A stretch of DNA of 59,680 nt, filler included, from 4 parts of 4 records of this genome joined end to end with filler, not necessarily neighbours in it, one strand, 5' to 3'; counted from the first letter of the whole stretch, positions 1 through 59,680 are shown. The notes: generated by a model from the sequence alone, not told the origin. A program made the numbers and translations.

Positions 1-157
1 CCCCCCCCCCCCCGGCGCCCGGCTCCCCACCGGTGTGCATGCGCCCGGTCATCGCCATTCTCGCAGTGCGCTCTCCGACCCAGGCCGTGTCAAGGCCCGT
101 CTTCAGAGTTAGCAGTTCAAATAGAGTTATGAACCTGAAGCCATAGAGCAGTCACTC

Positions 158-3100
158 ATGGAGGCAAAAGAGGAAATGGTGACAGGCTCTAGTACTGGCT
201 CGGGCAGCCATGAAGAAGTGAATCTAGATGCGCCCTTACCAACACATCCAGACCTGTAAGCAGAAAGGGGTACTTGTGGAACTCACGAGTTTTAATTTTC
301 TTTAAGGATTCGTGGCAAACTCGCGAATGGACTAGAGTATAACGTGATTCCAAACAAGAATCCCCCAGGAAAGATATATGCATACATGCAAGTCGGGGTA
401 GGAAGCATAGACGAAGATGAAGACGAGTGTGGAATGGCTCATTTTCTTGAGCACTTGCTTTTCTTGGGTAACATTGGATGGGTTTGTGGAAAGTTTGGTG
501 GACTGATGTGGAAACAGGAACCGAAAAGTATAGGAAAACAGAAACTCTTCGGTCTCTCTTTGCTCTTAATGGCATGGCCTTTGGCTCCGATGTAAATGCA
601 TACACTGATTTCCGCGAGGTATTGCGCTTCCTCACCAACCATGGGCTTTAATTGACTAAAACTCGATAGACGGTATACACACTCGAAACGCCTAACAAGC
701 GAAGCAGAGAGGAGAAGCGACTTCGCAGTATGTCTGATGCAGAGCGAGCCGCGGAGGCGCGCGCGCAGAGGAGCAAAAGGAGTCGTCTCATCACGCAGCA
801 GACTATTGTTCCGGAGGTGCCACAAGCTGAAGAGATTGAGAAACTGGACGAGAAGTACCTGCGTGATGACCCTATGATGCTGCTTTTGGACGTAATGTAT
901 GAGATGGCTTTTAAGGCTTTGATCAGCGAGGCGTCGGTGGATAGCGAGCGCGGAGCCATCCTCTCCGAGATGGAAATGCGTGCAAATCTTGCCTACTGGA
1001 CCGAGTGCAAGAGGTAAGCATTGGTGAAAACACCGTAACGGAGACACTAATCGAAGCTGCCTCATCAGATGCGAGTATCTTCATCCCAACAAACTTCCCC
1101 AAAGATTTCCAATTGGCAAACGCGATCAGAGTAAGGGTCAAGGACATGGCGTCGCAGCCGTTGGCTAACGATTCTTTCCACAGTTGAGAGATGGAAAGCC
1201 GCACATTTGCGTGCGTTTTATGAGAAGTGGTACCGGGCCAACAATATCCGCCTATGGGTAGTGGGGGATTTTGACTGCAGCGCCCAAGAGACAGTGGAGA
1301 TTGTATCAGCAATCTTTGGCCGGGCCCCGGGAGCCCCCGCGGTTGTCAAAGAACCAATCATCCCTGAGATGGAGCGGGTCGGTCTTGATCGCCTGAAGAT
1401 TGCCACCAACGAGCTCTATACCAGCTTTAGCGCCGGTTTCTTCCAGCTCATGCCCCTTGCTCCGGTCACGACATACCGGGATATACGACGCAGCATGATC
1501 CATTCGATGCTTGCACAGACCTTTGATTCCCGCATTGAGGTGGGATTTGTAAATGGTCGGGCCTCTGCCTGAGCTGACATCCCATGGCAGGTTATTTACC
1601 AGAATCAAGTGGATCCGCCTTTTCAGAATATTGCTCTCGACTACTCGGATTCATTCCGTGAGAATTGTGGAGTTGCGTCAGTGGTGGTGGAATCACTCCC
1701 GGATCGCTGGAAAGAGGCGCTATTCGTTGCTGTCCAGGAGATTCATCGCCTGTTCCTGTATGGTTTGACAGAGGAAGAATTTGAGCAGGCCGTAACTTCG
1801 TTTTTGAAGGTGCGTTTCTGTTGTGTCGATTGTCGTGCCTCATGTGTTGACCATCAATCCTGTGCAGGAGTGTGCCGTTGAAGCCGAGCAGAAGGATACC
1901 TGTCGCTCGGATGCGATCATTGACGAGTACATGGATTGCACGAATATTGGCGAGGCGATCATGGACACCGAGCAAGACTATGAAGCATTTGCTGCTGTTG
2001 CGGAAACCATCACCATAGAGGACATGCTCGCGGAGGCAAAAATCCTTTTGCAGTTTATGGTTGAACCTTCGAAAGCCAAGTACATTCCCGCAACATTCAT
2101 CACCACCCCGACGAGCCACAATGGCGAGTCCTTCTCCATCAGCCCGGAGCAATTTCTTTCCGCTTTGGAGGATGCCTTGGCTGTTCCCGAACCACCGGCC
2201 GAGGTTGATGTGCCGGATGAACTCATCTCCGAGGAAGATGTCCAAGAATTGTGCCGTAAAATAAGTCCGAGCATGACTGCGGTCCCATCTTGCGACAAGC
2301 CGTTACAGTCAGGAAGCACTGCATCCCGAGTACAGTGCCGCGTGCTTTCAAATGGCGTTCGTTTGCAGTATCTGGTTACCGACTTCGAAGCCAAGCAGTG
2401 CAGTGTCCGCCTGTTTGCGCGTGGCGGGCGCTTGAGCGAAAAAGAGGGGGAGCTGGGTGCACTGGAGCTGGGAATGGCTACGTGGTATGGCAGCGGGGCA
2501 GGGAAGTACCTGGCGGAGGAAATAGATAAGTATACTATCCGCCACGCCATCGAATTGGACACCATGTGCAAGCAGGAGACCTCGTCTATAATCAGCGGAT
2601 TCTCCGTTACTGACGGCGGGCTGCGGCGATGCTTCCAGTTGATCCACATCATGTTGGAGGCCTCCCGTTGGGAAGAGAACGCTTTTGAGAGGGCAAGGCG
2701 AGAGCGCGTGTCGGAGAAGAAGCGGCTGCAGAAGGATGTGGGATTCGCAGTCAATGATCGCATTGCGTCGTCGATAACCGTGGCTGGAGAGAGTAGGCTG
2801 CGGGAAACGACCATCGATGTGAGTTCTTTTTGTGAAGTCTGGGTTTTGAGCATGTGTCTCTGATAAGTGTTGTTATGTTTCCGTAGGAGCTGGAGAGCCT
2901 GTCGGTCGAGGTCTGTAGGCGAGCATTCGAAAGCGTCTTCTGCGCTAATAATCTCGAGGTGGTTGTGGTCGGAGACTTCGATCCCGATGAGCTGGAGAAG
3001 TGTATCCTCGAATATATGGGTATGGATGTAGCAGTTTTGCCGCCCTTACGTTCCTTATTGTGAGCTCTATCAGGGACGCTGTCGCGGAGCGCCTCCGACA

Positions 3101-3941
3101 AGGATCTCGCCGCACTGCGCCAACGATGTGGTCATATTGCAATGAGGCATCACTCTGTTCAGGAGGAAATTACTATGAAGGGGACTCAACAGAAGGCATT
3201 CGCGGTAATTTCGTGGCCTTCTCTCAATAGATGGGGCGTTCCTTGTTCCGAATCGACAGAAAGAGAATCTGTTGGTCAGAAGCGACCCCGGGCGAATGAT
3301 TTTGATCCCGTCAGGTTCTGGAAGATCCACGTGCTGTTGTCAACGCTCGTGAACTCTCGCCTCTACAAGGTAATCCGGGAGGAGCGAGGCTTGCTTTATG
3401 CGATCAACTACTCCACATCTGGTTTTTCCTACTGCCCTGGCGGCAATGGTGCGATATTTATGTCACCACGGTTGGGCAAGGTCAAGGAGACACTAGAGGC
3501 TGTCCATGCCGAGCTCAAAAAAATGAAAGAGGAGGGGTTCACAGAGCAAGAGTTCAAGGAGGAGGTCTGGCCTCTCATGGCCGAGCTTCGTAACCAGGCA
3601 AAAACGAATATGTTCTGGTCTGGGATGATTGCACACCTGCAGGATTCGTGAGTATCCAACAATGACTGGTTTGTGTTGATGTGCTCATAATATATTATTT
3701 ATGATAGGGATGTTCCGTATGGACTGGCGGATATCGAAGATTTGGCCGGGTCGTTCGAGAATGTCACGCTCGACGATATTCGGTCCATAGTGAACTTGGG
3801 AAGGTAAGTCTTGAGCAGATTCTGACCGTACTCGCTGACATCTGCCACAGTGTCATATCGTTCCCCTCCGCCCTCACGTGCGTAGGCTATGCTGACCCAG
3901 ACTTTGACGGAACACCGGAGTGGACGGCCCTTCGGCAATAG
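158..3941 (+). CDS. M16 family zinc metallopeptidase, stromal processing peptidase (SPP)/PqqL-like, 12 exons
   Basis: Introns 256-306, 468-517, 619-669, 1014-1068, 1131-1183, 1540-1590, 1810-1867, 2819-2886, 3020-3073, 3648-3707 and 3804-3850 give one open frame. It reads LPTHPDLIRGKLANGLEY, GSIDEDEDECGMAHFLEH (inverted HxxEH), NAYTDF, ERGAILSE, RFPIG, FYEKWY..VVGDF, DPPFQNIALDYSDSFRENC, NSRLYKVIREERGLLY. Stop TAG at 3939-3941. Confidence 0.92.
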
Positions 3942-3965
3942 GAGCATGATGCACGTTCATGAAAC

Positions 3966-5671
3966 TCATGTCGCCTCACTGGCGGCTGGAGCCTCGCCCT
4001 CCTGCGCTCCATCCGAGGTGCTGGAGAGTGCGGATTCCTTTTGGTCAGGCGAGTCTACGACGGTGGTCGACTTGAACCACTCGTCAAATTTCACCTTGCC
4101 AGGTGCATCATCGTCCAGATCTTCCGAGCGAACGACGTGCCTCTGCAGTAAAGACCCCTCATTATTCACATCACCATCGTCATGCTCATCACCATCACTT
4201 CCATTCCCATTCTCGTCGATACGCGGTGGTGTTCGGGACACTGGCCGCGGGGGCCTAAAGGAAAACAACTTGCCGGGTCCAATCTTTCCATCTTGGGGCG
4301 AAGAGGTCAGGCCCAGTCCCATTCTTGACGGCGGCTTTGGAAGTACCCGGGTATTCTGCTTCGAATTCGTGGTCATGGCCATCCTAGCCAGCGGAGAGAC
4401 TGAGCTTTGCGCCATTGGGGAGACGCGATTCTCCGGCGTTGGCGAAGGGGAACACCTGTACTCATCCTCATCTGTCGACACCTCATCATCACTTCGAGGG
4501 ATTGAATCTCTCCTGTCCCGGATGGGCGATGGTGTCCGGTAAGTTGAGGCCTCTGTGGCAGGCGTCGGGCTTTCCTCGTCTTTACCACCACGCTCTCTAG
4601 CTAGCACGTCGGGCGAGGATGCATACATCCGCGCCTCAGCGGCGCCGTCATTTCCATCAGGTTCATCCGCCGGGTCTGTATCAGCGCGATTCTTCACAAG
4701 GCTCTTCTTTTTCTTCTTCTCGCCATCCTTCTTGCGCCGTCTCTTCTCGGTACTCGGTGTTGGCGACACAGTGGTGGTCCTGCCCTCCCGGTCCTCTCCA
4801 TCCAACTTAGGCGGGCTCGGTTGCGTCGTCGACATGACAGATAATGACGAGTCACGGCGGTGCAGCGCATCTGCCAAGGACGACACCGCCTGATGGGCCT
4901 CCGCGCTAATACCATCGTTCATCTCCCTGGTCGGCGTGTCCATATCCGCCGCAGTCACGAGGTGCGAGGCGCTGCTCAGACTCTCCGAGCGGCGATTCTT
5001 GCTGAAGTTCCGAGCCAATATCATTCTCCCAAGTGGGGTCAGACCGTCGGCTCCCGCCCCCGCCGGGCTGCGCGGCGCTTGGTTCCCTCCTGTGTACACA
5101 CCTGACGGGCTGATGGTGGAGTCGCGGTCTGGCAGTCCTCAAGTCAACGCCACAGCGCGCAGGCCACTTAAGGAACTTACTTGTACTGTCTACGTCTTCT
5201 TTTGATGACCTGCGTGACATTGGGGGCGTAACGGAAGGGCTGACCAGCGCTGGGTCAGCCCGCCCCCGCGCCTTCTGTCCCTGGTACGGCGTGTGAGAGT
5301 ACTGCGAGCCTCCTCCAACAAAAGACGACGCCTCCGAGTGACCTTGAGAATAACTATCGTCCAGGTGACCATAGCGTCTGCACAATATGCTCAGACCATC
5401 TATCCAGCCGAGAAGATGCCCGAAGCCATGTCACTCACCCTCCCATGCCTCGCCTATTCATCATCGCAGCAGACTTTCGAGGTGTTTTCTCCTGTTGGAT
5501 GACAGGGAGCTGGTCCGCAGGGATGAACTTCCTCTTGTGCCATGCGATCAGCCCCTTGATACCCCCATACACACCCATGATGGAAAATATCACACAGGAG
5601 ACCGACCCGACGCAGGTGCAAAGCAGCATGACCAGGAAGGTGAACGTCCCAACAAGTACGCCCTCCGCCAT
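3966..5671 (-). CDS. Hypothetical protein (~530 aa): N-terminal hydrophobic segments followed by a long S/P/D/E/R-rich disordered region, 3 exons
   Basis: Introns 5378-5438 (GTGAGT..CAG) and 5129-5180 (GTAAGT..CAG) join three ORF-track pieces in frame (233+197+1163 nt). Start ATG 5671 is inferred. Confidence 0.75.
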
Positions 5672-5779
5672 GCCTGCACCTACCGCCCCCAACTGTTTTC
5701 TGTGCCTATGGGATTTGCCTTCAACACGCACATACTTGTATTTAATGACTAGTCTTTGCGCCAGCCAGGCAATCCCTCA

Positions 5780-6620
5780 CGGCCTTCAGGCTGGGCCAGT
5801 TGCATCGGGCCGGCTCCAATTCCCACAACCGGGGCGGCCGAACGGTGTGGCCGCGCCGGGCCGAGGCGCGGGCCGGGGTTCGCCGGCGATGGCACGGTGG
5901 GGACCCGCCCGGCCGCGGCCCGCGGTCGGGCCCGCGGCGGCCCGCCACGGAAGCCTCACGGCACTGACGCGTTCCCGGAACTGCTAACATCGGGCCGGGC
6001 CGGAAAACACCCCGGCACGCGCAGCCCGGGCAGCGCAGGACCAATCGAAGTTGACGCCCGTTTCAATCATTGATTCATCAGCCGTGACCGGGCGCGGCCC
6101 CCGCCAGCGCTCAGTCGTCGTGGGCGCTGGGGTTTTGGGCTGGCCCCACCGCCGTTGAACTGCGGCCCGGTCCCGTCGGGCCTCGGGGTCCCGCTCGCCG
6201 CTGGGTGGCGGGCACAGTGCAGGCACCGTGGATCGAGGGCCGCCCGCCCGCCCGCCCGAGTACGGGGGGCCGCCGTGCGGCGGGATCCGCCAAGCCCGGC
6301 AGCCGGGCCGGCCGGCCCACCGGCGTCCTCCGGCGTCGAAGCCCGGCCGATCAATCGGATTCGCAGTCCGGCGAACGGAACGACTCAGAGTGGCCCGCCG
6401 AGTCTGAGTTGCCCGGCCGGCCGGGCGAGGGCGCCGGCGGGCCCGCCCAAAGTGACGGGAAGCTCTGCGCCGGCGGACCGGCGCCCCCACAGTCCTGGGC
6501 CGTCCGCCGGGGCCGCTGCCCCCGGCCGGCCGGGCCGGGGCGGACTTCGCCCGCCTCCGGCGCACCCGGGCGCCCGATCGACGGCCTGCAACGTGGTGCG
6601 GCCTGCTGAACAACTGGAGT
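5780..6620. promoter_or_regulatory. Very GC-rich, CCGG/GGCC-dense intergenic region between divergent genes (probable bidirectional promoter)
   Basis: Lies between the minus-strand start at 5671 and the plus-strand start at 6814. Visibly more GC-rich than flanking exons. ORFs here are R/G/P/A-rich in all frames. Confidence 0.5.
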
Positions 6621-6813
6621 GAGTTCCGGCCGCTCAGCGTTCGGCCCATCGGAGGTTGGGGCCGCGCACTTTGCCTGTGGCCCAATTCGAGGCCTGGAGG
6701 ACACACCGTCTCCCATTCTTGGCTCGCTGGCTCAGCACGAGTGCCACCACGGCCGCGCGCCACCCGATATGTATTTCCGGTGTCCGCAGATTGTAGACAC
6801 AGACGCATTTTAC

Positions 6814-7043
6814 ATGGACTTCAAGATTCCCATATTTGTCATCCTCCTTGGATTCGCCCTCTTCCAAGTTTACCTTTTTTCCAGTGCGGACAGGTTGGTT
6901 GTAGCCAATGTGCTGCGTTTGTTCCAGCTGACATCTCCTCTTCAAGCCATAACGTACCTCATGCCGCCACTCGGCATAGCGCCTTGAAGTCCCGCATAGA
7001 GGAGGTCATGAAACAGATCGAGGAGAAGAATCAGAGACAATGA
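6814..7043 (+). CDS. 58-aa microprotein with one N-terminal TM/signal segment and a charged helical C-terminus, 2 exons
   Basis: Intron 6894-6946 (GTTGGT..GCTGAC..CAAG) gives MDFKIPIFVILLGFALFQVYLFSSADSHNVPHAATRHSALKSRIEEVMKQIEEKNQRQ*. Confidence 0.6.
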
Positions 7044-7045
7044 GT

Positions 7046-8678
7046 TTACTTGTTTTGACGGAACGGCGCGACAGCCTTCTCCGTTTGGTTCCACAACTTT
7101 TCGCGGAGGACTGCACCCAGTTAAGTTAGCGCGATATACAAGAAGTGCGAAACGCAAACATACTGGAGCTCTCAAGCCAGTGCGGGTTGGATACATCAGC
7201 TGGATTGCAGTCGGAGAAGTACTTTCCAGAGTGAGCGAGTGCCTAGAAACCAAAAGTTTAGATCTTGTGATGTGAAGGCGGGGACCTCTAGCTTACTTTG
7301 GGGTGTGTCGCGAGGAATACAGATGTGGCAGCGCCTTGCTCTGTGCTCTTGAAGAAGAAAGGAGTGACGAGCGCCCAGAATATTTCTGCGGAAGTGGAGG
7401 TTAAGGTCTCGCCTTTGGGTTTCATGATAACTTACTAGTTCTGAGGCCCACATGGCCCTGGAGATTGGTGTGGATACCGCCCGGGTGAAGTGAGAAAGCG
7501 GAAACCTGAATGTGCGAGGCTTTAGAAATATTGAACGAGTTAACGTCAACTTGCGAGCATACCCCGTCGTCACTGTACTTCTCACTGATGTCACGGGCGA
7601 ACATGATGTTACTATACTTGGCATGGCCGTATGCCTCCCAGGGGTCATATGAAGGCGCCTGCACGGTCAAGTGGTTAGGCTATTTTCGGGCAGGCCGTGA
7701 GTGCTAGTGTGAATCCATTCTTACGTCAAAGGTCGGGCTGTCAATCCAGTGTGTTGTCTTTGCACAGCGGTGGCCCATGGATGACACACACACCACCCGA
7801 GCGCCTATGGCGACAATTGTTTTAGCCGCACACATCCCGAGCCCGAATAGTTGGCTTACCCTTGGCGGCCTTAAGTTCATCCCTGAGAGACGTCACGAGG
7901 AGGTGGTGGGCAGCATGGCAAACGCCTACTTGGCTCTCAAGATTCTGAGCGGTACCGCGGCGATCAGGGATGGCCATTATGCCGGCATTGCAAATGATTC
8001 CATTGACCGCCCTGGCATGACGGGTACTGTGAGACATGCACACAACTAATATCCATTGTCATACTTGAACTTCTTCTTCACATCCTTCACGAACGATTGC
8101 ACCGACTTCAAATCGTTCAGGTCCAAGATCTGTGCACGTAAGAGTCAGATCAAAAGCATGAACACCTGCGAAGTGCGGATACCATTCCAACAAGCTGCGG
8201 CGAGCATTTGGGGTCTGCCGTTGCAAGAGACTCCTTGATGTCCTGTTTGGAAAATGGAAACGGACTTGGTCAGCAACATGGGAATTTCATGGACAATGAA
8301 CTTACAGCGATGGTAAGGTCGGCCTTGCTCTGGGAGCGGCACGGGATGATGACAGTTGCCGAACTGAGTGCCAGCGCCCTAGCAGTCTCAAGACCTGTGC
8401 AGAATTTCGCGGTCACTCCCTTCACTATCGCACGAGGAAACACTGTCCATACCGAGGCCAGAGTTCGCTCCTGTCACAATGAAGACCTTCTCCTTGAGCC
8501 CGGTGCTGCCGTGCGCATCACGGACCACCTCCCTTGCCGTGGTGCAAGAGCCATAACCAGTGGGACCCCGGTGGAATGCAGGGAAATTGGCCACAAAGTA
8601 ACCTAGGCCCACAGTAGCGGCAGCAGCTCCAGCAACCAAGAGCGGGGTAGGCACGTCAGGAACGTTCAGACCGAACAT
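7046..8678 (-). CDS. Short-chain dehydrogenase/reductase, retinol dehydrogenase/WWOX-like, 11 exons
   Basis: The spliced product has TGANSGLGLETARALA, LDL, CNAGIMA, VSSMGH, catalytic YGHAK, LHPGGIHT, KSTEQGAATS, GKYFSDC and KLWNQTE. Ten introns, e.g. 8395-8452, 8130-8182, 7386-7435, 7111-7163. Confidence 0.92.
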
Positions 8679-9510
8679 CTTCGTATGATTAGTCTGAGTC
8701 CGCCGTAGCTTCCTTAAGTATCTTTGGTTGTTGTAGTCGGCGTCAAGCGCGTCTTAGCGTGCGTTCCGGTCTCGTAGCGACTGGAGCGGCCCACAAAGTA
8801 GGGCCAGAGGGCAGCCATGTCCCGACCTCCATACCGATATCATGGCCCGGCGGCCGTCCGGCCCGGTGACTGACGGCCGGCGGCCCGCGGCCCGCGGGGC
8901 GACGGCCCGCGTCGAGGGATGGACCGGCGGGCCTCTCATGCATCACAGCGATGCCGGAGGGGCCTCTCAGTGGACAGCAGCGGCTCACGGCGGAATTCCA
9001 TGATCCGGCTACGAGGGCCAAATGGTGGTATTGAGGGCGCAAAGAATTCAGTGGAATAACCCATATCGTTTAATAGGCCAGGCCGGTATCCGTCCCAAAT
9101 ATAAACAATCTGCTAAAATTGAAATAAATTCCTTTCGTTTGTCTCACTGACTCATTCTACGCTGTGTAGGAGAATTACTTTACATGGAAGCGCAGTAAAG
9201 ACTCGTCTCGGTCAGTTTGGCTCCGGGTCAGAACTGACCCGTCAGCTATGTCATTAGCCCCGCCGCGCTCAGCTCATTTTGCTTGCCGCAGAGTGTCCGA
9301 AGGCAGCCGCTGTCACTGGGCGGCCAGCTACAATGTCCATGGCTACTGGGAGTGGGTGTAACTCGGTGAGTAGTCTCGGGGGGCCCCAATGCCGACGGCT
9401 GCCGTGGGGCCAGGCGAAAGGCCTTTTGGTGCAATAATCCCTAAGCACCACCACAACATAAATATCCTAGCGTGTAAGCGTGCAAAGGACCATAATATCC
9501 CGTCGTAGTC

Positions 9511-9881
9511 ATGAATGTTGACCATGAAGTGAAGGTACTGTTATTGAAATCGACTAAATATAAGGTGTCTGAGGTTTGCTCAGCTCCTCGTTCGCGAAAT
9601 TACCCGGCTCGGTGATAAGCAAGGTGACGGCAGCGTCACTGTGAAGTTTGGAACTATCTTTGACGACGACAAGTGCGCAAATATTTTTGAGGCCTTGGTA
9701 GGCACCCTTAAGGCAGCAAAGAAGCGCGGTGTAGTCAGCTACGGCCCAGAACTCCTCCTCCAGGTAGGTACACTTCAACAACCTTGTGCCAATCCATCTA
9801 ACAGATCTATGCAAGGGTGTAAGCAACAACGAGATCATCACTCTGGCACCGGGCCAGGAGGCCGCTCCTGACGATGCCTAA
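9511..9881 (+). CDS. ABRACL: Costars family protein (ABRACL-like actin regulator), 3 exons
   Basis: Introns 9535-9583 and 9764-9815 give MNVDHEVKLLVREITRLG..VKFGTIFDDDKCANIFEALVGTLKAAKKRGVVSYGPELLLQG, the Costars signature. Confidence 0.93.
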
Positions 9882-9925
9882 ACTTCAGTATTTCGTTGCA
9901 TAAAGCCGCAGCCTTGTATAGAGTC

Positions 9926-11229
9926 TTAAACGTTGGGGTTCCCTCCTGCCGTCCCGGGAGGAGTAGACTTTTCAGGGAACTTGCCAGCAGGGCCAATAAT
10001 CACGAGGTGCCGGTTTGTAATCATGCGGTCAATCGCTGTAATGCGGTGGCACTTGTACCGCTCTGCGATCATTCCGATCATGATTGCATATCTCGTGTCA
10101 TCATTCTTAAGATACTTCAAGCGGTGTGTTGTGTAAATGCTGTCTCTAATGCAGCAGGGCATCATTCCATATGCCGCATTAGCCTTCATCACCATGTCCA
10201 TACTGCCACTCGTGACCTCATTGCATCCATGAATGCACATCACAAACGACTTTTCATCAAGCTCAATCTTGTTGAAGTCAGACTCGATATACTCCAGATT
10301 GCCCACGATGCCACCGGGCCCTTCATCAGGATGGTGCACGCCCACTTCGCGGAGGGTCTCCACATAATGATCAAACGCAACTCGCTTAGTCAAGTCCACA
10401 CACCGGACCTTCAGTGCAGGAAATCGGTAAGCAAAGAGTACACCCAACAAACCGTGGCCGCATGCGAAGTCATATATGGTATCGATGATCCCTCGCAGTT
10501 CACAAGCAACTGCCTTCCCGATGCGCACATACGCCTCCAAGGTCTCAAATAGTTCTTTCACCCGAAGGTACCTAAGAGAATACAGCTCAATATTAACCCT
10601 GAGTTGCCCCTTGGCGACGTACTTTGGGTATTTCTCCACGATTATTTTGGCAAAGTCAACAAGCTCAGGGCTCCCCTTGCAGCAATAGTCTATATAGTTG
10701 AAAGTCAGATTCTTCAGCTCCTCGTTGAGATCCGCCACAAACACCTGCTCCAAGTCAAAACGGGCACGAGTTAACATTTCAAGTCATATCCATACATTAT
10801 GATTGAGAGTCTCCCCTTTCATAGGGAATCTATCCAAGAATCTGGTCGTCCCAGCTGCCATTTTGGCGTGCTCTTTGGCCTGGAAACCCGTGAGTTCCTG
10901 GCTGCTTCCTGGTAACACTCGCACAGTACCTTCTGCTTATGGCTGGAGCCGGCATAGTGGTTCGCTAAGTTCTGCGGTGAAAAACAGTTCTTCTGGCAGA
11001 TCTCACAGAAAGACTTTCCGAGAAGTCCCTCGACAATATTAGTAGCTTCTTGGCCATGTTTTTCTAGTCTTTTCATCTTCTTGCGGTCACGCCTAGTCAT
11101 TGCGACATTGCTATCGAGGACTGTAGCTTGATCATCAAAGGAGTCCTTTTGGTTGTGGACTTGGTCGGGAACCGACGGTCCCGATGCGGCAGCGGTTTCT
11201 GCTGCACTATCCATATGTGCATATATCAT
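9926..11229 (-). CDS. U1/matrin-type C2H2 zinc finger fused to a class I SAM-dependent methyltransferase, 3 exons
   Basis: Zinc finger CEIC..HYAGSSH. Introns 10880-10929 and 10745-10795 keep the frame. MTase motifs YDFACGHGLLG, CVD, IHGC, MPCC. Start is 11229 or 11214. Confidence 0.8.
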
Positions 11230-11351
11230 TATTCAACAAAGTTGGCGTGAAGGAAATTTTCAACTAAACCGAAAGGAGCGCAGTGCCATGACTATCATGA
11301 CTTGCACCGTGCGCTTGGCGCCAGCGACCCCCCCCCCCCCCCCCCCCCCCC

Positions 11352-11451
11352 NNNNNNNNNNNNNNNNNNNNNNNNNNNNNNNNNNNNNNNNNNNNTTAAT
11401 TAATTAANNNNNNNNNNNNNNNNNNNNNNNNNNNNNNNNNNNNNNNNNNNN
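11352..11451. other. Artificial contig spacer
   Basis: 44 N + TTAATTAATTAA (stops in all six frames) + 44 N. Identical at all three junctions. Confidence 0.98.
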
Positions 11452-11877
11452 CCGGGCAAGGTCAACCCGACCCAGTCCGAATCCCTGACGCAGGTTTGTG
11501 CCCAGATCATGGGCAATCACACCACCATCACCGTCGCCGGTGCCACGGGGCATTTCGAGCTGAATGTCTTCAAGCCGGTGATGATTTTCAATCTGTTGCA
11601 ATCGATCAGGTTGCTGGCTGATGGCACACGCAGCTTTTCCAACAACTGCGTGAACGGGATCGAGGCCAATAAAGAGCGCATTCAGCAACTGATGGAGCAG
11701 TCCCTGATGCTGGTGACGGCGCTTAATCCGCATATCGGCTACGACAAGGCGGCCCAGATCGCGAAGAAGGCCTTCAATGACGGCTCCAGCCTCAAGCAGG
11801 CGGCAACGGCTCTCGGACATCTGACGGCCGAGCAGTATGACGAATGGGTTCGGCCGGAGAACATGGTCGGGAAGTAA
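11452..11877 (+). CDS. fumC: Class II fumarate hydratase, 3' part (truncated by contig edge)
   Basis: Frame is open from the contig start: [43 protein letters not shown]. Confidence 0.96.
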
Positions 11878-11906
11878 GCTCAAGCGTCGCAGGATTGTTT
11901 CCGAAT

Positions 11907-11947
11907 AGTCGAGCGCCGGTGGGTTTCCCCCGGCGCTCGGCTTTTTT
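11907..11947 (+). terminator. Intrinsic terminator after fumC
   Basis: Stem AGTCGAGCGCCGG / CCGGCGCTCGGCT followed by a T run. Sits between convergent genes. Confidence 0.8.
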
Positions 11948-12672
11948 CAGGCTTCGGCTTCTTTTTCCAGGGCGCGGCGCGCGACGAGCCAGGCACGCCA
12001 ATAATTGAAGGTGCCGCCAAGGACGAACAATGCGCTGCCGATCACGAAAAGCCAGGCGAGATAGGTGCCGAGGATGTACCGGTCGGCGCGGCTTTCCAGG
12101 GACCAGAGATAGGGTACGGAAGCAACGCAGAACAACACCGAGCCGATGACAAAGCTGATCGCCGTCAGGTTCAGAAGCTGAAGCGTCTTCATGTTTGCGG
12201 CGAAAACGATTTGCAGGACATTGATGACCGCACCGGCGACGAACAGAGCGGAGCCTACGAGAAAGCACCAGGCGCCACCTTCGATCCAGGCGATTTCCGA
12301 CAGGAAGAAGGCGCTGCCGATGGTGAACAGGATGGTGCCCGCTAGATAGGCGAAAGCCGCCGAGAGGTCCAGCCTCTGGCGCAGATTTGTGCCTTTCTTA
12401 CCGGCACTGCAAGTTTTCATGACCTCGGCAAAATCGTGCCCGGTTACCAGCAGATAAAGGACCGAGCCGAGTAGAAAGGCCGTGGAGCCGAGATCCTGCC
12501 AGTCCGAGAAGGCGGGAAAGAAAAAGATGCTGCCGAGGACGAAGACGGCGCCACCGAAGAGATAAACCACGGCATTTATTGTCTCCCAGCGAAAGTGATG
12601 ATGCGCGTCCGCCTCCTTTTCCTTGTGGAACAGGCCGAGGGCGCGTGGACGGTTCGAGAAGAAGTGGGGCAT
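11947..12672 (-). CDS. YrhK-like multi-pass membrane protein
   Basis: Three repeats of a TM hairpin with a G..F..GS..F / W.F..GS.LF pattern. Confidence 0.75.
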   Translation of the reverse strand: MPHFFSNRPRALGLFHKEKEADAHHHFRWETINAVVYLFGGAVFVLGSIFFFPAFSDWQDLGSTAFLLGSVLYLLVTGHDFAEVMKTCSAGKKGTNLRQRLDLSAAFAYLAGTILFTIGSAFFLSEIAWIEGGAWCFLVGSALFVAGAVINVLQIVFAANMKTLQLLNLTAISFVIGSVLFCVASVPYLWSLESRADRYILGTYLAWLFVIGSALFVLGGTFNYWRAWLVARRALEKEAEA

Positions 12673-12932
12673 CCGGCCGATCCAGTACGCGGAAATGAAG
12701 GTTGCGGGAATTCAGCATTTGACGGCCAGGGGATCAATATTCGCCCCCTCGACAAAGGACCGGTAGGCTTCCGGGAGACAGTTTATCTGCCGAAACTTTG
12801 TCTGTTCAATATCTTAGCGCCTGAAATCAGGTGTCGTATTGACGATAGACCCTCCTCAAAGCTTGACCTAAGCTAAGTGATACACAACCGATGGGGGATT
12901 ATTCCGTCGGAATATGAATAGGGGGTATCAGA

Positions 12933-13364
12933 ATGAAGTTAATAATCGGGCTGGATGGCCACGGTTCTGGCGAACGCGCATTACAGTTCGGCCAAAATTT
13001 GGCTTCGGCGGGGGGGACCTGCGAACTCCTCGTGGTTTACGTGATCGAATGGTCACCCTTCTCCTTTCAAACAGCGGAAGAAAACGCCCAGCGTCATAAG
13101 CGGCGCGAAGAAGAAATCGCCCTGGCGATGGAACGGGTTGTCGCCCCGGCGGTCGACAGCCTGAAAAAGGCGGGCATGAACGCACGCGGCATGGTCCGGC
13201 ATGGAAATGTCGCGGACACATTGAACGCCATCGCAAGCGACGAAAAAGCGGATCAGATCATTGTGGGCCGGACTTCGGAAGGGGGCATTGCCAGCCGCCT
13301 TTTCGGCAGTGTCACGGCAAATCTGGTCATGCATGCGGACGTGCCGGTAACGGTCGTTGCTTAA
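12933..13364 (+). CDS. Universal stress protein
   Basis: 143 aa, IIGLDG start, G..ADTL..A, IIVGR..G...FGSVT..LV..ADVPVTVV. Confidence 0.92.
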   Translation: MKLIIGLDGHGSGERALQFGQNLASAGGTCELLVVYVIEWSPFSFQTAEENAQRHKRREEEIALAMERVVAPAVDSLKKAGMNARGMVRHGNVADTLNAIASDEKADQIIVGRTSEGGIASRLFGSVTANLVMHADVPVTVVA

Positions 13365-13380
13365 AGGGAGGGGGCTCGTA

Positions 13381-14928
13381 ATGAAACGATTTAATCTTGG
13401 GGCAATGTTCGCATTGCTCGTGGGGGTGATCAGCACCCCGGCTCTGGCGCAGGAAGCTGAAAGCCTGGACGCAAAGGTGAATGCGATCTTCGCAACGGTA
13501 ACCGGCCCGTTCGTCAGTCTTATCTTCGCCCCGATCCCGGGAACCAGTTTTCCCTGGATCGTGATGTGGCTTGTGATCGCCGCGACGATCTTCACGCTGT
13601 ATTTCGGTTTCGTCCAGTTCCGCTTCTTCAGGCACTCCATCGAGCTTGTGAAGGGTGACTATTCCGACCCGAACGATGCCGGTGAGGTCAGTCACTTCCA
13701 GGCCCTTGCCACTGCGTTGTCCGGTACGGTCGGCCTCGGCAACATCGCCGGTGTTGCCGTTGCCGTCGGGATCGGCGGTCCGGGGGCGACCTTCTGGATG
13801 ATCCTGGCCGGTCTGATGGGCATGGCTTCCAAGTTCACCGAATGTACGCTCGGCGTGAAGTACCGGAACGAATATGCGGACGGCACGGTCTCCGGTGGTC
13901 CGATGTATTACATCTCCAAGGGTTTTGCCGAAAAAGGGCTTCCAGGGGGCAAGATCCTGGCGGTCCTGTTCGCGATCTTCTGCATTCTGGGTGCGCTCGG
14001 GGGCGGGAACATGTTCCAGGCCAATCAGGCCCATGCCCAGATCTCCGGCATCGTTGGCGATTTCCCGGGCTGGATCACCGGTCTGGTCTTTGCCGCTGTC
14101 GTCTTCCTCGTCATCGTTGGTGGCGTGAAGTCGATTGCCCGCGTGACCGAGAAGGTCGTGCCGTTCATGGGCATTCTCTATGTCACGGCGGCGATCATCA
14201 TCCTGATCGTGAATTACCAGAATATCGGCTGGGCTTTCGGGCAGATCTTTGAGGGTGCCTTCACCGGGCTCGGGATTGCCGGCGGTTTCGTCGGGGCCCT
14301 GATTCAGGGCTTCAAGCGGGCCGCTTTCTCGAATGAGGCGGGCGTCGGCTCGGCCGCAATCGCGCACTCCGCTGTCCGCACGAAGGAGCCGATCACCGAA
14401 GGCTTCGTCTCCTTGCTGGAGCCGTTTATCGATACGGTTGTCATCTGCACGATGACGGCCCTGGTGATCACGATCTCCGGTCAGCTGATCTCTGACCCGG
14501 CAACGGGGAACTATGTGCTGGACGGTTCGTACATCGCGACGGTGGACGGGAATACGGGTGTTGCCCTGACATCGGCGGCCTTTGGATCGGCGATCAGTTG
14601 GTTCCCGTATGTATTGGCCATCGCAGTCATCTTGTTCGCATTCTCGACCATGATCTCCTGGTCCTATTACGGCCTGAAGAGCTGGACCTACCTGTTCGGC
14701 GAAGGGAAAACAGCAGAGCTCGTCTTCAAGCTCCTGTTCTGTGTGTTCGTCGTGATCGGGGCCGCGGCTAATCTTGGCCCGGTGATCGACTTCTCCGACG
14801 CGGCAATCTTTGCCATGGCGGTGGTCAACATCATCGGCCTCTACTTCCTGATGGGCGTGGTCAAGAACGAGATGACGTCCTATGTCGAGCGTCTGAAGTC
14901 AGGCGAGATCAAGAGGTTCAAGAAATAG
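13381..14928 (+). CDS. Alanine/glycine:cation symporter (AGCS family)
   Basis: FQALATALSGTVGLGNIAGVA, GGPGATFWM, GGPMYYI, RAAFSNEAGVGSA, EPFIDT. GGAGG RBS before ATG 13381. Confidence 0.95.
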   Translation: MKRFNLGAMFALLVGVISTPALAQEAESLDAKVNAIFATVTGPFVSLIFAPIPGTSFPWIVMWLVIAATIFTLYFGFVQFRFFRHSIELVKGDYSDPNDAGEVSHFQALATALSGTVGLGNIAGVAVAVGIGGPGATFWMILAGLMGMASKFTECTLGVKYRNEYADGTVSGGPMYYISKGFAEKGLPGGKILAVLFAIFCILGALGGGNMFQANQAHAQISGIVGDFPGWITGLVFAAVVFLVIVGGVKSIARVTEKVVPFMGILYVTAAIIILIVNYQNIGWAFGQIFEGAFTGLGIAGGFVGALIQGFKRAAFSNEAGVGSAAIAHSAVRTKEPITEGFVSLLEPFIDTVVICTMTALVITISGQLISDPATGNYVLDGSYIATVDGNTGVALTSAAFGSAISWFPYVLAIAVILFAFSTMISWSYYGLKSWTYLFGEGKTAELVFKLLFCVFVVIGAAANLGPVIDFSDAAIFAMAVVNIIGLYFLMGVVKNEMTSYVERLKSGEIKRFKK

Positions 14929-14962
14929 ACGGCGCTCATAACGCCTGATTTACCTGAGTTTG

Positions 14963-14995
14963 GAGGAGGCACTCGAAAGGGTGCCTCCTCTTTTT
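14963..14995 (+). terminator. Intrinsic terminator
   Basis: GAGGAGGCACTC-GAAA-GGGTGCCTCCTC followed by TTTTT. Confidence 0.88.
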
Positions 14996-15151
14996 ATGCC
15001 TGAACCGACACGCAGTCTTTGCCAGGGGCGGCCGGGTTACCCTTGCGGCAATTCGATACACAATTCATCCTGATCGTCTCCAACGGGCATTGGCCCACTC
15101 CCGAATATGTCCTGTCTCCTGCTCCCCGCTGTAATGCGAACGAGGTAAGAA

Positions 15152-16078
15152 ATGTCCGACCAGTATCCCCGCGACCTGAACGGCTACGCGGGCCAGACCC
15201 CTGATCCGAAATGGCCCGGAAGGGCGCGGATTGCGGTCAATTTTGTCCTCAATATCGAGGAGGGGTCGGAGACGAATGTCCTGCATGGCGACGCGCGCAA
15301 CGAAGGCGGCCTGTCCGAGGTCGTCGGGGGGCGGCACCCGGCCGGAAAGCGCGATCTCGGGTTGGAGAGCCTGTACGACTACGGCCCGCGGGCAGGAGCC
15401 TGGCGCGTCCTGCGCTTGTTCCGGGAGCGCGACATTCCGATGACGGTTTTCGGCTGTGCCCTGGCGCTGGAGAGGGCGCCGGCCTTGACGGAGGCTTTTG
15501 CCGAGGCCGGGTACGACATCGCCGGCCATGGCTGGCGCTGGATCAATCACTATGAGCTGGACGAGGCCACTGAGCGCGAGCATATCGAAAAGGCGATCGA
15601 GAGCATCCGGCGCCTGACCGGGGACCGGCCCCATGGCTGGTACTGCCGCTATGCACCGAGCGACAATACGCGGCGCCTTCTCGTGGAAGAGGGCGGCTTC
15701 CTCTACGATTCAGATTCTTATTCCGACGATTTGCCGTATTGGGAACGCGTCGCGGGCAAAGACCACCTGGTTATTCCCTACACGCTCGACACCAATGACG
15801 TGAAGTTCGGTGCGCCGGCCTCCTACGGGTCCGGCCATGACTTTTTCAATCATCTGAAAGACAGTTTCGACCAGTTGTACGAAGAAGGGGCGGACGCCCC
15901 GAAGATGTTGTCCGTCGGCTTGCATACGCGTCTGGTCGGCCGCCCGGGACGGGCACGGGCGTTGGCCCGGTTCCTGGACCATGTGCTGTCGCATAGTGAT
16001 GTCTGGGTTACGCGCCGGGTCGATATCGCACGGCACTGGATCGCCCATCATTCACCCGCCACGAAACGGAACCCGTAA
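15152..16078 (+). CDS. puuE: Allantoinase PuuE (polysaccharide deacetylase fold) or close paralogue
   Basis: YPRDLNGY, WPGRARIAVNFVLNIEEGSE, HGWRWI, YDSDSYSDDLPYW, PYTLDTND, LSVGLHTRLVGRPGR. Confidence 0.85.
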   Translation: MSDQYPRDLNGYAGQTPDPKWPGRARIAVNFVLNIEEGSETNVLHGDARNEGGLSEVVGGRHPAGKRDLGLESLYDYGPRAGAWRVLRLFRERDIPMTVFGCALALERAPALTEAFAEAGYDIAGHGWRWINHYELDEATEREHIEKAIESIRRLTGDRPHGWYCRYAPSDNTRRLLVEEGGFLYDSDSYSDDLPYWERVAGKDHLVIPYTLDTNDVKFGAPASYGSGHDFFNHLKDSFDQLYEEGADAPKMLSVGLHTRLVGRPGRARALARFLDHVLSHSDVWVTRRVDIARHWIAHHSPATKRNP

Positions 16079-16693
16079 ATGAAGACCTTCAATCTGGCCG
16101 ATCTCTCGGCTTCGGATGCTTACAAGCTGTTGCGCAATGTGGTGACGCCGCGCCCCATCGCGCTTGTGACCACAATCGACGAGGCGGGGATCGTGAATGC
16201 CGCGCCGTTCTCTTTCTTCAATGCCATCGCCTTCGACCCCTGCATGGTCGTTCTCGGGCTGGAAGCGCGGCCGGACGGCTCCCCGAAGGATACTTCGCGG
16301 AACATCCGGGATAGCCGCGAGTTCGTGGTCAATATTGTCGACCGGGCCATGGCTGAAAAGATGAACGCCTGCTCGACGCCTCTGCCGCATGGCGAGTCCG
16401 AGATTCCGCTTGCCGGGTTCACCGTGGAGCCGTCGGAGACTGTAAAACCGCCCCGCGTTGCCGAGGCGCCGGTTGCACTGGAATGCACACGCCACACGAC
16501 GCTTGAGCTGGGCAATCGCCGCGAGATCGTTGTCGGTGAGGTGCAGAGCATCTCTGTTCGTGATGCGCTGGTGCTCGACGAGGAGAAGCTGCATATCGAC
16601 CATATCGGTCTCGATACCATCGGCCGGCTGGGCGCGAACTTCTATGCGACCAGCCGCGATACTTTCGCGATGGATCGTCCGGACGGCCGCTAG
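16079..16693 (+). CDS. Flavin reductase family protein (FMN-binding split barrel)
   Basis: VTPRPIALVTT, NAAPFSFFN, KDTSRNI..EFVVNIV, IGRLG..Y. Starts immediately after the puuE stop. Confidence 0.9.
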   Translation: MKTFNLADLSASDAYKLLRNVVTPRPIALVTTIDEAGIVNAAPFSFFNAIAFDPCMVVLGLEARPDGSPKDTSRNIRDSREFVVNIVDRAMAEKMNACSTPLPHGESEIPLAGFTVEPSETVKPPRVAEAPVALECTRHTTLELGNRREIVVGEVQSISVRDALVLDEEKLHIDHIGLDTIGRLGANFYATSRDTFAMDRPDGR

Positions 16694-17085
16694 GACTTGC
16701 GCTCCAGGGTGTTCTCTCCTGCCATATAGACGGCGACGGAGGCGAATTTTCCGTTCTCGATGCTGAAGAAGTTGCAGTTCGATTTATGGACCTGCGTTCC
16801 GTCATGCAGCGTGTTGACGACCCGGAATTGCGTGGCGATCGTGCCATGTTCCGGGTCGCAGACATAATGGAAGCTGTCATGAAGAACGGCTTTGTGACGG
16901 CCCCATAGCTGCCGCATCATCCCGCCGATCTCTGTGTGACCGGTGAGCGCGACACCATGGGTTTCGACGGAAAAGCGGCAGTCCTCCGTCAGGGTCGCGA
17001 GCACCTGGTCCAGATCTTCTCCATCGACGCCGGAAAAGTAGCTCTGAACCAGGGCAATCTGCTCGTCGCGCGTCATGACTGTCAC
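16690..17085 (-). CDS. SnoaL/NTF2-like protein
   Basis: 131 aa, YF..VD..D...L..L.ED pattern, then beta-strand segments ending in GK...V.VY. Confidence 0.8.
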   Translation of the reverse strand: MTVMTRDEQIALVQSYFSGVDGEDLDQVLATLTEDCRFSVETHGVALTGHTEIGGMMRQLWGRHKAVLHDSFHYVCDPEHGTIATQFRVVNTLHDGTQVHKSNCNFFSIENGKFASVAVYMAGENTLERKS

Positions 17086-17981
17086 GCGTTCCTGCCGGGG
17101 CGGTAATGCGCGATGGTCTGCGCGATACCGTCCTTCAGCGATGTGCGTGGCAGTGGGCCGAGTAGATTCCCGGTCGGGGTAGGCTCCATATGTGGCGGGA
17201 TCGGCAGAAGCGGGCCGTCCCAGTCGATCCGCGCGCCCGGTACCTGATTCTGGATGGCCTCGGCGATGGCGCTGACATCGGCCCGCTCTCCGGACAGGGT
17301 AATGACATGGGCGCCCTCGAAAGGCTTCAGGGCCGCTGCTTCGCAGAGCGCTGCCACATCGTCCACGAAGATCAGATCCGCCTCGCCGGAATAGCCGATC
17401 GTGTAGGGCCGTCCCGCCACTGCCTCGCGGCAGGCCACCGAAGGACCAGCGGATATGCCTGTTTCCCGGGCCGGGCCGTAGACGATGGCCGGGCGGAAAC
17501 CGATGCTGGAGATACCGGATTCGATCCAGTAGGCCCGGGCGCAGCCTTCGCAGGCCAGCTTGTAGGCGCCGTAATGGGTGACCGGGCTGAGATCCGTGCA
17601 GTCGTCCGGCGCCAGCGCCGAGGCGCTGCTGGCATAGGCGATGCCCCGCATGCCTTCCGCCTTGGCCGCCTCGAAGACGTTCAGCGTGCCGATCAGATTG
17701 ACCGTGGCGCCGAGCACCGGATTGGCAGCGCAGTCCGGGGTCAGCAGAGCGGCGAGATGGACCGCGAAATCGCAGCCCCGCGCTGCGTCGCGGACCCGGT
17801 TGGTGTCGGCAATGTCGCCGGTCATCCAGTCGATACTATCGGCCGCGCCGCCGATGATTTCGCGCAGGATGGAACGGTCTTCCTTGCGGTCGAACACCCG
17901 GGCTTCAATGCCCTGGGCAATCAGCCGTTTGATGAGCCAGGCGCCGAGAAAACCGCCGCCACCCGTGATCAAAACCTTCAT
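17082..17981 (-). CDS. NAD-dependent epimerase/dehydratase (extended SDR)
   Basis: ITGGGGFLG, HLAA, NLIGTLNVFEAA, YASS, YGAYK, RPAIVYGP. Confidence 0.92.
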   Translation of the reverse strand: MKVLITGGGGFLGAWLIKRLIAQGIEARVFDRKEDRSILREIIGGAADSIDWMTGDIADTNRVRDAARGCDFAVHLAALLTPDCAANPVLGATVNLIGTLNVFEAAKAEGMRGIAYASSASALAPDDCTDLSPVTHYGAYKLACEGCARAYWIESGISSIGFRPAIVYGPARETGISAGPSVACREAVAGRPYTIGYSGEADLIFVDDVAALCEAAALKPFEGAHVITLSGERADVSAIAEAIQNQVPGARIDWDGPLLPIPPHMEPTPTGNLLGPLPRTSLKDGIAQTIAHYRPGRNA

Positions 17982-18688
17982 TGTGCTGCTCCCGTACCGG
18001 CCATATCCGCAGCGGTGAGCTGATAGGCGAGGTTGTAGACGATGGTCTGCGGATTGGTGACGCCGATGCCGCTTTCGGCGATGACAGCCTCGAAGGCCGG
18101 GATTGCTGTTTCCAGCTCGGGAGCGCCGCTGCCCTCGATCAGCACCACCATGTCGAATTCCTTTTCCGCCATGCCTGGCCGCAGCTCTGTCTCCCTGGTC
18201 TTCACGCCGGAAACCTCGGTGCGGGCAAGGCCGATATGAACACAGCAGGCCCCGGAGACCGTGAGCAGGGTATCGGCGAGGCTTTGCGCCCGGGTGTGTA
18301 CCGCGTCCGGTCCGGCGCCGCTTTCGTAGTCGAGCCGGATGGTGGCCATCGCGCCACCGTCGCCGACACCGGAGGAAGCGATCCGGTCGCAGGCCACGCG
18401 CAGGAAATTACGAAAGGTTGGCTGCACCCTGTTGGACCAGTCGGTCGGATTGTTCAGCCGTTCGAGATAGGCGGGGGAACGGAAGACCTCCACATTCTCA
18501 CCGCCATAGACCGTGCCGTAACGATACCGCGGGACGCTGTGATTGATCAGCCGCTTGCCGATGGTGAAGCCCGGAATCGACAGCCGCTCCGGCATATGTT
18601 CCCGGGTATGCCATTCCATATATTCGGTCCAGGATGGCGGGGCGATATCGTGCCAAAGCGCCAGAAAGGCGCTGCCGGTCAAAGCCAT
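17978..18688 (-). CDS. Hypothetical dimeric alpha-beta barrel protein (EthD/DUF4286-like)
   Basis: W.D...EWHTREHMPERLSIPGF, SPAYLERLNNPTDW. Overlaps the next gene by 4 nt. Confidence 0.65.
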   Translation of the reverse strand: MALTGSAFLALWHDIAPPSWTEYMEWHTREHMPERLSIPGFTIGKRLINHSVPRYRYGTVYGGENVEVFRSPAYLERLNNPTDWSNRVQPTFRNFLRVACDRIASSGVGDGGAMATIRLDYESGAGPDAVHTRAQSLADTLLTVSGACCVHIGLARTEVSGVKTRETELRPGMAEKEFDMVVLIEGSGAPELETAIPAFEAVIAESGIGVTNPQTIVYNLAYQLTAADMAGTGAAQ

Positions 18689-18729
18689 GATGTTTCACTC
18701 CCTTGGTTTATTATTTGTTTAGTTTGGTG

Positions 18730-19536
18730 TCAGTCGCCGAGCAGTTCCTTCGTCGCCTGCAGCGCCCGCCGGGCCACCTCGGAGGCTCCGGCGGTTTCGG
18801 CCAGAGCGTGGTTCGGAACCTCGATGCTGATGGTCATCTCTTCCGGGATCAGCTCGGCGATGGATGCGAGGTCGATGCCGCCCTCGCCGGGGATCAGCCG
18901 GGCGGTTCGGGCGACCCGGATCAGCTCCTCGTCCGACGGGTCATAGGGCACGGGGCCGTCGCAGATCTGCACATAGCTCATCAGGCCCGGCGGCAGGGCG
19001 GCGAACTCTTCCAGGGTGGATGTGCTGCGGTCGAAATGCAGGCTGTCGAACAGCACCGCGGCGGCCGGATGATCGGCGGCCTCTACCATCCGCCTTGCAT
19101 GGGCCAGGTCCTTCACGCCGGTCCATGGCATGAATTCGAGATCGGCGGTCAGGTTGTAGGTGCCAAGCAGGGCGCAGAGGGCGGTGTAATTGTCCTGGCT
19201 GCGGCCGTGATCGGGATCGTCAACGGCGACCAGCACATGCCGCGCGCCGAGATCGGCAATCCGGTCGAGAAACGGGGTGAAATCCTCAAGCCGGGTTTCG
19301 GCATTCAGGCGGATCATCTCCGCGTCGGCCATGCTGACGCCGGTATCGCGTAGCGTGGCCTTCACCTCGCGCAGCAGGACATCGTCCGTGAGCAAGGGGA
19401 AAAGACTGTCTCCCGGACCGGCTGGCAGCAGGCGAAAGCTCACCATGTCATAGCCGTGTTCGGCGGCAATGCCGACGGCAGCCACCGGATCGACGCCGTT
19501 GCAGGTCAGATAGGCGAGGGAATAGGCGCGGGTCAT
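18730..19536 (-). CDS. Sugar phosphate isomerase/epimerase family TIM barrel
   Basis: Metal-site motifs LEFMPW, DSLHF, QICD, RLIPGEG, IEVP. Confidence 0.88.
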   Translation of the reverse strand: MTRAYSLAYLTCNGVDPVAAVGIAAEHGYDMVSFRLLPAGPGDSLFPLLTDDVLLREVKATLRDTGVSMADAEMIRLNAETRLEDFTPFLDRIADLGARHVLVAVDDPDHGRSQDNYTALCALLGTYNLTADLEFMPWTGVKDLAHARRMVEAADHPAAAVLFDSLHFDRSTSTLEEFAALPPGLMSYVQICDGPVPYDPSDEELIRVARTARLIPGEGGIDLASIAELIPEEMTISIEVPNHALAETAGASEVARRALQATKELLGD

Positions 19537-20381
19537 CCTGATCTCGCCGTTCTGGTTCCGGTCAGGCCGGGCGTGCCTCTGGTCTCGTGGCCGAGCCGTC
19601 TGAAGAAGTGCGAGGCATCGGCCGCAGCGGATAGCTCGGCGGCGGCTTCATTCAGGGCGGGAGCCAGAGTGGTCACGCGCTCCCGGTCGAGCCGGACGGA
19701 GGGGCCGGCGATGGAGAGGCAGCCGACGACGGAGCCACCGGCACCGTACCGGACGGGGACAGCCATCGCGGCCATGCCGATCATGTAGCTGTTCACGGTC
19801 AGTGCATAATTCTTGGCGCGGGCTTCGTTCAGGGCATCCAGCAGCGCCTTCAGGGTCGGGGGCGCGCCGGGGCCGGGCTCGAATTCGGTCGGACGCAGGC
19901 CCTGCCGGTTGACCAGAGCCAGAGCCTCCTCGTCATTCATGCTGGCAAGCCATGCCTGACCGCCGGCGGTGCTGGCAAGATGCACGACAACACCTTGTTC
20001 GCGTCCCGGATCGTACCGCAGGCCGCCGGTCGCGCCCTGTGCGACGGCAACCCAGACCAGTTGGTCCCCGTCGATGACGGAAAGCCGGATCAACTCGGCG
20101 CTGGTCGCCGCCAGCCGGTCGAGGATCGGCTGGGCAATGTCGGTCACGCCGGAACGGCCAAGGAAGCTGAGGCCGAGGGCGGACAGCTTGACGCTGAGCA
20201 GGTAGTCACCCTGCTCGCGCGCCTGCCGGACATAGCCAAGCCGCGCCAGTTCCTTGAGCTGCCGGTGGACGCCGGACACAGGCATGTCGAGCAGGGCGGC
20301 AATCCGGCTGACGGGCAGGCCGGCCGGGTGTGTGACCATCAATTCCAGGATGCCGAGACCGCGTTCGAGGGCGCTGCTCAA
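19533..20381 (-). CDS. IclR family transcriptional regulator
   Basis: ALERGLGILE HTH, VHRQL..L..LGYV, STAGGQAWLA, AMAVPV, CLSIAGP. TTG start. Confidence 0.92.
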   Translation of the reverse strand: MSSALERGLGILELMVTHPAGLPVSRIAALLDMPVSGVHRQLKELARLGYVRQAREQGDYLLSVKLSALGLSFLGRSGVTDIAQPILDRLAATSAELIRLSVIDGDQLVWVAVAQGATGGLRYDPGREQGVVVHLASTAGGQAWLASMNDEEALALVNRQGLRPTEFEPGPGAPPTLKALLDALNEARAKNYALTVNSYMIGMAAMAVPVRYGAGGSVVGCLSIAGPSVRLDRERVTTLAPALNEAAAELSAAADASHFFRRLGHETRGTPGLTGTRTARSG

Positions 20382-20489
20382 TGTGATATCCGCTCAAAAG
20401 TCTCCCCGTTTAACGGGGTGGAGGAGACCAGAGTACATCTGCGAATACAAAAAATGGAAAGAGATTCTAATTTTTGAATCTGTTGGCCT

Positions 20490-22277
20490 ATGCTTCGGCT
20501 GTCCGCCCCGTCCAGCAGGAAGATTGCATCCATGCCCGGCTCCGAAAGCACAACAGCAGAAAACCCGGCCGAAGTCTGGGATGTGATCGTGCTTGGGGGT
20601 GGCGCGGCCGGGATGGCGGCGGCGATCTTCGCCGCGCTCGACGGCGCGCGGACGCTCCTCGTTGAACGTTCCGGCTCTGTTGGCGGCACCTCTGCCCTGT
20701 CCGCCGGGACGGTCTGGATTCCGAACACAAGGCACGCCGCTTCGGCTGGAACGAAAGACAGCCCGGAGCGGGCGGCCGCGTTTCTTGATGCCGCCATCGG
20801 CAACCGGGCGCCGAAGGTGATGCGGGACACTTTCCTCCGCGCGGGACCGGAAGCGGTGCGCCATCTGGAAGAAAACACGGCGGTACAGTTCCGCGCCCGC
20901 CCCTTTCACCCCGATTATCTCTTTGAGCTGGAGGGCTCGGTCGCGGGTGGCCGCGCCCTTGAAGCGCTGCCGTTCGATGGCGGGATGCTCGGAAAGGCTC
21001 TCAGCCTGCTCCGGCCGCCGATCCCGGAATTCACGGTACTGGGCGGGATGATGGTCGACCGGGACGATATCGGCCATCTGCTGAAAATGACGCGATCGCT
21101 GAAATCCTTGGCCCATGGTGCCCGGCTGATCGCCGGATATGCCGTGGACCGGATGCGTCACGGGCGCGGCGCGCGGCTTGTCATGGGCAATGCCCTGACA
21201 GGCAGGCTGCTGAAGACCCTGCTGGATCTCGGTGTCACGGTGCGGACGGATGCCGAGGTCACCGATATTTCCGCCGGTGCCGATGGCACGCGTGTCCGGG
21301 TCCGCAGCAAAGGCAAGGAAATCAGCCTGCATGCAGCAGGCGGGGTCATTCTGGCGTCCGGCGGGTTTGCCCGGCATCCGCAGAGACGGGCGGAGTTGCT
21401 GCCGGAGCCGCAACCTGAATTCAGTCCGGCGGCGCCCGGTAATACCGGAGCTTTACACGACATCGCTCTCAGGCTTGGTGCCCGTTATGGGGAGGGGGGC
21501 GCGCAACCGGTCTTCTGGGCGCCGGTATCGCGCCGCCGCCGGAAAGATGGCAGCGTGGCGGTCTTCCCGCATTTCGTCCTCGACCGCTCCAAGCCCGGCA
21601 TTTTCTCGGTTGGCCGGGACGGGCGGCGCTTCGTCAATGAAAGCCGCTCCTATCATGAGTTCGTGGCGGCAATGTATGGCGCGAACCGGGACGGCTCCAC
21701 CATCCCGGCTTTCGAGATCACCGATGCCGACGGGCTCAGGAAGTACGGGCTTGGCATGGTCCGGCCGGGCGGGCGCGGGCTCGGGCCGTTCCTGAAAGAC
21801 GGATATCTGGTGCGGGCGGACTCGCTGGTGGATCTGGCCGGGCAGCTTGGTATTGACGCCGGTGGCCTTGCGGACACGGTCACGCGGATGAACGGCTTCG
21901 CTGAAACAGGCGTGGATCTGGATTTCAACCGGGGGGCGACGGTTTATGAGCGGGCCAACGGCGACCCGTCCCACACACCGAACCCGACACTTGGCCCGGT
22001 CCGGGCGCCGCCTTTCTACGCCATTCGGCTCTGGCCGGGGGATATTGGCGCGGCCACAGGATTGCTGACGGATGCGGACGCGCGGCTGATCGATGCGGAT
22101 GGACTGCCGATCGACGGCCTCTATGCCTGCGGTAACGACATGCACTCGGTGATGGGCGGCGTCTATCCGGCGCCGGGCATCAATCTGGGGCCTGCCATCG
22201 CCTTTGCCTACATCGCCGGGCGGCACGCGGCGGCACGGAGCCGTGATCCGAAGGAAGAGCTATCATCAGCCGAATAA
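20490..22277 (+). CDS. FAD-dependent oxidoreductase (fumarate reductase/3-ketosteroid dehydrogenase-like flavoprotein)
   Basis: DVIVLGGGAAG, VGGTSALSAG, GVILASGGF, GRRFVNE, GLYACGND, GINLGPA. True start may be ATG 20532. Confidence 0.9.
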   Translation: MLRLSAPSSRKIASMPGSESTTAENPAEVWDVIVLGGGAAGMAAAIFAALDGARTLLVERSGSVGGTSALSAGTVWIPNTRHAASAGTKDSPERAAAFLDAAIGNRAPKVMRDTFLRAGPEAVRHLEENTAVQFRARPFHPDYLFELEGSVAGGRALEALPFDGGMLGKALSLLRPPIPEFTVLGGMMVDRDDIGHLLKMTRSLKSLAHGARLIAGYAVDRMRHGRGARLVMGNALTGRLLKTLLDLGVTVRTDAEVTDISAGADGTRVRVRSKGKEISLHAAGGVILASGGFARHPQRRAELLPEPQPEFSPAAPGNTGALHDIALRLGARYGEGGAQPVFWAPVSRRRRKDGSVAVFPHFVLDRSKPGIFSVGRDGRRFVNESRSYHEFVAAMYGANRDGSTIPAFEITDADGLRKYGLGMVRPGGRGLGPFLKDGYLVRADSLVDLAGQLGIDAGGLADTVTRMNGFAETGVDLDFNRGATVYERANGDPSHTPNPTLGPVRAPPFYAIRLWPGDIGAATGLLTDADARLIDADGLPIDGLYACGNDMHSVMGGVYPAPGINLGPAIAFAYIAGRHAAARSRDPKEELSSAE

Positions 22278-22310
22278 CGCTAGGGCGAAGAAAAACGGGA
22301 GGACACGACC

Positions 22311-22670
22311 ATGAGCGAAGCTTTCATCCGCAACATTGCCGAAGTCGAATGGAAGGAATTCCCCGGCCATCACGGCGGCGCGCTGTCCAAGCCGCTGGTC
22401 GCTGCCGATAGCTCCGATGCCAAGCTGATCGATCATCGGATTTCCTGTTACCAGCCGATGGCCTATGTCGAGCGGCACAGCCACAAGATACAGGAGCAGG
22501 TTTATCATGTGCTGGAAGGCGAGGGGCTGATGGAGATCGCGGGCAGGAAGCAGGTGGTCCGGCGCCATGACGTGATCTTCATCCCGCCGGGGATCGAGCA
22601 CGCTATCCAGAATTCGGGCCTGTCCGACCTTGTCTTTCTGGTCATCACCACGCCGATGACGGACGGGTAG
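22311..22670 (+). CDS. Cupin domain protein
   Basis: HSH...EQVYHVLEGEG and IFIPPGIEHAIQN cupin motifs. GGAGG RBS. Confidence 0.9.
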   Translation: MSEAFIRNIAEVEWKEFPGHHGGALSKPLVAADSSDAKLIDHRISCYQPMAYVERHSHKIQEQVYHVLEGEGLMEIAGRKQVVRRHDVIFIPPGIEHAIQNSGLSDLVFLVITTPMTDG

Positions 22671-22738
22671 GCCCCGCGCGGGCGGGGAATTTCCCGGCAT
22701 CTGACTGGTCTCCGGAGACCTCCCGGGACACCCGGCAG

Positions 22739-22763
22739 GGAACCATCCGGGCATCGGCGCGTT
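22739..22763 (+). promoter_or_regulatory. EcfG/SigT/RpoE2 general-stress promoter
   Basis: GGAAC (22739-22743) - 16 nt - CGTT (22760-22763), just upstream of the PLDc_N gene. Confidence 0.8.
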
Positions 22764-22796
22764 GTTAAAGCAGAGACAACAATGCGAGTCGAAGCC

Positions 22797-22991
22797 ATGG
22801 AAATCTTTTCAGGTCTATTTGCCCTGATCATTCTGATCGCCGATATTTATGCCGTGATCCAGGTGCTCTCCAGCGGCACTTCCGGCGTTAACAAGCTCGT
22901 CTGGACCCTCCTGATCATCATGCTGCCGGTGATCGGCCTCATCATCTGGATGTTTGCCGGTCCGCGTGGTTCCTCCGGGGTCAGGGTCTAG
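22797..22991 (+). CDS. Small two-TM protein, PLD nuclease N-terminal (PLDc_N) domain
   Basis: DIYAVIQV..S....KLVWTLLIIMLPVIGLIIWMFAG. Start is 22797 or 22782. Confidence 0.85.
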   Translation: MEIFSGLFALIILIADIYAVIQVLSSGTSGVNKLVWTLLIIMLPVIGLIIWMFAGPRGSSGVRV

Positions 22992-22996
22992 GGACC

Positions 22997-24145
22997 TTGG
23001 AGCACACAACAGAAACATCGGCTGCCCGCGATACGTCGCTGGCGGAGCCGAAGGATACCGTTAAATCATCCTCAAACCGCGCCCTCCACCGGAGGGCGCG
23101 GTTGCGTGATGTTCAGTCCTATGCGGTGATCGGTCTGTTCGTGCTCGCGGCGGGCTCGGCGCTTTATATTGCGTCCGAGCTGTTCCTGCCGATCTTTCTG
23201 GCCCTGTTCCTTTGGGTCATTCTGTATCCCGCCGTGCGCACCATCAGTGCGGTAGGGCTGCCCGACTGGTGCGGTGCCCTGGTGGTGGTCGGTGGGCTTG
23301 TCGGTACCGCCGGCCTTGCACTGTTCCAGCTTTCCGATCCGGCCATGTACTGGCTCGATGAATTGCCAGCGATTTTCAGAAAAATCGAACGAGAGTTCTG
23401 GGGGTTGCGGCAATCCATCGAGGAAGCGTCGCAGGCGACCGAGAAACTCAAGGACATGGCGGGCAGTGGTGGTGCGGCAGGTGACACGGTTGTCGTCCAG
23501 GGACCGTCATTCCTGCGTCAGTTGGCAAATTACACATGGCTGACCATGGCGCAGATCGTGATGACGCTCGGCCTGCTTTACATGCTTCTGGCCCAGGGCC
23601 GCCGTGCGGCACGGTCGTTCGTGCGCCGTATCAATAACCGGTCGGCCTTTGTCGATTTTATGAGCGCGGTGCAGGAGAGATTCTCCACCTACGTGCGGGC
23701 TCTGACGGCGATCAATCTCTGTGTCGGTGCACTGACCGCTCTGGCCATGCTGCTGCTCGGCATGCCGAACCCGGTCATGTGGGGGCTGCTTGCCTTTTTC
23801 CTGAACTTTCTGCCGTTCGTCGGCCCGCTCGCCATGCTGGCGATCCTGACTCTCGCCGGTCTCGCCAGCTTCGATACATGGCTTGCCGTGGCGTCCGTTC
23901 CGGCGGCCTTCGCAGTAATCAATGCAGTTGAATGCTATGCGGTGACACCGGTCGTGTTGGGGCGAAAAATGACGCTCAGCCCGATCCTGATTTTCATCTC
24001 GATGCTGTTCTGGACCTGGTGCTGGGGGATGCCCGGCGCATTTCTGGCGGCCCCGATCGCCGTCTTCTCGAAGCTTGTTTATGACTTCCTGATAGGTCAG
24101 CCAGCCGATTTGGCGCGATCTGAAGCGGTAGCGGAAAGCAAGTAA
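22997..24145 (+). CDS. AI-2E family transporter
   Basis: LFLPIFLA, GMPNPVMWG...NFLPFVGP, E..AVTP.VLGRKMTLSP, FWTWCWG.PGAFLAAP. Confidence 0.9.
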   Translation: MEHTTETSAARDTSLAEPKDTVKSSSNRALHRRARLRDVQSYAVIGLFVLAAGSALYIASELFLPIFLALFLWVILYPAVRTISAVGLPDWCGALVVVGGLVGTAGLALFQLSDPAMYWLDELPAIFRKIEREFWGLRQSIEEASQATEKLKDMAGSGGAAGDTVVVQGPSFLRQLANYTWLTMAQIVMTLGLLYMLLAQGRRAARSFVRRINNRSAFVDFMSAVQERFSTYVRALTAINLCVGALTALAMLLLGMPNPVMWGLLAFFLNFLPFVGPLAMLAILTLAGLASFDTWLAVASVPAAFAVINAVECYAVTPVVLGRKMTLSPILIFISMLFWTWCWGMPGAFLAAPIAVFSKLVYDFLIGQPADLARSEAVAESK

Positions 24146-24264
24146 TAGATAGCTCAAATTGTTCTGATTGTGTCAGGCCGTTCTCAATTCAATTTTTGAA
24201 AGAACGGCCTGATTTTAATAAAAAAATATTCCACACAAAAAATTTATATTTAGCAAAAAAATCG

Positions 24265-24289
24265 GGAACTTCATCCGGGGTGAAACGTT
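24265..24289 (+). promoter_or_regulatory. EcfG/SigT/RpoE2 general-stress promoter
   Basis: GGAAC (24265-24269) - 16 nt - CGTT (24286-24289), preceded by an AT-rich tract, upstream of the PRC-barrel gene. Confidence 0.8.
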
Positions 24290-24367
24290 TCTTTGTTGAG
24301 GGTGGCGCAATACAGGCCGCTCGCAAAACGGAACTCTATATTTCTTCATTAGAAGAGGAGAGAAAAC

Positions 24368-25270
24368 ATGATCCGCAAGCTTCTTACGACAACAGCTCTT
24401 GGTGCAACCATCGCTATCGGCGGGCTGATGACGGCAAATGCCGCCGGCTCCGATGCTGCAAAGGGAACGGGTGTTTTCGCCCCCAATTCCAGCACCTCCG
24501 GCAACGCGGAAACCTCCCCCTATCTGAAAGCCGGAACGGACCAGATTTTGGCCTCCGTGCTGATCGGTCAGTCCGTCTATGGCTCCAGTGCCAAGGACGC
24601 GGACCCGATCGGGGATATCAACGACGTCGTCATGACCACGAACGGTGACGTTCTGGCGGCCGTGGTTGGTGTTGGCGGTGTGCTCGGCATCGGTGAGAAG
24701 GATGTCGCGGTCGATATCAACCGGCTGCAGTGGATCCCGATCGAGGATGGCCGCCGCCTGGTGGCCGACGCAACCAAGGAAGAGCTGAAGAGTGCTCCGG
24801 CTTTTGACCGGGACCAGTTCGAGGATTATGCCACGCTTGGCTTCGCCGGGACGGCCATGAAGAAGGTCGATGAAGGCTTCGCTTCGGTCAAGAAGGGTAC
24901 GGAAGAAGCGTACAATTCGATGACCAAGGACGGTGCAAAGCTGGTCACGGTTGACCCCGGCACGGTGAATAACGACGAGCTGATCGGTGCCCGCGTTTAT
25001 GGCGCGGATAACGAGGATATCGGCGAGATCGACAAGGTGCTGCGTGGCTCCGGCGATCGTGTCGAGGCCTATGTCGTCGATGTCGGTGGTTTCCTGGGGC
25101 TGGGTGAAAAGCCGATTGCCCTCGCTCCCGACGCCGGTCGCCTGATGAAGAGTGAAACCGGTGGCGAGGTTGAGGTGCATGTGCCGTTTACCATGGCGCA
25201 GCTCAAATCCCAGCCGGCTTACTCGGAGAAGGATTACAAGACTGCGCCGGATGCAATCATCCTTCGCTAA
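24368..25270 (+). CDS. Secreted protein with two PRC-barrel domains
   Basis: Signal peptide, then two copies of LIG..VY....IG.I..V....VV.VGG.LG.GEK. Confidence 0.9.
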   Translation: MIRKLLTTTALGATIAIGGLMTANAAGSDAAKGTGVFAPNSSTSGNAETSPYLKAGTDQILASVLIGQSVYGSSAKDADPIGDINDVVMTTNGDVLAAVVGVGGVLGIGEKDVAVDINRLQWIPIEDGRRLVADATKEELKSAPAFDRDQFEDYATLGFAGTAMKKVDEGFASVKKGTEEAYNSMTKDGAKLVTVDPGTVNNDELIGARVYGADNEDIGEIDKVLRGSGDRVEAYVVDVGGFLGLGEKPIALAPDAGRLMKSETGGEVEVHVPFTMAQLKSQPAYSEKDYKTAPDAIILR

Positions 25271-25297
25271 ACCATCCTTCCCTAAACCATCCTTCCC
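25258..25297 (+). repeat. 15-bp tandem repeat, ~2.7 copies, spanning the PRC gene stop
   Basis: CATCCTTCGCTAAAC CATCCTTCCCTAAAC CATCCTTCCC. Confidence 0.85.
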
Positions 25298-25316
25298 TTC
25301 TGAGGCCTTTGGAAAT

Positions 25317-25342
25317 CGGGGCGCCGCTGAACCGGCGCCCCG
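25317..25342. other. GC-rich hairpin between the PRC-barrel and DUF883 genes
   Basis: CGGGGCGCCG-CTGAAC-CGGCGCCCCG is a perfect 10-bp stem. No long U tract follows. Confidence 0.65.
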
Positions 25343-25374
25343 GATTCAGCCCCCCATTTAATAAGGAGATTATC

Positions 25375-25707
25375 GTGGCTACCACCCAGACCAAAACCGC
25401 AGCCAATGGAACAGGCCCGAAAGCGGGCGATATCGAAGCCCAGCTCGAGGCCCTTCGTTCCGATCTTTCCGATCTGACGAACAGTGTATCCGACCTCGGC
25501 CGGAGCCGGACAAGCGATCTCAAGCATCGTGGCGAGGAAGCCATGGCGAAGATTGCCGAGAGTTCTTCTGCCGCTGCCAAGCGGGTGAAGGGCGACCTTG
25601 ACCGCATCGAGAAGAACGTGAGCACGGGTGTTCGTGCCAAGCCGATCCGTTCTCTTGCGATTGCAGCCGGTATCGGCCTCGCGGTCGGCTATCTGGTCAG
25701 GCGCTAA
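25375..25707 (+). CDS. DUF883/ElaB/YqjD family tail-anchored protein
   Basis: Coiled region LRSDLSDL, C-terminal VRAKPIRSLAIAAGIGLAVGYLVRR. AAGGAG RBS before GTG 25375. Confidence 0.85.
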   Translation: MATTQTKTAANGTGPKAGDIEAQLEALRSDLSDLTNSVSDLGRSRTSDLKHRGEEAMAKIAESSSAAAKRVKGDLDRIEKNVSTGVRAKPIRSLAIAAGIGLAVGYLVRR

Positions 25708-25709
25708 CC

Positions 25710-26150
25710 GTGCTTGACCGTCTGGCATCCCACGCCACCCGCATAGCCGCCTGGAATGCCGGGCGGCTGGCGGCGCGAACAAAGCGCAACACGGCCCTGT
25801 ATGGTCTTGCCATCCTTTTTGGTCTGACCGCCTATGGGGCCGCTGTTGCGGCCGGCGGGCTCTGGCTTGTCGAACGCGTCGACGCGATTGCGGCGCTTGG
25901 CATTCTGGTACTTGTCTCCGGCTCACTGGCCATTGCTGTCTGGGCGATTACGGCGGCCGTCAGCGCCTATGAGCGCCGGCATGAAGCCGAGATCCGCCGG
26001 CAGAGCCTGAGCGCGGTTTCCGCTGCCCTTGCCGTGGCCCCGGTGATTGGCCGCTCTTCTCCTCTGTTGCTCGCCCTGGCTGGTGCGGGCCTGGCCTACT
26101 TTGCTTTCAGTGGAAATTCCGACGATGCCGATGAAGGCGCGGAGGAGTAA
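25710..26150 (+). CDS. Small membrane protein (YqjE-like partner of DUF883)
   Basis: 2-3 TM segments. Starts 2 nt after the DUF883 stop. Confidence 0.65.
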   Translation: MLDRLASHATRIAAWNAGRLAARTKRNTALYGLAILFGLTAYGAAVAAGGLWLVERVDAIAALGILVLVSGSLAIAVWAITAAVSAYERRHEAEIRRQSLSAVSAALAVAPVIGRSSPLLLALAGAGLAYFAFSGNSDDADEGAEE

Positions 26151-26287
26151 TCCCGGACGGCCAATCATAGAGAGCGCCGATTGACCTATCGGGATTAACG
26201 ATTGGATCGGATCGGCTGCGTCGGGGAAGCTTTCTCTCCAAAGCTCGCGCAAAGCGGGTGTGAAATAGAGATAGCTGAGAGCCCTCG

Positions 26288-26755
26288 ATGCCACAGGCCT
26301 TACCTAATGCCGATGCGGCGCGCGCGATCTGCGCGCAACACGGGAATGCCGCTTCGGAGCTGCTTGAAATCCTGCATGATGTGCAGGACAGCCTCGGCCA
26401 TGTCGCGCCGGACTGCCTTCCCGTCATTGCTGACAGTCTGAACCTCTCCAAGGCGGAGGTTCATGGCGTTGTCAGCTTCTATCATGATTTCAAAACAGAA
26501 CCGGATGGCCGGGTGGTCGTCAAGATCTGCCAGGCGGAAGCCTGCCGGTCGATGGGCGCGGTTGCCCTGACCGAGCAGATCCTGTCACGCTATGGCGTGT
26601 CATTGTCCGAGAAAACCGCCGCCGGTGTGGTGTTCGAGCCCGTTTATTGTCTCGGAAATTGCGCATTGGCCCCGGCCGCGATGGTCGGTGGGGCGTTGCT
26701 TGGCCGGGTGCGCGGCGCGGATGTGGATGACGCTCTTGAGGAGGCCGCGCGATGA
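26288..26755 (+). CDS. fdsG: NAD-dependent formate dehydrogenase gamma subunit (NuoE-like, 2Fe-2S)
   Basis: LLEILHDVQ..GHV, LNLSKAEVHGVVSFYHDF, CQAEAC, CLGNCALAP. Confidence 0.92.
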   Translation: MPQALPNADAARAICAQHGNAASELLEILHDVQDSLGHVAPDCLPVIADSLNLSKAEVHGVVSFYHDFKTEPDGRVVVKICQAEACRSMGAVALTEQILSRYGVSLSEKTAAGVVFEPVYCLGNCALAPAAMVGGALLGRVRGADVDDALEEAAR

Positions 26756-27630
26756 GCGTGAAGCTCTTCATTCCGGACGATGCGGCAGCCCTTTCGGTCG
26801 GTGCGGACAAGGTCGTCGGGGCGCTCGCAAAAGAAGCAGAGCGGCTTGGTATTGATTTGCATATCGTCCGCAACGGCTCGCGCGGCATGCTCTGGCTGGA
26901 GCCGCTGGTGGAGTGGGACGGGCCGGACGGGCGGATGGCTTTCGGGCCGGTGCACCCGGGCGATGCGGCCGCGTTGCTTGCAGCTATTCTTGGTGATGGC
27001 AGGCATCCTCTGGCGCTGGGGCCGACGGAAGAGATTCCCTACCTGAAACATCAGGAACGCCTGACACTTGCCCGGGGCGGCCTGATCGATCCCCATTCCC
27101 TTGCCGATTACAGCACGGTGCAGGGCGAGCAGCGTACCGTCGCACTGCCGGACGGCTCGATGGTCTATCTCAATACCGATACGGCCATCGCGGTGGTTTA
27201 TGGCGATGACGAGCGCTGGGTCGAGTTGCTGCGCGGCGAAGCCCTGTTCCAGGTTGCCTCCAACCCGGACCGGCCTTTCCGGGTGATCGCCGAAGGTGGC
27301 ATGACCGAAGCGGTCGGCACGGCTTTTGTTATTCGCGAAGATCCTGTGGATACCGTTGTGACGGTGACGGAGGGCGTCGTCGAAGTACGCTCGCCTCTTG
27401 GCGGGGCTGGTCCGGAGGCTTCTGTCCGGGCAGAGCGCGGGCAGCAGACCCGGTACCGGACGGATGCGCCGCCGGGTGTATGGTGTGAATGCCCGGATCG
27501 AGGCTTGCTCGCGCGGGATTCCGCAGATCATCGTCGATGGGGCCGTGGACGAAACACTTATATAGCGTGGCTGCGCCCTGCTAGTTCACTGTCTTTGGCG
27601 CGGCTGTATCCCTGCCGGCTGCGCCGGTGA
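26752..27630 (+). pseudogene. Chimera: N-terminal ~120 aa of formate dehydrogenase beta subunit FdsB fused in frame to an internal FecR domain, ending in a run-on tail
   Basis: FdsB-like IPDDAAALSVGAD, RNGSRGMLWLEPLVE, QERLT.AR.G.IDP.SLADY, then FecR-like GEQRTVALPDGS.VYLNTDT, L.RGEALFQVA.NPDRPFRV, AVGTAF, VTEGVVEV. No NuoF NADH/FMN or 4Fe-4S domain. Confidence 0.85.
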
Positions 27631-28807
27631 ATTTATCCAGCCATTCCCCCAGTGTTTGATCGGATAGCTGAGTGTCTCCGGGCAGGTCACCGTCTGGCGC
27701 TGTGGTGGCTCCGGATTGGACCGGAGCATTTGCCGGGGTCGTTTGTTGTGGTGCCGCCGGTGTGCCGGGGGGCGTCATGCTGTCTTTCTGTATCGCGGCG
27801 CCGGAGGCCGTCAGGGGCGCCGGTCCGGCAAGGGATGGTGAGCCCATCAGATCGCTGCGCGGGCCAAGCGGGTTGCCCTCCGGGTTTGCCGCGTTTTTAT
27901 TGGTCGCGTCGCTCCCCTTCATGGCCGGATCGGTATTCAGGATGATCGGCAGGCCGTCTGCGCCGCCGATCACAATGACCTTGGCATTGTTGGACTGAGC
28001 GAGTTGCAGCGTCGCCTCGATACCGCGCCAGCGCAGATAGCTCTCGGTGATGCCGGGCGCGACGATTTCCTGGAAGCTGCGGATGCCTTCGGCCTCGATT
28101 CTCTTGCGCTGGCGTTCCTTCTCTTCCAGCCGCAGGCGGAAGTCATAGGCCTCGCTCATATGGCGGACCCGTTCCTTCTGTTCGATCGCGTTGCGCACGA
28201 AGGCCGGCAGTCCGATTTCCTCGATCAGCACGTCCTCGAGATAGATGTAGGCTTCGTCGAACGGGACGTTCGAGGAGATGTTCGCCAGCTTGCTCTGGAA
28301 CAGGGTCTGCACGATGGTCTGCACCTGCTCGCGGCGTGTCGAGTACAGGTCGGATGCCTCATTCTCGGAAATATAGGTGAGGATCAGGGTGCGCAGTTGC
28401 GGGCGCATCAGGGTCTCGGAATAATTCGGCCCGATGCTCTTGTGCAGGAAGCCCACATACGGGCTGTTGATGACGTACCGGCTGGAGATGTTGAGGGTGA
28501 TTTCCAGGCCGTCGACGCTCAAGCCCTTCACGCTCTCGTCGATACGTTGCAGGCGCGCGTCGTACATGTAGATCTTGTCCCAGGGAAGGATGAAGTGAAT
28601 GCCTTCCTCGAGCTGGCTCCCCTTTTCGGTCACGGTGCCGCCAAAGAAACGATACCACATCACGCCAACGGACCCCGGCGGTACGGTGTAGACGATCAGC
28701 GGCCACAGCACGATGATCATGAGCAGCAGGATAGCGCCGGTGGCAAAAAACTCGACCCAGTGCTGGTTCGTCCAGCTCGACGCCTGTTTGAAGAAGCGAC
28801 TAATCAT
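27581..28807 (-). CDS. SPFH/prohibitin (band 7) membrane protein with a ~110-aa P/A/T-rich tail
   Basis: N-terminal TM, V..G.VGV....FGG, EGIHFILPW, S.DGL.I.L..S, I.LP...AIEQK, coiled coil RKRIEAEG, YLRWRGIEAT..LA.S.NAKVIVIG. Confidence 0.9.
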   Translation of the reverse strand: MISRFFKQASSWTNQHWVEFFATGAILLLMIIVLWPLIVYTVPPGSVGVMWYRFFGGTVTEKGSQLEEGIHFILPWDKIYMYDARLQRIDESVKGLSVDGLEITLNISSRYVINSPYVGFLHKSIGPNYSETLMRPQLRTLILTYISENEASDLYSTRREQVQTIVQTLFQSKLANISSNVPFDEAYIYLEDVLIEEIGLPAFVRNAIEQKERVRHMSEAYDFRLRLEEKERQRKRIEAEGIRSFQEIVAPGITESYLRWRGIEATLQLAQSNNAKVIVIGGADGLPIILNTDPAMKGSDATNKNAANPEGNPLGPRSDLMGSPSLAGPAPLTASGAAIQKDSMTPPGTPAAPQQTTPANAPVQSGATTAPDGDLPGDTQLSDQTLGEWLDKFTGAAGRDTAAPKTVN

Positions 28808-30518
28808 GGAACAGCTCCGGGTCGTAGGCCGCCATCATGCCGTCTTCCATATGCATCTGCCTGTCGGCGGCATCGAAGAAGCGGTTGTCATGGGTGACGG
28901 CGATAATAGTGGCTCCGCGTGATCGCAGCATGCCCAAAATTTCGCGATAGAATTTGCGCCGGAACATCGGGTCCTGGTCGGCGGCCCACTCGTCCAGCAC
29001 CAAAACCGGCCGTTTCTCCAGGGCTGCCGCCAGAAGGGCAAGGCGCTTGCGCTGGCCGGTGGAGAGGTCGGTGGTCGAAAACCGGCGGCCGTTAAACTGC
29101 ACCTTGTTGTTAATCTCCAGCGTGTCGATCCAGTCGGGGGCATCTTCCAGAGCCTCGTCCGAAACGCTATAAAGCTCTGAGAACAGGTGGAAATCGCCGA
29201 ACACGGTGGAGAATATCTCGCGATAATCCTGCAGGGCTGTCTTGGGCAGGGCTTTGCCATCCACCAACAGCGTGCCTTCTTGCAGGGGATAGAGCCCGGT
29301 CAGCACGCGCAACAGGGTGGACTTGCCGGAACCGTTGCCACCGGTGATGAACAGAACCTCGCCGCGGGTGACCGTAAGATCGATCGGGCCGACGGTGAAG
29401 GACTCGCTGGGGGCACCGTTCGGCGGGCTGTAGCGGAACACGGCCCTGCGCAGCTCAATGGTCTTGAAGTTGGCGTAGCGCGTGCTGTCCGACACCGGGG
29501 CATCGGAGAGCGGATGGCCGTCTTCATCGACAGCAAGCTCAACTCCGGACAACCGCTTCAGGTGGCGTTCCAGATCCATGATCGCCTCGGAAGCGGCCGA
29601 GGCGTTTTCGAAGATCGGGATTGAGCCGATCAGACCTGAGATCGGCCCGATGATGAACAGCACGGCGGTGGTCGATTTCTGAACCTCGTCGGAATAGCCG
29701 GAGGTCAGGAGCGGGACCACGAAGACCATTGTGCCGAGCAGCAGGTAGAAAGCGGTCTGGGAGAACACGAAGTTTTTGGCCAGCATGATCTGGGTCACGC
29801 CGCGCATCTCCGAGGCGCGCTGGCTGATCTCCTCGATCCGGGAGACGATGGCCCGGGCCTTGCCCCGGCTTAGCTTTGCTTCCTTGAAGCCGTCCAGCAG
29901 GTCGTCGATCGTGGTGTAGACGTCGTTATCCATCTCCAACGTGCCGCGCAGGTCACTGCGCACCGAGTAGGATTTTCGCCAATAGACGAACAGCGCGACA
30001 CTCATGAAGGCGACCAGCGCGATGAAGGACGTGATCGATATCCAGGCGATATAGAGCGTCGTGAACAGGATCAGGATCGACATCTGCACGGCGATGGTCA
30101 CGGTCGAGGCGGATTGCGACAATGTCTGCATGTGGCGGGCGATGCCGCTATAGATTACCGCCCGGCCAAGCTGCTCGACATCGAGCAGCTCGCAATGCTG
30201 CAGATGATTGACGATGCGCATGCGCACCCGATGGATCATCGCCTCCACCTGTTCGGCGGCCTGGGTCAGGATCCAGCGCTGGGCAACGACATAGAGCAAC
30301 ATCGCCGCAGCAAAGAATATGGCGTAGAGCGGCCGGGATTCCGACTGCTCCGCATGTTCGGCGGCGGTATTGATGATCGCCAGAATCATGGCGTTGGTCA
30401 GGCCGGCGACAGCGGCCACGGTCAATGCCTTGCGCGGCGATAGCGTGGCTTCGCGGCGCAGGAACTTAATCAGGCCGTTAGACGCAACCAGATCGGCAGC
30501 GGCGGAACCGGTCTTCAT
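28800..30518 (-). CDS. Cyclic peptide export ABC transporter (SyrD/PvdE/YojI family), fused TMD-NBD
   Basis: LLDGFKEAKL, VGPIDLT, GGNGSGKST, LTGLY, LSTGQRKRLAL and the family-diagnostic DEWAADQDP.FRRKFY. Confidence 0.95.
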   Translation of the reverse strand: MKTGSAAADLVASNGLIKFLRREATLSPRKALTVAAVAGLTNAMILAIINTAAEHAEQSESRPLYAIFFAAAMLLYVVAQRWILTQAAEQVEAMIHRVRMRIVNHLQHCELLDVEQLGRAVIYSGIARHMQTLSQSASTVTIAVQMSILILFTTLYIAWISITSFIALVAFMSVALFVYWRKSYSVRSDLRGTLEMDNDVYTTIDDLLDGFKEAKLSRGKARAIVSRIEEISQRASEMRGVTQIMLAKNFVFSQTAFYLLLGTMVFVVPLLTSGYSDEVQKSTTAVLFIIGPISGLIGSIPIFENASAASEAIMDLERHLKRLSGVELAVDEDGHPLSDAPVSDSTRYANFKTIELRRAVFRYSPPNGAPSESFTVGPIDLTVTRGEVLFITGGNGSGKSTLLRVLTGLYPLQEGTLLVDGKALPKTALQDYREIFSTVFGDFHLFSELYSVSDEALEDAPDWIDTLEINNKVQFNGRRFSTTDLSTGQRKRLALLAAALEKRPVLVLDEWAADQDPMFRRKFYREILGMLRSRGATIIAVTHDNRFFDAADRQMHMEDGMMAAYDPELFHD

Positions 30519-30542
30519 CGCGGAAATCCCTCCCGGGGCGGG

Positions 30543-30737
30543 TTAGCCTTCAGCAGAAGAGCCGGATGAAGTGGTCTTGGGAAACGGCCGCACCAGGGCC
30601 AGGACCAGCCCGACCAGAAGCGGCGTGAGGATCACGCAACACAGAAAAACCCCGAACCCGCCGATCCGGGTGTGCCGTCCGACAAAAGCCAGGATCAGAG
30701 AGAGCAGTATATAGAGGCCGAGCGGGATAAATTGCAT
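30543..30737 (-). CDS. 64-aa two-TM membrane protein
   Basis: TM-GRHTRIGGFG-TM-LTPLLVG pattern, in strand with its neighbours. Confidence 0.7.
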   Translation of the reverse strand: MQFIPLGLYILLSLILAFVGRHTRIGGFGVFLCCVILTPLLVGLVLALVRPFPKTTSSGSSAEG

Positions 30738-30834
30738 GGGCGCGATCCGTTATGAGCGTCTCTGCGGCGTAACAACCGACCGGAGCATGTCTGGCCCGGT
30801 CGGTTGTCCGAAGTTTTTCAGCCACGCTGGGCGA

Positions 30835-31329
30835 TCAGGCAGCGGCCTTCTTCGTTTCGGACGGCTCGTCCGATGCTTTCGAAACGCCTTCCTCGAAATC
30901 GGACTTGAAATGATCGCGGATAGAGTCCGGATCGAGATTCATGACGTTGCCGCCGGCTTCGAAATGCCGGATGAAGACCTTGCCGACTGCATAGGTAGAG
31001 GCTGTGGTGAAGACCGGGGAGGTCAACGCGCCAAGCACGGTTCCGACACCCGGAATAGCTTTGATCAGGCTGGAGGCACCGCGTGCGACCCCGGCCGGCA
31101 CCAGACTGCCCAGGAGGCTGGCGATGATCGTTTTCACGACATTACGCGAGAACGGCACTTCGTAGAGTTTCGCCAGATCGGCGACCATCTTGACCTGAAC
31201 CAGGGTAACCGCTGCCAGATCGGCAAACGGAAGCGGGATGAAACTGGCTCCGGCGGACCAGCCCATATAGGTGTTTACGATGCTCGTGGCTTCGATGCGC
31301 CGAGCAGCCAATACATCATCTTCTTCCAT
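30835..31329 (-). CDS. DUF697/YcjF-like protein
   Basis: IPLPFADLAAVTLVQVKMVADLAKLYEVPF, SLIKAIPGVGT, ASTYAVGKVF..HFE.GG. GGAG RBS before ATG 31329. Confidence 0.88.
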   Translation of the reverse strand: MEEDDVLAARRIEATSIVNTYMGWSAGASFIPLPFADLAAVTLVQVKMVADLAKLYEVPFSRNVVKTIIASLLGSLVPAGVARGASSLIKAIPGVGTVLGALTSPVFTTASTYAVGKVFIRHFEAGGNVMNLDPDSIRDHFKSDFEEGVSKASDEPSETKKAAA

Positions 31330-31474
31330 CAATTTTCTCCAGACTGGGTGAAGCACTGTTTCACAAAATGCTGCGTGGCCAAGCGGTCTCCCAAGGGTAT
31401 TCCGCGTCCGGCCGCTCGAAGGTCTTTGTCAATCATTTCAAGCATATCTGAATCAACCTCCCGTGTACAACGGA

Positions 31475-33496
31475 TCAGAAACTTTTAGCGATTCTCAGTT
31501 GCGGCAGGATGAAACTTTCCTCGCCTCCCGCGCCAATCGAGGCTGCAACCCGTAATTCCGCCCGAAGCCCGCCGGTCGCGAGATAGCGCAGGCCTCCCGT
31601 CAGGTTAAAGAGATCCTGTGCCGCCGCGCGGGAATCGGCATGGATGGTCTGGCCGGATGACAACCTTCCGTCGATTTTGCGTTCCGCGTCGAGCAGGTCG
31701 CGTTCGTATCCGACGCCGAGATAGGGTTGCAGGATGTCGTTCGCGCTGTCGACATCCGTCCAGACGGTGAAATCCACACCGGCCTTCACTTCGGCGACAT
31801 CGCTGTCATCAACTGTCAGGTTAAGAAAGCTCGCGCCACTCTCCGTAAAACCGTCGAGAGTGGTCCAGCCAGCGCCGAGGCGTCCGGTGGCAGCATAGCC
31901 AATACGGCGCTGGCCGATTTCGACATCATTGTCCCAGCGCGCTTCCAACTCGGCGTTGGCGCCCCAGCCGCTGGTGTCGCTGCGTGCTGTCGGCATGACC
32001 GAGAAACCCGTGTCGCGCTTCACGTCATCGACCGTGTGATAGGACAGGCCCGCCTGCAATCCGAGGCTGAAGGCCCCGCTGCGCCAGCCGCCGAAGCCGC
32101 CGACCGTCACCGCATTGTTGTCGAAGGAACCGCCTCCGTTGATTGAGGAGTCCATGGTGGCGTAGCTGAGATGGGCTCCGAAGACGATATCCTTGGTGGT
32201 TTCGGCGGGCCGGTAGGCGACGCCGGCAATCGCCATCTGGCTGTCATAGTCGTAGCCGGAAAAATCCCCGTCCTTGTCCCGGCTGCCGACACCATTCTCG
32301 GCGATGACGAAAACCGTGCTGTTGCCGAATTCCTGACTGCTGATCGGAGCCGTTCCGGCGCCCGCGAAGCCCGGCCCGCCGTGCAGATCGTGGATCTGCC
32401 CGCGCAGGGCGGACATCACCGCGCGCTGCTGCTCGAGGCCTGAATCGGCAAGGGCCGCAAGCCGGCCGCCATCGGCATCGACGGCTTGCAGCGTTGCCGT
32501 CACCAGTTCGGCGATATAGCCGTGGGCCGCTGTCGTCGGGTGCTGGCCATCCCAATAGAGCGTGGCCGCCTCGCTCGCGGCGTCGGGGCATTGGCCGTTT
32601 GCCACATCGTTGGTGATGCAGGAGCCTGTGGTGTTGGTGAAACCATAGAGGCCCGGCCGCACATCGATATCGTCATAGAGCGAATCGAGATCCACCAAGA
32701 TGATCTCAAGGCCGGTATTCGCCCGGGCGTTGGCCAGCATGGCCAGCATGCCGGCATTGTGCGCGGCCGACAGCTGTCCGGATTGCGCGAGTTGCTCCGC
32801 GTTGAAAGCCGATATCAGGGTGGGCACCCGGTCGAGATCGAACAGGTTGAGCACGATCGCCCGCCGGGCACCGAGAGCCGAGGCTTTTTCCAGACCTGTC
32901 TGGATGTTGGCGAGCGTCTGGTCGACGATGCCTTGCTCGCTGACGCCCGGATTGGCGCCGAGAACATAGTTCGTATAGTCGTTGCCGCCGGTCAGGATGG
33001 CGAAGGTGGCGCCGGAGGTGTTGGCGACGACTCCGGAGGCATTATAGGCGGTCAGGTCATCCATGACGGTGAGCAGCCCGGGAGCACTCGGTAACTCTTC
33101 CGTGCCGGCCTTCGCACCCCCGAAGGCGAAACTGAGACTGACGCCTTCCTGGGCGCCTGGGTCGGTTGTCGAGCCGCAGAGACCTGACAGTCCGTTGGAG
33201 GCGTTTTCCGAGACGCAGTCCGGATTGCTGAAATAATAATCCATGTAATAGAGCTGCGTCGGCGCCATCTGGTCGGTCCAGTTCGGGCCGTTCGAAAAGC
33301 GCCCCTGATAATAGGGGGGGCTTAATGGGACCACGTTCGACGGCTGAACCAGTTTGGTGGCGATAAAGCTGTTCTGGTTGTCCACCAGACTGTCGCCAAG
33401 GAAAATATACCGGTCATCGGCCGAAGCCGGTGCGGAAAAACCGAGAAGTGCGCCATATATGGTTGTGGCGAAAAGTGCGCGAAATGATTGGGCCAT
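31475..33496 (-). CDS. SGNH/GDSL esterase autotransporter (EstA/ApeE-like)
   Basis: Signal peptide ending ASA, blocks GDSL, GRFSNG, FAFGGA, GGNDY, DGQHPT, then a ~300-aa beta-barrel ending in F. Confidence 0.93.
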   Translation of the reverse strand: MAQSFRALFATTIYGALLGFSAPASADDRYIFLGDSLVDNQNSFIATKLVQPSNVVPLSPPYYQGRFSNGPNWTDQMAPTQLYYMDYYFSNPDCVSENASNGLSGLCGSTTDPGAQEGVSLSFAFGGAKAGTEELPSAPGLLTVMDDLTAYNASGVVANTSGATFAILTGGNDYTNYVLGANPGVSEQGIVDQTLANIQTGLEKASALGARRAIVLNLFDLDRVPTLISAFNAEQLAQSGQLSAAHNAGMLAMLANARANTGLEIILVDLDSLYDDIDVRPGLYGFTNTTGSCITNDVANGQCPDAASEAATLYWDGQHPTTAAHGYIAELVTATLQAVDADGGRLAALADSGLEQQRAVMSALRGQIHDLHGGPGFAGAGTAPISSQEFGNSTVFVIAENGVGSRDKDGDFSGYDYDSQMAIAGVAYRPAETTKDIVFGAHLSYATMDSSINGGGSFDNNAVTVGGFGGWRSGAFSLGLQAGLSYHTVDDVKRDTGFSVMPTARSDTSGWGANAELEARWDNDVEIGQRRIGYAATGRLGAGWTTLDGFTESGASFLNLTVDDSDVAEVKAGVDFTVWTDVDSANDILQPYLGVGYERDLLDAERKIDGRLSSGQTIHADSRAAAQDLFNLTGGLRYLATGGLRAELRVAASIGAGGEESFILPQLRIAKSF

Positions 33497-33512
33497 GACG
33501 CCTGTCCTCCGC

Positions 33513-34799
33513 TTAGAACGTTACGACGACGGAAATCGTCGCCGAGGTTTCGCTATACTGGACATTGGCCAGGAAAGCATCGTTCACGAGCTGGTTCGAC
33601 GCGGAGGCATTGAGCATCAGCTCGACACGGTCGTGGACTTGCCATGCCGCGGTCGCATCCAGTGTGTAGCTTTTCGCCGTGTAGGGTGTGCCCTCGATCT
33701 CGTAATAGCGCAGGGTCGGGCCGACTTTGAGATAGACATTGTCCGCCGGCCGGTAGAGTGCGGCGACCCCGGCAAGATTGGTGAACAGACCGCCTGACGT
33801 CTCGATATTCGTTTCGTCGAACGTGCGCTGCAAAACGCCGCCAATGCCCCAGGTATCGTCGATCTTGTAAGAGAGCTGGGCCGTACCGACACCGGAGACG
33901 ACTTCGCCGATGGTCGGCGCGTTGAAATATTGCGCGAAGCCGATGACGCGGATCAGGCCGGACAGATTGCCATGGCTGAACTCGGCACCGATACCGACAC
34001 GGCCGCCTTCGGAATCACGATCCTCGGGCAGAAGGAAATCGGAGCCTGAATATTTGATCCGGATCGGGCCGCCGAAGATGGAGGCTTTACCCCAGCTGTA
34101 ATGCTGTCCGGCTTCGAGCGTGAGATTGTATTCCTCGCGATCCTGGGACTGCAGCCGGCTGACGACGGTTACATCGATATCGGTGTCGTTGGAGACATCC
34201 TGATAGCGGCTCAAAAGATTGACGAAATAGGTTTTGTTATCCCATCCGAGCGCGGCTTCCAGCGTGTCGGTCTGGGTTGTCCCGTTCAGGTTCCCGTTAA
34301 ACTGCTGCGGATCGTTCTTGCCGATAATGCTGGTTTCGCTGAGAGCGCCAAGCCGCAGGTTGAGCGTGTCGGTAAAGTCGTAGCGTCCGCTGATCGTGCC
34401 GGAGAGGGCCCGGCTTTTCTGGTCGGAAACGTCGAGGGCTGCCTGGTCAACATAACTGACGGTGGCCGCCAATGCGTGCTCTTCCCAATCCGACTGGGCT
34501 GCCGCGTTGATGGCGAGAAGCCTTCTGAGATCTGATTCTTCGGACGGGTCGAGGCGGATATTGTCCGTGGCCGTAAGGCCGGCCTGAATACGGTTGTAGA
34601 ATTTGAAACCGCCGAAGCTAAGGCCGGATGGTTGCTCGAAGCCGGGAGTGGGCGGGAGTGGCGCTATTTGCGCCATTGCGGGCGTCGCGGCGGCAATAGC
34701 TGCCAACAGGACGGTCAGTGATGCTGCCACTGTCCGACATGCCCGCAGCAACGATTGTTTGCGCGTAGTCCCGGCTGGCTTTGATGCTTTGACTTTCAT
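33513..34799 (-). CDS. Outer-membrane beta-barrel protein (BBP2/DUF2320-like)
   Basis: Signal segment ending AMA-Q, G..FGGF.F......G...TDNI, SDWEEHAL, alternating strands, terminal F. AAGGGGG before ATG 34799; start uncertain. Confidence 0.78.
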   Translation of the reverse strand: MKVKASKPAGTTRKQSLLRACRTVAASLTVLLAAIAAATPAMAQIAPLPPTPGFEQPSGLSFGGFKFYNRIQAGLTATDNIRLDPSEESDLRRLLAINAAAQSDWEEHALAATVSYVDQAALDVSDQKSRALSGTISGRYDFTDTLNLRLGALSETSIIGKNDPQQFNGNLNGTTQTDTLEAALGWDNKTYFVNLLSRYQDVSNDTDIDVTVVSRLQSQDREEYNLTLEAGQHYSWGKASIFGGPIRIKYSGSDFLLPEDRDSEGGRVGIGAEFSHGNLSGLIRVIGFAQYFNAPTIGEVVSGVGTAQLSYKIDDTWGIGGVLQRTFDETNIETSGGLFTNLAGVAALYRPADNVYLKVGPTLRYYEIEGTPYTAKSYTLDATAAWQVHDRVELMLNASASNQLVNDAFLANVQYSETSATISVVVTF

Positions 34800-34855
34800 A
34801 TCCCCCTTAACCGCCAATGCACCCATTTTCCCCGAGATGCAGCGCGGTCCCCCTG

Positions 34856-35566
34856 TTAGTTTTGCTTTGTTTTTGCAGCCTGTTGGGCCAGGTCGGCCAT
34901 CCGGGCCGGTATGGTTCCAAAGCGTGTTGTGGTGATGACATTGCGGCAGTCGAGCCCATTTTCGAATGCGCAATATGGAACGTTGATCGTTGCCTGCAGA
35001 TTGTCGCAGCTTTTCAGAAAGAGAGGCGAAGCGAGGGCATCGGTTTCCTCGCCGTCATCCAATGGTCCGGCCATGATGCTTGTTGCCGAACGGCCATCGT
35101 CGACTTTCGATGTGAATTCGATTTCAGCCACGATGCGGAAAACACCGAGGTTGGTCAGATTTCGTACCGTGATGACCGGGATGCAATTGTCAATCAAGCT
35201 GTGTCCGCTCCGGTCGGTTGAGATGGCGCGGGAGATGACGATTTGCAGCAGGCCGCCGCGGCTTCTGCTGTATTGCCAGCGAAGCTCGGGCTGATCTGTG
35301 ACCGGGTTGATCGTACGCGTAAGCGTGACGGATCGGCCATGGTCGCTTATCGCGGTCACTTTGTCTGCGTTGTGGAAGTCGTCTATTTTCCAGGTTCCGT
35401 TCGGCAGCAGGATTACCCGTTCGCCAACGGTCGTGGCGCCGAGGCCAGAAGGCGGTATGGTTTCGCCCTCATCAGGAGGAGGGGCTGTTGTCTGGGCATC
35501 AGCCTGGTGAGCCAGCACCGATAACAGGATCGCGGTCGCGACCAGGAAAACCCGGGAAAATTTCAT
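34856..35566 (-). CDS. Secreted hypothetical protein (DUF3157-like N-terminal motif, four Cys)
   Basis: Signal peptide ending ADA-Q, motif GERVILLPNGTW, four cysteines in the C-terminal half. Overlaps the thioesterase stop by 4 nt. Confidence 0.7.
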   Translation of the reverse strand: MKFSRVFLVATAILLSVLAHQADAQTTAPPPDEGETIPPSGLGATTVGERVILLPNGTWKIDDFHNADKVTAISDHGRSVTLTRTINPVTDQPELRWQYSRSRGGLLQIVISRAISTDRSGHSLIDNCIPVITVRNLTNLGVFRIVAEIEFTSKVDDGRSATSIMAGPLDDGEETDALASPLFLKSCDNLQATINVPYCAFENGLDCRNVITTTRFGTIPARMADLAQQAAKTKQN

Positions 35567-36444
35567 ACTTTGCTCCCGCCCGCGCGGCGTACGGATGATG
35601 TCCCCGCGAGGCTTGCCGATGATATCACAGCGCGGATCTGATGGAACGCAGCGCTTGGGTTTTCATTGATGAAAAAGTGACCGCCATCAATCCGCATCAC
35701 CTCGTGTTTCGCCTCGGTTCGTTCGGCCCATGCCGTGTCCCGGCCATTGGCGGTGGCGGCGTCGGTCGTGCCGGCGATTGTGTGAATGGGGCAGCGCACC
35801 CGCTCGCTTTCGGCCCTGGCATAGAGATCATTCGCCCGGAAATCGGCCCGCATGACGGGCAGCATCAGTTCCACGAATTCGGGAACTTCATCCATCTCCG
35901 GCGGCAAGCCGCCGAGACGCCGGACATAGTCCAGGAAAGCATCGTCATCCAGATCGGCGACAGTCGGCTGGGGGGCTGTCTGCGGGGCCGCGCGGGCCAT
36001 GGTGACAAGGCCCGCGATGTCGATGCCATCGGCTTCCAGCCGCAGGGCTGTTTCAAAGGCAAGCAAGGCGCCATAGCTATAGCCGAGCAGGACAGGGCGG
36101 TCCCAGTCTTCCGCGGCGATTGAGGCGGCGATGTTTCTGGAGATCGCCGCCGCATCCTCTTCAGGCGTTTCTCCGAAACGTTCCTCCCGGCCCGGCAACT
36201 GGACCGGGACAATACGGATGCCGGGCAGGGAGTCTGCCCATTCGCGGAAAAAACCTGCCCCCGCTCCGGCTGGGGGAAAGCAGATCAGCACTGTGCCGGG
36301 ACCCGTCCCCGCCCCCGCCCCGGCCCGGCGCTGCGCTGGAAGCCAGGGGGTCGGCGCGGCCATGGGCCGCCGGGCGTCCGGCATGGCTCCCCCGGCTATC
36401 GAGGCCGGAGTTGTCTGTCTCGTGATCGTTGATTCCGGAGCCAT
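35563..36444 (-). CDS. Type II thioesterase (NRPS editing)
   Basis: LICFPPAGAGA, VQLPGREER, GYSYG nucleophile elbow, LPVMRADF, GGHFF. ATG 36444 overlaps the MbtH stop (TGATG). Confidence 0.93.
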   Translation of the reverse strand: MAPESTITRQTTPASIAGGAMPDARRPMAAPTPWLPAQRRAGAGAGTGPGTVLICFPPAGAGAGFFREWADSLPGIRIVPVQLPGREERFGETPEEDAAAISRNIAASIAAEDWDRPVLLGYSYGALLAFETALRLEADGIDIAGLVTMARAAPQTAPQPTVADLDDDAFLDYVRRLGGLPPEMDEVPEFVELMLPVMRADFRANDLYARAESERVRCPIHTIAGTTDAATANGRDTAWAERTEAKHEVMRIDGGHFFINENPSAAFHQIRAVISSASLAGTSSVRRAGGSKV

Positions 36445-36659
36445 CAGGCCCGAACGCTTTTCGGCCGCATGTCGGTCCATGTCGTCTCGACATGGGCGAG
36501 GCAGTCCTCGTGCGTCCCTTCAAAGACGGGTTTCCAGCCGTTCGGGACCGTCTTTGCCGCTGGCCAGAGGCAATATTGTTCTTCGTGGTTGACCAGAACC
36601 TGATGCGTCGCCGTCGGGGCTTCGGTCTGGCCGTGAGCTGTCTCTGAATCGGTGCTCAT
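36444..36659 (-). CDS. mbtH: MbtH family NRPS adenylation-domain partner
   Basis: VLVNHEEQYCLWP...VPNGW...CLAHVETTWTDMRPKS. Confidence 0.96.
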   Translation of the reverse strand: MSTDSETAHGQTEAPTATHQVLVNHEEQYCLWPAAKTVPNGWKPVFEGTHEDCLAHVETTWTDMRPKSVRA

Positions 36660-37211
36660 GTCGTTCTCGTCTGCTTGTGAGGAGTGGAACGCGGCTTTTT
36701 TGCCGGCGCTGATTTCAGGGGCTTTGCTGCCGGTTCACGCACGGTTTCGGCGCTCGCATGGTCTGGTGCTTTATCTGCGCTTTCAGGCAGAAGCCCCAAC
36801 CGGCGTTCCCGGAGCTCCAGCATCTCGACCGTAGATTTATAGGTCGGGTGTGCCCAGAGCGCGAAGAGCGCGAATTTCAGAAGTGCGGCGGCGACTGGCA
36901 TCACAATACCGTAACGATAATTGGCGTATCTCGATCTGACACATGAAAGCGCTATACTCGCGCTATGCGATCCGGTCCCGAAAGTGAGTTTCATCGACAG
37001 CATCGGCACTATGGGATGGCGGGAAGGCGTTTGCAAACGATAAATTATTTGTTCACAATGGGTTCTGAGTATATCAGTCATATTTTTTCTGTGTGAAAAT
37101 GTGCCGGGTTGCAAGAAATTTAGCGAATTTTTATGCGTGATTTTCAAGGGGTGATTTCGTGTTTTGGTTTAGTTCCTTGCGTGCCCTCGGAGATTGAATG
37201 TGAGTGGCGTT

Positions 37212-38657
37212 ATGATTGAGAATATTCAATCTGGGCAGTGTTTTTTTTCGCTCTCCATGGCGCAACTGGAGGTTTGGCGGGAGCATGTTTTGTTTCCTGG
37301 TACGGCAGTTCATACCGTATCGGCGCGAAGTATTATTACCGGGTCACTCGATCCTGAAAAATTCGGGGCCGCGCTTTTCTCTATCTGGCAGCGGCATCAG
37401 GCGCTGCGGCTGACACCCGTACCGGGCGAGGATGGGGGAGAGCCGATGCAGGTGGAGTGCCCCGCGCCGGACCGGATGTTCGATCTGCATGATGTATCGG
37501 ATAGTTGTAACCCGGAAGGGGCTGCCGAATCTCTTGCCGCCGATCTAGGGCGCCAGGCCATTCCGCTCGACGGTGGGCCGACTTTCCGTTTCAACCTGAT
37601 TCGCTTCGCGCCGGACCGGCATATTTGGGTAATGAGTTACCACCACATCAACATGGATGCCTGGGCGAACGGCATCTTGATGCGGGATGTCGCGGCAGCT
37701 TATTGCGCGTTGGTCAGCGGCCAGCAGCCGGAGCTGCCGGAAGCACCGCAATTCGGGGAGGCTGTCGAAAGCGACCAGGCCTTCCTTGAAAGCAAACGTT
37801 ACGCCAAGGCTGCCGATTACTGGAGCGGGCAATACAGAACCCTGCCCGACCGGCTGGTCGATGCGGTGCCGAGCGTGCTGGAAGGCCGTCCGCCAGAACC
37901 GACTTCGTTGCAGCGGATCGGTGTCGACGCGGCGACAATGACAAAACTGCGTGCTGTGGCTGCCGAAAAGGGCGCGACACCGGCACGGCTCTTCATGGCC
38001 GCCGCGCTGATCCTGTTTCACAAGCTCTCCGGCGCGACCGACATGGTCTTTGGCATGCCGGTGCTGAATCGGCCGACTGCGCGGGACAAGGAAACCTTCG
38101 GCCTGTTCTCGCTGACCACCGCGCCGCGTATCCAGCTCGATCCGGCCGATGATCTGGATGCCCTGCTGGCCGAACTCGACCGCTCCATGCGCGGGGCCAT
38201 GCGGCACCATCGCTATCCGCTCTCCGGCGTCAATCGCACCCTCGGTCTGGCGGTACAGCGGGTGCTGCAACTCTTTGACATCAATATTTCATATGAGCGG
38301 GTCGATTTCGGTGAGCTGCCGTTCGGCAATGCCGTGGCGGGTGTGCCCCGGGTGCTGCTGAACGGTGTCGAGCGCACACCGGTCGAGATCTTCGTTCGGG
38401 AATATGGCGACGGTGAGCGGGTCGAGGTTGACCTCGATCTTTCGCTCGGCGCTTTCAGTGAGGAAGACGCCGCTTTATTGGCCACGCGTTATTTACGTGT
38501 TTTGTCGTGGTTGGCATCTGGCGGTGCAGGTTCGGTTTCGTCTGTTCCGCTGGTTGATGCATCGGAGCGTGCGTGGCTTCTGGACGGCGTGAACGCGACG
38601 GCACGTGATTACGGCGGGTTCGAGCCTGTGCACCGGGCGTTTGAACGTCTGGCGGAG
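37212..38657 (+). CDS. Non-ribosomal peptide synthetase, 5' part: N-terminal (starter-type) condensation domain and beginning of the first A domain; truncated by contig edge
   Basis: LSMAQLEVW (C1), RHQALR (C2), YHHINMDAWA (C3), GMPVLNR, AMRHHRYP, then linker PLVDASERAWLL..VNAT and VHRAFE. Start uncertain (37194-37212). Confidence 0.93.
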
Positions 38658-38757
38658 NNNNNNNNNNNNNNNNNNNNNNNNNNNNNNNNNNNNNNNNNNN
38701 NTTAATTAATTAANNNNNNNNNNNNNNNNNNNNNNNNNNNNNNNNNNNNNNNNNNNN
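38658..38757. other. Artificial contig spacer
   Basis: 44 N + TTAATTAATTAA + 44 N. Confidence 0.98.
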
Positions 38758-39437
38758 AGTCCAGATAGGTCGACATCCTCGGTACAGGGCACAACCAGGA
38801 ATCCGAGGGTGTTGCGCTCACCACCCTGGAGCTTGGGATCCGTTGGGGAGGTGGCGAAGGCCTTGCCTAGGGCATTGGCTCCAACCACGGGGGCGGTATT
38901 GAGATTGCACAGGCCAACGACCTCCGCCTGATAGGGGATGAGGGGGGCCACGGTACCCTGTAGGGTCTTCATCAGCACCTCACCGCTAGATGCCACCACC
39001 TGGCCTTCCCTGAGCAAGCTCTCCATCAATCCCTTAAATCGGTGGAAGGTACGAGGGGGGCGCATATTCTGGGATAGTCGGATGGTCTTTCCCTTTACGG
39101 TCGACATGATGATGAGGAGGTTTCCATCGTGGTATAGGTCCGAGTCGCATAGTGCTAGGAGGCACTGGTGAACAATGTCGGGGCGGATATCAGCCAAACT
39201 GTCGTTTGCAAGCTGTGTGGAGGCTGCCTTCTCATGGGCATCGACAAGGCCATCGCGGCCCAACCACAAACCACACTTCTCCAGGATGACCACAAGCTTA
39301 GGTTTGCTGGGATCGTGGAGGGCACGCTGAACGGGAACGAACTCCTTGCGCTGGAAGTCACGGTGCTGGGGCTGGAACCTACCAGAGCTGGGAGGCATAC
39401 CTCCTTCCCTGGGACGCTTGAATCCTGGCCTATCCAT
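38758..39437 (-). CDS. NEP1: 18S rRNA pseudouridine N1-methyltransferase NEP1/EMG1 (SPOUT), 3' end cut by contig edge
   Basis: LVVILE..L, RPDIVHQCLLAL.DS.L, RPPRTF.RF.GLM.SLL. ATG 39437 follows a T-rich tract. Confidence 0.9.
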
Positions 39438-39564
39438 TATTCTTGTGGGCAAAATAAATGTAAAACCAATAAAAGTAGACATTCAATAAAATCATTTAAA
39501 ATACAATATTTTCAGTGTGATGTGGTACTCATTGTAACTCTCTTTTCTATGTGTATATTGGGAT

Positions 39565-41172
39565 CTAATGGGAGGCACTACTCAGAAGGTCGGCAACCCT
39601 ACGTCGGTATTCCTCTGTAAGACTGCCACCCCGAACCATATCGGCCAACCTCGCAACCATTGCCGACATGCCATCCTCGTCTCGGTCCCGCTTCCCAGCC
39701 GCCCCAGTATTATCTGTAACGACGGGGCATATGGTATCGCGGGCGCCATCGGCTTGGACCTCGAGGAATACCTCTAGGGCGGCTGCGGTTGTCTCCAACG
39801 ATGTGTCATCAAGCTGCACCTGGGCAACCGCCATAAAGTCCTTTAAGGTGGACAGTATGTGGAACCGCAGGGCAGGGTGCTTGTTGAGCACTGCAGGGGA
39901 GCACAGAATGGATAGGAGAGGCATATTACGGGAAGGATCTGATCGAGTGGCTTCATCGCGGAGTAGAGTAGTTACGAATTCGGTGCGGTCACCGGCAACC
40001 AAAGCCCCAGCCAGGACGACTGCTGCATTTGAGCTGAGTGGGGAGCCTATCACGCGAGATAGGGCCAGCAGGATTGAGTCGGTGGCAACAGCAGGGACTG
40101 GCAACGAGAACACACTACCCAGCCGAAGGCGTAGGTTGTGGTCAGATATTTCATCTAGGGCATCAGATAGGTTTTTACGAATCATAGTGGCATCGTCGGC
40201 GCCACTGAAGTGTAGAAGGGATGACCACAACGATGCAGCACGCTCCACACTAAGAGGGTCTGGGCAGCACAGGGACGCAACCATAATAGCCACCAATTCG
40301 TCAGAGGACGATAGGTTGGTCGCAACCCTCAGCGTAGACAACCACCACTTCTGAAACGGGGGTGCATCAGCCGAGCCCTCTTCAACAACAGCAGCGGCAC
40401 AGAAAAAATCGGGAGGGAGGTGGATGCATGCGGTGGTGACGTTTCGTTGGAGATCTGTAGCGGGGTAGAGCACTGAGCTCATGCCTGGGAGCCAGAGCAA
40501 CATGCCCACCACCATGTCTAAGGCACATCCACAGTCGGTGCTTGGAATCTCCCTCATAACACCGCACATAAAACCGAATGCAGCGACAGCATCCACTGGG
40601 GATGATACCCGTCCGAACAGGGCACCCAACCATCCCAGTCGCTGCTCGTCCGATATCTCCTTGAACAGGATGGAGGCCGCTAGCTCTAGCCGTGCCGAGA
40701 CGGTATTGAACAGTTTTCTAGATGCATCATTCTCCGATAGGTGTACACCGTGTAACGAAGTAGAGTAGTAAACATCGAGCATACTACTGCCGCCCAATGA
40801 AAAGGCATGCAGAGGGTGCACCTTGGCCACTGTAAGCGTGTGAGCGATGCAGAAGTGGGCTGTCTGGACCTTGCGGGGATCCTTCCAATCGTGTGAGTTA
40901 CACGAGCGCTCTACATTGCTCAACAAAAACGAAAATAGCTCCCCGAACAGGGGCGAGAGGACAGCAGAGGCCGAGGATGCAAGGGCCAGTATCCCCTTGT
41001 AACCCCTATTCAGGGCAGGAGGGTCCTCTAGACGGCTAGCCATCGACTTGAGGCGGGAAGCCAGTACACCAGCATTACGAACGATAACATCGGGTTCCAA
41101 CGAATCAAAGGCGGCATCATCACCATCTGCACAGCGCATAACCATCGATTCCTGTGAAGGGGCCGACTGCAT
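39565..41172 (-). CDS. Hypothetical alpha-helical protein (~535 aa)
   Basis: Long intronless ORF in the array, Leu/Ala-rich. ATG 41172 chosen because it follows a T-rich tract and AG. Confidence 0.7.
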   Translation of the reverse strand: MQSAPSQESMVMRCADGDDAAFDSLEPDVIVRNAGVLASRLKSMASRLEDPPALNRGYKGILALASSASAVLSPLFGELFSFLLSNVERSCNSHDWKDPRKVQTAHFCIAHTLTVAKVHPLHAFSLGGSSMLDVYYSTSLHGVHLSENDASRKLFNTVSARLELAASILFKEISDEQRLGWLGALFGRVSSPVDAVAAFGFMCGVMREIPSTDCGCALDMVVGMLLWLPGMSSVLYPATDLQRNVTTACIHLPPDFFCAAAVVEEGSADAPPFQKWWLSTLRVATNLSSSDELVAIMVASLCCPDPLSVERAASLWSSLLHFSGADDATMIRKNLSDALDEISDHNLRLRLGSVFSLPVPAVATDSILLALSRVIGSPLSSNAAVVLAGALVAGDRTEFVTTLLRDEATRSDPSRNMPLLSILCSPAVLNKHPALRFHILSTLKDFMAVAQVQLDDTSLETTAAALEVFLEVQADGARDTICPVVTDNTGAAGKRDRDEDGMSAMVARLADMVRGGSLTEEYRRRVADLLSSASH

Positions 41173-41271
41173 GCTTAACCTTGAAAGGAGGAGATTGAAA
41201 ATATTAATTTTCATGGAAGTAATCCAAACGAATATCAAAATGGGGGCATAAAAATTGAAAGTGTACAGTAT

Positions 41272-41841
41272 CTAAGGTTTCTTCGTCAGCTCAAGCCCAC
41301 TAATCACAGAGGGGTTCATACGGACGAAATTGATGAACTCCACCTTGCACAGCTGCCTTGCACCCCTGAATAGCCTCTCGGCCATCTCGGCCGAGCTAAG
41401 CAGTGCGTCCTCCCCTGGCACTGAGAACATGCCAAAGGACTTCTCTAGCCCCTTGAGGATTTGGAGGGCGTCGTTGTAAAAGATGGTGTTGCACCTTCGG
41501 ACGTCGTACATCTTAAAGGCGAAATCAAGCTTCTCGGCGTCAGTCCCCTTCGTCATCGTTGACGTGGCCTTGATGAACTCAAATGTTGAGATGAAGTTGT
41601 CGCCATCGGCATCGAATGCATTTAGAAGCATGTACCGTACCGCTTCGGAGCGTATTCCACACGCCTCGGCCCCAATGAGGAAGTCCTCTGCGGATAATGA
41701 GGGACCACCAACATCACGATAAAATTGATCCCGCAGGTGGTTGATCTCCTTGGGGGTGTAGTGGGTCGTGTAGCTTAGCACCTGGAGGTCATCTGCCGAC
41801 AGGGGCAGGGGGGCGGTGATACTTGTTTGGACGTTACCCAT
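41272..41841 (-). CDS. EF-hand calcium sensor (calcineurin B/NCS-like), possibly N-myristoylated
   Basis: MGN start, T.YT.KEI..L...F, FDADGDNFISTFEF, EKLDFAFKMYD. Confidence 0.85.
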   Translation of the reverse strand: MGNVQTSITAPLPLSADDLQVLSYTTHYTPKEINHLRDQFYRDVGGPSLSAEDFLIGAEACGIRSEAVRYMLLNAFDADGDNFISTFEFIKATSTMTKGTDAEKLDFAFKMYDVRRCNTIFYNDALQILKGLEKSFGMFSVPGEDALLSSAEMAERLFRGARQLCKVEFINFVRMNPSVISGLELTKKP

Positions 41842-41987
41842 TAAGCCTTAAAGTAAAAGAATGAAAACACAGTACGAAATATTGAATCAGTAACAACAAC
41901 ACAACATTAAATTGAAGGGGTTGTCTAACTAGGTACAGTATCTAGTGTAAATGGTGTATATTGCGGCTCTATCTATTTGCCAATTGT

Positions 41988-42716
41988 CTACTCGATGTTT
42001 AAGTCCAGGCAACGTTCAACCACCATTGGGTCAAAGCAGTGAATGGCATCTGTATCTACCGGTGCGGGTATGGGCTTGTGTGTGGGCTCGCGCATCGACT
42101 GAATCAACACCTTCTCACGGAGAGCGTGCAGCTCGGCAAGTGTCTCTGCCCGCTCAGAGTGGTAGGTGTCCTTGAATGACTGCAACTCCCGCATAGTGCT
42201 CTCCAGAAGGCCACGTAGTGCACGGTTACTCTCCTCTAACTCGGAGAGTCGATTATCAACGCCGGGACGAGCGGATATGACCTTTGAAAGTGGGGAGCGC
42301 ATAGCCTTCTCGGATACCACAGACTTGGCAGAATTCTGTCGGCTGAAGGTAGAAGGTGGTCCAACGCGGCGGGTTGATGAACTCACTGTACCCTTTGCAA
42401 AAGATCCCACTGGGCGGGGAGAGGACTGCTGCGCTACCTTGGGGGCAGTGTAGGACATCTTAACGTCATCATCGGTCATTGTGGTGCGAGGAATAGAGCC
42501 CTTCCGTGGGGTGGAGCTGTTAGCACCCCAAGCAGGGCGCTGGGAAACAGGCACGGGGGATCGAGATCGTGCCTGGCGAGGGTTGGTAGCAGGGGTGGAA
42601 CTGATGTGCTGCACGGGAGAGGATGCAGAGGGATCGCGGTGGATTGCTCGGCCCACGACGGTTGGGGCGTCAAGGGTAGGGATGTGAACAGTTGGACGCT
42701 TTAAGACAGTAGACAT
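41988..42716 (-). CDS. Hypothetical protein, S/P/R-rich disordered N-terminus with a C-terminal coiled coil
   Basis: 242-aa ORF in the array. Heptad pattern LSELEESNRALRGLLESTMRELQ. Confidence 0.7.
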   Translation of the reverse strand: MSTVLKRPTVHIPTLDAPTVVGRAIHRDPSASSPVQHISSTPATNPRQARSRSPVPVSQRPAWGANSSTPRKGSIPRTTMTDDDVKMSYTAPKVAQQSSPRPVGSFAKGTVSSSTRRVGPPSTFSRQNSAKSVVSEKAMRSPLSKVISARPGVDNRLSELEESNRALRGLLESTMRELQSFKDTYHSERAETLAELHALREKVLIQSMREPTHKPIPAPVDTDAIHCFDPMVVERCLDLNIE

Positions 42717-42820
42717 GGTAAGACTTTTCGTAAAATAATTTAAATAACCTCATTTACAACATTCCAAACCAACCAACAACGATACTATTACGGTGTGTAC
42801 AATACAAATACAAGCGCACA

Positions 42821-43978
42821 TTAATCTGACGAGACAGGCCCCGAGCGAGCCATGCGCTGCCCCTTGTAAAATAGGACGACAGTACTGATCGCCTCATACC
42901 AGCAGTCCAACTTTTCCCTTTTCTCAGTAGCTAGGACCAATGAGCGTTGGTGTGCGTGAACGCGTAGCAGGTAGAACAATCTGTTGACCTCGCCATCAAA
43001 CTCAGTAACCTGGTCGGTGGTGACAGAAGTAATGCTCTCTAGTTCAATGGCGTCACTGAATATGCTCTTAGCAAGCCGCTCCCGACCCCAAAGCAGCTCG
43101 TAGCGTGTGGTGTCCAGCCACACATAACGGGCCTCCGCACGTGTCCACTTTGCATTCCATTTCAAGAACCAGTCCCCAGTCCGCATAATATTAATAGAGG
43201 ACTTGGGATCTAGTGTAGTCTTGGGCTGGGGGCGGGCAACTTGGGGCACCCCCTGCATCGGGACGAATCGGTCAGCAGTGGTTGCAACCCGATTGCTTCG
43301 ACTGGCAGCAGGACTAACGGGAACCATCTGTCGGCTGGCAGGGTGGTAGGTACTCGGTGTGTGTTCGCCTGATGACTGGGGACGGCTGAATCCAGGGGAA
43401 GTGTTAAGCCCCGTAGCACCGCCGCGAGCTGGAGAAGCTCGCTTGTGTGGAGCCAGCGATGCAGATGCCATTCCGTTCAATGCCATTACATTTTGGAGAG
43501 TTGCAAAATTGCGCTCTATGTTTTCGGTCAATGAGTCAACCTTCTTCTCTTGCAGGGCTTGGTGGAACTGCAGTTGTCGTTGGCTTTCCAGTAGCAATGT
43601 AACCTCGTTCCTTGACACGACGGTTGTGGTGGTGGTGTAGGTTTCGGCCGGTGGGCCGTAGTCAATGACTGAGTTGCTATTACTCTCGTCGAGTCCTGCC
43701 TCGATGTAATTGGGGGATGGGGTACGGTGATGGGCTTCTGGCCCCCTTGGAGGGGACTGGGCTGTCTGAGGGGACTGGGCTATCCTGTGGGACTCAGGGG
43801 ATGCAGGAGGGGAGGCATGTATGTGGGAGGTAGTCTCCTCGAGCTCTACTACATCCTTGCTTCGCTCAGTTACGGGTGGCAATGATCTGGAGTGGGCCAG
43901 CCCTCCGGCCGCAGTCGCACCACGACGACGCCGATTCTCGAGGATACGGGCCAAATTGTCTTGGTGGACAGTGTCCAT
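42821..43978 (-). CDS. Protein with a C-terminal PH-like domain
   Basis: GDWFLKW...RYVWL...LLWG, I.L.SI.SV, L.LATE....DCWYEAI. Confidence 0.75.
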   Translation of the reverse strand: MDTVHQDNLARILENRRRRGATAAGGLAHSRSLPPVTERSKDVVELEETTSHIHASPPASPESHRIAQSPQTAQSPPRGPEAHHRTPSPNYIEAGLDESNSNSVIDYGPPAETYTTTTTVVSRNEVTLLLESQRQLQFHQALQEKKVDSLTENIERNFATLQNVMALNGMASASLAPHKRASPARGGATGLNTSPGFSRPQSSGEHTPSTYHPASRQMVPVSPAASRSNRVATTADRFVPMQGVPQVARPQPKTTLDPKSSINIMRTGDWFLKWNAKWTRAEARYVWLDTTRYELLWGRERLAKSIFSDAIELESITSVTTDQVTEFDGEVNRLFYLLRVHAHQRSLVLATEKREKLDCWYEAISTVVLFYKGQRMARSGPVSSD

Positions 43979-44077
43979 ATAACTTGAGAAAAATGGAGCA
44001 AAAATAGAAGTTCCAAGCCAGACGCATTCAAATCAAAACAGGCATGGAATCATTAAAATAGAAATACTACAATGTTA

Positions 44078-46090
44078 CTAGATCTTAGCGTCCAGGCCGT
44101 GTAAGAGATCTTCATCCTCTACAATATTGTTGGTAGCAGCGGCCTGCACATCTGTCGCGTGGCTGACGAAGGAGGAGGTGCCAGGGATGGTGTAGTGCTG
44201 CTCCATTTGGTAACCAATGGGGGAAAGGAACTCCTTGGGGACCTGGAGAGAATCCACCAGGCTGAAACACTGGCTGGCAATGGCAGTGGAAAGGTGATCG
44301 TGCTGATCGTGGACCAGTTTCATGTGCCTTTGGGTTATGAGCCCGTTCCGTACCAGTAGGGGCAGACTGTTCTCCATCTGGGCCAAGGAGTAGGCCCTGT
44401 TGAGATCCCGAAGTACCTTCCTACCCCTGATATCAAGGCACCTAGTAGTCTCATCCATCATCGACTCGATAAGGTATAGATCCACAAAAGAGCTACCGCA
44501 CTCCTGGAGCTCACGGTGCTTGATAGTGTTCCAATCATACCACATGTGATCAGCGCCCTTTCGCTCCTCCTGATCACGGCTTCGCTTCAACATGCGCCTC
44601 ACATCAAGGTGCCTATGACCGTGGAATATCAGGTGCCGTGCCATCTCGCTGCTTCGAGGTGTAAAGAAGGGGTTCCTCAGCAGCCTAGTGAATACATTCA
44701 TAGCGCCCAGGGCACTAGTAGCATGGAGTCCACCGTGGCTAGCGCCAATCCCCTTCAGGACACACTCGGTGGCAATGTCCCTCAATCTAACTGTAGGATC
44801 ACACTCCACGCTAGACCAGGCAAGGTATGATGCTGCCTCTGCCGCACCAGAGCTGGTGAAGGAGGTATGAGGGCCTAGGATATCGTTCATCATAGCGTGA
44901 ATATCTCGAACAAGTCGGCGGATGCTGTAAACTGTTGATTGGAACTGCAACATCTCTTCTGCGGTGGGTATGTGCTGGGGGTCGCACATCCACACTTGGC
45001 ACCGGTGCCATCCGCTTGTACACATGTACATTCCGGACACCAAATCCACAACCTTAGTTTGAATGTGTTGGAGACCAAATAAGAAATGGTCCCGACCCCC
45101 TGTGGGGCCTACTACCTTCCTTCGTGATGTAAAGGCTACCAGCTCCGTTAGTAGCCGCTTTGCCAGCCCCAGCCCAATAGCCCCCTCCGCCAATTGGCGT
45201 GTGGTCATCAAGTCGGCAAGTGGAGAGAACTTACCTCCTCCCTCGACGGTACCCTCGTCAGTGATGGTGTAGGGGAGTAGGAGGTTGTCACGGCTGACGG
45301 TGTGCTCTTGGAAATGCACAATTCCGAGGTCCAGCCCGGTGTGGGCAGTTGCCTCGTCTAGGGGGTGGATAGTAATGCCAGGAAGGCACTTACCAGACTT
45401 ATCTCTCAACTGGACGACAAACACCTTAGGGCCCATTGACACAGGCTTATTTCCAGAGGTGAGCAAATCAGCTGCAACGAGGGCATAATCTGCGGAGCCC
45501 GAAGCCACAACGGCAAACTTCCCCTGACCCCTGAAGGTAACCGTCTTGGATGTGACACTGTACTGGGCCTCTGTTTTAAACGGGGAGGTGTCAGCCGATA
45601 GGTCCCTCCATGCAAGGGTGCCCACTGTACGGAACCAATCCACCTCGTCCAGAATGTGCCTCCTCGAGTCGCTACGACCAAACTTAGCTACCGTCGTCGC
45701 GAATGCAAAGTGCTCAGCTGCTGTTATTGCTAGGTTTGTGTCGTATGTTGCCAACACCTCATAGAAGGACAAGAAGTGCGATGGAGTGGATACGATCTCA
45801 GCAAAGCTAATCACGTTGTGAGAGGTTAAAAGTCGTAGCTGCTGCATCACCTGGTGGGGCTTCAGCGATCTGTTTTTGGTACCAAGTCCTGATGCACGCT
45901 GACTACACAGCTCCTTGAGCTTATTGCGGATATCCTCCTTGAAATCGACATCATTTCCTTCTGAGAAGTACTTCATAGTTGGTGCATCAAATGTAGCCTC
46001 CACACGATACTCATTGGGGTTGGACATGCAGTGGCGAAGGGGGCCCCCCTGCACCGCCATCACACATGCCGATGACACCAACCTCTTCAT
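44078..46090 (-). CDS. Divergent acyl-CoA dehydrogenase/oxidase-fold protein with a mitochondrial-like presequence
   Basis: MKRLVSS start, EVLATYD.NL....EHF.F......FG, GPKVFVVQLRD..G..LPGI, G.D.G.V.F....V.RDNLL, R...G, LF.LQ..Q. Confidence 0.72.
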   Translation of the reverse strand: MKRLVSSACVMAVQGGPLRHCMSNPNEYRVEATFDAPTMKYFSEGNDVDFKEDIRNKLKELCSQRASGLGTKNRSLKPHQVMQQLRLLTSHNVISFAEIVSTPSHFLSFYEVLATYDTNLAITAAEHFAFATTVAKFGRSDSRRHILDEVDWFRTVGTLAWRDLSADTSPFKTEAQYSVTSKTVTFRGQGKFAVVASGSADYALVAADLLTSGNKPVSMGPKVFVVQLRDKSGKCLPGITIHPLDEATAHTGLDLGIVHFQEHTVSRDNLLLPYTITDEGTVEGGGKFSPLADLMTTRQLAEGAIGLGLAKRLLTELVAFTSRRKVVGPTGGRDHFLFGLQHIQTKVVDLVSGMYMCTSGWHRCQVWMCDPQHIPTAEEMLQFQSTVYSIRRLVRDIHAMMNDILGPHTSFTSSGAAEAASYLAWSSVECDPTVRLRDIATECVLKGIGASHGGLHATSALGAMNVFTRLLRNPFFTPRSSEMARHLIFHGHRHLDVRRMLKRSRDQEERKGADHMWYDWNTIKHRELQECGSSFVDLYLIESMMDETTRCLDIRGRKVLRDLNRAYSLAQMENSLPLLVRNGLITQRHMKLVHDQHDHLSTAIASQCFSLVDSLQVPKEFLSPIGYQMEQHYTIPGTSSFVSHATDVQAAATNNIVEDEDLLHGLDAKI

Positions 46091-46190
46091 TATCTAAGAA
46101 TGGAAATGTGTAACAAGTGGGATATACAACAACAATTTTAGCACATCAAAGTTAAAGGGGGATTAATATTTGACTTAGGCACAATTATTC

Positions 46191-48248
46191 CTAGAATGTG
46201 AGGTCTTGATCCACTAGGGCCTGGGAATCCCAAGACTGGGTATCATCGCGTACGAGAGCAGCCCCTGCCTCGCGGTTAATCTCGGGGTACACCTTAGGCT
46301 CGATAGCCCTGAGGTGACGCAACTGGGTCTGGGGTGCAAGCTTCGTCTTCATGCCCAAGACGCTGACACTCTTGCTTGGTACAGCAATCAAACCGGCATT
46401 TGCGGAGAGTCTCTTGGAACACACGAAAATCATATCGTTGAAGACCTGCTCAACCGATGCAGTGGTGCCAGACAGCGCCACGCTTACATTTCCTGTAAGC
46501 TGCACCTCCACATTCCTCGAGATTGGGTTCTGGAACTTGTCAAATGATGCCCGCTTGCCCTGTAGCTTCTCGCGCAGCTGGGTTTTGGGAATGCGCTGGC
46601 TGTCATTCGACATGTTGAGCACATTTACGTAATCGGCGTGAATTCCCACGATGCAGCATACAGATGAGTCGTTGAGACGTACCAGGTCGAACAACCTCCA
46701 CTCCTCAGTGCGGTGGGTGGTTCCTGTTGCGGTGACCATCTGGGTAAGCCTGCACTCGTTGCTACGGACGCTGAACTGCTTGGTGGTAACGTCGGAGATG
46801 ATGATCATCGCACCATCAGGGAAGGACTTGGCAACGGTGCCGCTCTCTCCACGATGGGGGCCGTGAGACTCGACCACAATGTGAGACCCGTCGGGGAAAT
46901 AGCGAGAGAGGTCATGCAGAGAAGCACCAACTGTTAGAATACCGCCACGGCCACTGGTAACAGCCACCTTTGCTGTGTTGTCAATGCTGGAGATGTCGAC
47001 GATTTTTCCGACGACGCCCTCAAGTGCATTTCTAATTCGTACAAAGTCGCCCATGGCAAACTGAACTGCTACAGCACCTCCGCCCAACATATTGGCAACG
47101 GCAGTTACCTTGGCCCTGTCGTTCCTGTAGAAGAAGGCAATTTCGTCGGCAGTGGGGCGAGGCATCTTATCTCCCTTGAGGACCAGCCGCACACTTACCT
47201 GGACACGCAAATATCCCTCATCGGTGAAGGTAAGAGGTCCCCAGGAAATTAGCCCGTTGACTGACCTCTGTGCACCAACGGCAAGGCTAGGATTGAAGAA
47301 GCGAGGAGTGGGATCAATAGACCCCTTAACGTATTTTGTGTACGGCTTTCCAACGAAATCCTCACGGGGAACGACGTCAAGTTCAACCTGGCGTCCCTCC
47401 TCAGCAACACCTACTACAACGGCAAGGGCATCCTTGTAGGGTGCCCGCCTGAGTCGCACGTAGTCACCAGTTTTCACAGGCTTATCACCAGACGCCTGAC
47501 GCTCCATCAGCTGCATCAGCTCGGAGGGATTCACAAGGGCAATAGTGAAGCGGAAAACGCCCTCGAGGCCTTCAAGGGCCTCCTTGACGAACAGCTCACG
47601 GTACGACTCGATGTAGATGAACTCCTTGACATGGTCGACAGCAAACACTGAAATGATGCGGAGGTCCACCTTCTTCTGTTCATAGTTGTTACCGTGTAGA
47701 TACTGGTAGCACTTATTAATAATACGTGCAACAAGGATCCTACCCATACCGCGGCGGCAACGGACAGAGAAAACCTTGGGATCGGCGGGCTGGGGAAGAA
47801 GTGCTTGCTGGAATCGTGCTTGGGGGTTGAATCCACCATCATGATCATCATCATCGTCATCATCGGCATACACAGTTCCGGAGAGGTAGCGCTCCTTTCT
47901 GGCAGCTGCCTCTTGCTCAACAGACATACCACTGTAGTCAGGCTGGCTCTGCTGCAGACGCATACGGGTGCGGTTAGCCCTCTCAAGTGCAATATCGTCC
48001 TGCTCATCCTCAACCTCGTCAGGGGCATCCATCTCGTCGCTCTCATCCGACTCAGCGCCATCATCGACGAATACAGAGGTACGGGGACGCTTGGCTCCCT
48101 TGGACTTCTTCTCCTTTTTGGACTTCTTCTCCTTCTTCTCCTTCTTACTCTTCTTGTCCTTAAGCTTCTTGTCAGACTTGTCGCGCTGGGAGGGAACCAT
48201 ATCTTCTTGAACCTCTCCACCACCGAGCAGCAATGATTCGTCGTCCAT
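46191..48248 (-). CDS. SPT5: Transcription elongation factor SPT5
   Basis: Acidic/Lys-rich N-terminus with FVDDGAE, LLPQPADPKVFSVRCRRG (NGN start), KEFIYIES, KOW repeats GDYVRLRRAPYKDALA and GPHRGESG. Confidence 0.88.
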   Translation of the reverse strand: MDDESLLLGGGEVQEDMVPSQRDKSDKKLKDKKSKKEKKEKKSKKEKKSKGAKRPRTSVFVDDGAESDESDEMDAPDEVEDEQDDIALERANRTRMRLQQSQPDYSGMSVEQEAAARKERYLSGTVYADDDDDDDHDGGFNPQARFQQALLPQPADPKVFSVRCRRGMGRILVARIINKCYQYLHGNNYEQKKVDLRIISVFAVDHVKEFIYIESYRELFVKEALEGLEGVFRFTIALVNPSELMQLMERQASGDKPVKTGDYVRLRRAPYKDALAVVVGVAEEGRQVELDVVPREDFVGKPYTKYVKGSIDPTPRFFNPSLAVGAQRSVNGLISWGPLTFTDEGYLRVQVSVRLVLKGDKMPRPTADEIAFFYRNDRAKVTAVANMLGGGAVAVQFAMGDFVRIRNALEGVVGKIVDISSIDNTAKVAVTSGRGGILTVGASLHDLSRYFPDGSHIVVESHGPHRGESGTVAKSFPDGAMIIISDVTTKQFSVRSNECRLTQMVTATGTTHRTEEWRLFDLVRLNDSSVCCIVGIHADYVNVLNMSNDSQRIPKTQLREKLQGKRASFDKFQNPISRNVEVQLTGNVSVALSGTTASVEQVFNDMIFVCSKRLSANAGLIAVPSKSVSVLGMKTKLAPQTQLRHLRAIEPKVYPEINREAGAALVRDDTQSWDSQALVDQDLTF

Positions 48249-48411
48249 TATTAACTATTATTATCTACAGCTCCGAAAATCGAACTAGGGTCAGTACCGA
48301 AACGGTGCCTTCGGGGTGGGAAACATGTGAAGTGGTAGGTCTACATAAAAATATCAAACATTCAATAATCATCCACGTAAATAATCATGTACATACTTTG
48401 ATACATTGCGG

Positions 48412-48840
48412 TTAGGCGTCCATGGGGGATACCTCAGAGCCCTCCCCGTTGTAATACTTCCCAAGCCACCGCTGGCCCTTTGCATCGGTAAACACACCCA
48501 TACCGTGCATTAAATTGTTGCGCCACTCCCCCTCATAACTGCACCCATTGGACCACTCGTAGCGACCTTGGCCGTCAAATACATTTCTGTGAAATGACCC
48601 TCTGTAGGATGCACCAGTGGCAAATGTAAGGTGGCCCTCACCAGACATTGAGTCGTCAATCCACTGTCCGTCATACACACTATTTACGTCAACGTACACA
48701 CCATTCCCGTGGCGCTTGGGTGAGCTGCCCTCCTTCCGGACTACCTGTCCGTCGTAGCGAGACCCATCGGGAAATACATAAACCCCAATGCCTTCATATC
48801 CACCATCATCCTTCTTGTCGTCCTTCTTTTTGGGTGGCAT
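48412..48840 (-). CDS. MORN repeat protein (MORN2-like)
   Basis: Repeats of Y.G.W......G.G.Y....G and an MPPKKKD start. Confidence 0.9.
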   Translation of the reverse strand: MPPKKKDDKKDDGGYEGIGVYVFPDGSRYDGQVVRKEGSSPKRHGNGVYVDVNSVYDGQWIDDSMSGEGHLTFATGASYRGSFHRNVFDGQGRYEWSNGCSYEGEWRNNLMHGMGVFTDAKGQRWLGKYYNGEGSEVSPMDA

Positions 48841-48923
48841 TTAAACCTTATGACTTAGAGGGAAAGAGAATTTGCACGGATACAATACGAGCTTACAATT
48901 ATCAAAGGCAGAACAATAAAACT

Positions 48924-49466
48924 TTACAGAAAATAGATAACTGGTTCGCTGAGAGAACGTAACCGAACAAGTCCGCAGATTTCCAGAAATGCAAACAGGA
49001 ATTGTGGCATCAACACACCGCGAGTGTCGATAACTACGATGAACGCATACAGGAAACACGAGCATAGGGCGGCCGTTTGCAGCCATCGCAGCGTAAACAG
49101 CGCAGCAGCCATAAACATCAAATTGGGGAAGAGACCCACAACCAAATAGGCAAGCCACAGCCCAGGAGTCATCGACCCTGCAAGTGCCAATGAGGCGAAT
49201 ATGTAGATGATATCTCCAACCCCAATCAGTAAGCACACCGTGAAGGCCTTGTTACGCTGCTGCTCGACCGCAAGCACCCTCTTTGGCATGCTAAAGTTTC
49301 CTGATCGAGGGCGAGCCTCCTCAGCCGCCTGCGAGACCTCACTTGCAACGAATGTCAAGTTTTCTAATCCACCATCGCACAGTCCCACCACCTGACGATT
49401 CGGTTGGAAATCGTCTTCCGTGATCCCCACCCGATGACGTCGATAAGTAGCGATTGTCTCTCCCAT
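48924..49466 (-). CDS. Hypothetical membrane protein with about four C-terminal TM helices
   Basis: 180-aa ORF in the array with a hydrophobic C-terminal half. Confidence 0.65.
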   Translation of the reverse strand: MGETIATYRRHRVGITEDDFQPNRQVVGLCDGGLENLTFVASEVSQAAEEARPRSGNFSMPKRVLAVEQQRNKAFTVCLLIGVGDIIYIFASLALAGSMTPGLWLAYLVVGLFPNLMFMAAALFTLRWLQTAALCSCFLYAFIVVIDTRGVLMPQFLFAFLEICGLVRLRSLSEPVIYFL

Positions 49467-49548
49467 ATAATATAGTGTACGCTATGAAGGGGAATGTATA
49501 GAATCCAATCAACTAGCATAATGCCCACCCAAACGGTAAATATGTAAA

Positions 49549-50982
49549 TTACAAGAAACCCATTCGGAGGAGGGTTGCTGCCGCATCAATACCACCCAGG
49601 AGGGCAGCTCGCTTGGTTGTCCAAATGTCAAGAAGTGGAGATTCGCAGTGGAATCTTTCCATTGGCGGAGGGCTATCCAATTCCTCCCCTGATGTCCCAT
49701 GTACGCTGCAAATGACATCATTAACGGCAACAAACATATTACCGTGCACGAGCGATAGATTACTGTGTGGGCTCCCTAGAACAAAATAGGCAAATCGGGC
49801 AAGTGAATTCGCGACAACGGTTGAGACTTGTCGTATCAACACATTTGAACTTCGAGATGCCCGCTCTCGAAGGTACTCCGCACAAATCAGCTCATACTGA
49901 CCACCCCCGGCCACCACCAATAAAGAGGCATAGAGCCTACAAAGGCAGCGAACACAGCTTTGGATTTGGAGCTGAATCAGAGTATCGGCCCCAGTGTCAC
50001 CAGTAGATGGAACTGAAATTGTAACAACAGCTGACCTATCGACGCTTTCAAATAAAGTACCGTTCGAAGCGGACTGTACAAAGCAGCTCCCACATGAATC
50101 AGACCCAACCAAGTGGAGCTGCTCAGGGGAGGATAGTAGAGTTGCGGCGGATATTATCCGGACAGAGTGGATATAATGTATAGAGAGCCGCTCAACGCAG
50201 GCCAACCCAGCCCGCACCAGTAACTGTTGTATTGTAGGGCCCAGTACCCGTTGGGATGCAATAACATGTGCCTGGCACCGCTGGGCTGCAACTATTAACG
50301 ACTCCCACACTGCAACATCGTCGTCATCGATTGAAAAGGCTATCAACAACACACACACAGGTGTTGTGGGGACTGTGCCGACTATTGGCCGTCGCACCCA
50401 AAACCCCCGTCGCAACGCACACTCTTGCGTATTTCCAACATCGACCAGCACACGTTGCGGATACAGCTTTCCATCAATATTAACGGAACCACAGGCATCA
50501 ACCACCAAATTGGCAATACGCCTGCGGAGCGTGCTGTCCTGGATGGAGTGCAGCATTGTGTAGGCCGCAATTGGAAGGTCGGCCTCCTGTACATCTACTA
50601 TGCAGTTGATGGGTGCGCATCGGGGATCGAAATATTCAATGAGCCAACTATGTACCGCTCCAAGGGCCATGGACAATGAAGTAGGTTCAACACGTACCTC
50701 AAGGCGACAAGTTCCGATGACGATGTCCGCCATCAAAAAACTAAATAGCCACCCTCCATCCTCACATGTACTGACATGAGCACGCACCTGAGCTAGCATC
50801 CACCGCCAGAGGAGGGCATCGTTTGCACCCTGGATCCGCTGGCACATAGTAAGGGCACCCTGTAGAACTAGAACGCTCTTTACCACCCCTCCATCATCAC
50901 CCTGAACGAACACTGTGGGCACACCGTGGGGCCCAGCACAGGTGGTCGATAACTCTACCATTAGGGACGCACATCGCTCCAT
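49549..50982 (-). CDS. Divergent chaperonin-like protein, most like BBS6/MKKS
   Basis: TCAGPHG, H.....DGG, VIASQRVLGP.IQQLL, VERL, AGGG..E...AEYL, LD..T.K..AL...IDAA..L. Confidence 0.7.
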   Translation of the reverse strand: MERCASLMVELSTTCAGPHGVPTVFVQGDDGGVVKSVLVLQGALTMCQRIQGANDALLWRWMLAQVRAHVSTCEDGGWLFSFLMADIVIGTCRLEVRVEPTSLSMALGAVHSWLIEYFDPRCAPINCIVDVQEADLPIAAYTMLHSIQDSTLRRRIANLVVDACGSVNIDGKLYPQRVLVDVGNTQECALRRGFWVRRPIVGTVPTTPVCVLLIAFSIDDDDVAVWESLIVAAQRCQAHVIASQRVLGPTIQQLLVRAGLACVERLSIHYIHSVRIISAATLLSSPEQLHLVGSDSCGSCFVQSASNGTLFESVDRSAVVTISVPSTGDTGADTLIQLQIQSCVRCLCRLYASLLVVAGGGQYELICAEYLRERASRSSNVLIRQVSTVVANSLARFAYFVLGSPHSNLSLVHGNMFVAVNDVICSVHGTSGEELDSPPPMERFHCESPLLDIWTTKRAALLGGIDAAATLLRMGFL

Positions 50983-51066
50983 GTAGCATTGACTATGAGA
51001 GCAAGTAAAGTAATACACAATGAACCATTTCAGTTAAAGATATAACGTGGAAACAAATATTTAAAT

Positions 51067-51858
51067 TTATATTTGAGTTGAGGTTATGTGCATAAACATA
51101 TGGGTATGGGCCCGCAGTTCGGTAAATGCTTCTATGTCGTCAATCAGAGCAGGTGGGCACCTATCACCGTAGGACTCTGCCAGCGCTGCCAGAGCCGTAT
51201 CACACCCTACGTATGAGCCATGTTTTGTCTGAATCAGCATCGACGAAGCCGCCACACTAATCCCAGCAGTTGCTGCTATCTGGACTAGCTTGGTAGTTAT
51301 GTGCGCATTCTCCTGAAATAGTACTGTAAGCCTTGACAAATCGATACCAAGGGCCACAGATGTTTTGATAAGGTTCTCAAATGCCCTCCATGTCAGGCCT
51401 GGTGCCCCCTCTTCCCATATAACGTGTGTAGCCCCCAGATCGAAGAGAGCCTTCGTATTGTCGGCTACCCTCGATGGAGCAATATATACCCCCTCATAGG
51501 GACAGGCAAGGGCAGACCTCATCCACACTGTCATATCACAACCTTGGTCGACGGCTTCATAAATCAAATTCTGAGCATCCAACTGGGCAGCGGCGTGTGT
51601 TCGTTTTCCCAGTATAAGTGGGGCCTGTAGGTCACCAGAAACGCACTCACATGCCATCCGTCTAAATCCATGAGAGGAGCAACTGCGCACCGCCTCTCCA
51701 GAATTAACGTTTACTACACACGATGCCCTATGTGCGGTTTGAATCGAGGATACATGGGTAAATGGCAGGTGCACAACACCAGCCCCTGCGGTTAGGGAGT
51801 TCATTGCCAGCTGTGCATGACGCGATCGGACAAGCAACGGTGCAATATCAGCTATCAT
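51067..51858 (-). CDS. HMG-CoA lyase-like protein lacking catalytic residues
   Basis: SALACPYEG..IAPSRVA...KALFDLG matches the HMG-CoA lyase motif. The RD, HxH and GGCP motifs are not present. Confidence 0.65.
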   Translation of the reverse strand: MIADIAPLLVRSRHAQLAMNSLTAGAGVVHLPFTHVSSIQTAHRASCVVNVNSGEAVRSCSSHGFRRMACECVSGDLQAPLILGKRTHAAAQLDAQNLIYEAVDQGCDMTVWMRSALACPYEGVYIAPSRVADNTKALFDLGATHVIWEEGAPGLTWRAFENLIKTSVALGIDLSRLTVLFQENAHITTKLVQIAATAGISVAASSMLIQTKHGSYVGCDTALAALAESYGDRCPPALIDDIEAFTELRAHTHMFMHITSTQI

Positions 51859-52102
51859 ACTTAACGCTTTAAATGTAAGGAAAATAATATAATAGAATAC
51901 AAGTCATATTCACACAGGAACGCACCACATGTGCCACAGCTTAAACTACCTACGCCCAAAGGGAGGTAGTCAACAAACAGTTGGAATTTTGTAAATCGAT
52001 ACAAGGTTCGTACATTGGACAAAATGCTCGTACTCGGGGGCGTACGGACATCTCGCTGATACATTCTACTGTTTAAATGGATTAGAGGGTTTAGTACATT
52101 AC

Positions 52103-54532
52103 TCAATAGTTGAGCTGTGTGAAGAGGGCGGTACCTCGCATCACGAGGTAACTTTCTGGGTCATTCTGGCGGCGGGGAAGGTTGATTACCATGATAAAGT
52201 TGGTTGAGTGACCGGTGGTAGATAGCACACCCTGACGATCAGTTGTCTTGTAGGTGGGGCATCGGTAGTGTGGGACCTCTACCAAATCTTCGGGCTTGAC
52301 TGGCTTCATGTAGATGATGGGGAAGCGGACGTAGAGCTCCTTGGGCTTGCTTTCACAGAGGAGTCCTGTTTCGTTGTTCCAGCCAGCTCCCTCAAGGAAA
52401 AGCCCGTTGATGAAACAACCATCCTCAGGGGCCTTGTCGTATGTCTCCTCAGTCATAATAGTGAAATCCCACACTAGCTTGTCGATCTCGATACCATACT
52501 TACGGGCATAGTTTTGCATAATACCTGTGAGGAAGGACTGAGTGAAGAAGAACCCAGAGATCCAGAAAACTGGAGGTGGGCCTTCATCAATCCACTTCTG
52601 TAGGAAGGCGAGTCGGGCAAGCAAATCGGCGATGTAGGAGCCAAATGGCTTGAGGGAGGGGAAGGAGCGCTTCCTCCAACCATCGGGGATTTTATTGTCA
52701 TAGATGGCGTTGTAGACCTGCTCCAGATCGGCGCTCATGACCACCTCTCCTCGAATAGCCATTTGAACTGAATCAAGGCCACTTCGGACAATAGCCAGTA
52801 GGCGATTGTAGCGAATAAGTTCTTGGAGGAGGACAGTGTTCATAGACTGGCCGTAGGTGAGGGGGTACTTGGCAGTAATCTCCTCAATATCGAACAGCTT
52901 CGGCATAGACGAGTGGACATCTTTAGCTGACTGAAGCACAACCTTCTTAGGGTCCAGTGCCGAGTCTTTTCCAGAGGCTTCCCTGGGTTGGGTGCTTAGG
53001 GTTGCTTCTAATAGGAGTCGGGCATCGCGCTCATCCTTGGTGATATCGGCATTACCGTGAAGGCCGAAGATACCAGGCTTCTGCTCCCATGGGAGGGATT
53101 GGATGTAGTTGACATAGTCGGAGTGCTCACCTTCTTCGGGGGAGTAGTACTCGGGGGAATCCATCGAGAAGCGATAATCGTCCAGTAGGATATCGGGGGT
53201 GAAGAAGACGTTGAGGGTTGAGAGGAGGCAACGGCGATCCCAGTCATCTGTAACACGGCCACCATAGTTACACTCTCCTACAAGGTAGGATAGTGCCTCG
53301 TAGGGAACCTCTGGGTTCTCGTTGATAAACATATGAAGCTGCTTCACACTAATACGCATATCTGTGTCGTTGAACTCATAAGGACGATTCCAGCCGAGGG
53401 GGCCAAACTTACGACGCTCCTGGACCAAAGAGTGGAAGAATGTAAGACCGAAGAGGAGCTTCTTGAAGGCCTCGGGCTTATTACTGCTCTCAAAGAACTT
53501 GGGGTCTACAATAGGGTCTGAGGTAAAGCTACGAAGGAGGTTACTACGGAGGCCCTTGGGGGGTTCTTGGACCAACTTCATACCGTTCTGGAGCACGGAG
53601 ACGGGGAACTCCTCGCTTGGAAGACTTGTGAGGAATAGGCGGTAGTCCTTGTTTAGGGTATCCTTGAGGTCGTCGCGGGAGTACTCCTCAATAATGTTGG
53701 CAAGCTCGGGCATAAAGTCGCGGTACAAGTGGCAATTCTGAAGTAGCACCCAGTTACCCTGCCTCTTACCGTCATTGAGAAGCTCCTTAGCGGGGACATC
53801 CTGGCCCTGTCCTAGGGACAGCTTGAACAGGCGTTTGCTCATGCCACGGAGTTCGGCGACACGATCCAGCTCTGCATTGGGATCAGCTCCAGCAGACAAG
53901 ACGAAGATGATGGCAATGCTGGAGTCGCGTTGCAGTTCGTCCGTGATCTGCTCAAGGTTGAATAGCGGAGGCTCCACAAACCGCTCTCCAAGCGCCTTGT
54001 TAACGTACTCTGAAACGCCTGGAACAACCTTATCCAGACGGAGGCAGCGAACGAGGACAAGTCGCTGAATTCCTGTGAGGTTAGCGAAAGCAGTAGGCAG
54101 AGGCTCTTGGAGAGGCTCGGAAGACTCGTAGAAGGTACGCATCATTTCCTGGTTGCTAACAAATACCTTCAGGCACGAGGCGAAGGCGGGAAGCTGGGTG
54201 GAGGCCCTCCAGAGGAGCTTCCAGCTTAGATCTGGTAGCCAATCCTTGTATGGGTTGGCTGTGACACCTGCATCACGCTCGATACCTCCCGTAAGCAACC
54301 AGCGCACCTCAGCTGGGTCAACATCGAAGAGCTTAACACACATAATGAACGAAAAGAGGAGCTGATCTTTTGCAAAGAGGGAGCGGCAAATTTTCTTGTA
54401 GAGGGAAAACTGGAAGGTGGAGATAATGTTGCTGATACGCTCCTCAACCTCCTCCCCAGCCTCACTATCGACAAGAGCGGACTGGAACAGGCCAATGTAG
54501 AATTGTAGAGAGTACTGGTACATAGGGTCGAT
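52103..54532 (-). CDS. Axonemal dynein heavy chain (inner-arm type), C-terminal ~810 aa; 5' part cut by contig edge
   Basis: IDPMYQYSL, ICRSLF.KD.LLFSF, LSLGQGQ, WVLLQNCHL, ERRKFGPLGWN.PYEFN, YGGRVTDDWDRR, GVLSTTGHSTNF. Confidence 0.96.
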   Translation of the reverse strand: MDPMYQYSLQFYIGLFQSALVDSEAGEEVEERISNIISTFQFSLYKKICRSLFAKDQLLFSFIMCVKLFDVDPAEVRWLLTGGIERDAGVTANPYKDWLPDLSWKLLWRASTQLPAFASCLKVFVSNQEMMRTFYESSEPLQEPLPTAFANLTGIQRLVLVRCLRLDKVVPGVSEYVNKALGERFVEPPLFNLEQITDELQRDSSIAIIFVLSAGADPNAELDRVAELRGMSKRLFKLSLGQGQDVPAKELLNDGKRQGNWVLLQNCHLYRDFMPELANIIEEYSRDDLKDTLNKDYRLFLTSLPSEEFPVSVLQNGMKLVQEPPKGLRSNLLRSFTSDPIVDPKFFESSNKPEAFKKLLFGLTFFHSLVQERRKFGPLGWNRPYEFNDTDMRISVKQLHMFINENPEVPYEALSYLVGECNYGGRVTDDWDRRCLLSTLNVFFTPDILLDDYRFSMDSPEYYSPEEGEHSDYVNYIQSLPWEQKPGIFGLHGNADITKDERDARLLLEATLSTQPREASGKDSALDPKKVVLQSAKDVHSSMPKLFDIEEITAKYPLTYGQSMNTVLLQELIRYNRLLAIVRSGLDSVQMAIRGEVVMSADLEQVYNAIYDNKIPDGWRKRSFPSLKPFGSYIADLLARLAFLQKWIDEGPPPVFWISGFFFTQSFLTGIMQNYARKYGIEIDKLVWDFTIMTEETYDKAPEDGCFINGLFLEGAGWNNETGLLCESKPKELYVRFPIIYMKPVKPEDLVEVPHYRCPTYKTTDRQGVLSTTGHSTNFIMVINLPRRQNDPESYLVMRGTALFTQLNY

Positions 54533-54632
54533 NNNNNNNNNNNNNNNNNNNNNNNNNNNNNNNNNNNNNNNNNNNNTTAATTAATTAANNNNNNNNNNNN
54601 NNNNNNNNNNNNNNNNNNNNNNNNNNNNNNNN
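54533..54632. other. Artificial contig spacer
   Basis: 44 N + TTAATTAATTAA + 44 N. Confidence 0.98.
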
Positions 54633-55417
54633 TGGGTACGACGCGCAGCAGCTGCTGTTATAGTAGTGCTAGGAGTAGGTGGCACAATGGAGTACGAGGC
54701 CCGTATAGCACTACTAGCTGCTACCTGGCCCTGTGGGTATGCCAACCGAGCCTTCTTAACCTTGTTCCAGAAGGAGTGGGACGCCTTCCCCATAACCTTC
54801 ACAGACTTGAACCTACCGTTACCACCAGCACTCTCTCCTGCTGCCTTGAGGACAAGGGGGTGGGTAATGTAGGAGGAGGGGGAGGATGCTGACTTAGACA
54901 CTGTAAGCATACGACGGCCCTTTGTAACCCTCCAGGCAAACTCATGGTCGGCAATAAGAGCTAGGTCTAGCTCAGGAGTGGAAGGAGGCATGTCGTCGTC
55001 GTCCTCGTCGGAGGAGGTGACATCGTGATCCGTTTTCTTCCCACCACGTTTGTAGGATCGCTTCTTCCTTGAGGATGCCCGGCGTGCCTTTGGGGGAGCC
55101 CTGGCTCGTGGGGTGGTAGTGGTGGTCGATGACCGAGTACGCGTTCCCCCACGACCACCAGCAGTGGAGGAGGAGGATGCATATACAATGGGGGTATCGC
55201 TGGTAGGTACGAGGGGTGCACCAGCATTAAGCCTTAGACCATTGGGGGTCGCTGCGGGTAGACGCGTACGTGGTGGTGGTGCTGACTGCGCTGGGGGTTG
55301 TTGCCGTGTTGGAGCTCGAGCAGCTTGTTGGTTTTGCTGTTGTTGCTGCCACAGCTCCCTCGACCTCTTAAGTCCTGCAAGTAGATCTACTCGAGGCGGA
55401 CCGTTTGATTGATCCAT
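54633..55417 (-). CDS. Hypothetical low-complexity protein, 3' end cut by contig edge
   Basis: ATG 55417, open frame to the gap. Q/P/T/R-rich with basic and acidic patches. Confidence 0.65.
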
Positions 55418-55636
55418 ATGGGTTGTTTAATTATAGGTGTTTTGTTTTAAATTGAGCCTTGTAGAATGAAAAGGAGAAATAAATGCAAGAGAACATTACA
55501 AGTAAAACGGGAGTTTTTTGCAAAACAAGAAGAACAATGTAAAAACTACTGTAGTGTGTTGTGTGTGTGGTTGGTGTGCCCTTCAATTTACGAGCATCTA
55601 ACCAAAGGGGGGGAATACCTCCTTTGGACTTCCCTG

Positions 55637-57241
55637 TTATGCCCCACTACCAAACAGCGACCTCCTGCGCTCCTCCTCACGCTTCTCTGTACTCTCAAAG
55701 GAAGAAGAGGAATCCTTAATCGGAAGGACGCCCCCCACTAGGAACTCTGAGCTCCTGGTCCATCCCTTCGATACCTGTTCATCACGCTCAAGCTGGAGCT
55801 CATATTGACACTCTCTAGATCCGGAAATAATGAAGCGTTGGGAGGCAACATTGGTAGGGCCGTTATCTGCAATGGCTGCATTCCTAATGGCTACCAGGCA
55901 TTCGGGGGTGCGTGTGCGGGAGTCGGTATCCCTGTACTCAATGAAGGTGTAGGCATGCTGGGCGGGATTAAACTTCTGAATACGCATCGCCCCTATTACG
56001 CCATGAAGGGCCATGGAGTCCTTATCGGCGGTGGTGAAGTGCACACTTCCCAATGCCCCAGTAATGGCGTCGAACACCTTCTTTTCATGTGCCCTTCTGG
56101 CAACCGAGGGGTTGACCATCTGATGGGGAGGAGGTGGTCCGCCTGCTGATCTAGAAGTAGAAGTAGCAGGTGGTTGTTGCTGTGTCTTCTCCTCTTCCTT
56201 TGCTTCCAATAAGCTCTTCGATTTGTTGTAAATTTGGCCGGATTGGTACTCTAGCACAAGTGGGCACTTATTGGGGATGTCACTGACAACGAGCATCTCG
56301 GTCGGAATACGATGTGTCGCAACACGACGATTCAAACAATTATCTGCATCATTTACATAGAAGTACTCCCTAAAGTCCCCATATTTGGTTTGGACATTCT
56401 TCCTCATTTCCAGGATACTTTTTTGCCATTCCTCGTCCTTGTCCTTTTCGACCTTGGATATGTGCTCCTTGTAGTCCCCTGGGTGGATGGGGCGTTGGTT
56501 CTTGTAGTTCTCGGCTGTACCGTACATGCCCGTCCCGCTGTAGGTAACCTTCTTCTGCTTACAGAACTTGGCATAATCCTCATCGCTAAGGCGAGCAACG
56601 TAACTCTCCTCAGACTCCTCTACATCAACATTGTTTCCGTTTTCATCTTTTTGGACCGTGACGACTCTTCCGCCCCTGCTGGTCCACTTGTACTCTTTCC
56701 CTATAACACCATCCAGGGCAATGGGTTCCTTCCTGTGGTGATAGTCATCTGTGGCTTGGTTGTATGCCTTGACAAAGTACACGATGGCCCCCGCCAACAC
56801 TACCATACCCCCGACGGCCTCTAAGGGTCTAGATGTGAAGGCATTCCATCCATTAGCCTTATCCCTCGCTGCTGCCTCCTCCTTCATCTTGTTGATCTCC
56901 TCTTCACTTAGCCCACCCTTGCCGTGACCAGGCTGCCCCTTAGCACGGCCGTACCGCTGGGAGGTTGCGCCAGTACTGCTCCTTTCGGCCTTGTTCCCAT
57001 CCGCCCAACGAGCCGCATTAAGACCCGCCTCTGACTTGAGAATCAAGAAGGCTGCATGTACTTCTCTGAACTTATCCTCAGAGCCATCGGGCATGTCGGG
57101 GTGGTATTGCTTCGATAGTTCCCTGTAGCGGTGCTTAATCTCCACTTGGGTGGCCGTGGCCTTTAGACCCAGTATTTCGAAGGGACTCCTCTCTGGGGCC
57201 CTCAGTAGCCTCGTTACACGAAAAAGACCACTGCGATGCAT
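55637..57241 (-). CDS. DnaJ-domain membrane protein, probably mitochondrial
   Basis: Arg-rich presequence MHRSGLFRVTRLLR, J domain PFEILGL..YRELSKQYHPD, one TM at about residue 140-160. Confidence 0.85.
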   Translation of the reverse strand: MHRSGLFRVTRLLRAPERSPFEILGLKATATQVEIKHRYRELSKQYHPDMPDGSEDKFREVHAAFLILKSEAGLNAARWADGNKAERSSTGATSQRYGRAKGQPGHGKGGLSEEEINKMKEEAAARDKANGWNAFTSRPLEAVGGMVVLAGAIVYFVKAYNQATDDYHHRKEPIALDGVIGKEYKWTSRGGRVVTVQKDENGNNVDVEESEESYVARLSDEDYAKFCKQKKVTYSGTGMYGTAENYKNQRPIHPGDYKEHISKVEKDKDEEWQKSILEMRKNVQTKYGDFREYFYVNDADNCLNRRVATHRIPTEMLVVSDIPNKCPLVLEYQSGQIYNKSKSLLEAKEEEKTQQQPPATSTSRSAGGPPPPHQMVNPSVARRAHEKKVFDAITGALGSVHFTTADKDSMALHGVIGAMRIQKFNPAQHAYTFIEYRDTDSRTRTPECLVAIRNAAIADNGPTNVASQRFIISGSRECQYELQLERDEQVSKGWTRSSEFLVGGVLPIKDSSSSFESTEKREEERRRSLFGSGA

Positions 57242-57699
57242 GCGTATGGAGGTTTGGACTAGGAAGAAGGGAGAAGGTTATCTTTAAATATATGTTGTAG
57301 AGGGGAAAACTTTGTAAAAAATTAAAAGGTAGTGGATGAGGGGAAATCAAAAATGTTGATATAACAAAAGAGTGTATCAAAAACATAACAATTGTCAGCA
57401 ACCACCCACTCCCATAACCACCAGCAGTAGTGGCACATACATAAAATATATGTGGTGGGGAGGGCTTGAGACACATGTCCAAAAACAACAATGATCATTT
57501 TATATTTCCATGTAAGCACATAAAGATAGTAGTGTGGTAATGTAGAGTATACTACTCATCGTTAGGAAAAGTTATTACCTACCGTCCAATTTGACCATTT
57601 TTCCTTTCCCGCGTTGATATTTGTGTGTAAACCTTCTTCTTTTAACCTCCCTTCTCTTGTACCCTGTGTGTTCTTTTTCAAATGCTATCTAGTATAGTA

Positions 57700-57780
57700 A
57701 GTACTAGTAGTAATACCTATGTATTAGGGGTAGTAGTAGTTGTAGTAGGTAGTAGGATGTAGGATGTAGGAGGTGTATGT
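57700..57780. repeat. Imperfect TAG/GTAGGAT low-complexity repeat in the 3' flank of the helicase gene
   Basis: GTAGTAGTAGTTGTAGTAGGTAGTAGGATGTAGGATGTAGG. Confidence 0.6.
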
Positions 57781-57823
57781 GTCTGTCTCTATCCGGGGGG
57801 TGTTGGTGGCAAGCAATGATGTA

Positions 57824-59680
57824 TTAGAAGCCGCCATCGTCGAACTGGGAAACACGGGAAGGGGTAACCTTGGGCTTGGAGGGAGCATCCTTGCGGTCTC
57901 CTCCCTTGCCTCCTCCTCCACGGCCGCCCTTGGCTCCTCCGCCGGAACCAGCATCCTCGTCCCAGCGGAGATCGGCATCGTAGTCGTTGCCACCTCCACG
58001 GCCGCCACGTCCACCGCGCTTTCCTCCGCGACCTCCGGCACCGCGTCCTCCTCCTCCGAAGTTGCGGGCGTTGTGGTCGTCACGGGCATCCTCCATCCAC
58101 TGGGGGACAACCTGTCCGTGCTCGCTCACGTACTTGAGGAGATCGTCGACAATGCCGTAGTTGCGCTTGTTGAAGAAACCAGTAGCGGTACCCTTGTTAC
58201 CAGCACGGCCGGTACGACCGATACGATGGGTGTAGTCATCCATAGAGGAGGGGAGGTCGTACTGCACGACGTGAGTCACATTGGGGATGTCTAACCCACG
58301 AGAGGCGACATCGGTGGCCACAAGGATGGGGGTGACGGCGTTCTTGAAGTCCTTGAGGGAAGCCTCACGCTGCCTCTGGTCGAGACCTCCGTGGATAATG
58401 GAGGCAGGGATGCCCTCATCATCGAGGTAGTAGTACAGCTCATCGGCCTCGGCCTTAGTCTCGACGAAGACAAGGATAAGATCGGTCTGGACGTGCTCAC
58501 AGATAATATCAAGGAGGCGACCACGCTTATCATCCTTCTCAACCCACTCAATGGATTGGGTAATGTTGGTGGTGGTGGAACCGACACGGCCAACGGTAAG
58601 GAGGTAGTAGCGCTTACGGAGGTAAGACTGGGCCAACTCGCGGATAGCAGGGGGGAAGGTGGCACTGAACATCAGGGTCTGCCTCTCCTCGGGGGGAGGC
58701 ATGTCGGAGAAGCGGGAGCCACACAGGTATTTGATCTGCTCCTCGAATCCCATCTCGAGCATACGATCGGCCTCATCCAGAATAAGGAACTTGATGTTAG
58801 CAAAGCTGATACGCTCGCGGTCAAAGAGATCCTTGAGACGTCCGGGGCAGGCAACGAGGATATCCTGCTCGAAGTTGTGGGCGTAGCCAGTTCCTCCATA
58901 TGCGACATCGACAAAGATATCAGTCTTGAAGCACATCTTACGGGTCTCGTCGTAGATCTGAAGAGCAAGCTCACGGATGGGGGCGAGGACGAGTCCGACG
59001 GGGTAGGAGATTCGGTTCTGCTGGGGGGAGACACCAAACTTGAGGATGTGCTGCACGAGAGGGATGAGGAAGGCAGCAGTCTTACCAGATCCGGTTTGGG
59101 CGCAAGCCATAAGATCGTTTCCGCTGAGAGCAACGGGAACACCGAACTTCTGGACGGGGGTGGGCTTCTTGTAACCGCATCGGTTGAGGTTGGCCTCAAG
59201 ATGAGGGTCGATATCGAGACCCTCGAAGGAGGCGACGGGGGCGATGTCGGTGGGGATGATATCAACCTGGATGCACTCGTAGTTATCAAAGGATATACCG
59301 GTCTGGTTGTGGCGCTGGGTGAAGAGCTCCTCAATGTCCTTATCCTCGAAGTTGTTGAAACGCAGACGAGGGGCGCGCTGGCGACGGCCAGGGCGGGTCA
59401 GGGTGGGGTCGGACTCGGGGCCACCTCCACGGCCTCCTCCTCCTCCACGACCACGAGCAACGAAGCGGGCAGGGGCCTCCTCGGTGGGGGCGGCTGCTGC
59501 GGCTGCGGGGGCCGGGGCCTGATCGTTCTGCTGAACGGGACCGTCAGGGTTGCTGTCGATGGCAGAGCGATCGTAGGCGGGGTCTCCTCCACCACGTCCG
59601 CGACCACCACCACGACCTCCGCGGCTCTCGAAGGGGGCATCGCCCTCAGCGCCGCCACGGCCACGACCGCCACGTCCGCG
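57824..59680 (-). CDS. DED1/DDX3-family DEAD-box RNA helicase (kinetoplastid HEL67-like); 5' end beyond the window
   Basis: Frame is open to the window edge. RGG-rich termini, GYKKPTPVQ, AQTGSGKT, FEQDILVACPGRL, DEAD, SAT, HRIGRTGRAG. Confidence 0.95.
   Translation of the reverse strand, partial: RGRGGRGRGGAEGDAPFESRGGRGGGRGRGGGDPAYDRSAIDSNPDGPVQQNDQAPAPAAAAAAPTEEAPARFVARGRGGGGGRGGGPESDPTLTRPGRRQRAPRLRFNNFEDKDIEELFTQRHNQTGISFDNYECIQVDIIPTDIAPVASFEGLDIDPHLEANLNRCGYKKPTPVQKFGVPVALSGNDLMACAQTGSGKTAAFLIPLVQHILKFGVSPQQNRISYPVGLVLAPIRELALQIYDETRKMCFKTDIFVDVAYGGTGYAHNFEQDILVACPGRLKDLFDRERISFANIKFLILDEADRMLEMGFEEQIKYLCGSRFSDMPPPEERQTLMFSATFPPAIRELAQSYLRKRYYLLTVGRVGSTTTNITQSIEWVEKDDKRGRLLDIICEHVQTDLILVFVETKAEADELYYYLDDEGIPASIIHGGLDQRQREASLKDFKNAVTPILVATDVASRGLDIPNVTHVVQYDLPSSMDDYTHRIGRTGRAGNKGTATGFFNKRNYGIVDDLLKYVSEHGQVVPQWMEDARDDHNARNFGGGGRGAGGRGGKRGGRGGRGGGNDYDADLRWDEDAGSGGGAKGGRGGGGKGGDRKDAPSKPKVTPSRVSQFDDGGF

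Follow-up and report, generated by a model that had tools for sequence, protein, structure and literature searches.

Organization of the locus

The window, a stretch of 59,680 nucleotides, consists of four contigs joined by N44-TTAATTAATTAA-N44 spacers, and its host is a marine Nisaea-like alphaproteobacterium. The block of interest runs to position 38657, where its contig ends and a run of N begins at 38658. As an earlier note on this DNA had described, nine same-strand genes diverge here from a nonribosomal peptide synthetase (NRPS) gene, and the corresponding minus-strand open reading frames (27581..36659) are all present. The features of the region are as follows.

27100..27556, plus strand: remnant of a neighbouring ferric-siderophore uptake operon, in which an internal fecR piece is joined to the 3′-terminal part of an ABC ATPase gene (tblastn, and blastn against contig L001)
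27581..28807, minus strand: prohibitin-like SPFH protein, 408 aa (Pfam Band_7, 72.8 bits against a threshold of 23.6)
28800..30518, minus strand: ABC exporter with fused TMD and NBD, 572 aa, cyclic-peptide-export subfamily (TIGR01194)
30543..30737, minus strand: 64-aa two-helix membrane protein (two hydrophobic segments; conserved G-R-x3-G ... L-(T/S)-P motif)
30835..31356, minus strand: DUF697 membrane protein, 173 aa from a GTG start (PF05128, 65.9 bits)
31475..33496, minus strand: type Va autotransporter, 673 aa, with a GDSL/SGNH esterase passenger fused to its barrel (PF00657 at 30-332, PF03797 at 401-648)
33513..34799, minus strand: BBP2_2 beta-barrel of the outer membrane, 428 aa, starting with a signal peptide and ending in Phe (PF10082, 91.5 bits against a threshold of 23.7)
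34856..35566, minus strand: secreted protein, 236 aa, with four Cys (open reading frame and signal peptide)
35563..36444, minus strand: stand-alone type II thioesterase (TE), 293 aa from the coupled ATG (PF00975, 135 bits)
36444..36659, minus strand: MbtH-like protein, 71 aa (PF03621, 67 bits)
36660..37193: intergenic region from which mbtH and the NRPS gene diverge
37194..38657, plus strand: 5′ end of the NRPS gene, truncated where the contig ends, with a putative starter-type condensation domain (PF00668, 198 bits)

The family names proposed for the nine genes are upheld by Pfam and NCBIfam searches, in which the secreted protein and the 64-aa protein have no family match. The four junctions described before are likewise read from the sequence as claimed. 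The mbtH and TE genes meet in TGATG, the TE and secreted-protein genes share a 4-nt overlap (ATGA), the barrel and autotransporter genes are separated by a 16-nt gap containing GGAGGA, and the start of the SPFH gene lies over the stop of the ABC gene in an 8-nt overlap, ATGATTAG. The most likely starts of the TE and the barrel are at 36444 (not 36480) and 34799, respectively, and for the DUF697 protein the orthologues point to a start some 9-10 codons downstream of the GTG. RNA-library contigs from four runs of three studies overlap parts of all nine genes and span the ABC, 64-aa and DUF697 genes (30216-31422), the secreted-protein/TE junction (35484-35813) and the TE/mbtH junction (36350-36640), although such libraries can contain DNA and a single transcript is not provable in this way. 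A minus-strand sigma-70-like site with 10 of 12 matches is located at 37097-37068 in the intergenic region.

The synthetase and its predicted product

The NRPS in the window amounts to a 488-aa condensation (C) domain at the N-terminus of its gene. The best solved matches of the domain are 7c1h, 7c1k and 7c1p (E 1e-38), followed by the C domain of PvdL (3e-33), with the next match at 3e-23. With 7c1h and its relatives being presumably the RzmA lipoinitiation domain, the C domain appears closest to lipoinitiating starter-type domains. In the complete relative G001, two NRPS genes, ending in a TE, together encode six C domains, and a TauD-type hydroxylase and a B12/radical-SAM C-methyltransferase come after them. 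By analogy with this architecture, which is taken from relatives, the product is probably an N-acylated, tailored hexapeptide.

The inner-membrane proteins

The SPFH protein has the Band_7 domain and N-terminal membrane anchor of the SPFH/prohibitin family, with a single transmembrane segment (residues 21-39), and its tail of about 120 aa is rich in Pro, Ala and Thr. Among solved structures, those of prohibitin-2 and prohibitin-1 are nearest to it (E 5e-11). The ABC protein has five hydrophobic segments (residues 31 to 303) ahead of the nucleotide-binding domain (ABC_tran at 378-512), the arrangement of a fused exporter. It scores 327.8 bits with TIGR01194, above the cut-off of 286.2, and 332 bits with PRK10522/YojI, under the cut-off of 604 for that model, and its adjacency to NRPS genes makes it a predicted non-ribosomal peptide exporter. 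It resembles the PvdE/SyrD/YojI proteins of TIGR01194 in its fused organization, its score above the family cut-off and its location in an NRPS cluster, the first C domain of which is likewise PvdL-like. In contrast to these, the SPFH-linked ABC proteins reach only about 290-350 bits, and the best-scoring members in the class sample (470-640 bits) are not found beside SPFH genes. No known TIGR01194 member with prohibitin-like, DUF697 or ParA-like partners was found in the literature. Look-alikes of the 64-aa protein are encoded between or beside the DUF697, ABC and SPFH genes in nine loci (L005, L033, L034, L035, L037, L038, L040, L041 and L046), and a scan of the gaps at 11 class-sample loci revealed them in 8. 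We know of no function assigned to bacterial prohibitin-like SPFH proteins or to DUF697, and no functional study of the latter is apparent in the accessible portions of the literature that mentions it.

The outer-envelope proteins

The barrel protein is a PF10082 member and is modelled by AF2 as a closed barrel of 18 strands without a plug (pLDDT 80). Foldseek relates the model to generic large barrels only, namely TonB-dependent receptors, OccK, AlgE and porins, at a TM of about 0.5. The autotransporter has the passenger and C-terminal beta-domain of type Va proteins, together with an N-terminal signal peptide as read from the sequence. Its passenger is closest to the lysophospholipase A PlaA (8a24, E 1.5e-17) and to ChoE, and aligns with PlaA in block I (S36), block III (G171/N172) and block V (D316/H319). 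G34-D35-S36-L37, G170-G171-N172-D173 and D316/H319 are invariant in all six orthologues, and the Ser/Asp/His active-site set is intact. The protein is similar to the GDSL autotransporter esterases of the EstA type and to the lipolytic PlaA/ChoE enzymes in carrying a GDSL passenger with this residue set on a type Va barrel. No GDSL autotransporter tied to an NRPS cluster was found in the literature.

The four cysteines of the secreted protein (C128, C187, C199 and C207) are invariant in both a 14-sequence and an 8-sequence alignment. The AF2 model, with an overall pLDDT of 70 that rises to about 90 at residues 130-210, suggests an Ig-like beta-sandwich in the C-terminal half of the protein, the structural matches of which are generic Ig-like sandwiches (best Z 8.5). 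The family comprises 52 representative clusters at E<=1e-3, and its distant homologues (24-26% identity) retain all four cysteines. These are encoded next to ParA-like ATPase, DUF697, ABC and SPFH genes on contigs without the barrel and autotransporter. The pair of a ParA-like ATPase and a second DUF697 protein is itself found beside the secreted-protein homologue in L053-L056, and on the far side of the NRPS genes in G001 and G005. The barrel and the GDSL autotransporter, on the other hand, are confined to the Nisaea-type cassette and occur in none of the modules outside it, be it in the class-sample regions, on other contigs or in the phylum sample. The proposal that the secreted protein, barrel and esterase constitute one outer unit is thus not borne out by their distribution.

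Conservation and co-occurrence of the cassette

The nine genes are found in the same order in three Nisaea genomes (L002-L004, of which L004 is the cultured Nisaea denitrificans DSM 18348), in two further genomes of the class sample (L033 and L034), in a sixth genome over two contigs (L005 and L011) and in a metagenome contig (L051), with protein identities of 33 to 98% across the recurring cassettes. Synteny in other genomes, on which the earlier note had staked its proposal, therefore exists, and the arrangement is more than chance. The overlap of the ABC and SPFH genes is retained in all full cassettes. The short contigs L050 and L052 carry part of the nine-gene order only.

Of the 401 genomes sampled from the class, 16 have SPFH homologues (E<=1e-20) and 18 have TIGR01194 proteins (E<=1e-40), with both present in 15, the SPFH protein only in 1 and the ABC protein only in 3 (Fisher p = 2e-23 over the 401 genomes, a value that ignores relatedness). 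Half of the ABC places (16/32) have an SPFH place at a distance of about 6 kb or less, and the 17 class-sample regions of 20 kb contain a long ABC match in 12 cases, DUF697 in 14 (15 with a second query) and NRPS matches in 10, while no NRPS match is present within 20 kb in the other seven. The phylum sample has the SPFH protein in 21 of 401 genomes. Within 1.5 kb of the 20 new SPFH places from this sample, DUF697 is found at 11 and strong ABC matches at 3, and none of the partners at 5. By sequence comparison, the DUF697, 64-aa, TIGR01194 ABC and SPFH proteins are one conserved set, mostly adjacent and often NRPS-linked, and their earlier grouping into a unit holds to that extent. The inner-membrane module is nevertheless also present on the 21-kb contig L054, which has no NRPS gene, so it may not be tied to NRPS products.

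A model of the cassette and its alternatives

The gene content, coupling, conservation and co-occurrence described above can be accommodated in a model which we consider probable, though by no means assured, where the cassette is an accessory arm of the NRPS cluster organized in three layers. First, MbtH and the type II TE would be the usual NRPS helpers. Next, the DUF697 protein, the 64-aa protein, the TIGR01194 ABC protein and the translationally coupled prohibitin-like SPFH protein would make up an inner-membrane module, to which in the marine lineage the secreted four-Cys beta-sandwich protein and, across the NRPS genes, the ParA-like ATPase and second DUF697 protein would also belong. Finally, the 18-strand plug-less barrel and the surface GDSL esterase would form a lineage-specific outer-membrane pair. 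The ABC dimer would move the acyl-peptide out of the cytoplasm, and the SPFH protein, by analogy with the prohibitin and HflK/C rings, would confine the ABC protein and its small partners to a patch of the membrane, thereby either linking peptide assembly to export or protecting the membrane against the amphiphile. At the cell envelope, the barrel and esterase of the Nisaea-type cassette would act on the product or on outer-membrane lipids. Prohibitin and HflK/C rings enclose membrane proteases. The SPFH protein shares with them the Band_7 domain and N-terminal anchor, and prohibitin-1 and -2 as nearest solved structures, whereas its partner gene encodes an ABC exporter instead of an AAA protease. 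An ABC-prohibitin pair is also reported to adjoin a 95-kb NRPS/PKS cluster in Thalassobaculum sp. OXR-137, a member of the same bacterial family, Thalassobaculaceae (PMC12016528). The accessible part of that paper gives the adjacency only, with the prohibitin said to be one that 'may interact' with the cluster, and contains no mention of DUF697, small TM, secreted, barrel or esterase proteins (PMC12016528).

It is possible, if doubtful, that the product is an acyl-peptide siderophore and that the cassette has its role in iron acquisition, where the esterase and barrel would contribute to release or re-uptake and not to export. In L001 and L051, the closest relatives of the window, a full operon of FecI, FecR, TonB receptor (STN), binding protein, permease and ATPase genes directly follows the SPFH gene, and the window keeps a remnant of it. 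Window positions 27104-27476 and 27470-28000 correspond to L001:11644-11272 and L001:5507-4977, respectively, which means that about 5.76 kb found in L001 and L051 is missing from the window. The TauD-type hydroxylase that follows the NRPS genes in G001, G005 and G334 would also suit a siderophore. However, no TonB-receptor plug domain is encoded near the cluster in G001, G002, G143 or G190, the barrel model has no plug, and the mbtH-NRPS intergenic region contains no convincing Fur box (best consensus match 12/19).

The barrel and autotransporter might instead have an unrelated envelope role, such as lipid scavenging or that of a general porin, and merely ride in the island, which we regard as unlikely. 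Their absence from all modules outside the Nisaea-type cassette suggests that they may be passengers, and the esterase resembles (lyso)phospholipases and not peptide-modifying enzymes. Nevertheless, in all full cassettes the two genes are located between those for the NRPS helpers and those of the exporter module, the ribosome-binding site in the short gap links one to the other, and 15 of 32 barrel-family entries have a longest contig of the same length as that of an SPFH-family entry, one such pair being from Endothiovibrio diazotrophicus, although equal length is a proxy only for location on one contig.

The earlier note itself had viewed the nine genes as a self-contained route across two membranes that replaces a membrane-fusion protein (MFP) and TolC, where the ABC, SPFH, small TM and DUF697 proteins accomplish inner-membrane export and the secreted protein, barrel and esterase outer passage and maturation. 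As a whole, this proposal now appears rather improbable. MFP and outer-membrane efflux (OEP) families are indeed not matched by profile search in the nine-gene block, nor among the 20 open reading frames on the far side of the NRPS genes in G001, where a dedicated MFP-TolC pair would have counted against the proposal. In 17 genomes the 10 kb on either side of the SPFH gene contain no OEP gene (the nearest being 14, 15 and 25 kb away in G334, G362 and G190), and in five no HlyD-type (HlyD_D23) gene, with the nearest HlyD_D23 match in G001 about 195 kb away. The modelled barrel is of a size with the OccK or AlgE channels, and the barrel, autotransporter and secreted-protein genes remain in the same order in L011, L033 and L034, where identities are 33-47%. 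The absence of MFP and TolC thus stands for the cluster but not for the cell, as OEP/TolC-family genes are present elsewhere in all 17 genomes checked and HlyD-type genes in all five, so that TolC-independent export is not established and the outer-membrane step may use TolC-family proteins encoded elsewhere. Many known NRPS products do use TolC systems encoded away from their clusters, which counts against a self-contained route. The MacAB/RND-TolC tripartite exporters of NRPS products, such as PvdRT-OpmQ, PseABC and those of the MacAB type, perform the task the note had in mind, peptide passage over the outer membrane, but differ from the present case, where neither the cluster nor its vicinity contains an MFP or OEP gene. 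In addition, the secreted protein accompanies ParA-like and DUF697 genes where the barrel and esterase are absent, and the fold matches of the barrel are silent on the direction of transport.

That the SPFH, DUF697 and ParA-like proteins are a general membrane-organizing or stress system, not a peptide-handling one, that is frequently co-inherited with NRPS islands is quite improbable. The NRPS-free L054 contig and the greater adjacency of SPFH to DUF697 than to ABC in the phylum sample (11 versus 3 strong matches of 20) speak for it, and TIGR01194 exporters in 15 of the 16 SPFH genomes, the ABC/SPFH overlap and the NRPS matches in 10 of 17 regions against it.

An equally speculative extension, which we hold to be improbable, is that the cassette is a relay for lipid-tailed peptides akin to the Lol and Lpt systems and unlike TolC pumps. 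The ABC protein, residing in a prohibitin-like ring positioned by the ParA-like ATPase docked on the DUF697 proteins, would draw the acyl-peptide out of the inner membrane. From there, it would be carried to the 18-strand barrel by the secreted disulfide-bonded beta-sandwich, and then be finished or released by the surface esterase. An ABC protein, a secreted beta-sandwich and a barrel would fit the Lol/Lpt logic of an ABC extractor, a periplasmic beta-rich carrier and an outer-membrane acceptor; however, neither LolA nor LptA is among the 50 listed structural matches of the secreted protein. If true, such a relay would provide a first function for bacterial prohibitins, DUF697 and the orphan secreted family.

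Returning to the three-layer model, no mechanism for such an ABC-SPFH-DUF697-small TM module was found in the literature, and sequence comparison depicts the inner-membrane set as widely conserved but unstudied, and the putative outer-membrane channel and surface esterase as lineage-specific. Gene order and co-occurrence connect SPFH proteins and DUF697 with an NRPS exporter as a defined cargo system, and with the full cassette present in the cultured and non-pathogenic N. denitrificans DSM 18348 their role becomes testable. The module could explain how makers of membrane-active acyl-peptides organize export or protect their own membranes, and the outer-membrane pair offers a way to ask if some Gram-negative bacteria export lipopeptides without TolC.

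Make-up of the window and its nine-gene block

The 59,680-base window, with its three N44-TTAATTAATTAA-N44 spacers (11352-11451, 38658-38757 and 54533-54632), is not a single molecule and consists of four contigs (1-11351, 11452-38657, 38758-54532 and 54633-59680). The second contig, with a GC content of about 0.6, is of bacterial origin and carries the nine-gene block at its right end. The third and fourth contigs hold eukaryote-type genes (EMG1, EF-hand, PH domain, acyl-CoA oxidase, Spt5, CCT-type chaperonin, dynein heavy chain, DnaJ and DEAD-box helicase), which marks the source as an assembly of mixed eukaryotic and bacterial origin. Near-identical copies of window 27581-37580 are found in 19 run rows from 13 studies among the matches listed, protist and algae metagenomes included, and the cassette-bearing bacterium seems often to accompany microbial eukaryotes, whether cultured or sampled.

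The nine minus-strand genes are all present and their products are as the earlier note had described them.

Genes of the nine-gene block (window 27581-36659)
minus strand, MbtH
minus strand, stand-alone thioesterase
minus strand, secreted protein of 236 aa with a signal peptide and four Cys, without family
minus strand, BBP2_2 barrel
minus strand, GDSL esterase-autotransporter domain fusion
30835-31356, minus strand, DUF697 protein
minus strand, 64-aa two-helix protein
minus strand, ABC exporter, TIGR01194 (327.8 bits, cut-off 286.2)
minus strand, Band_7/SPFH protein

The junctions likewise agree exactly with the earlier description: mbtH and the thioesterase gene meet at TGATG, the thioesterase and secreted-protein genes at ATGA, the barrel and autotransporter genes are separated by 16 nt that contain GGAGGA, and the ABC and SPFH genes overlap by 8 nt. 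No convincing terminator emerged between the nine genes in a consensus scan (10 terminator-like sites versus 8.3 expected), the sole minus-strand site of the block falling inside the coding region of the 64-aa protein. Contigs from four RNA libraries in three studies cover parts of all nine genes and the NRPS 5′ end, bridging the ABC start, the 64-aa protein and DUF697 (30216-31422), the secreted protein and thioesterase (35484-35813), and the thioesterase and mbtH (36350-36640); a single transcript is not provable from such contigs, RNA libraries can also contain DNA, and a stretch without cover does not equal silence. The divergence from an NRPS gene holds for the plus-strand condensation domain, but only 488 aa of NRPS are visible, since the contig ends at 38657 and leaves this domain alone. 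The cluster-wide context was taken from related genomes (G001-G005, G143 and G190). Two features occupy the mbtH-NRPS intergenic region, of which the ORF is probably not a gene.

Features of the mbtH-NRPS intergenic region
36656-37147, minus strand, 163-aa ORF filling the region, without family match
37097-37068, minus strand, sigma-70-like site inside the 163-aa ORF

Conservation of the inner-membrane set

Searching species-representative genomes with the ABC protein yielded five useful loci. Four are labelled Nisaea, among them one at 98% identity, one on a complete chromosome (G001) and one from N. denitrificans DSM 18348, whose cassette is on L004; the fifth, at 63%, is in G005, a MAG labelled 'uncultured Rhizobium sp.'. 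The synteny expected elsewhere is indeed present, as the nine genes and the divergent C domain recur by tblastn in unchanged order at three Nisaea loci (L002, L003 and L004); the G005 cassette is divided over two contigs with the break at the autotransporter gene. Two class-sample genomes (G143 and G190, 38-68% identity) and the metagenome contig L051 also have the full order, and the short contigs L050 and L052 carry part of it. Endothiovibrio diazotrophicus, which we take to lie outside the alphaproteobacteria, is among the named relatives of both the SPFH and the barrel proteins, and the two entries give the same value, 48,446, for the longest contig.

Among 401 genomes from the class of G001, the SPFH protein occurs at 18 places in 16 genomes (E<=1e-20) and TIGR01194 at no fewer than 32 places in 18 genomes (E<=1e-40, three candidates scored per genome). 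Both are present in 15 genomes, SPFH only in one and the ABC only in three (Fisher p = 2e-23, uncorrected for relatedness). An SPFH place lies within about 6 kb of 16 of the 32 ABC places, and the transporters that score highest with TIGR01194 (470-640 bits) have no SPFH link. Of the 17 regions of 20 kb compared, 12 contain a long ABC match, 14 contain DUF697 (15 with a second DUF697 query) and 10 contain NRPS matches; SPFH stands alone on L048, a 6-kb contig, and on L049. A small two-helix protein with the pattern G-R-x3-G ... L-(T/S)-P adjoins the set at 8 of 11 gap-scanned class-sample loci, and no look-alike was found by the gap scan in L036, L042 and L043. In a phylum-level sample the SPFH protein is present in 21 of 401 genomes; within 1.5 kb of 20 new SPFH places, DUF697 was found at 11, a long ABC match, a weak NBD-only match and a small-TM look-alike at three each, and none of these at five.

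Among solved structures, mitochondrial prohibitin-2 and -1 are closest to the SPFH protein. The DUF697 protein shows a weak match to positions 303-371 of 470, in the C-terminal part, of the NCBIfam slr1306 family model; taken with the conserved ParA-like/DUF697b pair, this suggests that DUF697 may dock P-loop NTPases at the membrane. Judged by gene order and co-occurrence, the DUF697 protein, the 64-aa protein, the ABC exporter and the SPFH protein form a conserved unit; the earlier note had grouped these four in a presumed inner-membrane export or self-protection unit.

Secreted protein, barrel and esterase

The proposed unit of secreted protein, barrel and esterase did not hold up, as a distant homologue of the secreted protein occurs without the barrel and autotransporter on the marine contig L054. 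Its family is small, with 19 proteins in a word-indexed search and 52 representative clusters in a profile search (E<=1e-3). Distant members on four marine contigs (L053-L056) are 24-26% identical and keep all four Cys and an R-N pair, and the gene order there is secreted protein, ParA-like ATPase, DUF697. On L054 the series continues on one strand with a ligand-gated-channel-like gene, two more DUF697 genes, a small TM gene, ABC and SPFH, and no NRPS, barrel or autotransporter was found in 21 kb. Since homologues stand beside these genes, the secreted protein belongs with the ParA-like/DUF697/ABC/SPFH set. The barrel and GDSL autotransporter were found in the Nisaea-type cassette only, among the loci compared.

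As a separate observation, marine metagenome contigs carry prokaryotic ligand-gated-ion-channel-like genes within the ParA-like/DUF697/ABC/SPFH set or adjoining it.

Ligand-gated-ion-channel-like genes (Neur_chan_LBD, LGIC_1)
L054:11216-12445, plus strand
L054:18346-19191, minus strand
L055:9279-10268
L056:10323-11312

The secreted protein is modelled as an Ig-like sandwich (pLDDT 70, about 90 in the C-terminal half). Foldseek gave no fold neighbours at E<=0.001, and in a VIA-wide fold search the best Z, 8.5 against IrmA, ApaG and GH2 Ig-like domains, is no higher than the background given for that search. Assignment to DUF3157, an atlas lead (score 0.93, 15% of cluster members), was not confirmed: eight family members had no Pfam match at E<=5. 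The barrel model has 18 strands and no plug (pLDDT 80) and matches generic large barrels only in Foldseek. The esterase passenger is closest to the lysophospholipase A PlaA and to ChoE, and its catalytic residues are kept in six of six orthologues.

Outer-membrane export components

The lack of MFP and TolC genes in the block was confirmed; in G001, the 20 ORFs on the far side of the NRPS contain none either, and it is there that a dedicated MFP-TolC would have spoken against the proposal. The genomes of the relatives were searched with the profiles PF02321 and PF16576. All 17 genomes examined have OEP genes, but these stay more than 10 kb from the SPFH gene; the distance is shortest in G334 (14 kb), G362 (15 kb) and G190 (about 25 kb). 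The five full-cassette genomes all carry HlyD_D23 genes, and wherever the contigs permit a judgement these lie away from the cassette. The cluster thus stands without MFP or TolC as proposed, but the genomes do not, and their absence from the cluster does not show TolC-independent export; a TolC-free route is unproven.

Product of the NRPS cluster

The cluster of G001 lies at about 2,341,000-2,375,100 of C1, where two neighbouring open frames encode all six condensation domains of the genome. The first is 4240 codons long; the second, of 2381 codons and called as 2336 aa, has a C-terminal thioesterase. These are followed by a TauD-family dioxygenase and a 655-aa radical-SAM protein scoring as TIGR03975 (C-methyltransferase). 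The far side of the cluster, in the opposite orientation, encodes a ParA-like ATPase and another DUF697 protein; the far side in G005 matches that of G001 and also includes a PPTase. The B12/radical-SAM protein and the dioxygenase directly follow the NRPS genes in G001, G005 and G334, a combination of tailoring enzymes that is unusual in NRPS clusters.

B12/radical-SAM proteins (655-688 aa), scoring as TIGR03975 (RiPP-type C-methyltransferase) at 494 bits
L009:598-2565, minus strand
L013:5845-7911, minus strand
L036:11929-13815, minus strand

The solved chains best matching the C domain of the window are 7c1h, 7c1k and 7c1p (E 1e-38), presumably the RzmA lipoinitiation domain, followed by the PvdL C domain (3e-33) and the next at 3e-23. 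Because these are its closest matches, the product is likely an N-acylated peptide, which fits the 'lipopeptide' of the earlier note.

A siderophore is hinted at by the neighbouring DNA. In the closest relatives of the window, L001 and L051, a complete uptake operon (ECF sigma, FecR, TonB receptor with STN domain, binding protein, permease and ATPase) directly follows the SPFH gene on the opposite strand, and the window retains a remnant of it.

Remnant of the uptake operon
26752-27630 (especially 27100-27556), plus strand, mosaic ORF, internal FecR piece joined to an ABC ATPase 3′ end

The mosaic ORF lies after a formate dehydrogenase gamma gene (26288-26755); its first approximately 116 residues have no family match, residues 117-242 correspond to an internal part of FecR, and the final stretch matches an ABC ATPase at its C-terminus. 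About 5.76 kb comprising the TonB receptor, binding protein, permease and most of the ATPase is missing compared to L001 and L051, through either a strain deletion or an assembly artefact. Against a siderophore, no TonB-receptor plug was found near the cluster in G001, G002, G143 and G190, and the mbtH-NRPS intergenic region has no good Fur box (best 12/19); the scan of the bacterial contig, best 13/19 overall, is not informative.

Relation to described systems

In PMC12016528, a cyclic peptide export ABC gene followed by a prohibitin family gene is placed beside an NRPS/PKS cluster of Thalassobaculum, and the prohibitin is only said to 'may interact' with that cluster. The main text of the kasumigamide paper (PMC5061366) is devoid of the terms band 7, SPFH, prohibitin and ABC transporter. 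Thalassobaculum belongs to the same family as Nisaea. The literature search revealed nothing joining Nisaea with nonribosomal peptides, SPFH with nonribosomal peptide and ABC transporter gene clusters or with siderophore and NRPS, or a GDSL autotransporter with nonribosomal lipopeptides, and no mechanistic description of the cassette.

From the interpretation as a whole, the inner-membrane unit is retained, but the outer trio does not form a unit and TolC-free export is unproven. The cassette is most likely an accessory arm of the NRPS, with a cyclic-peptide-type ABC exporter that would be organised by a scaffold of prohibitin type together with its small membrane partners. The exporter would carry an acyl-peptide, and the outer-membrane channel and esterase would be a lineage-specific addition to this arm.
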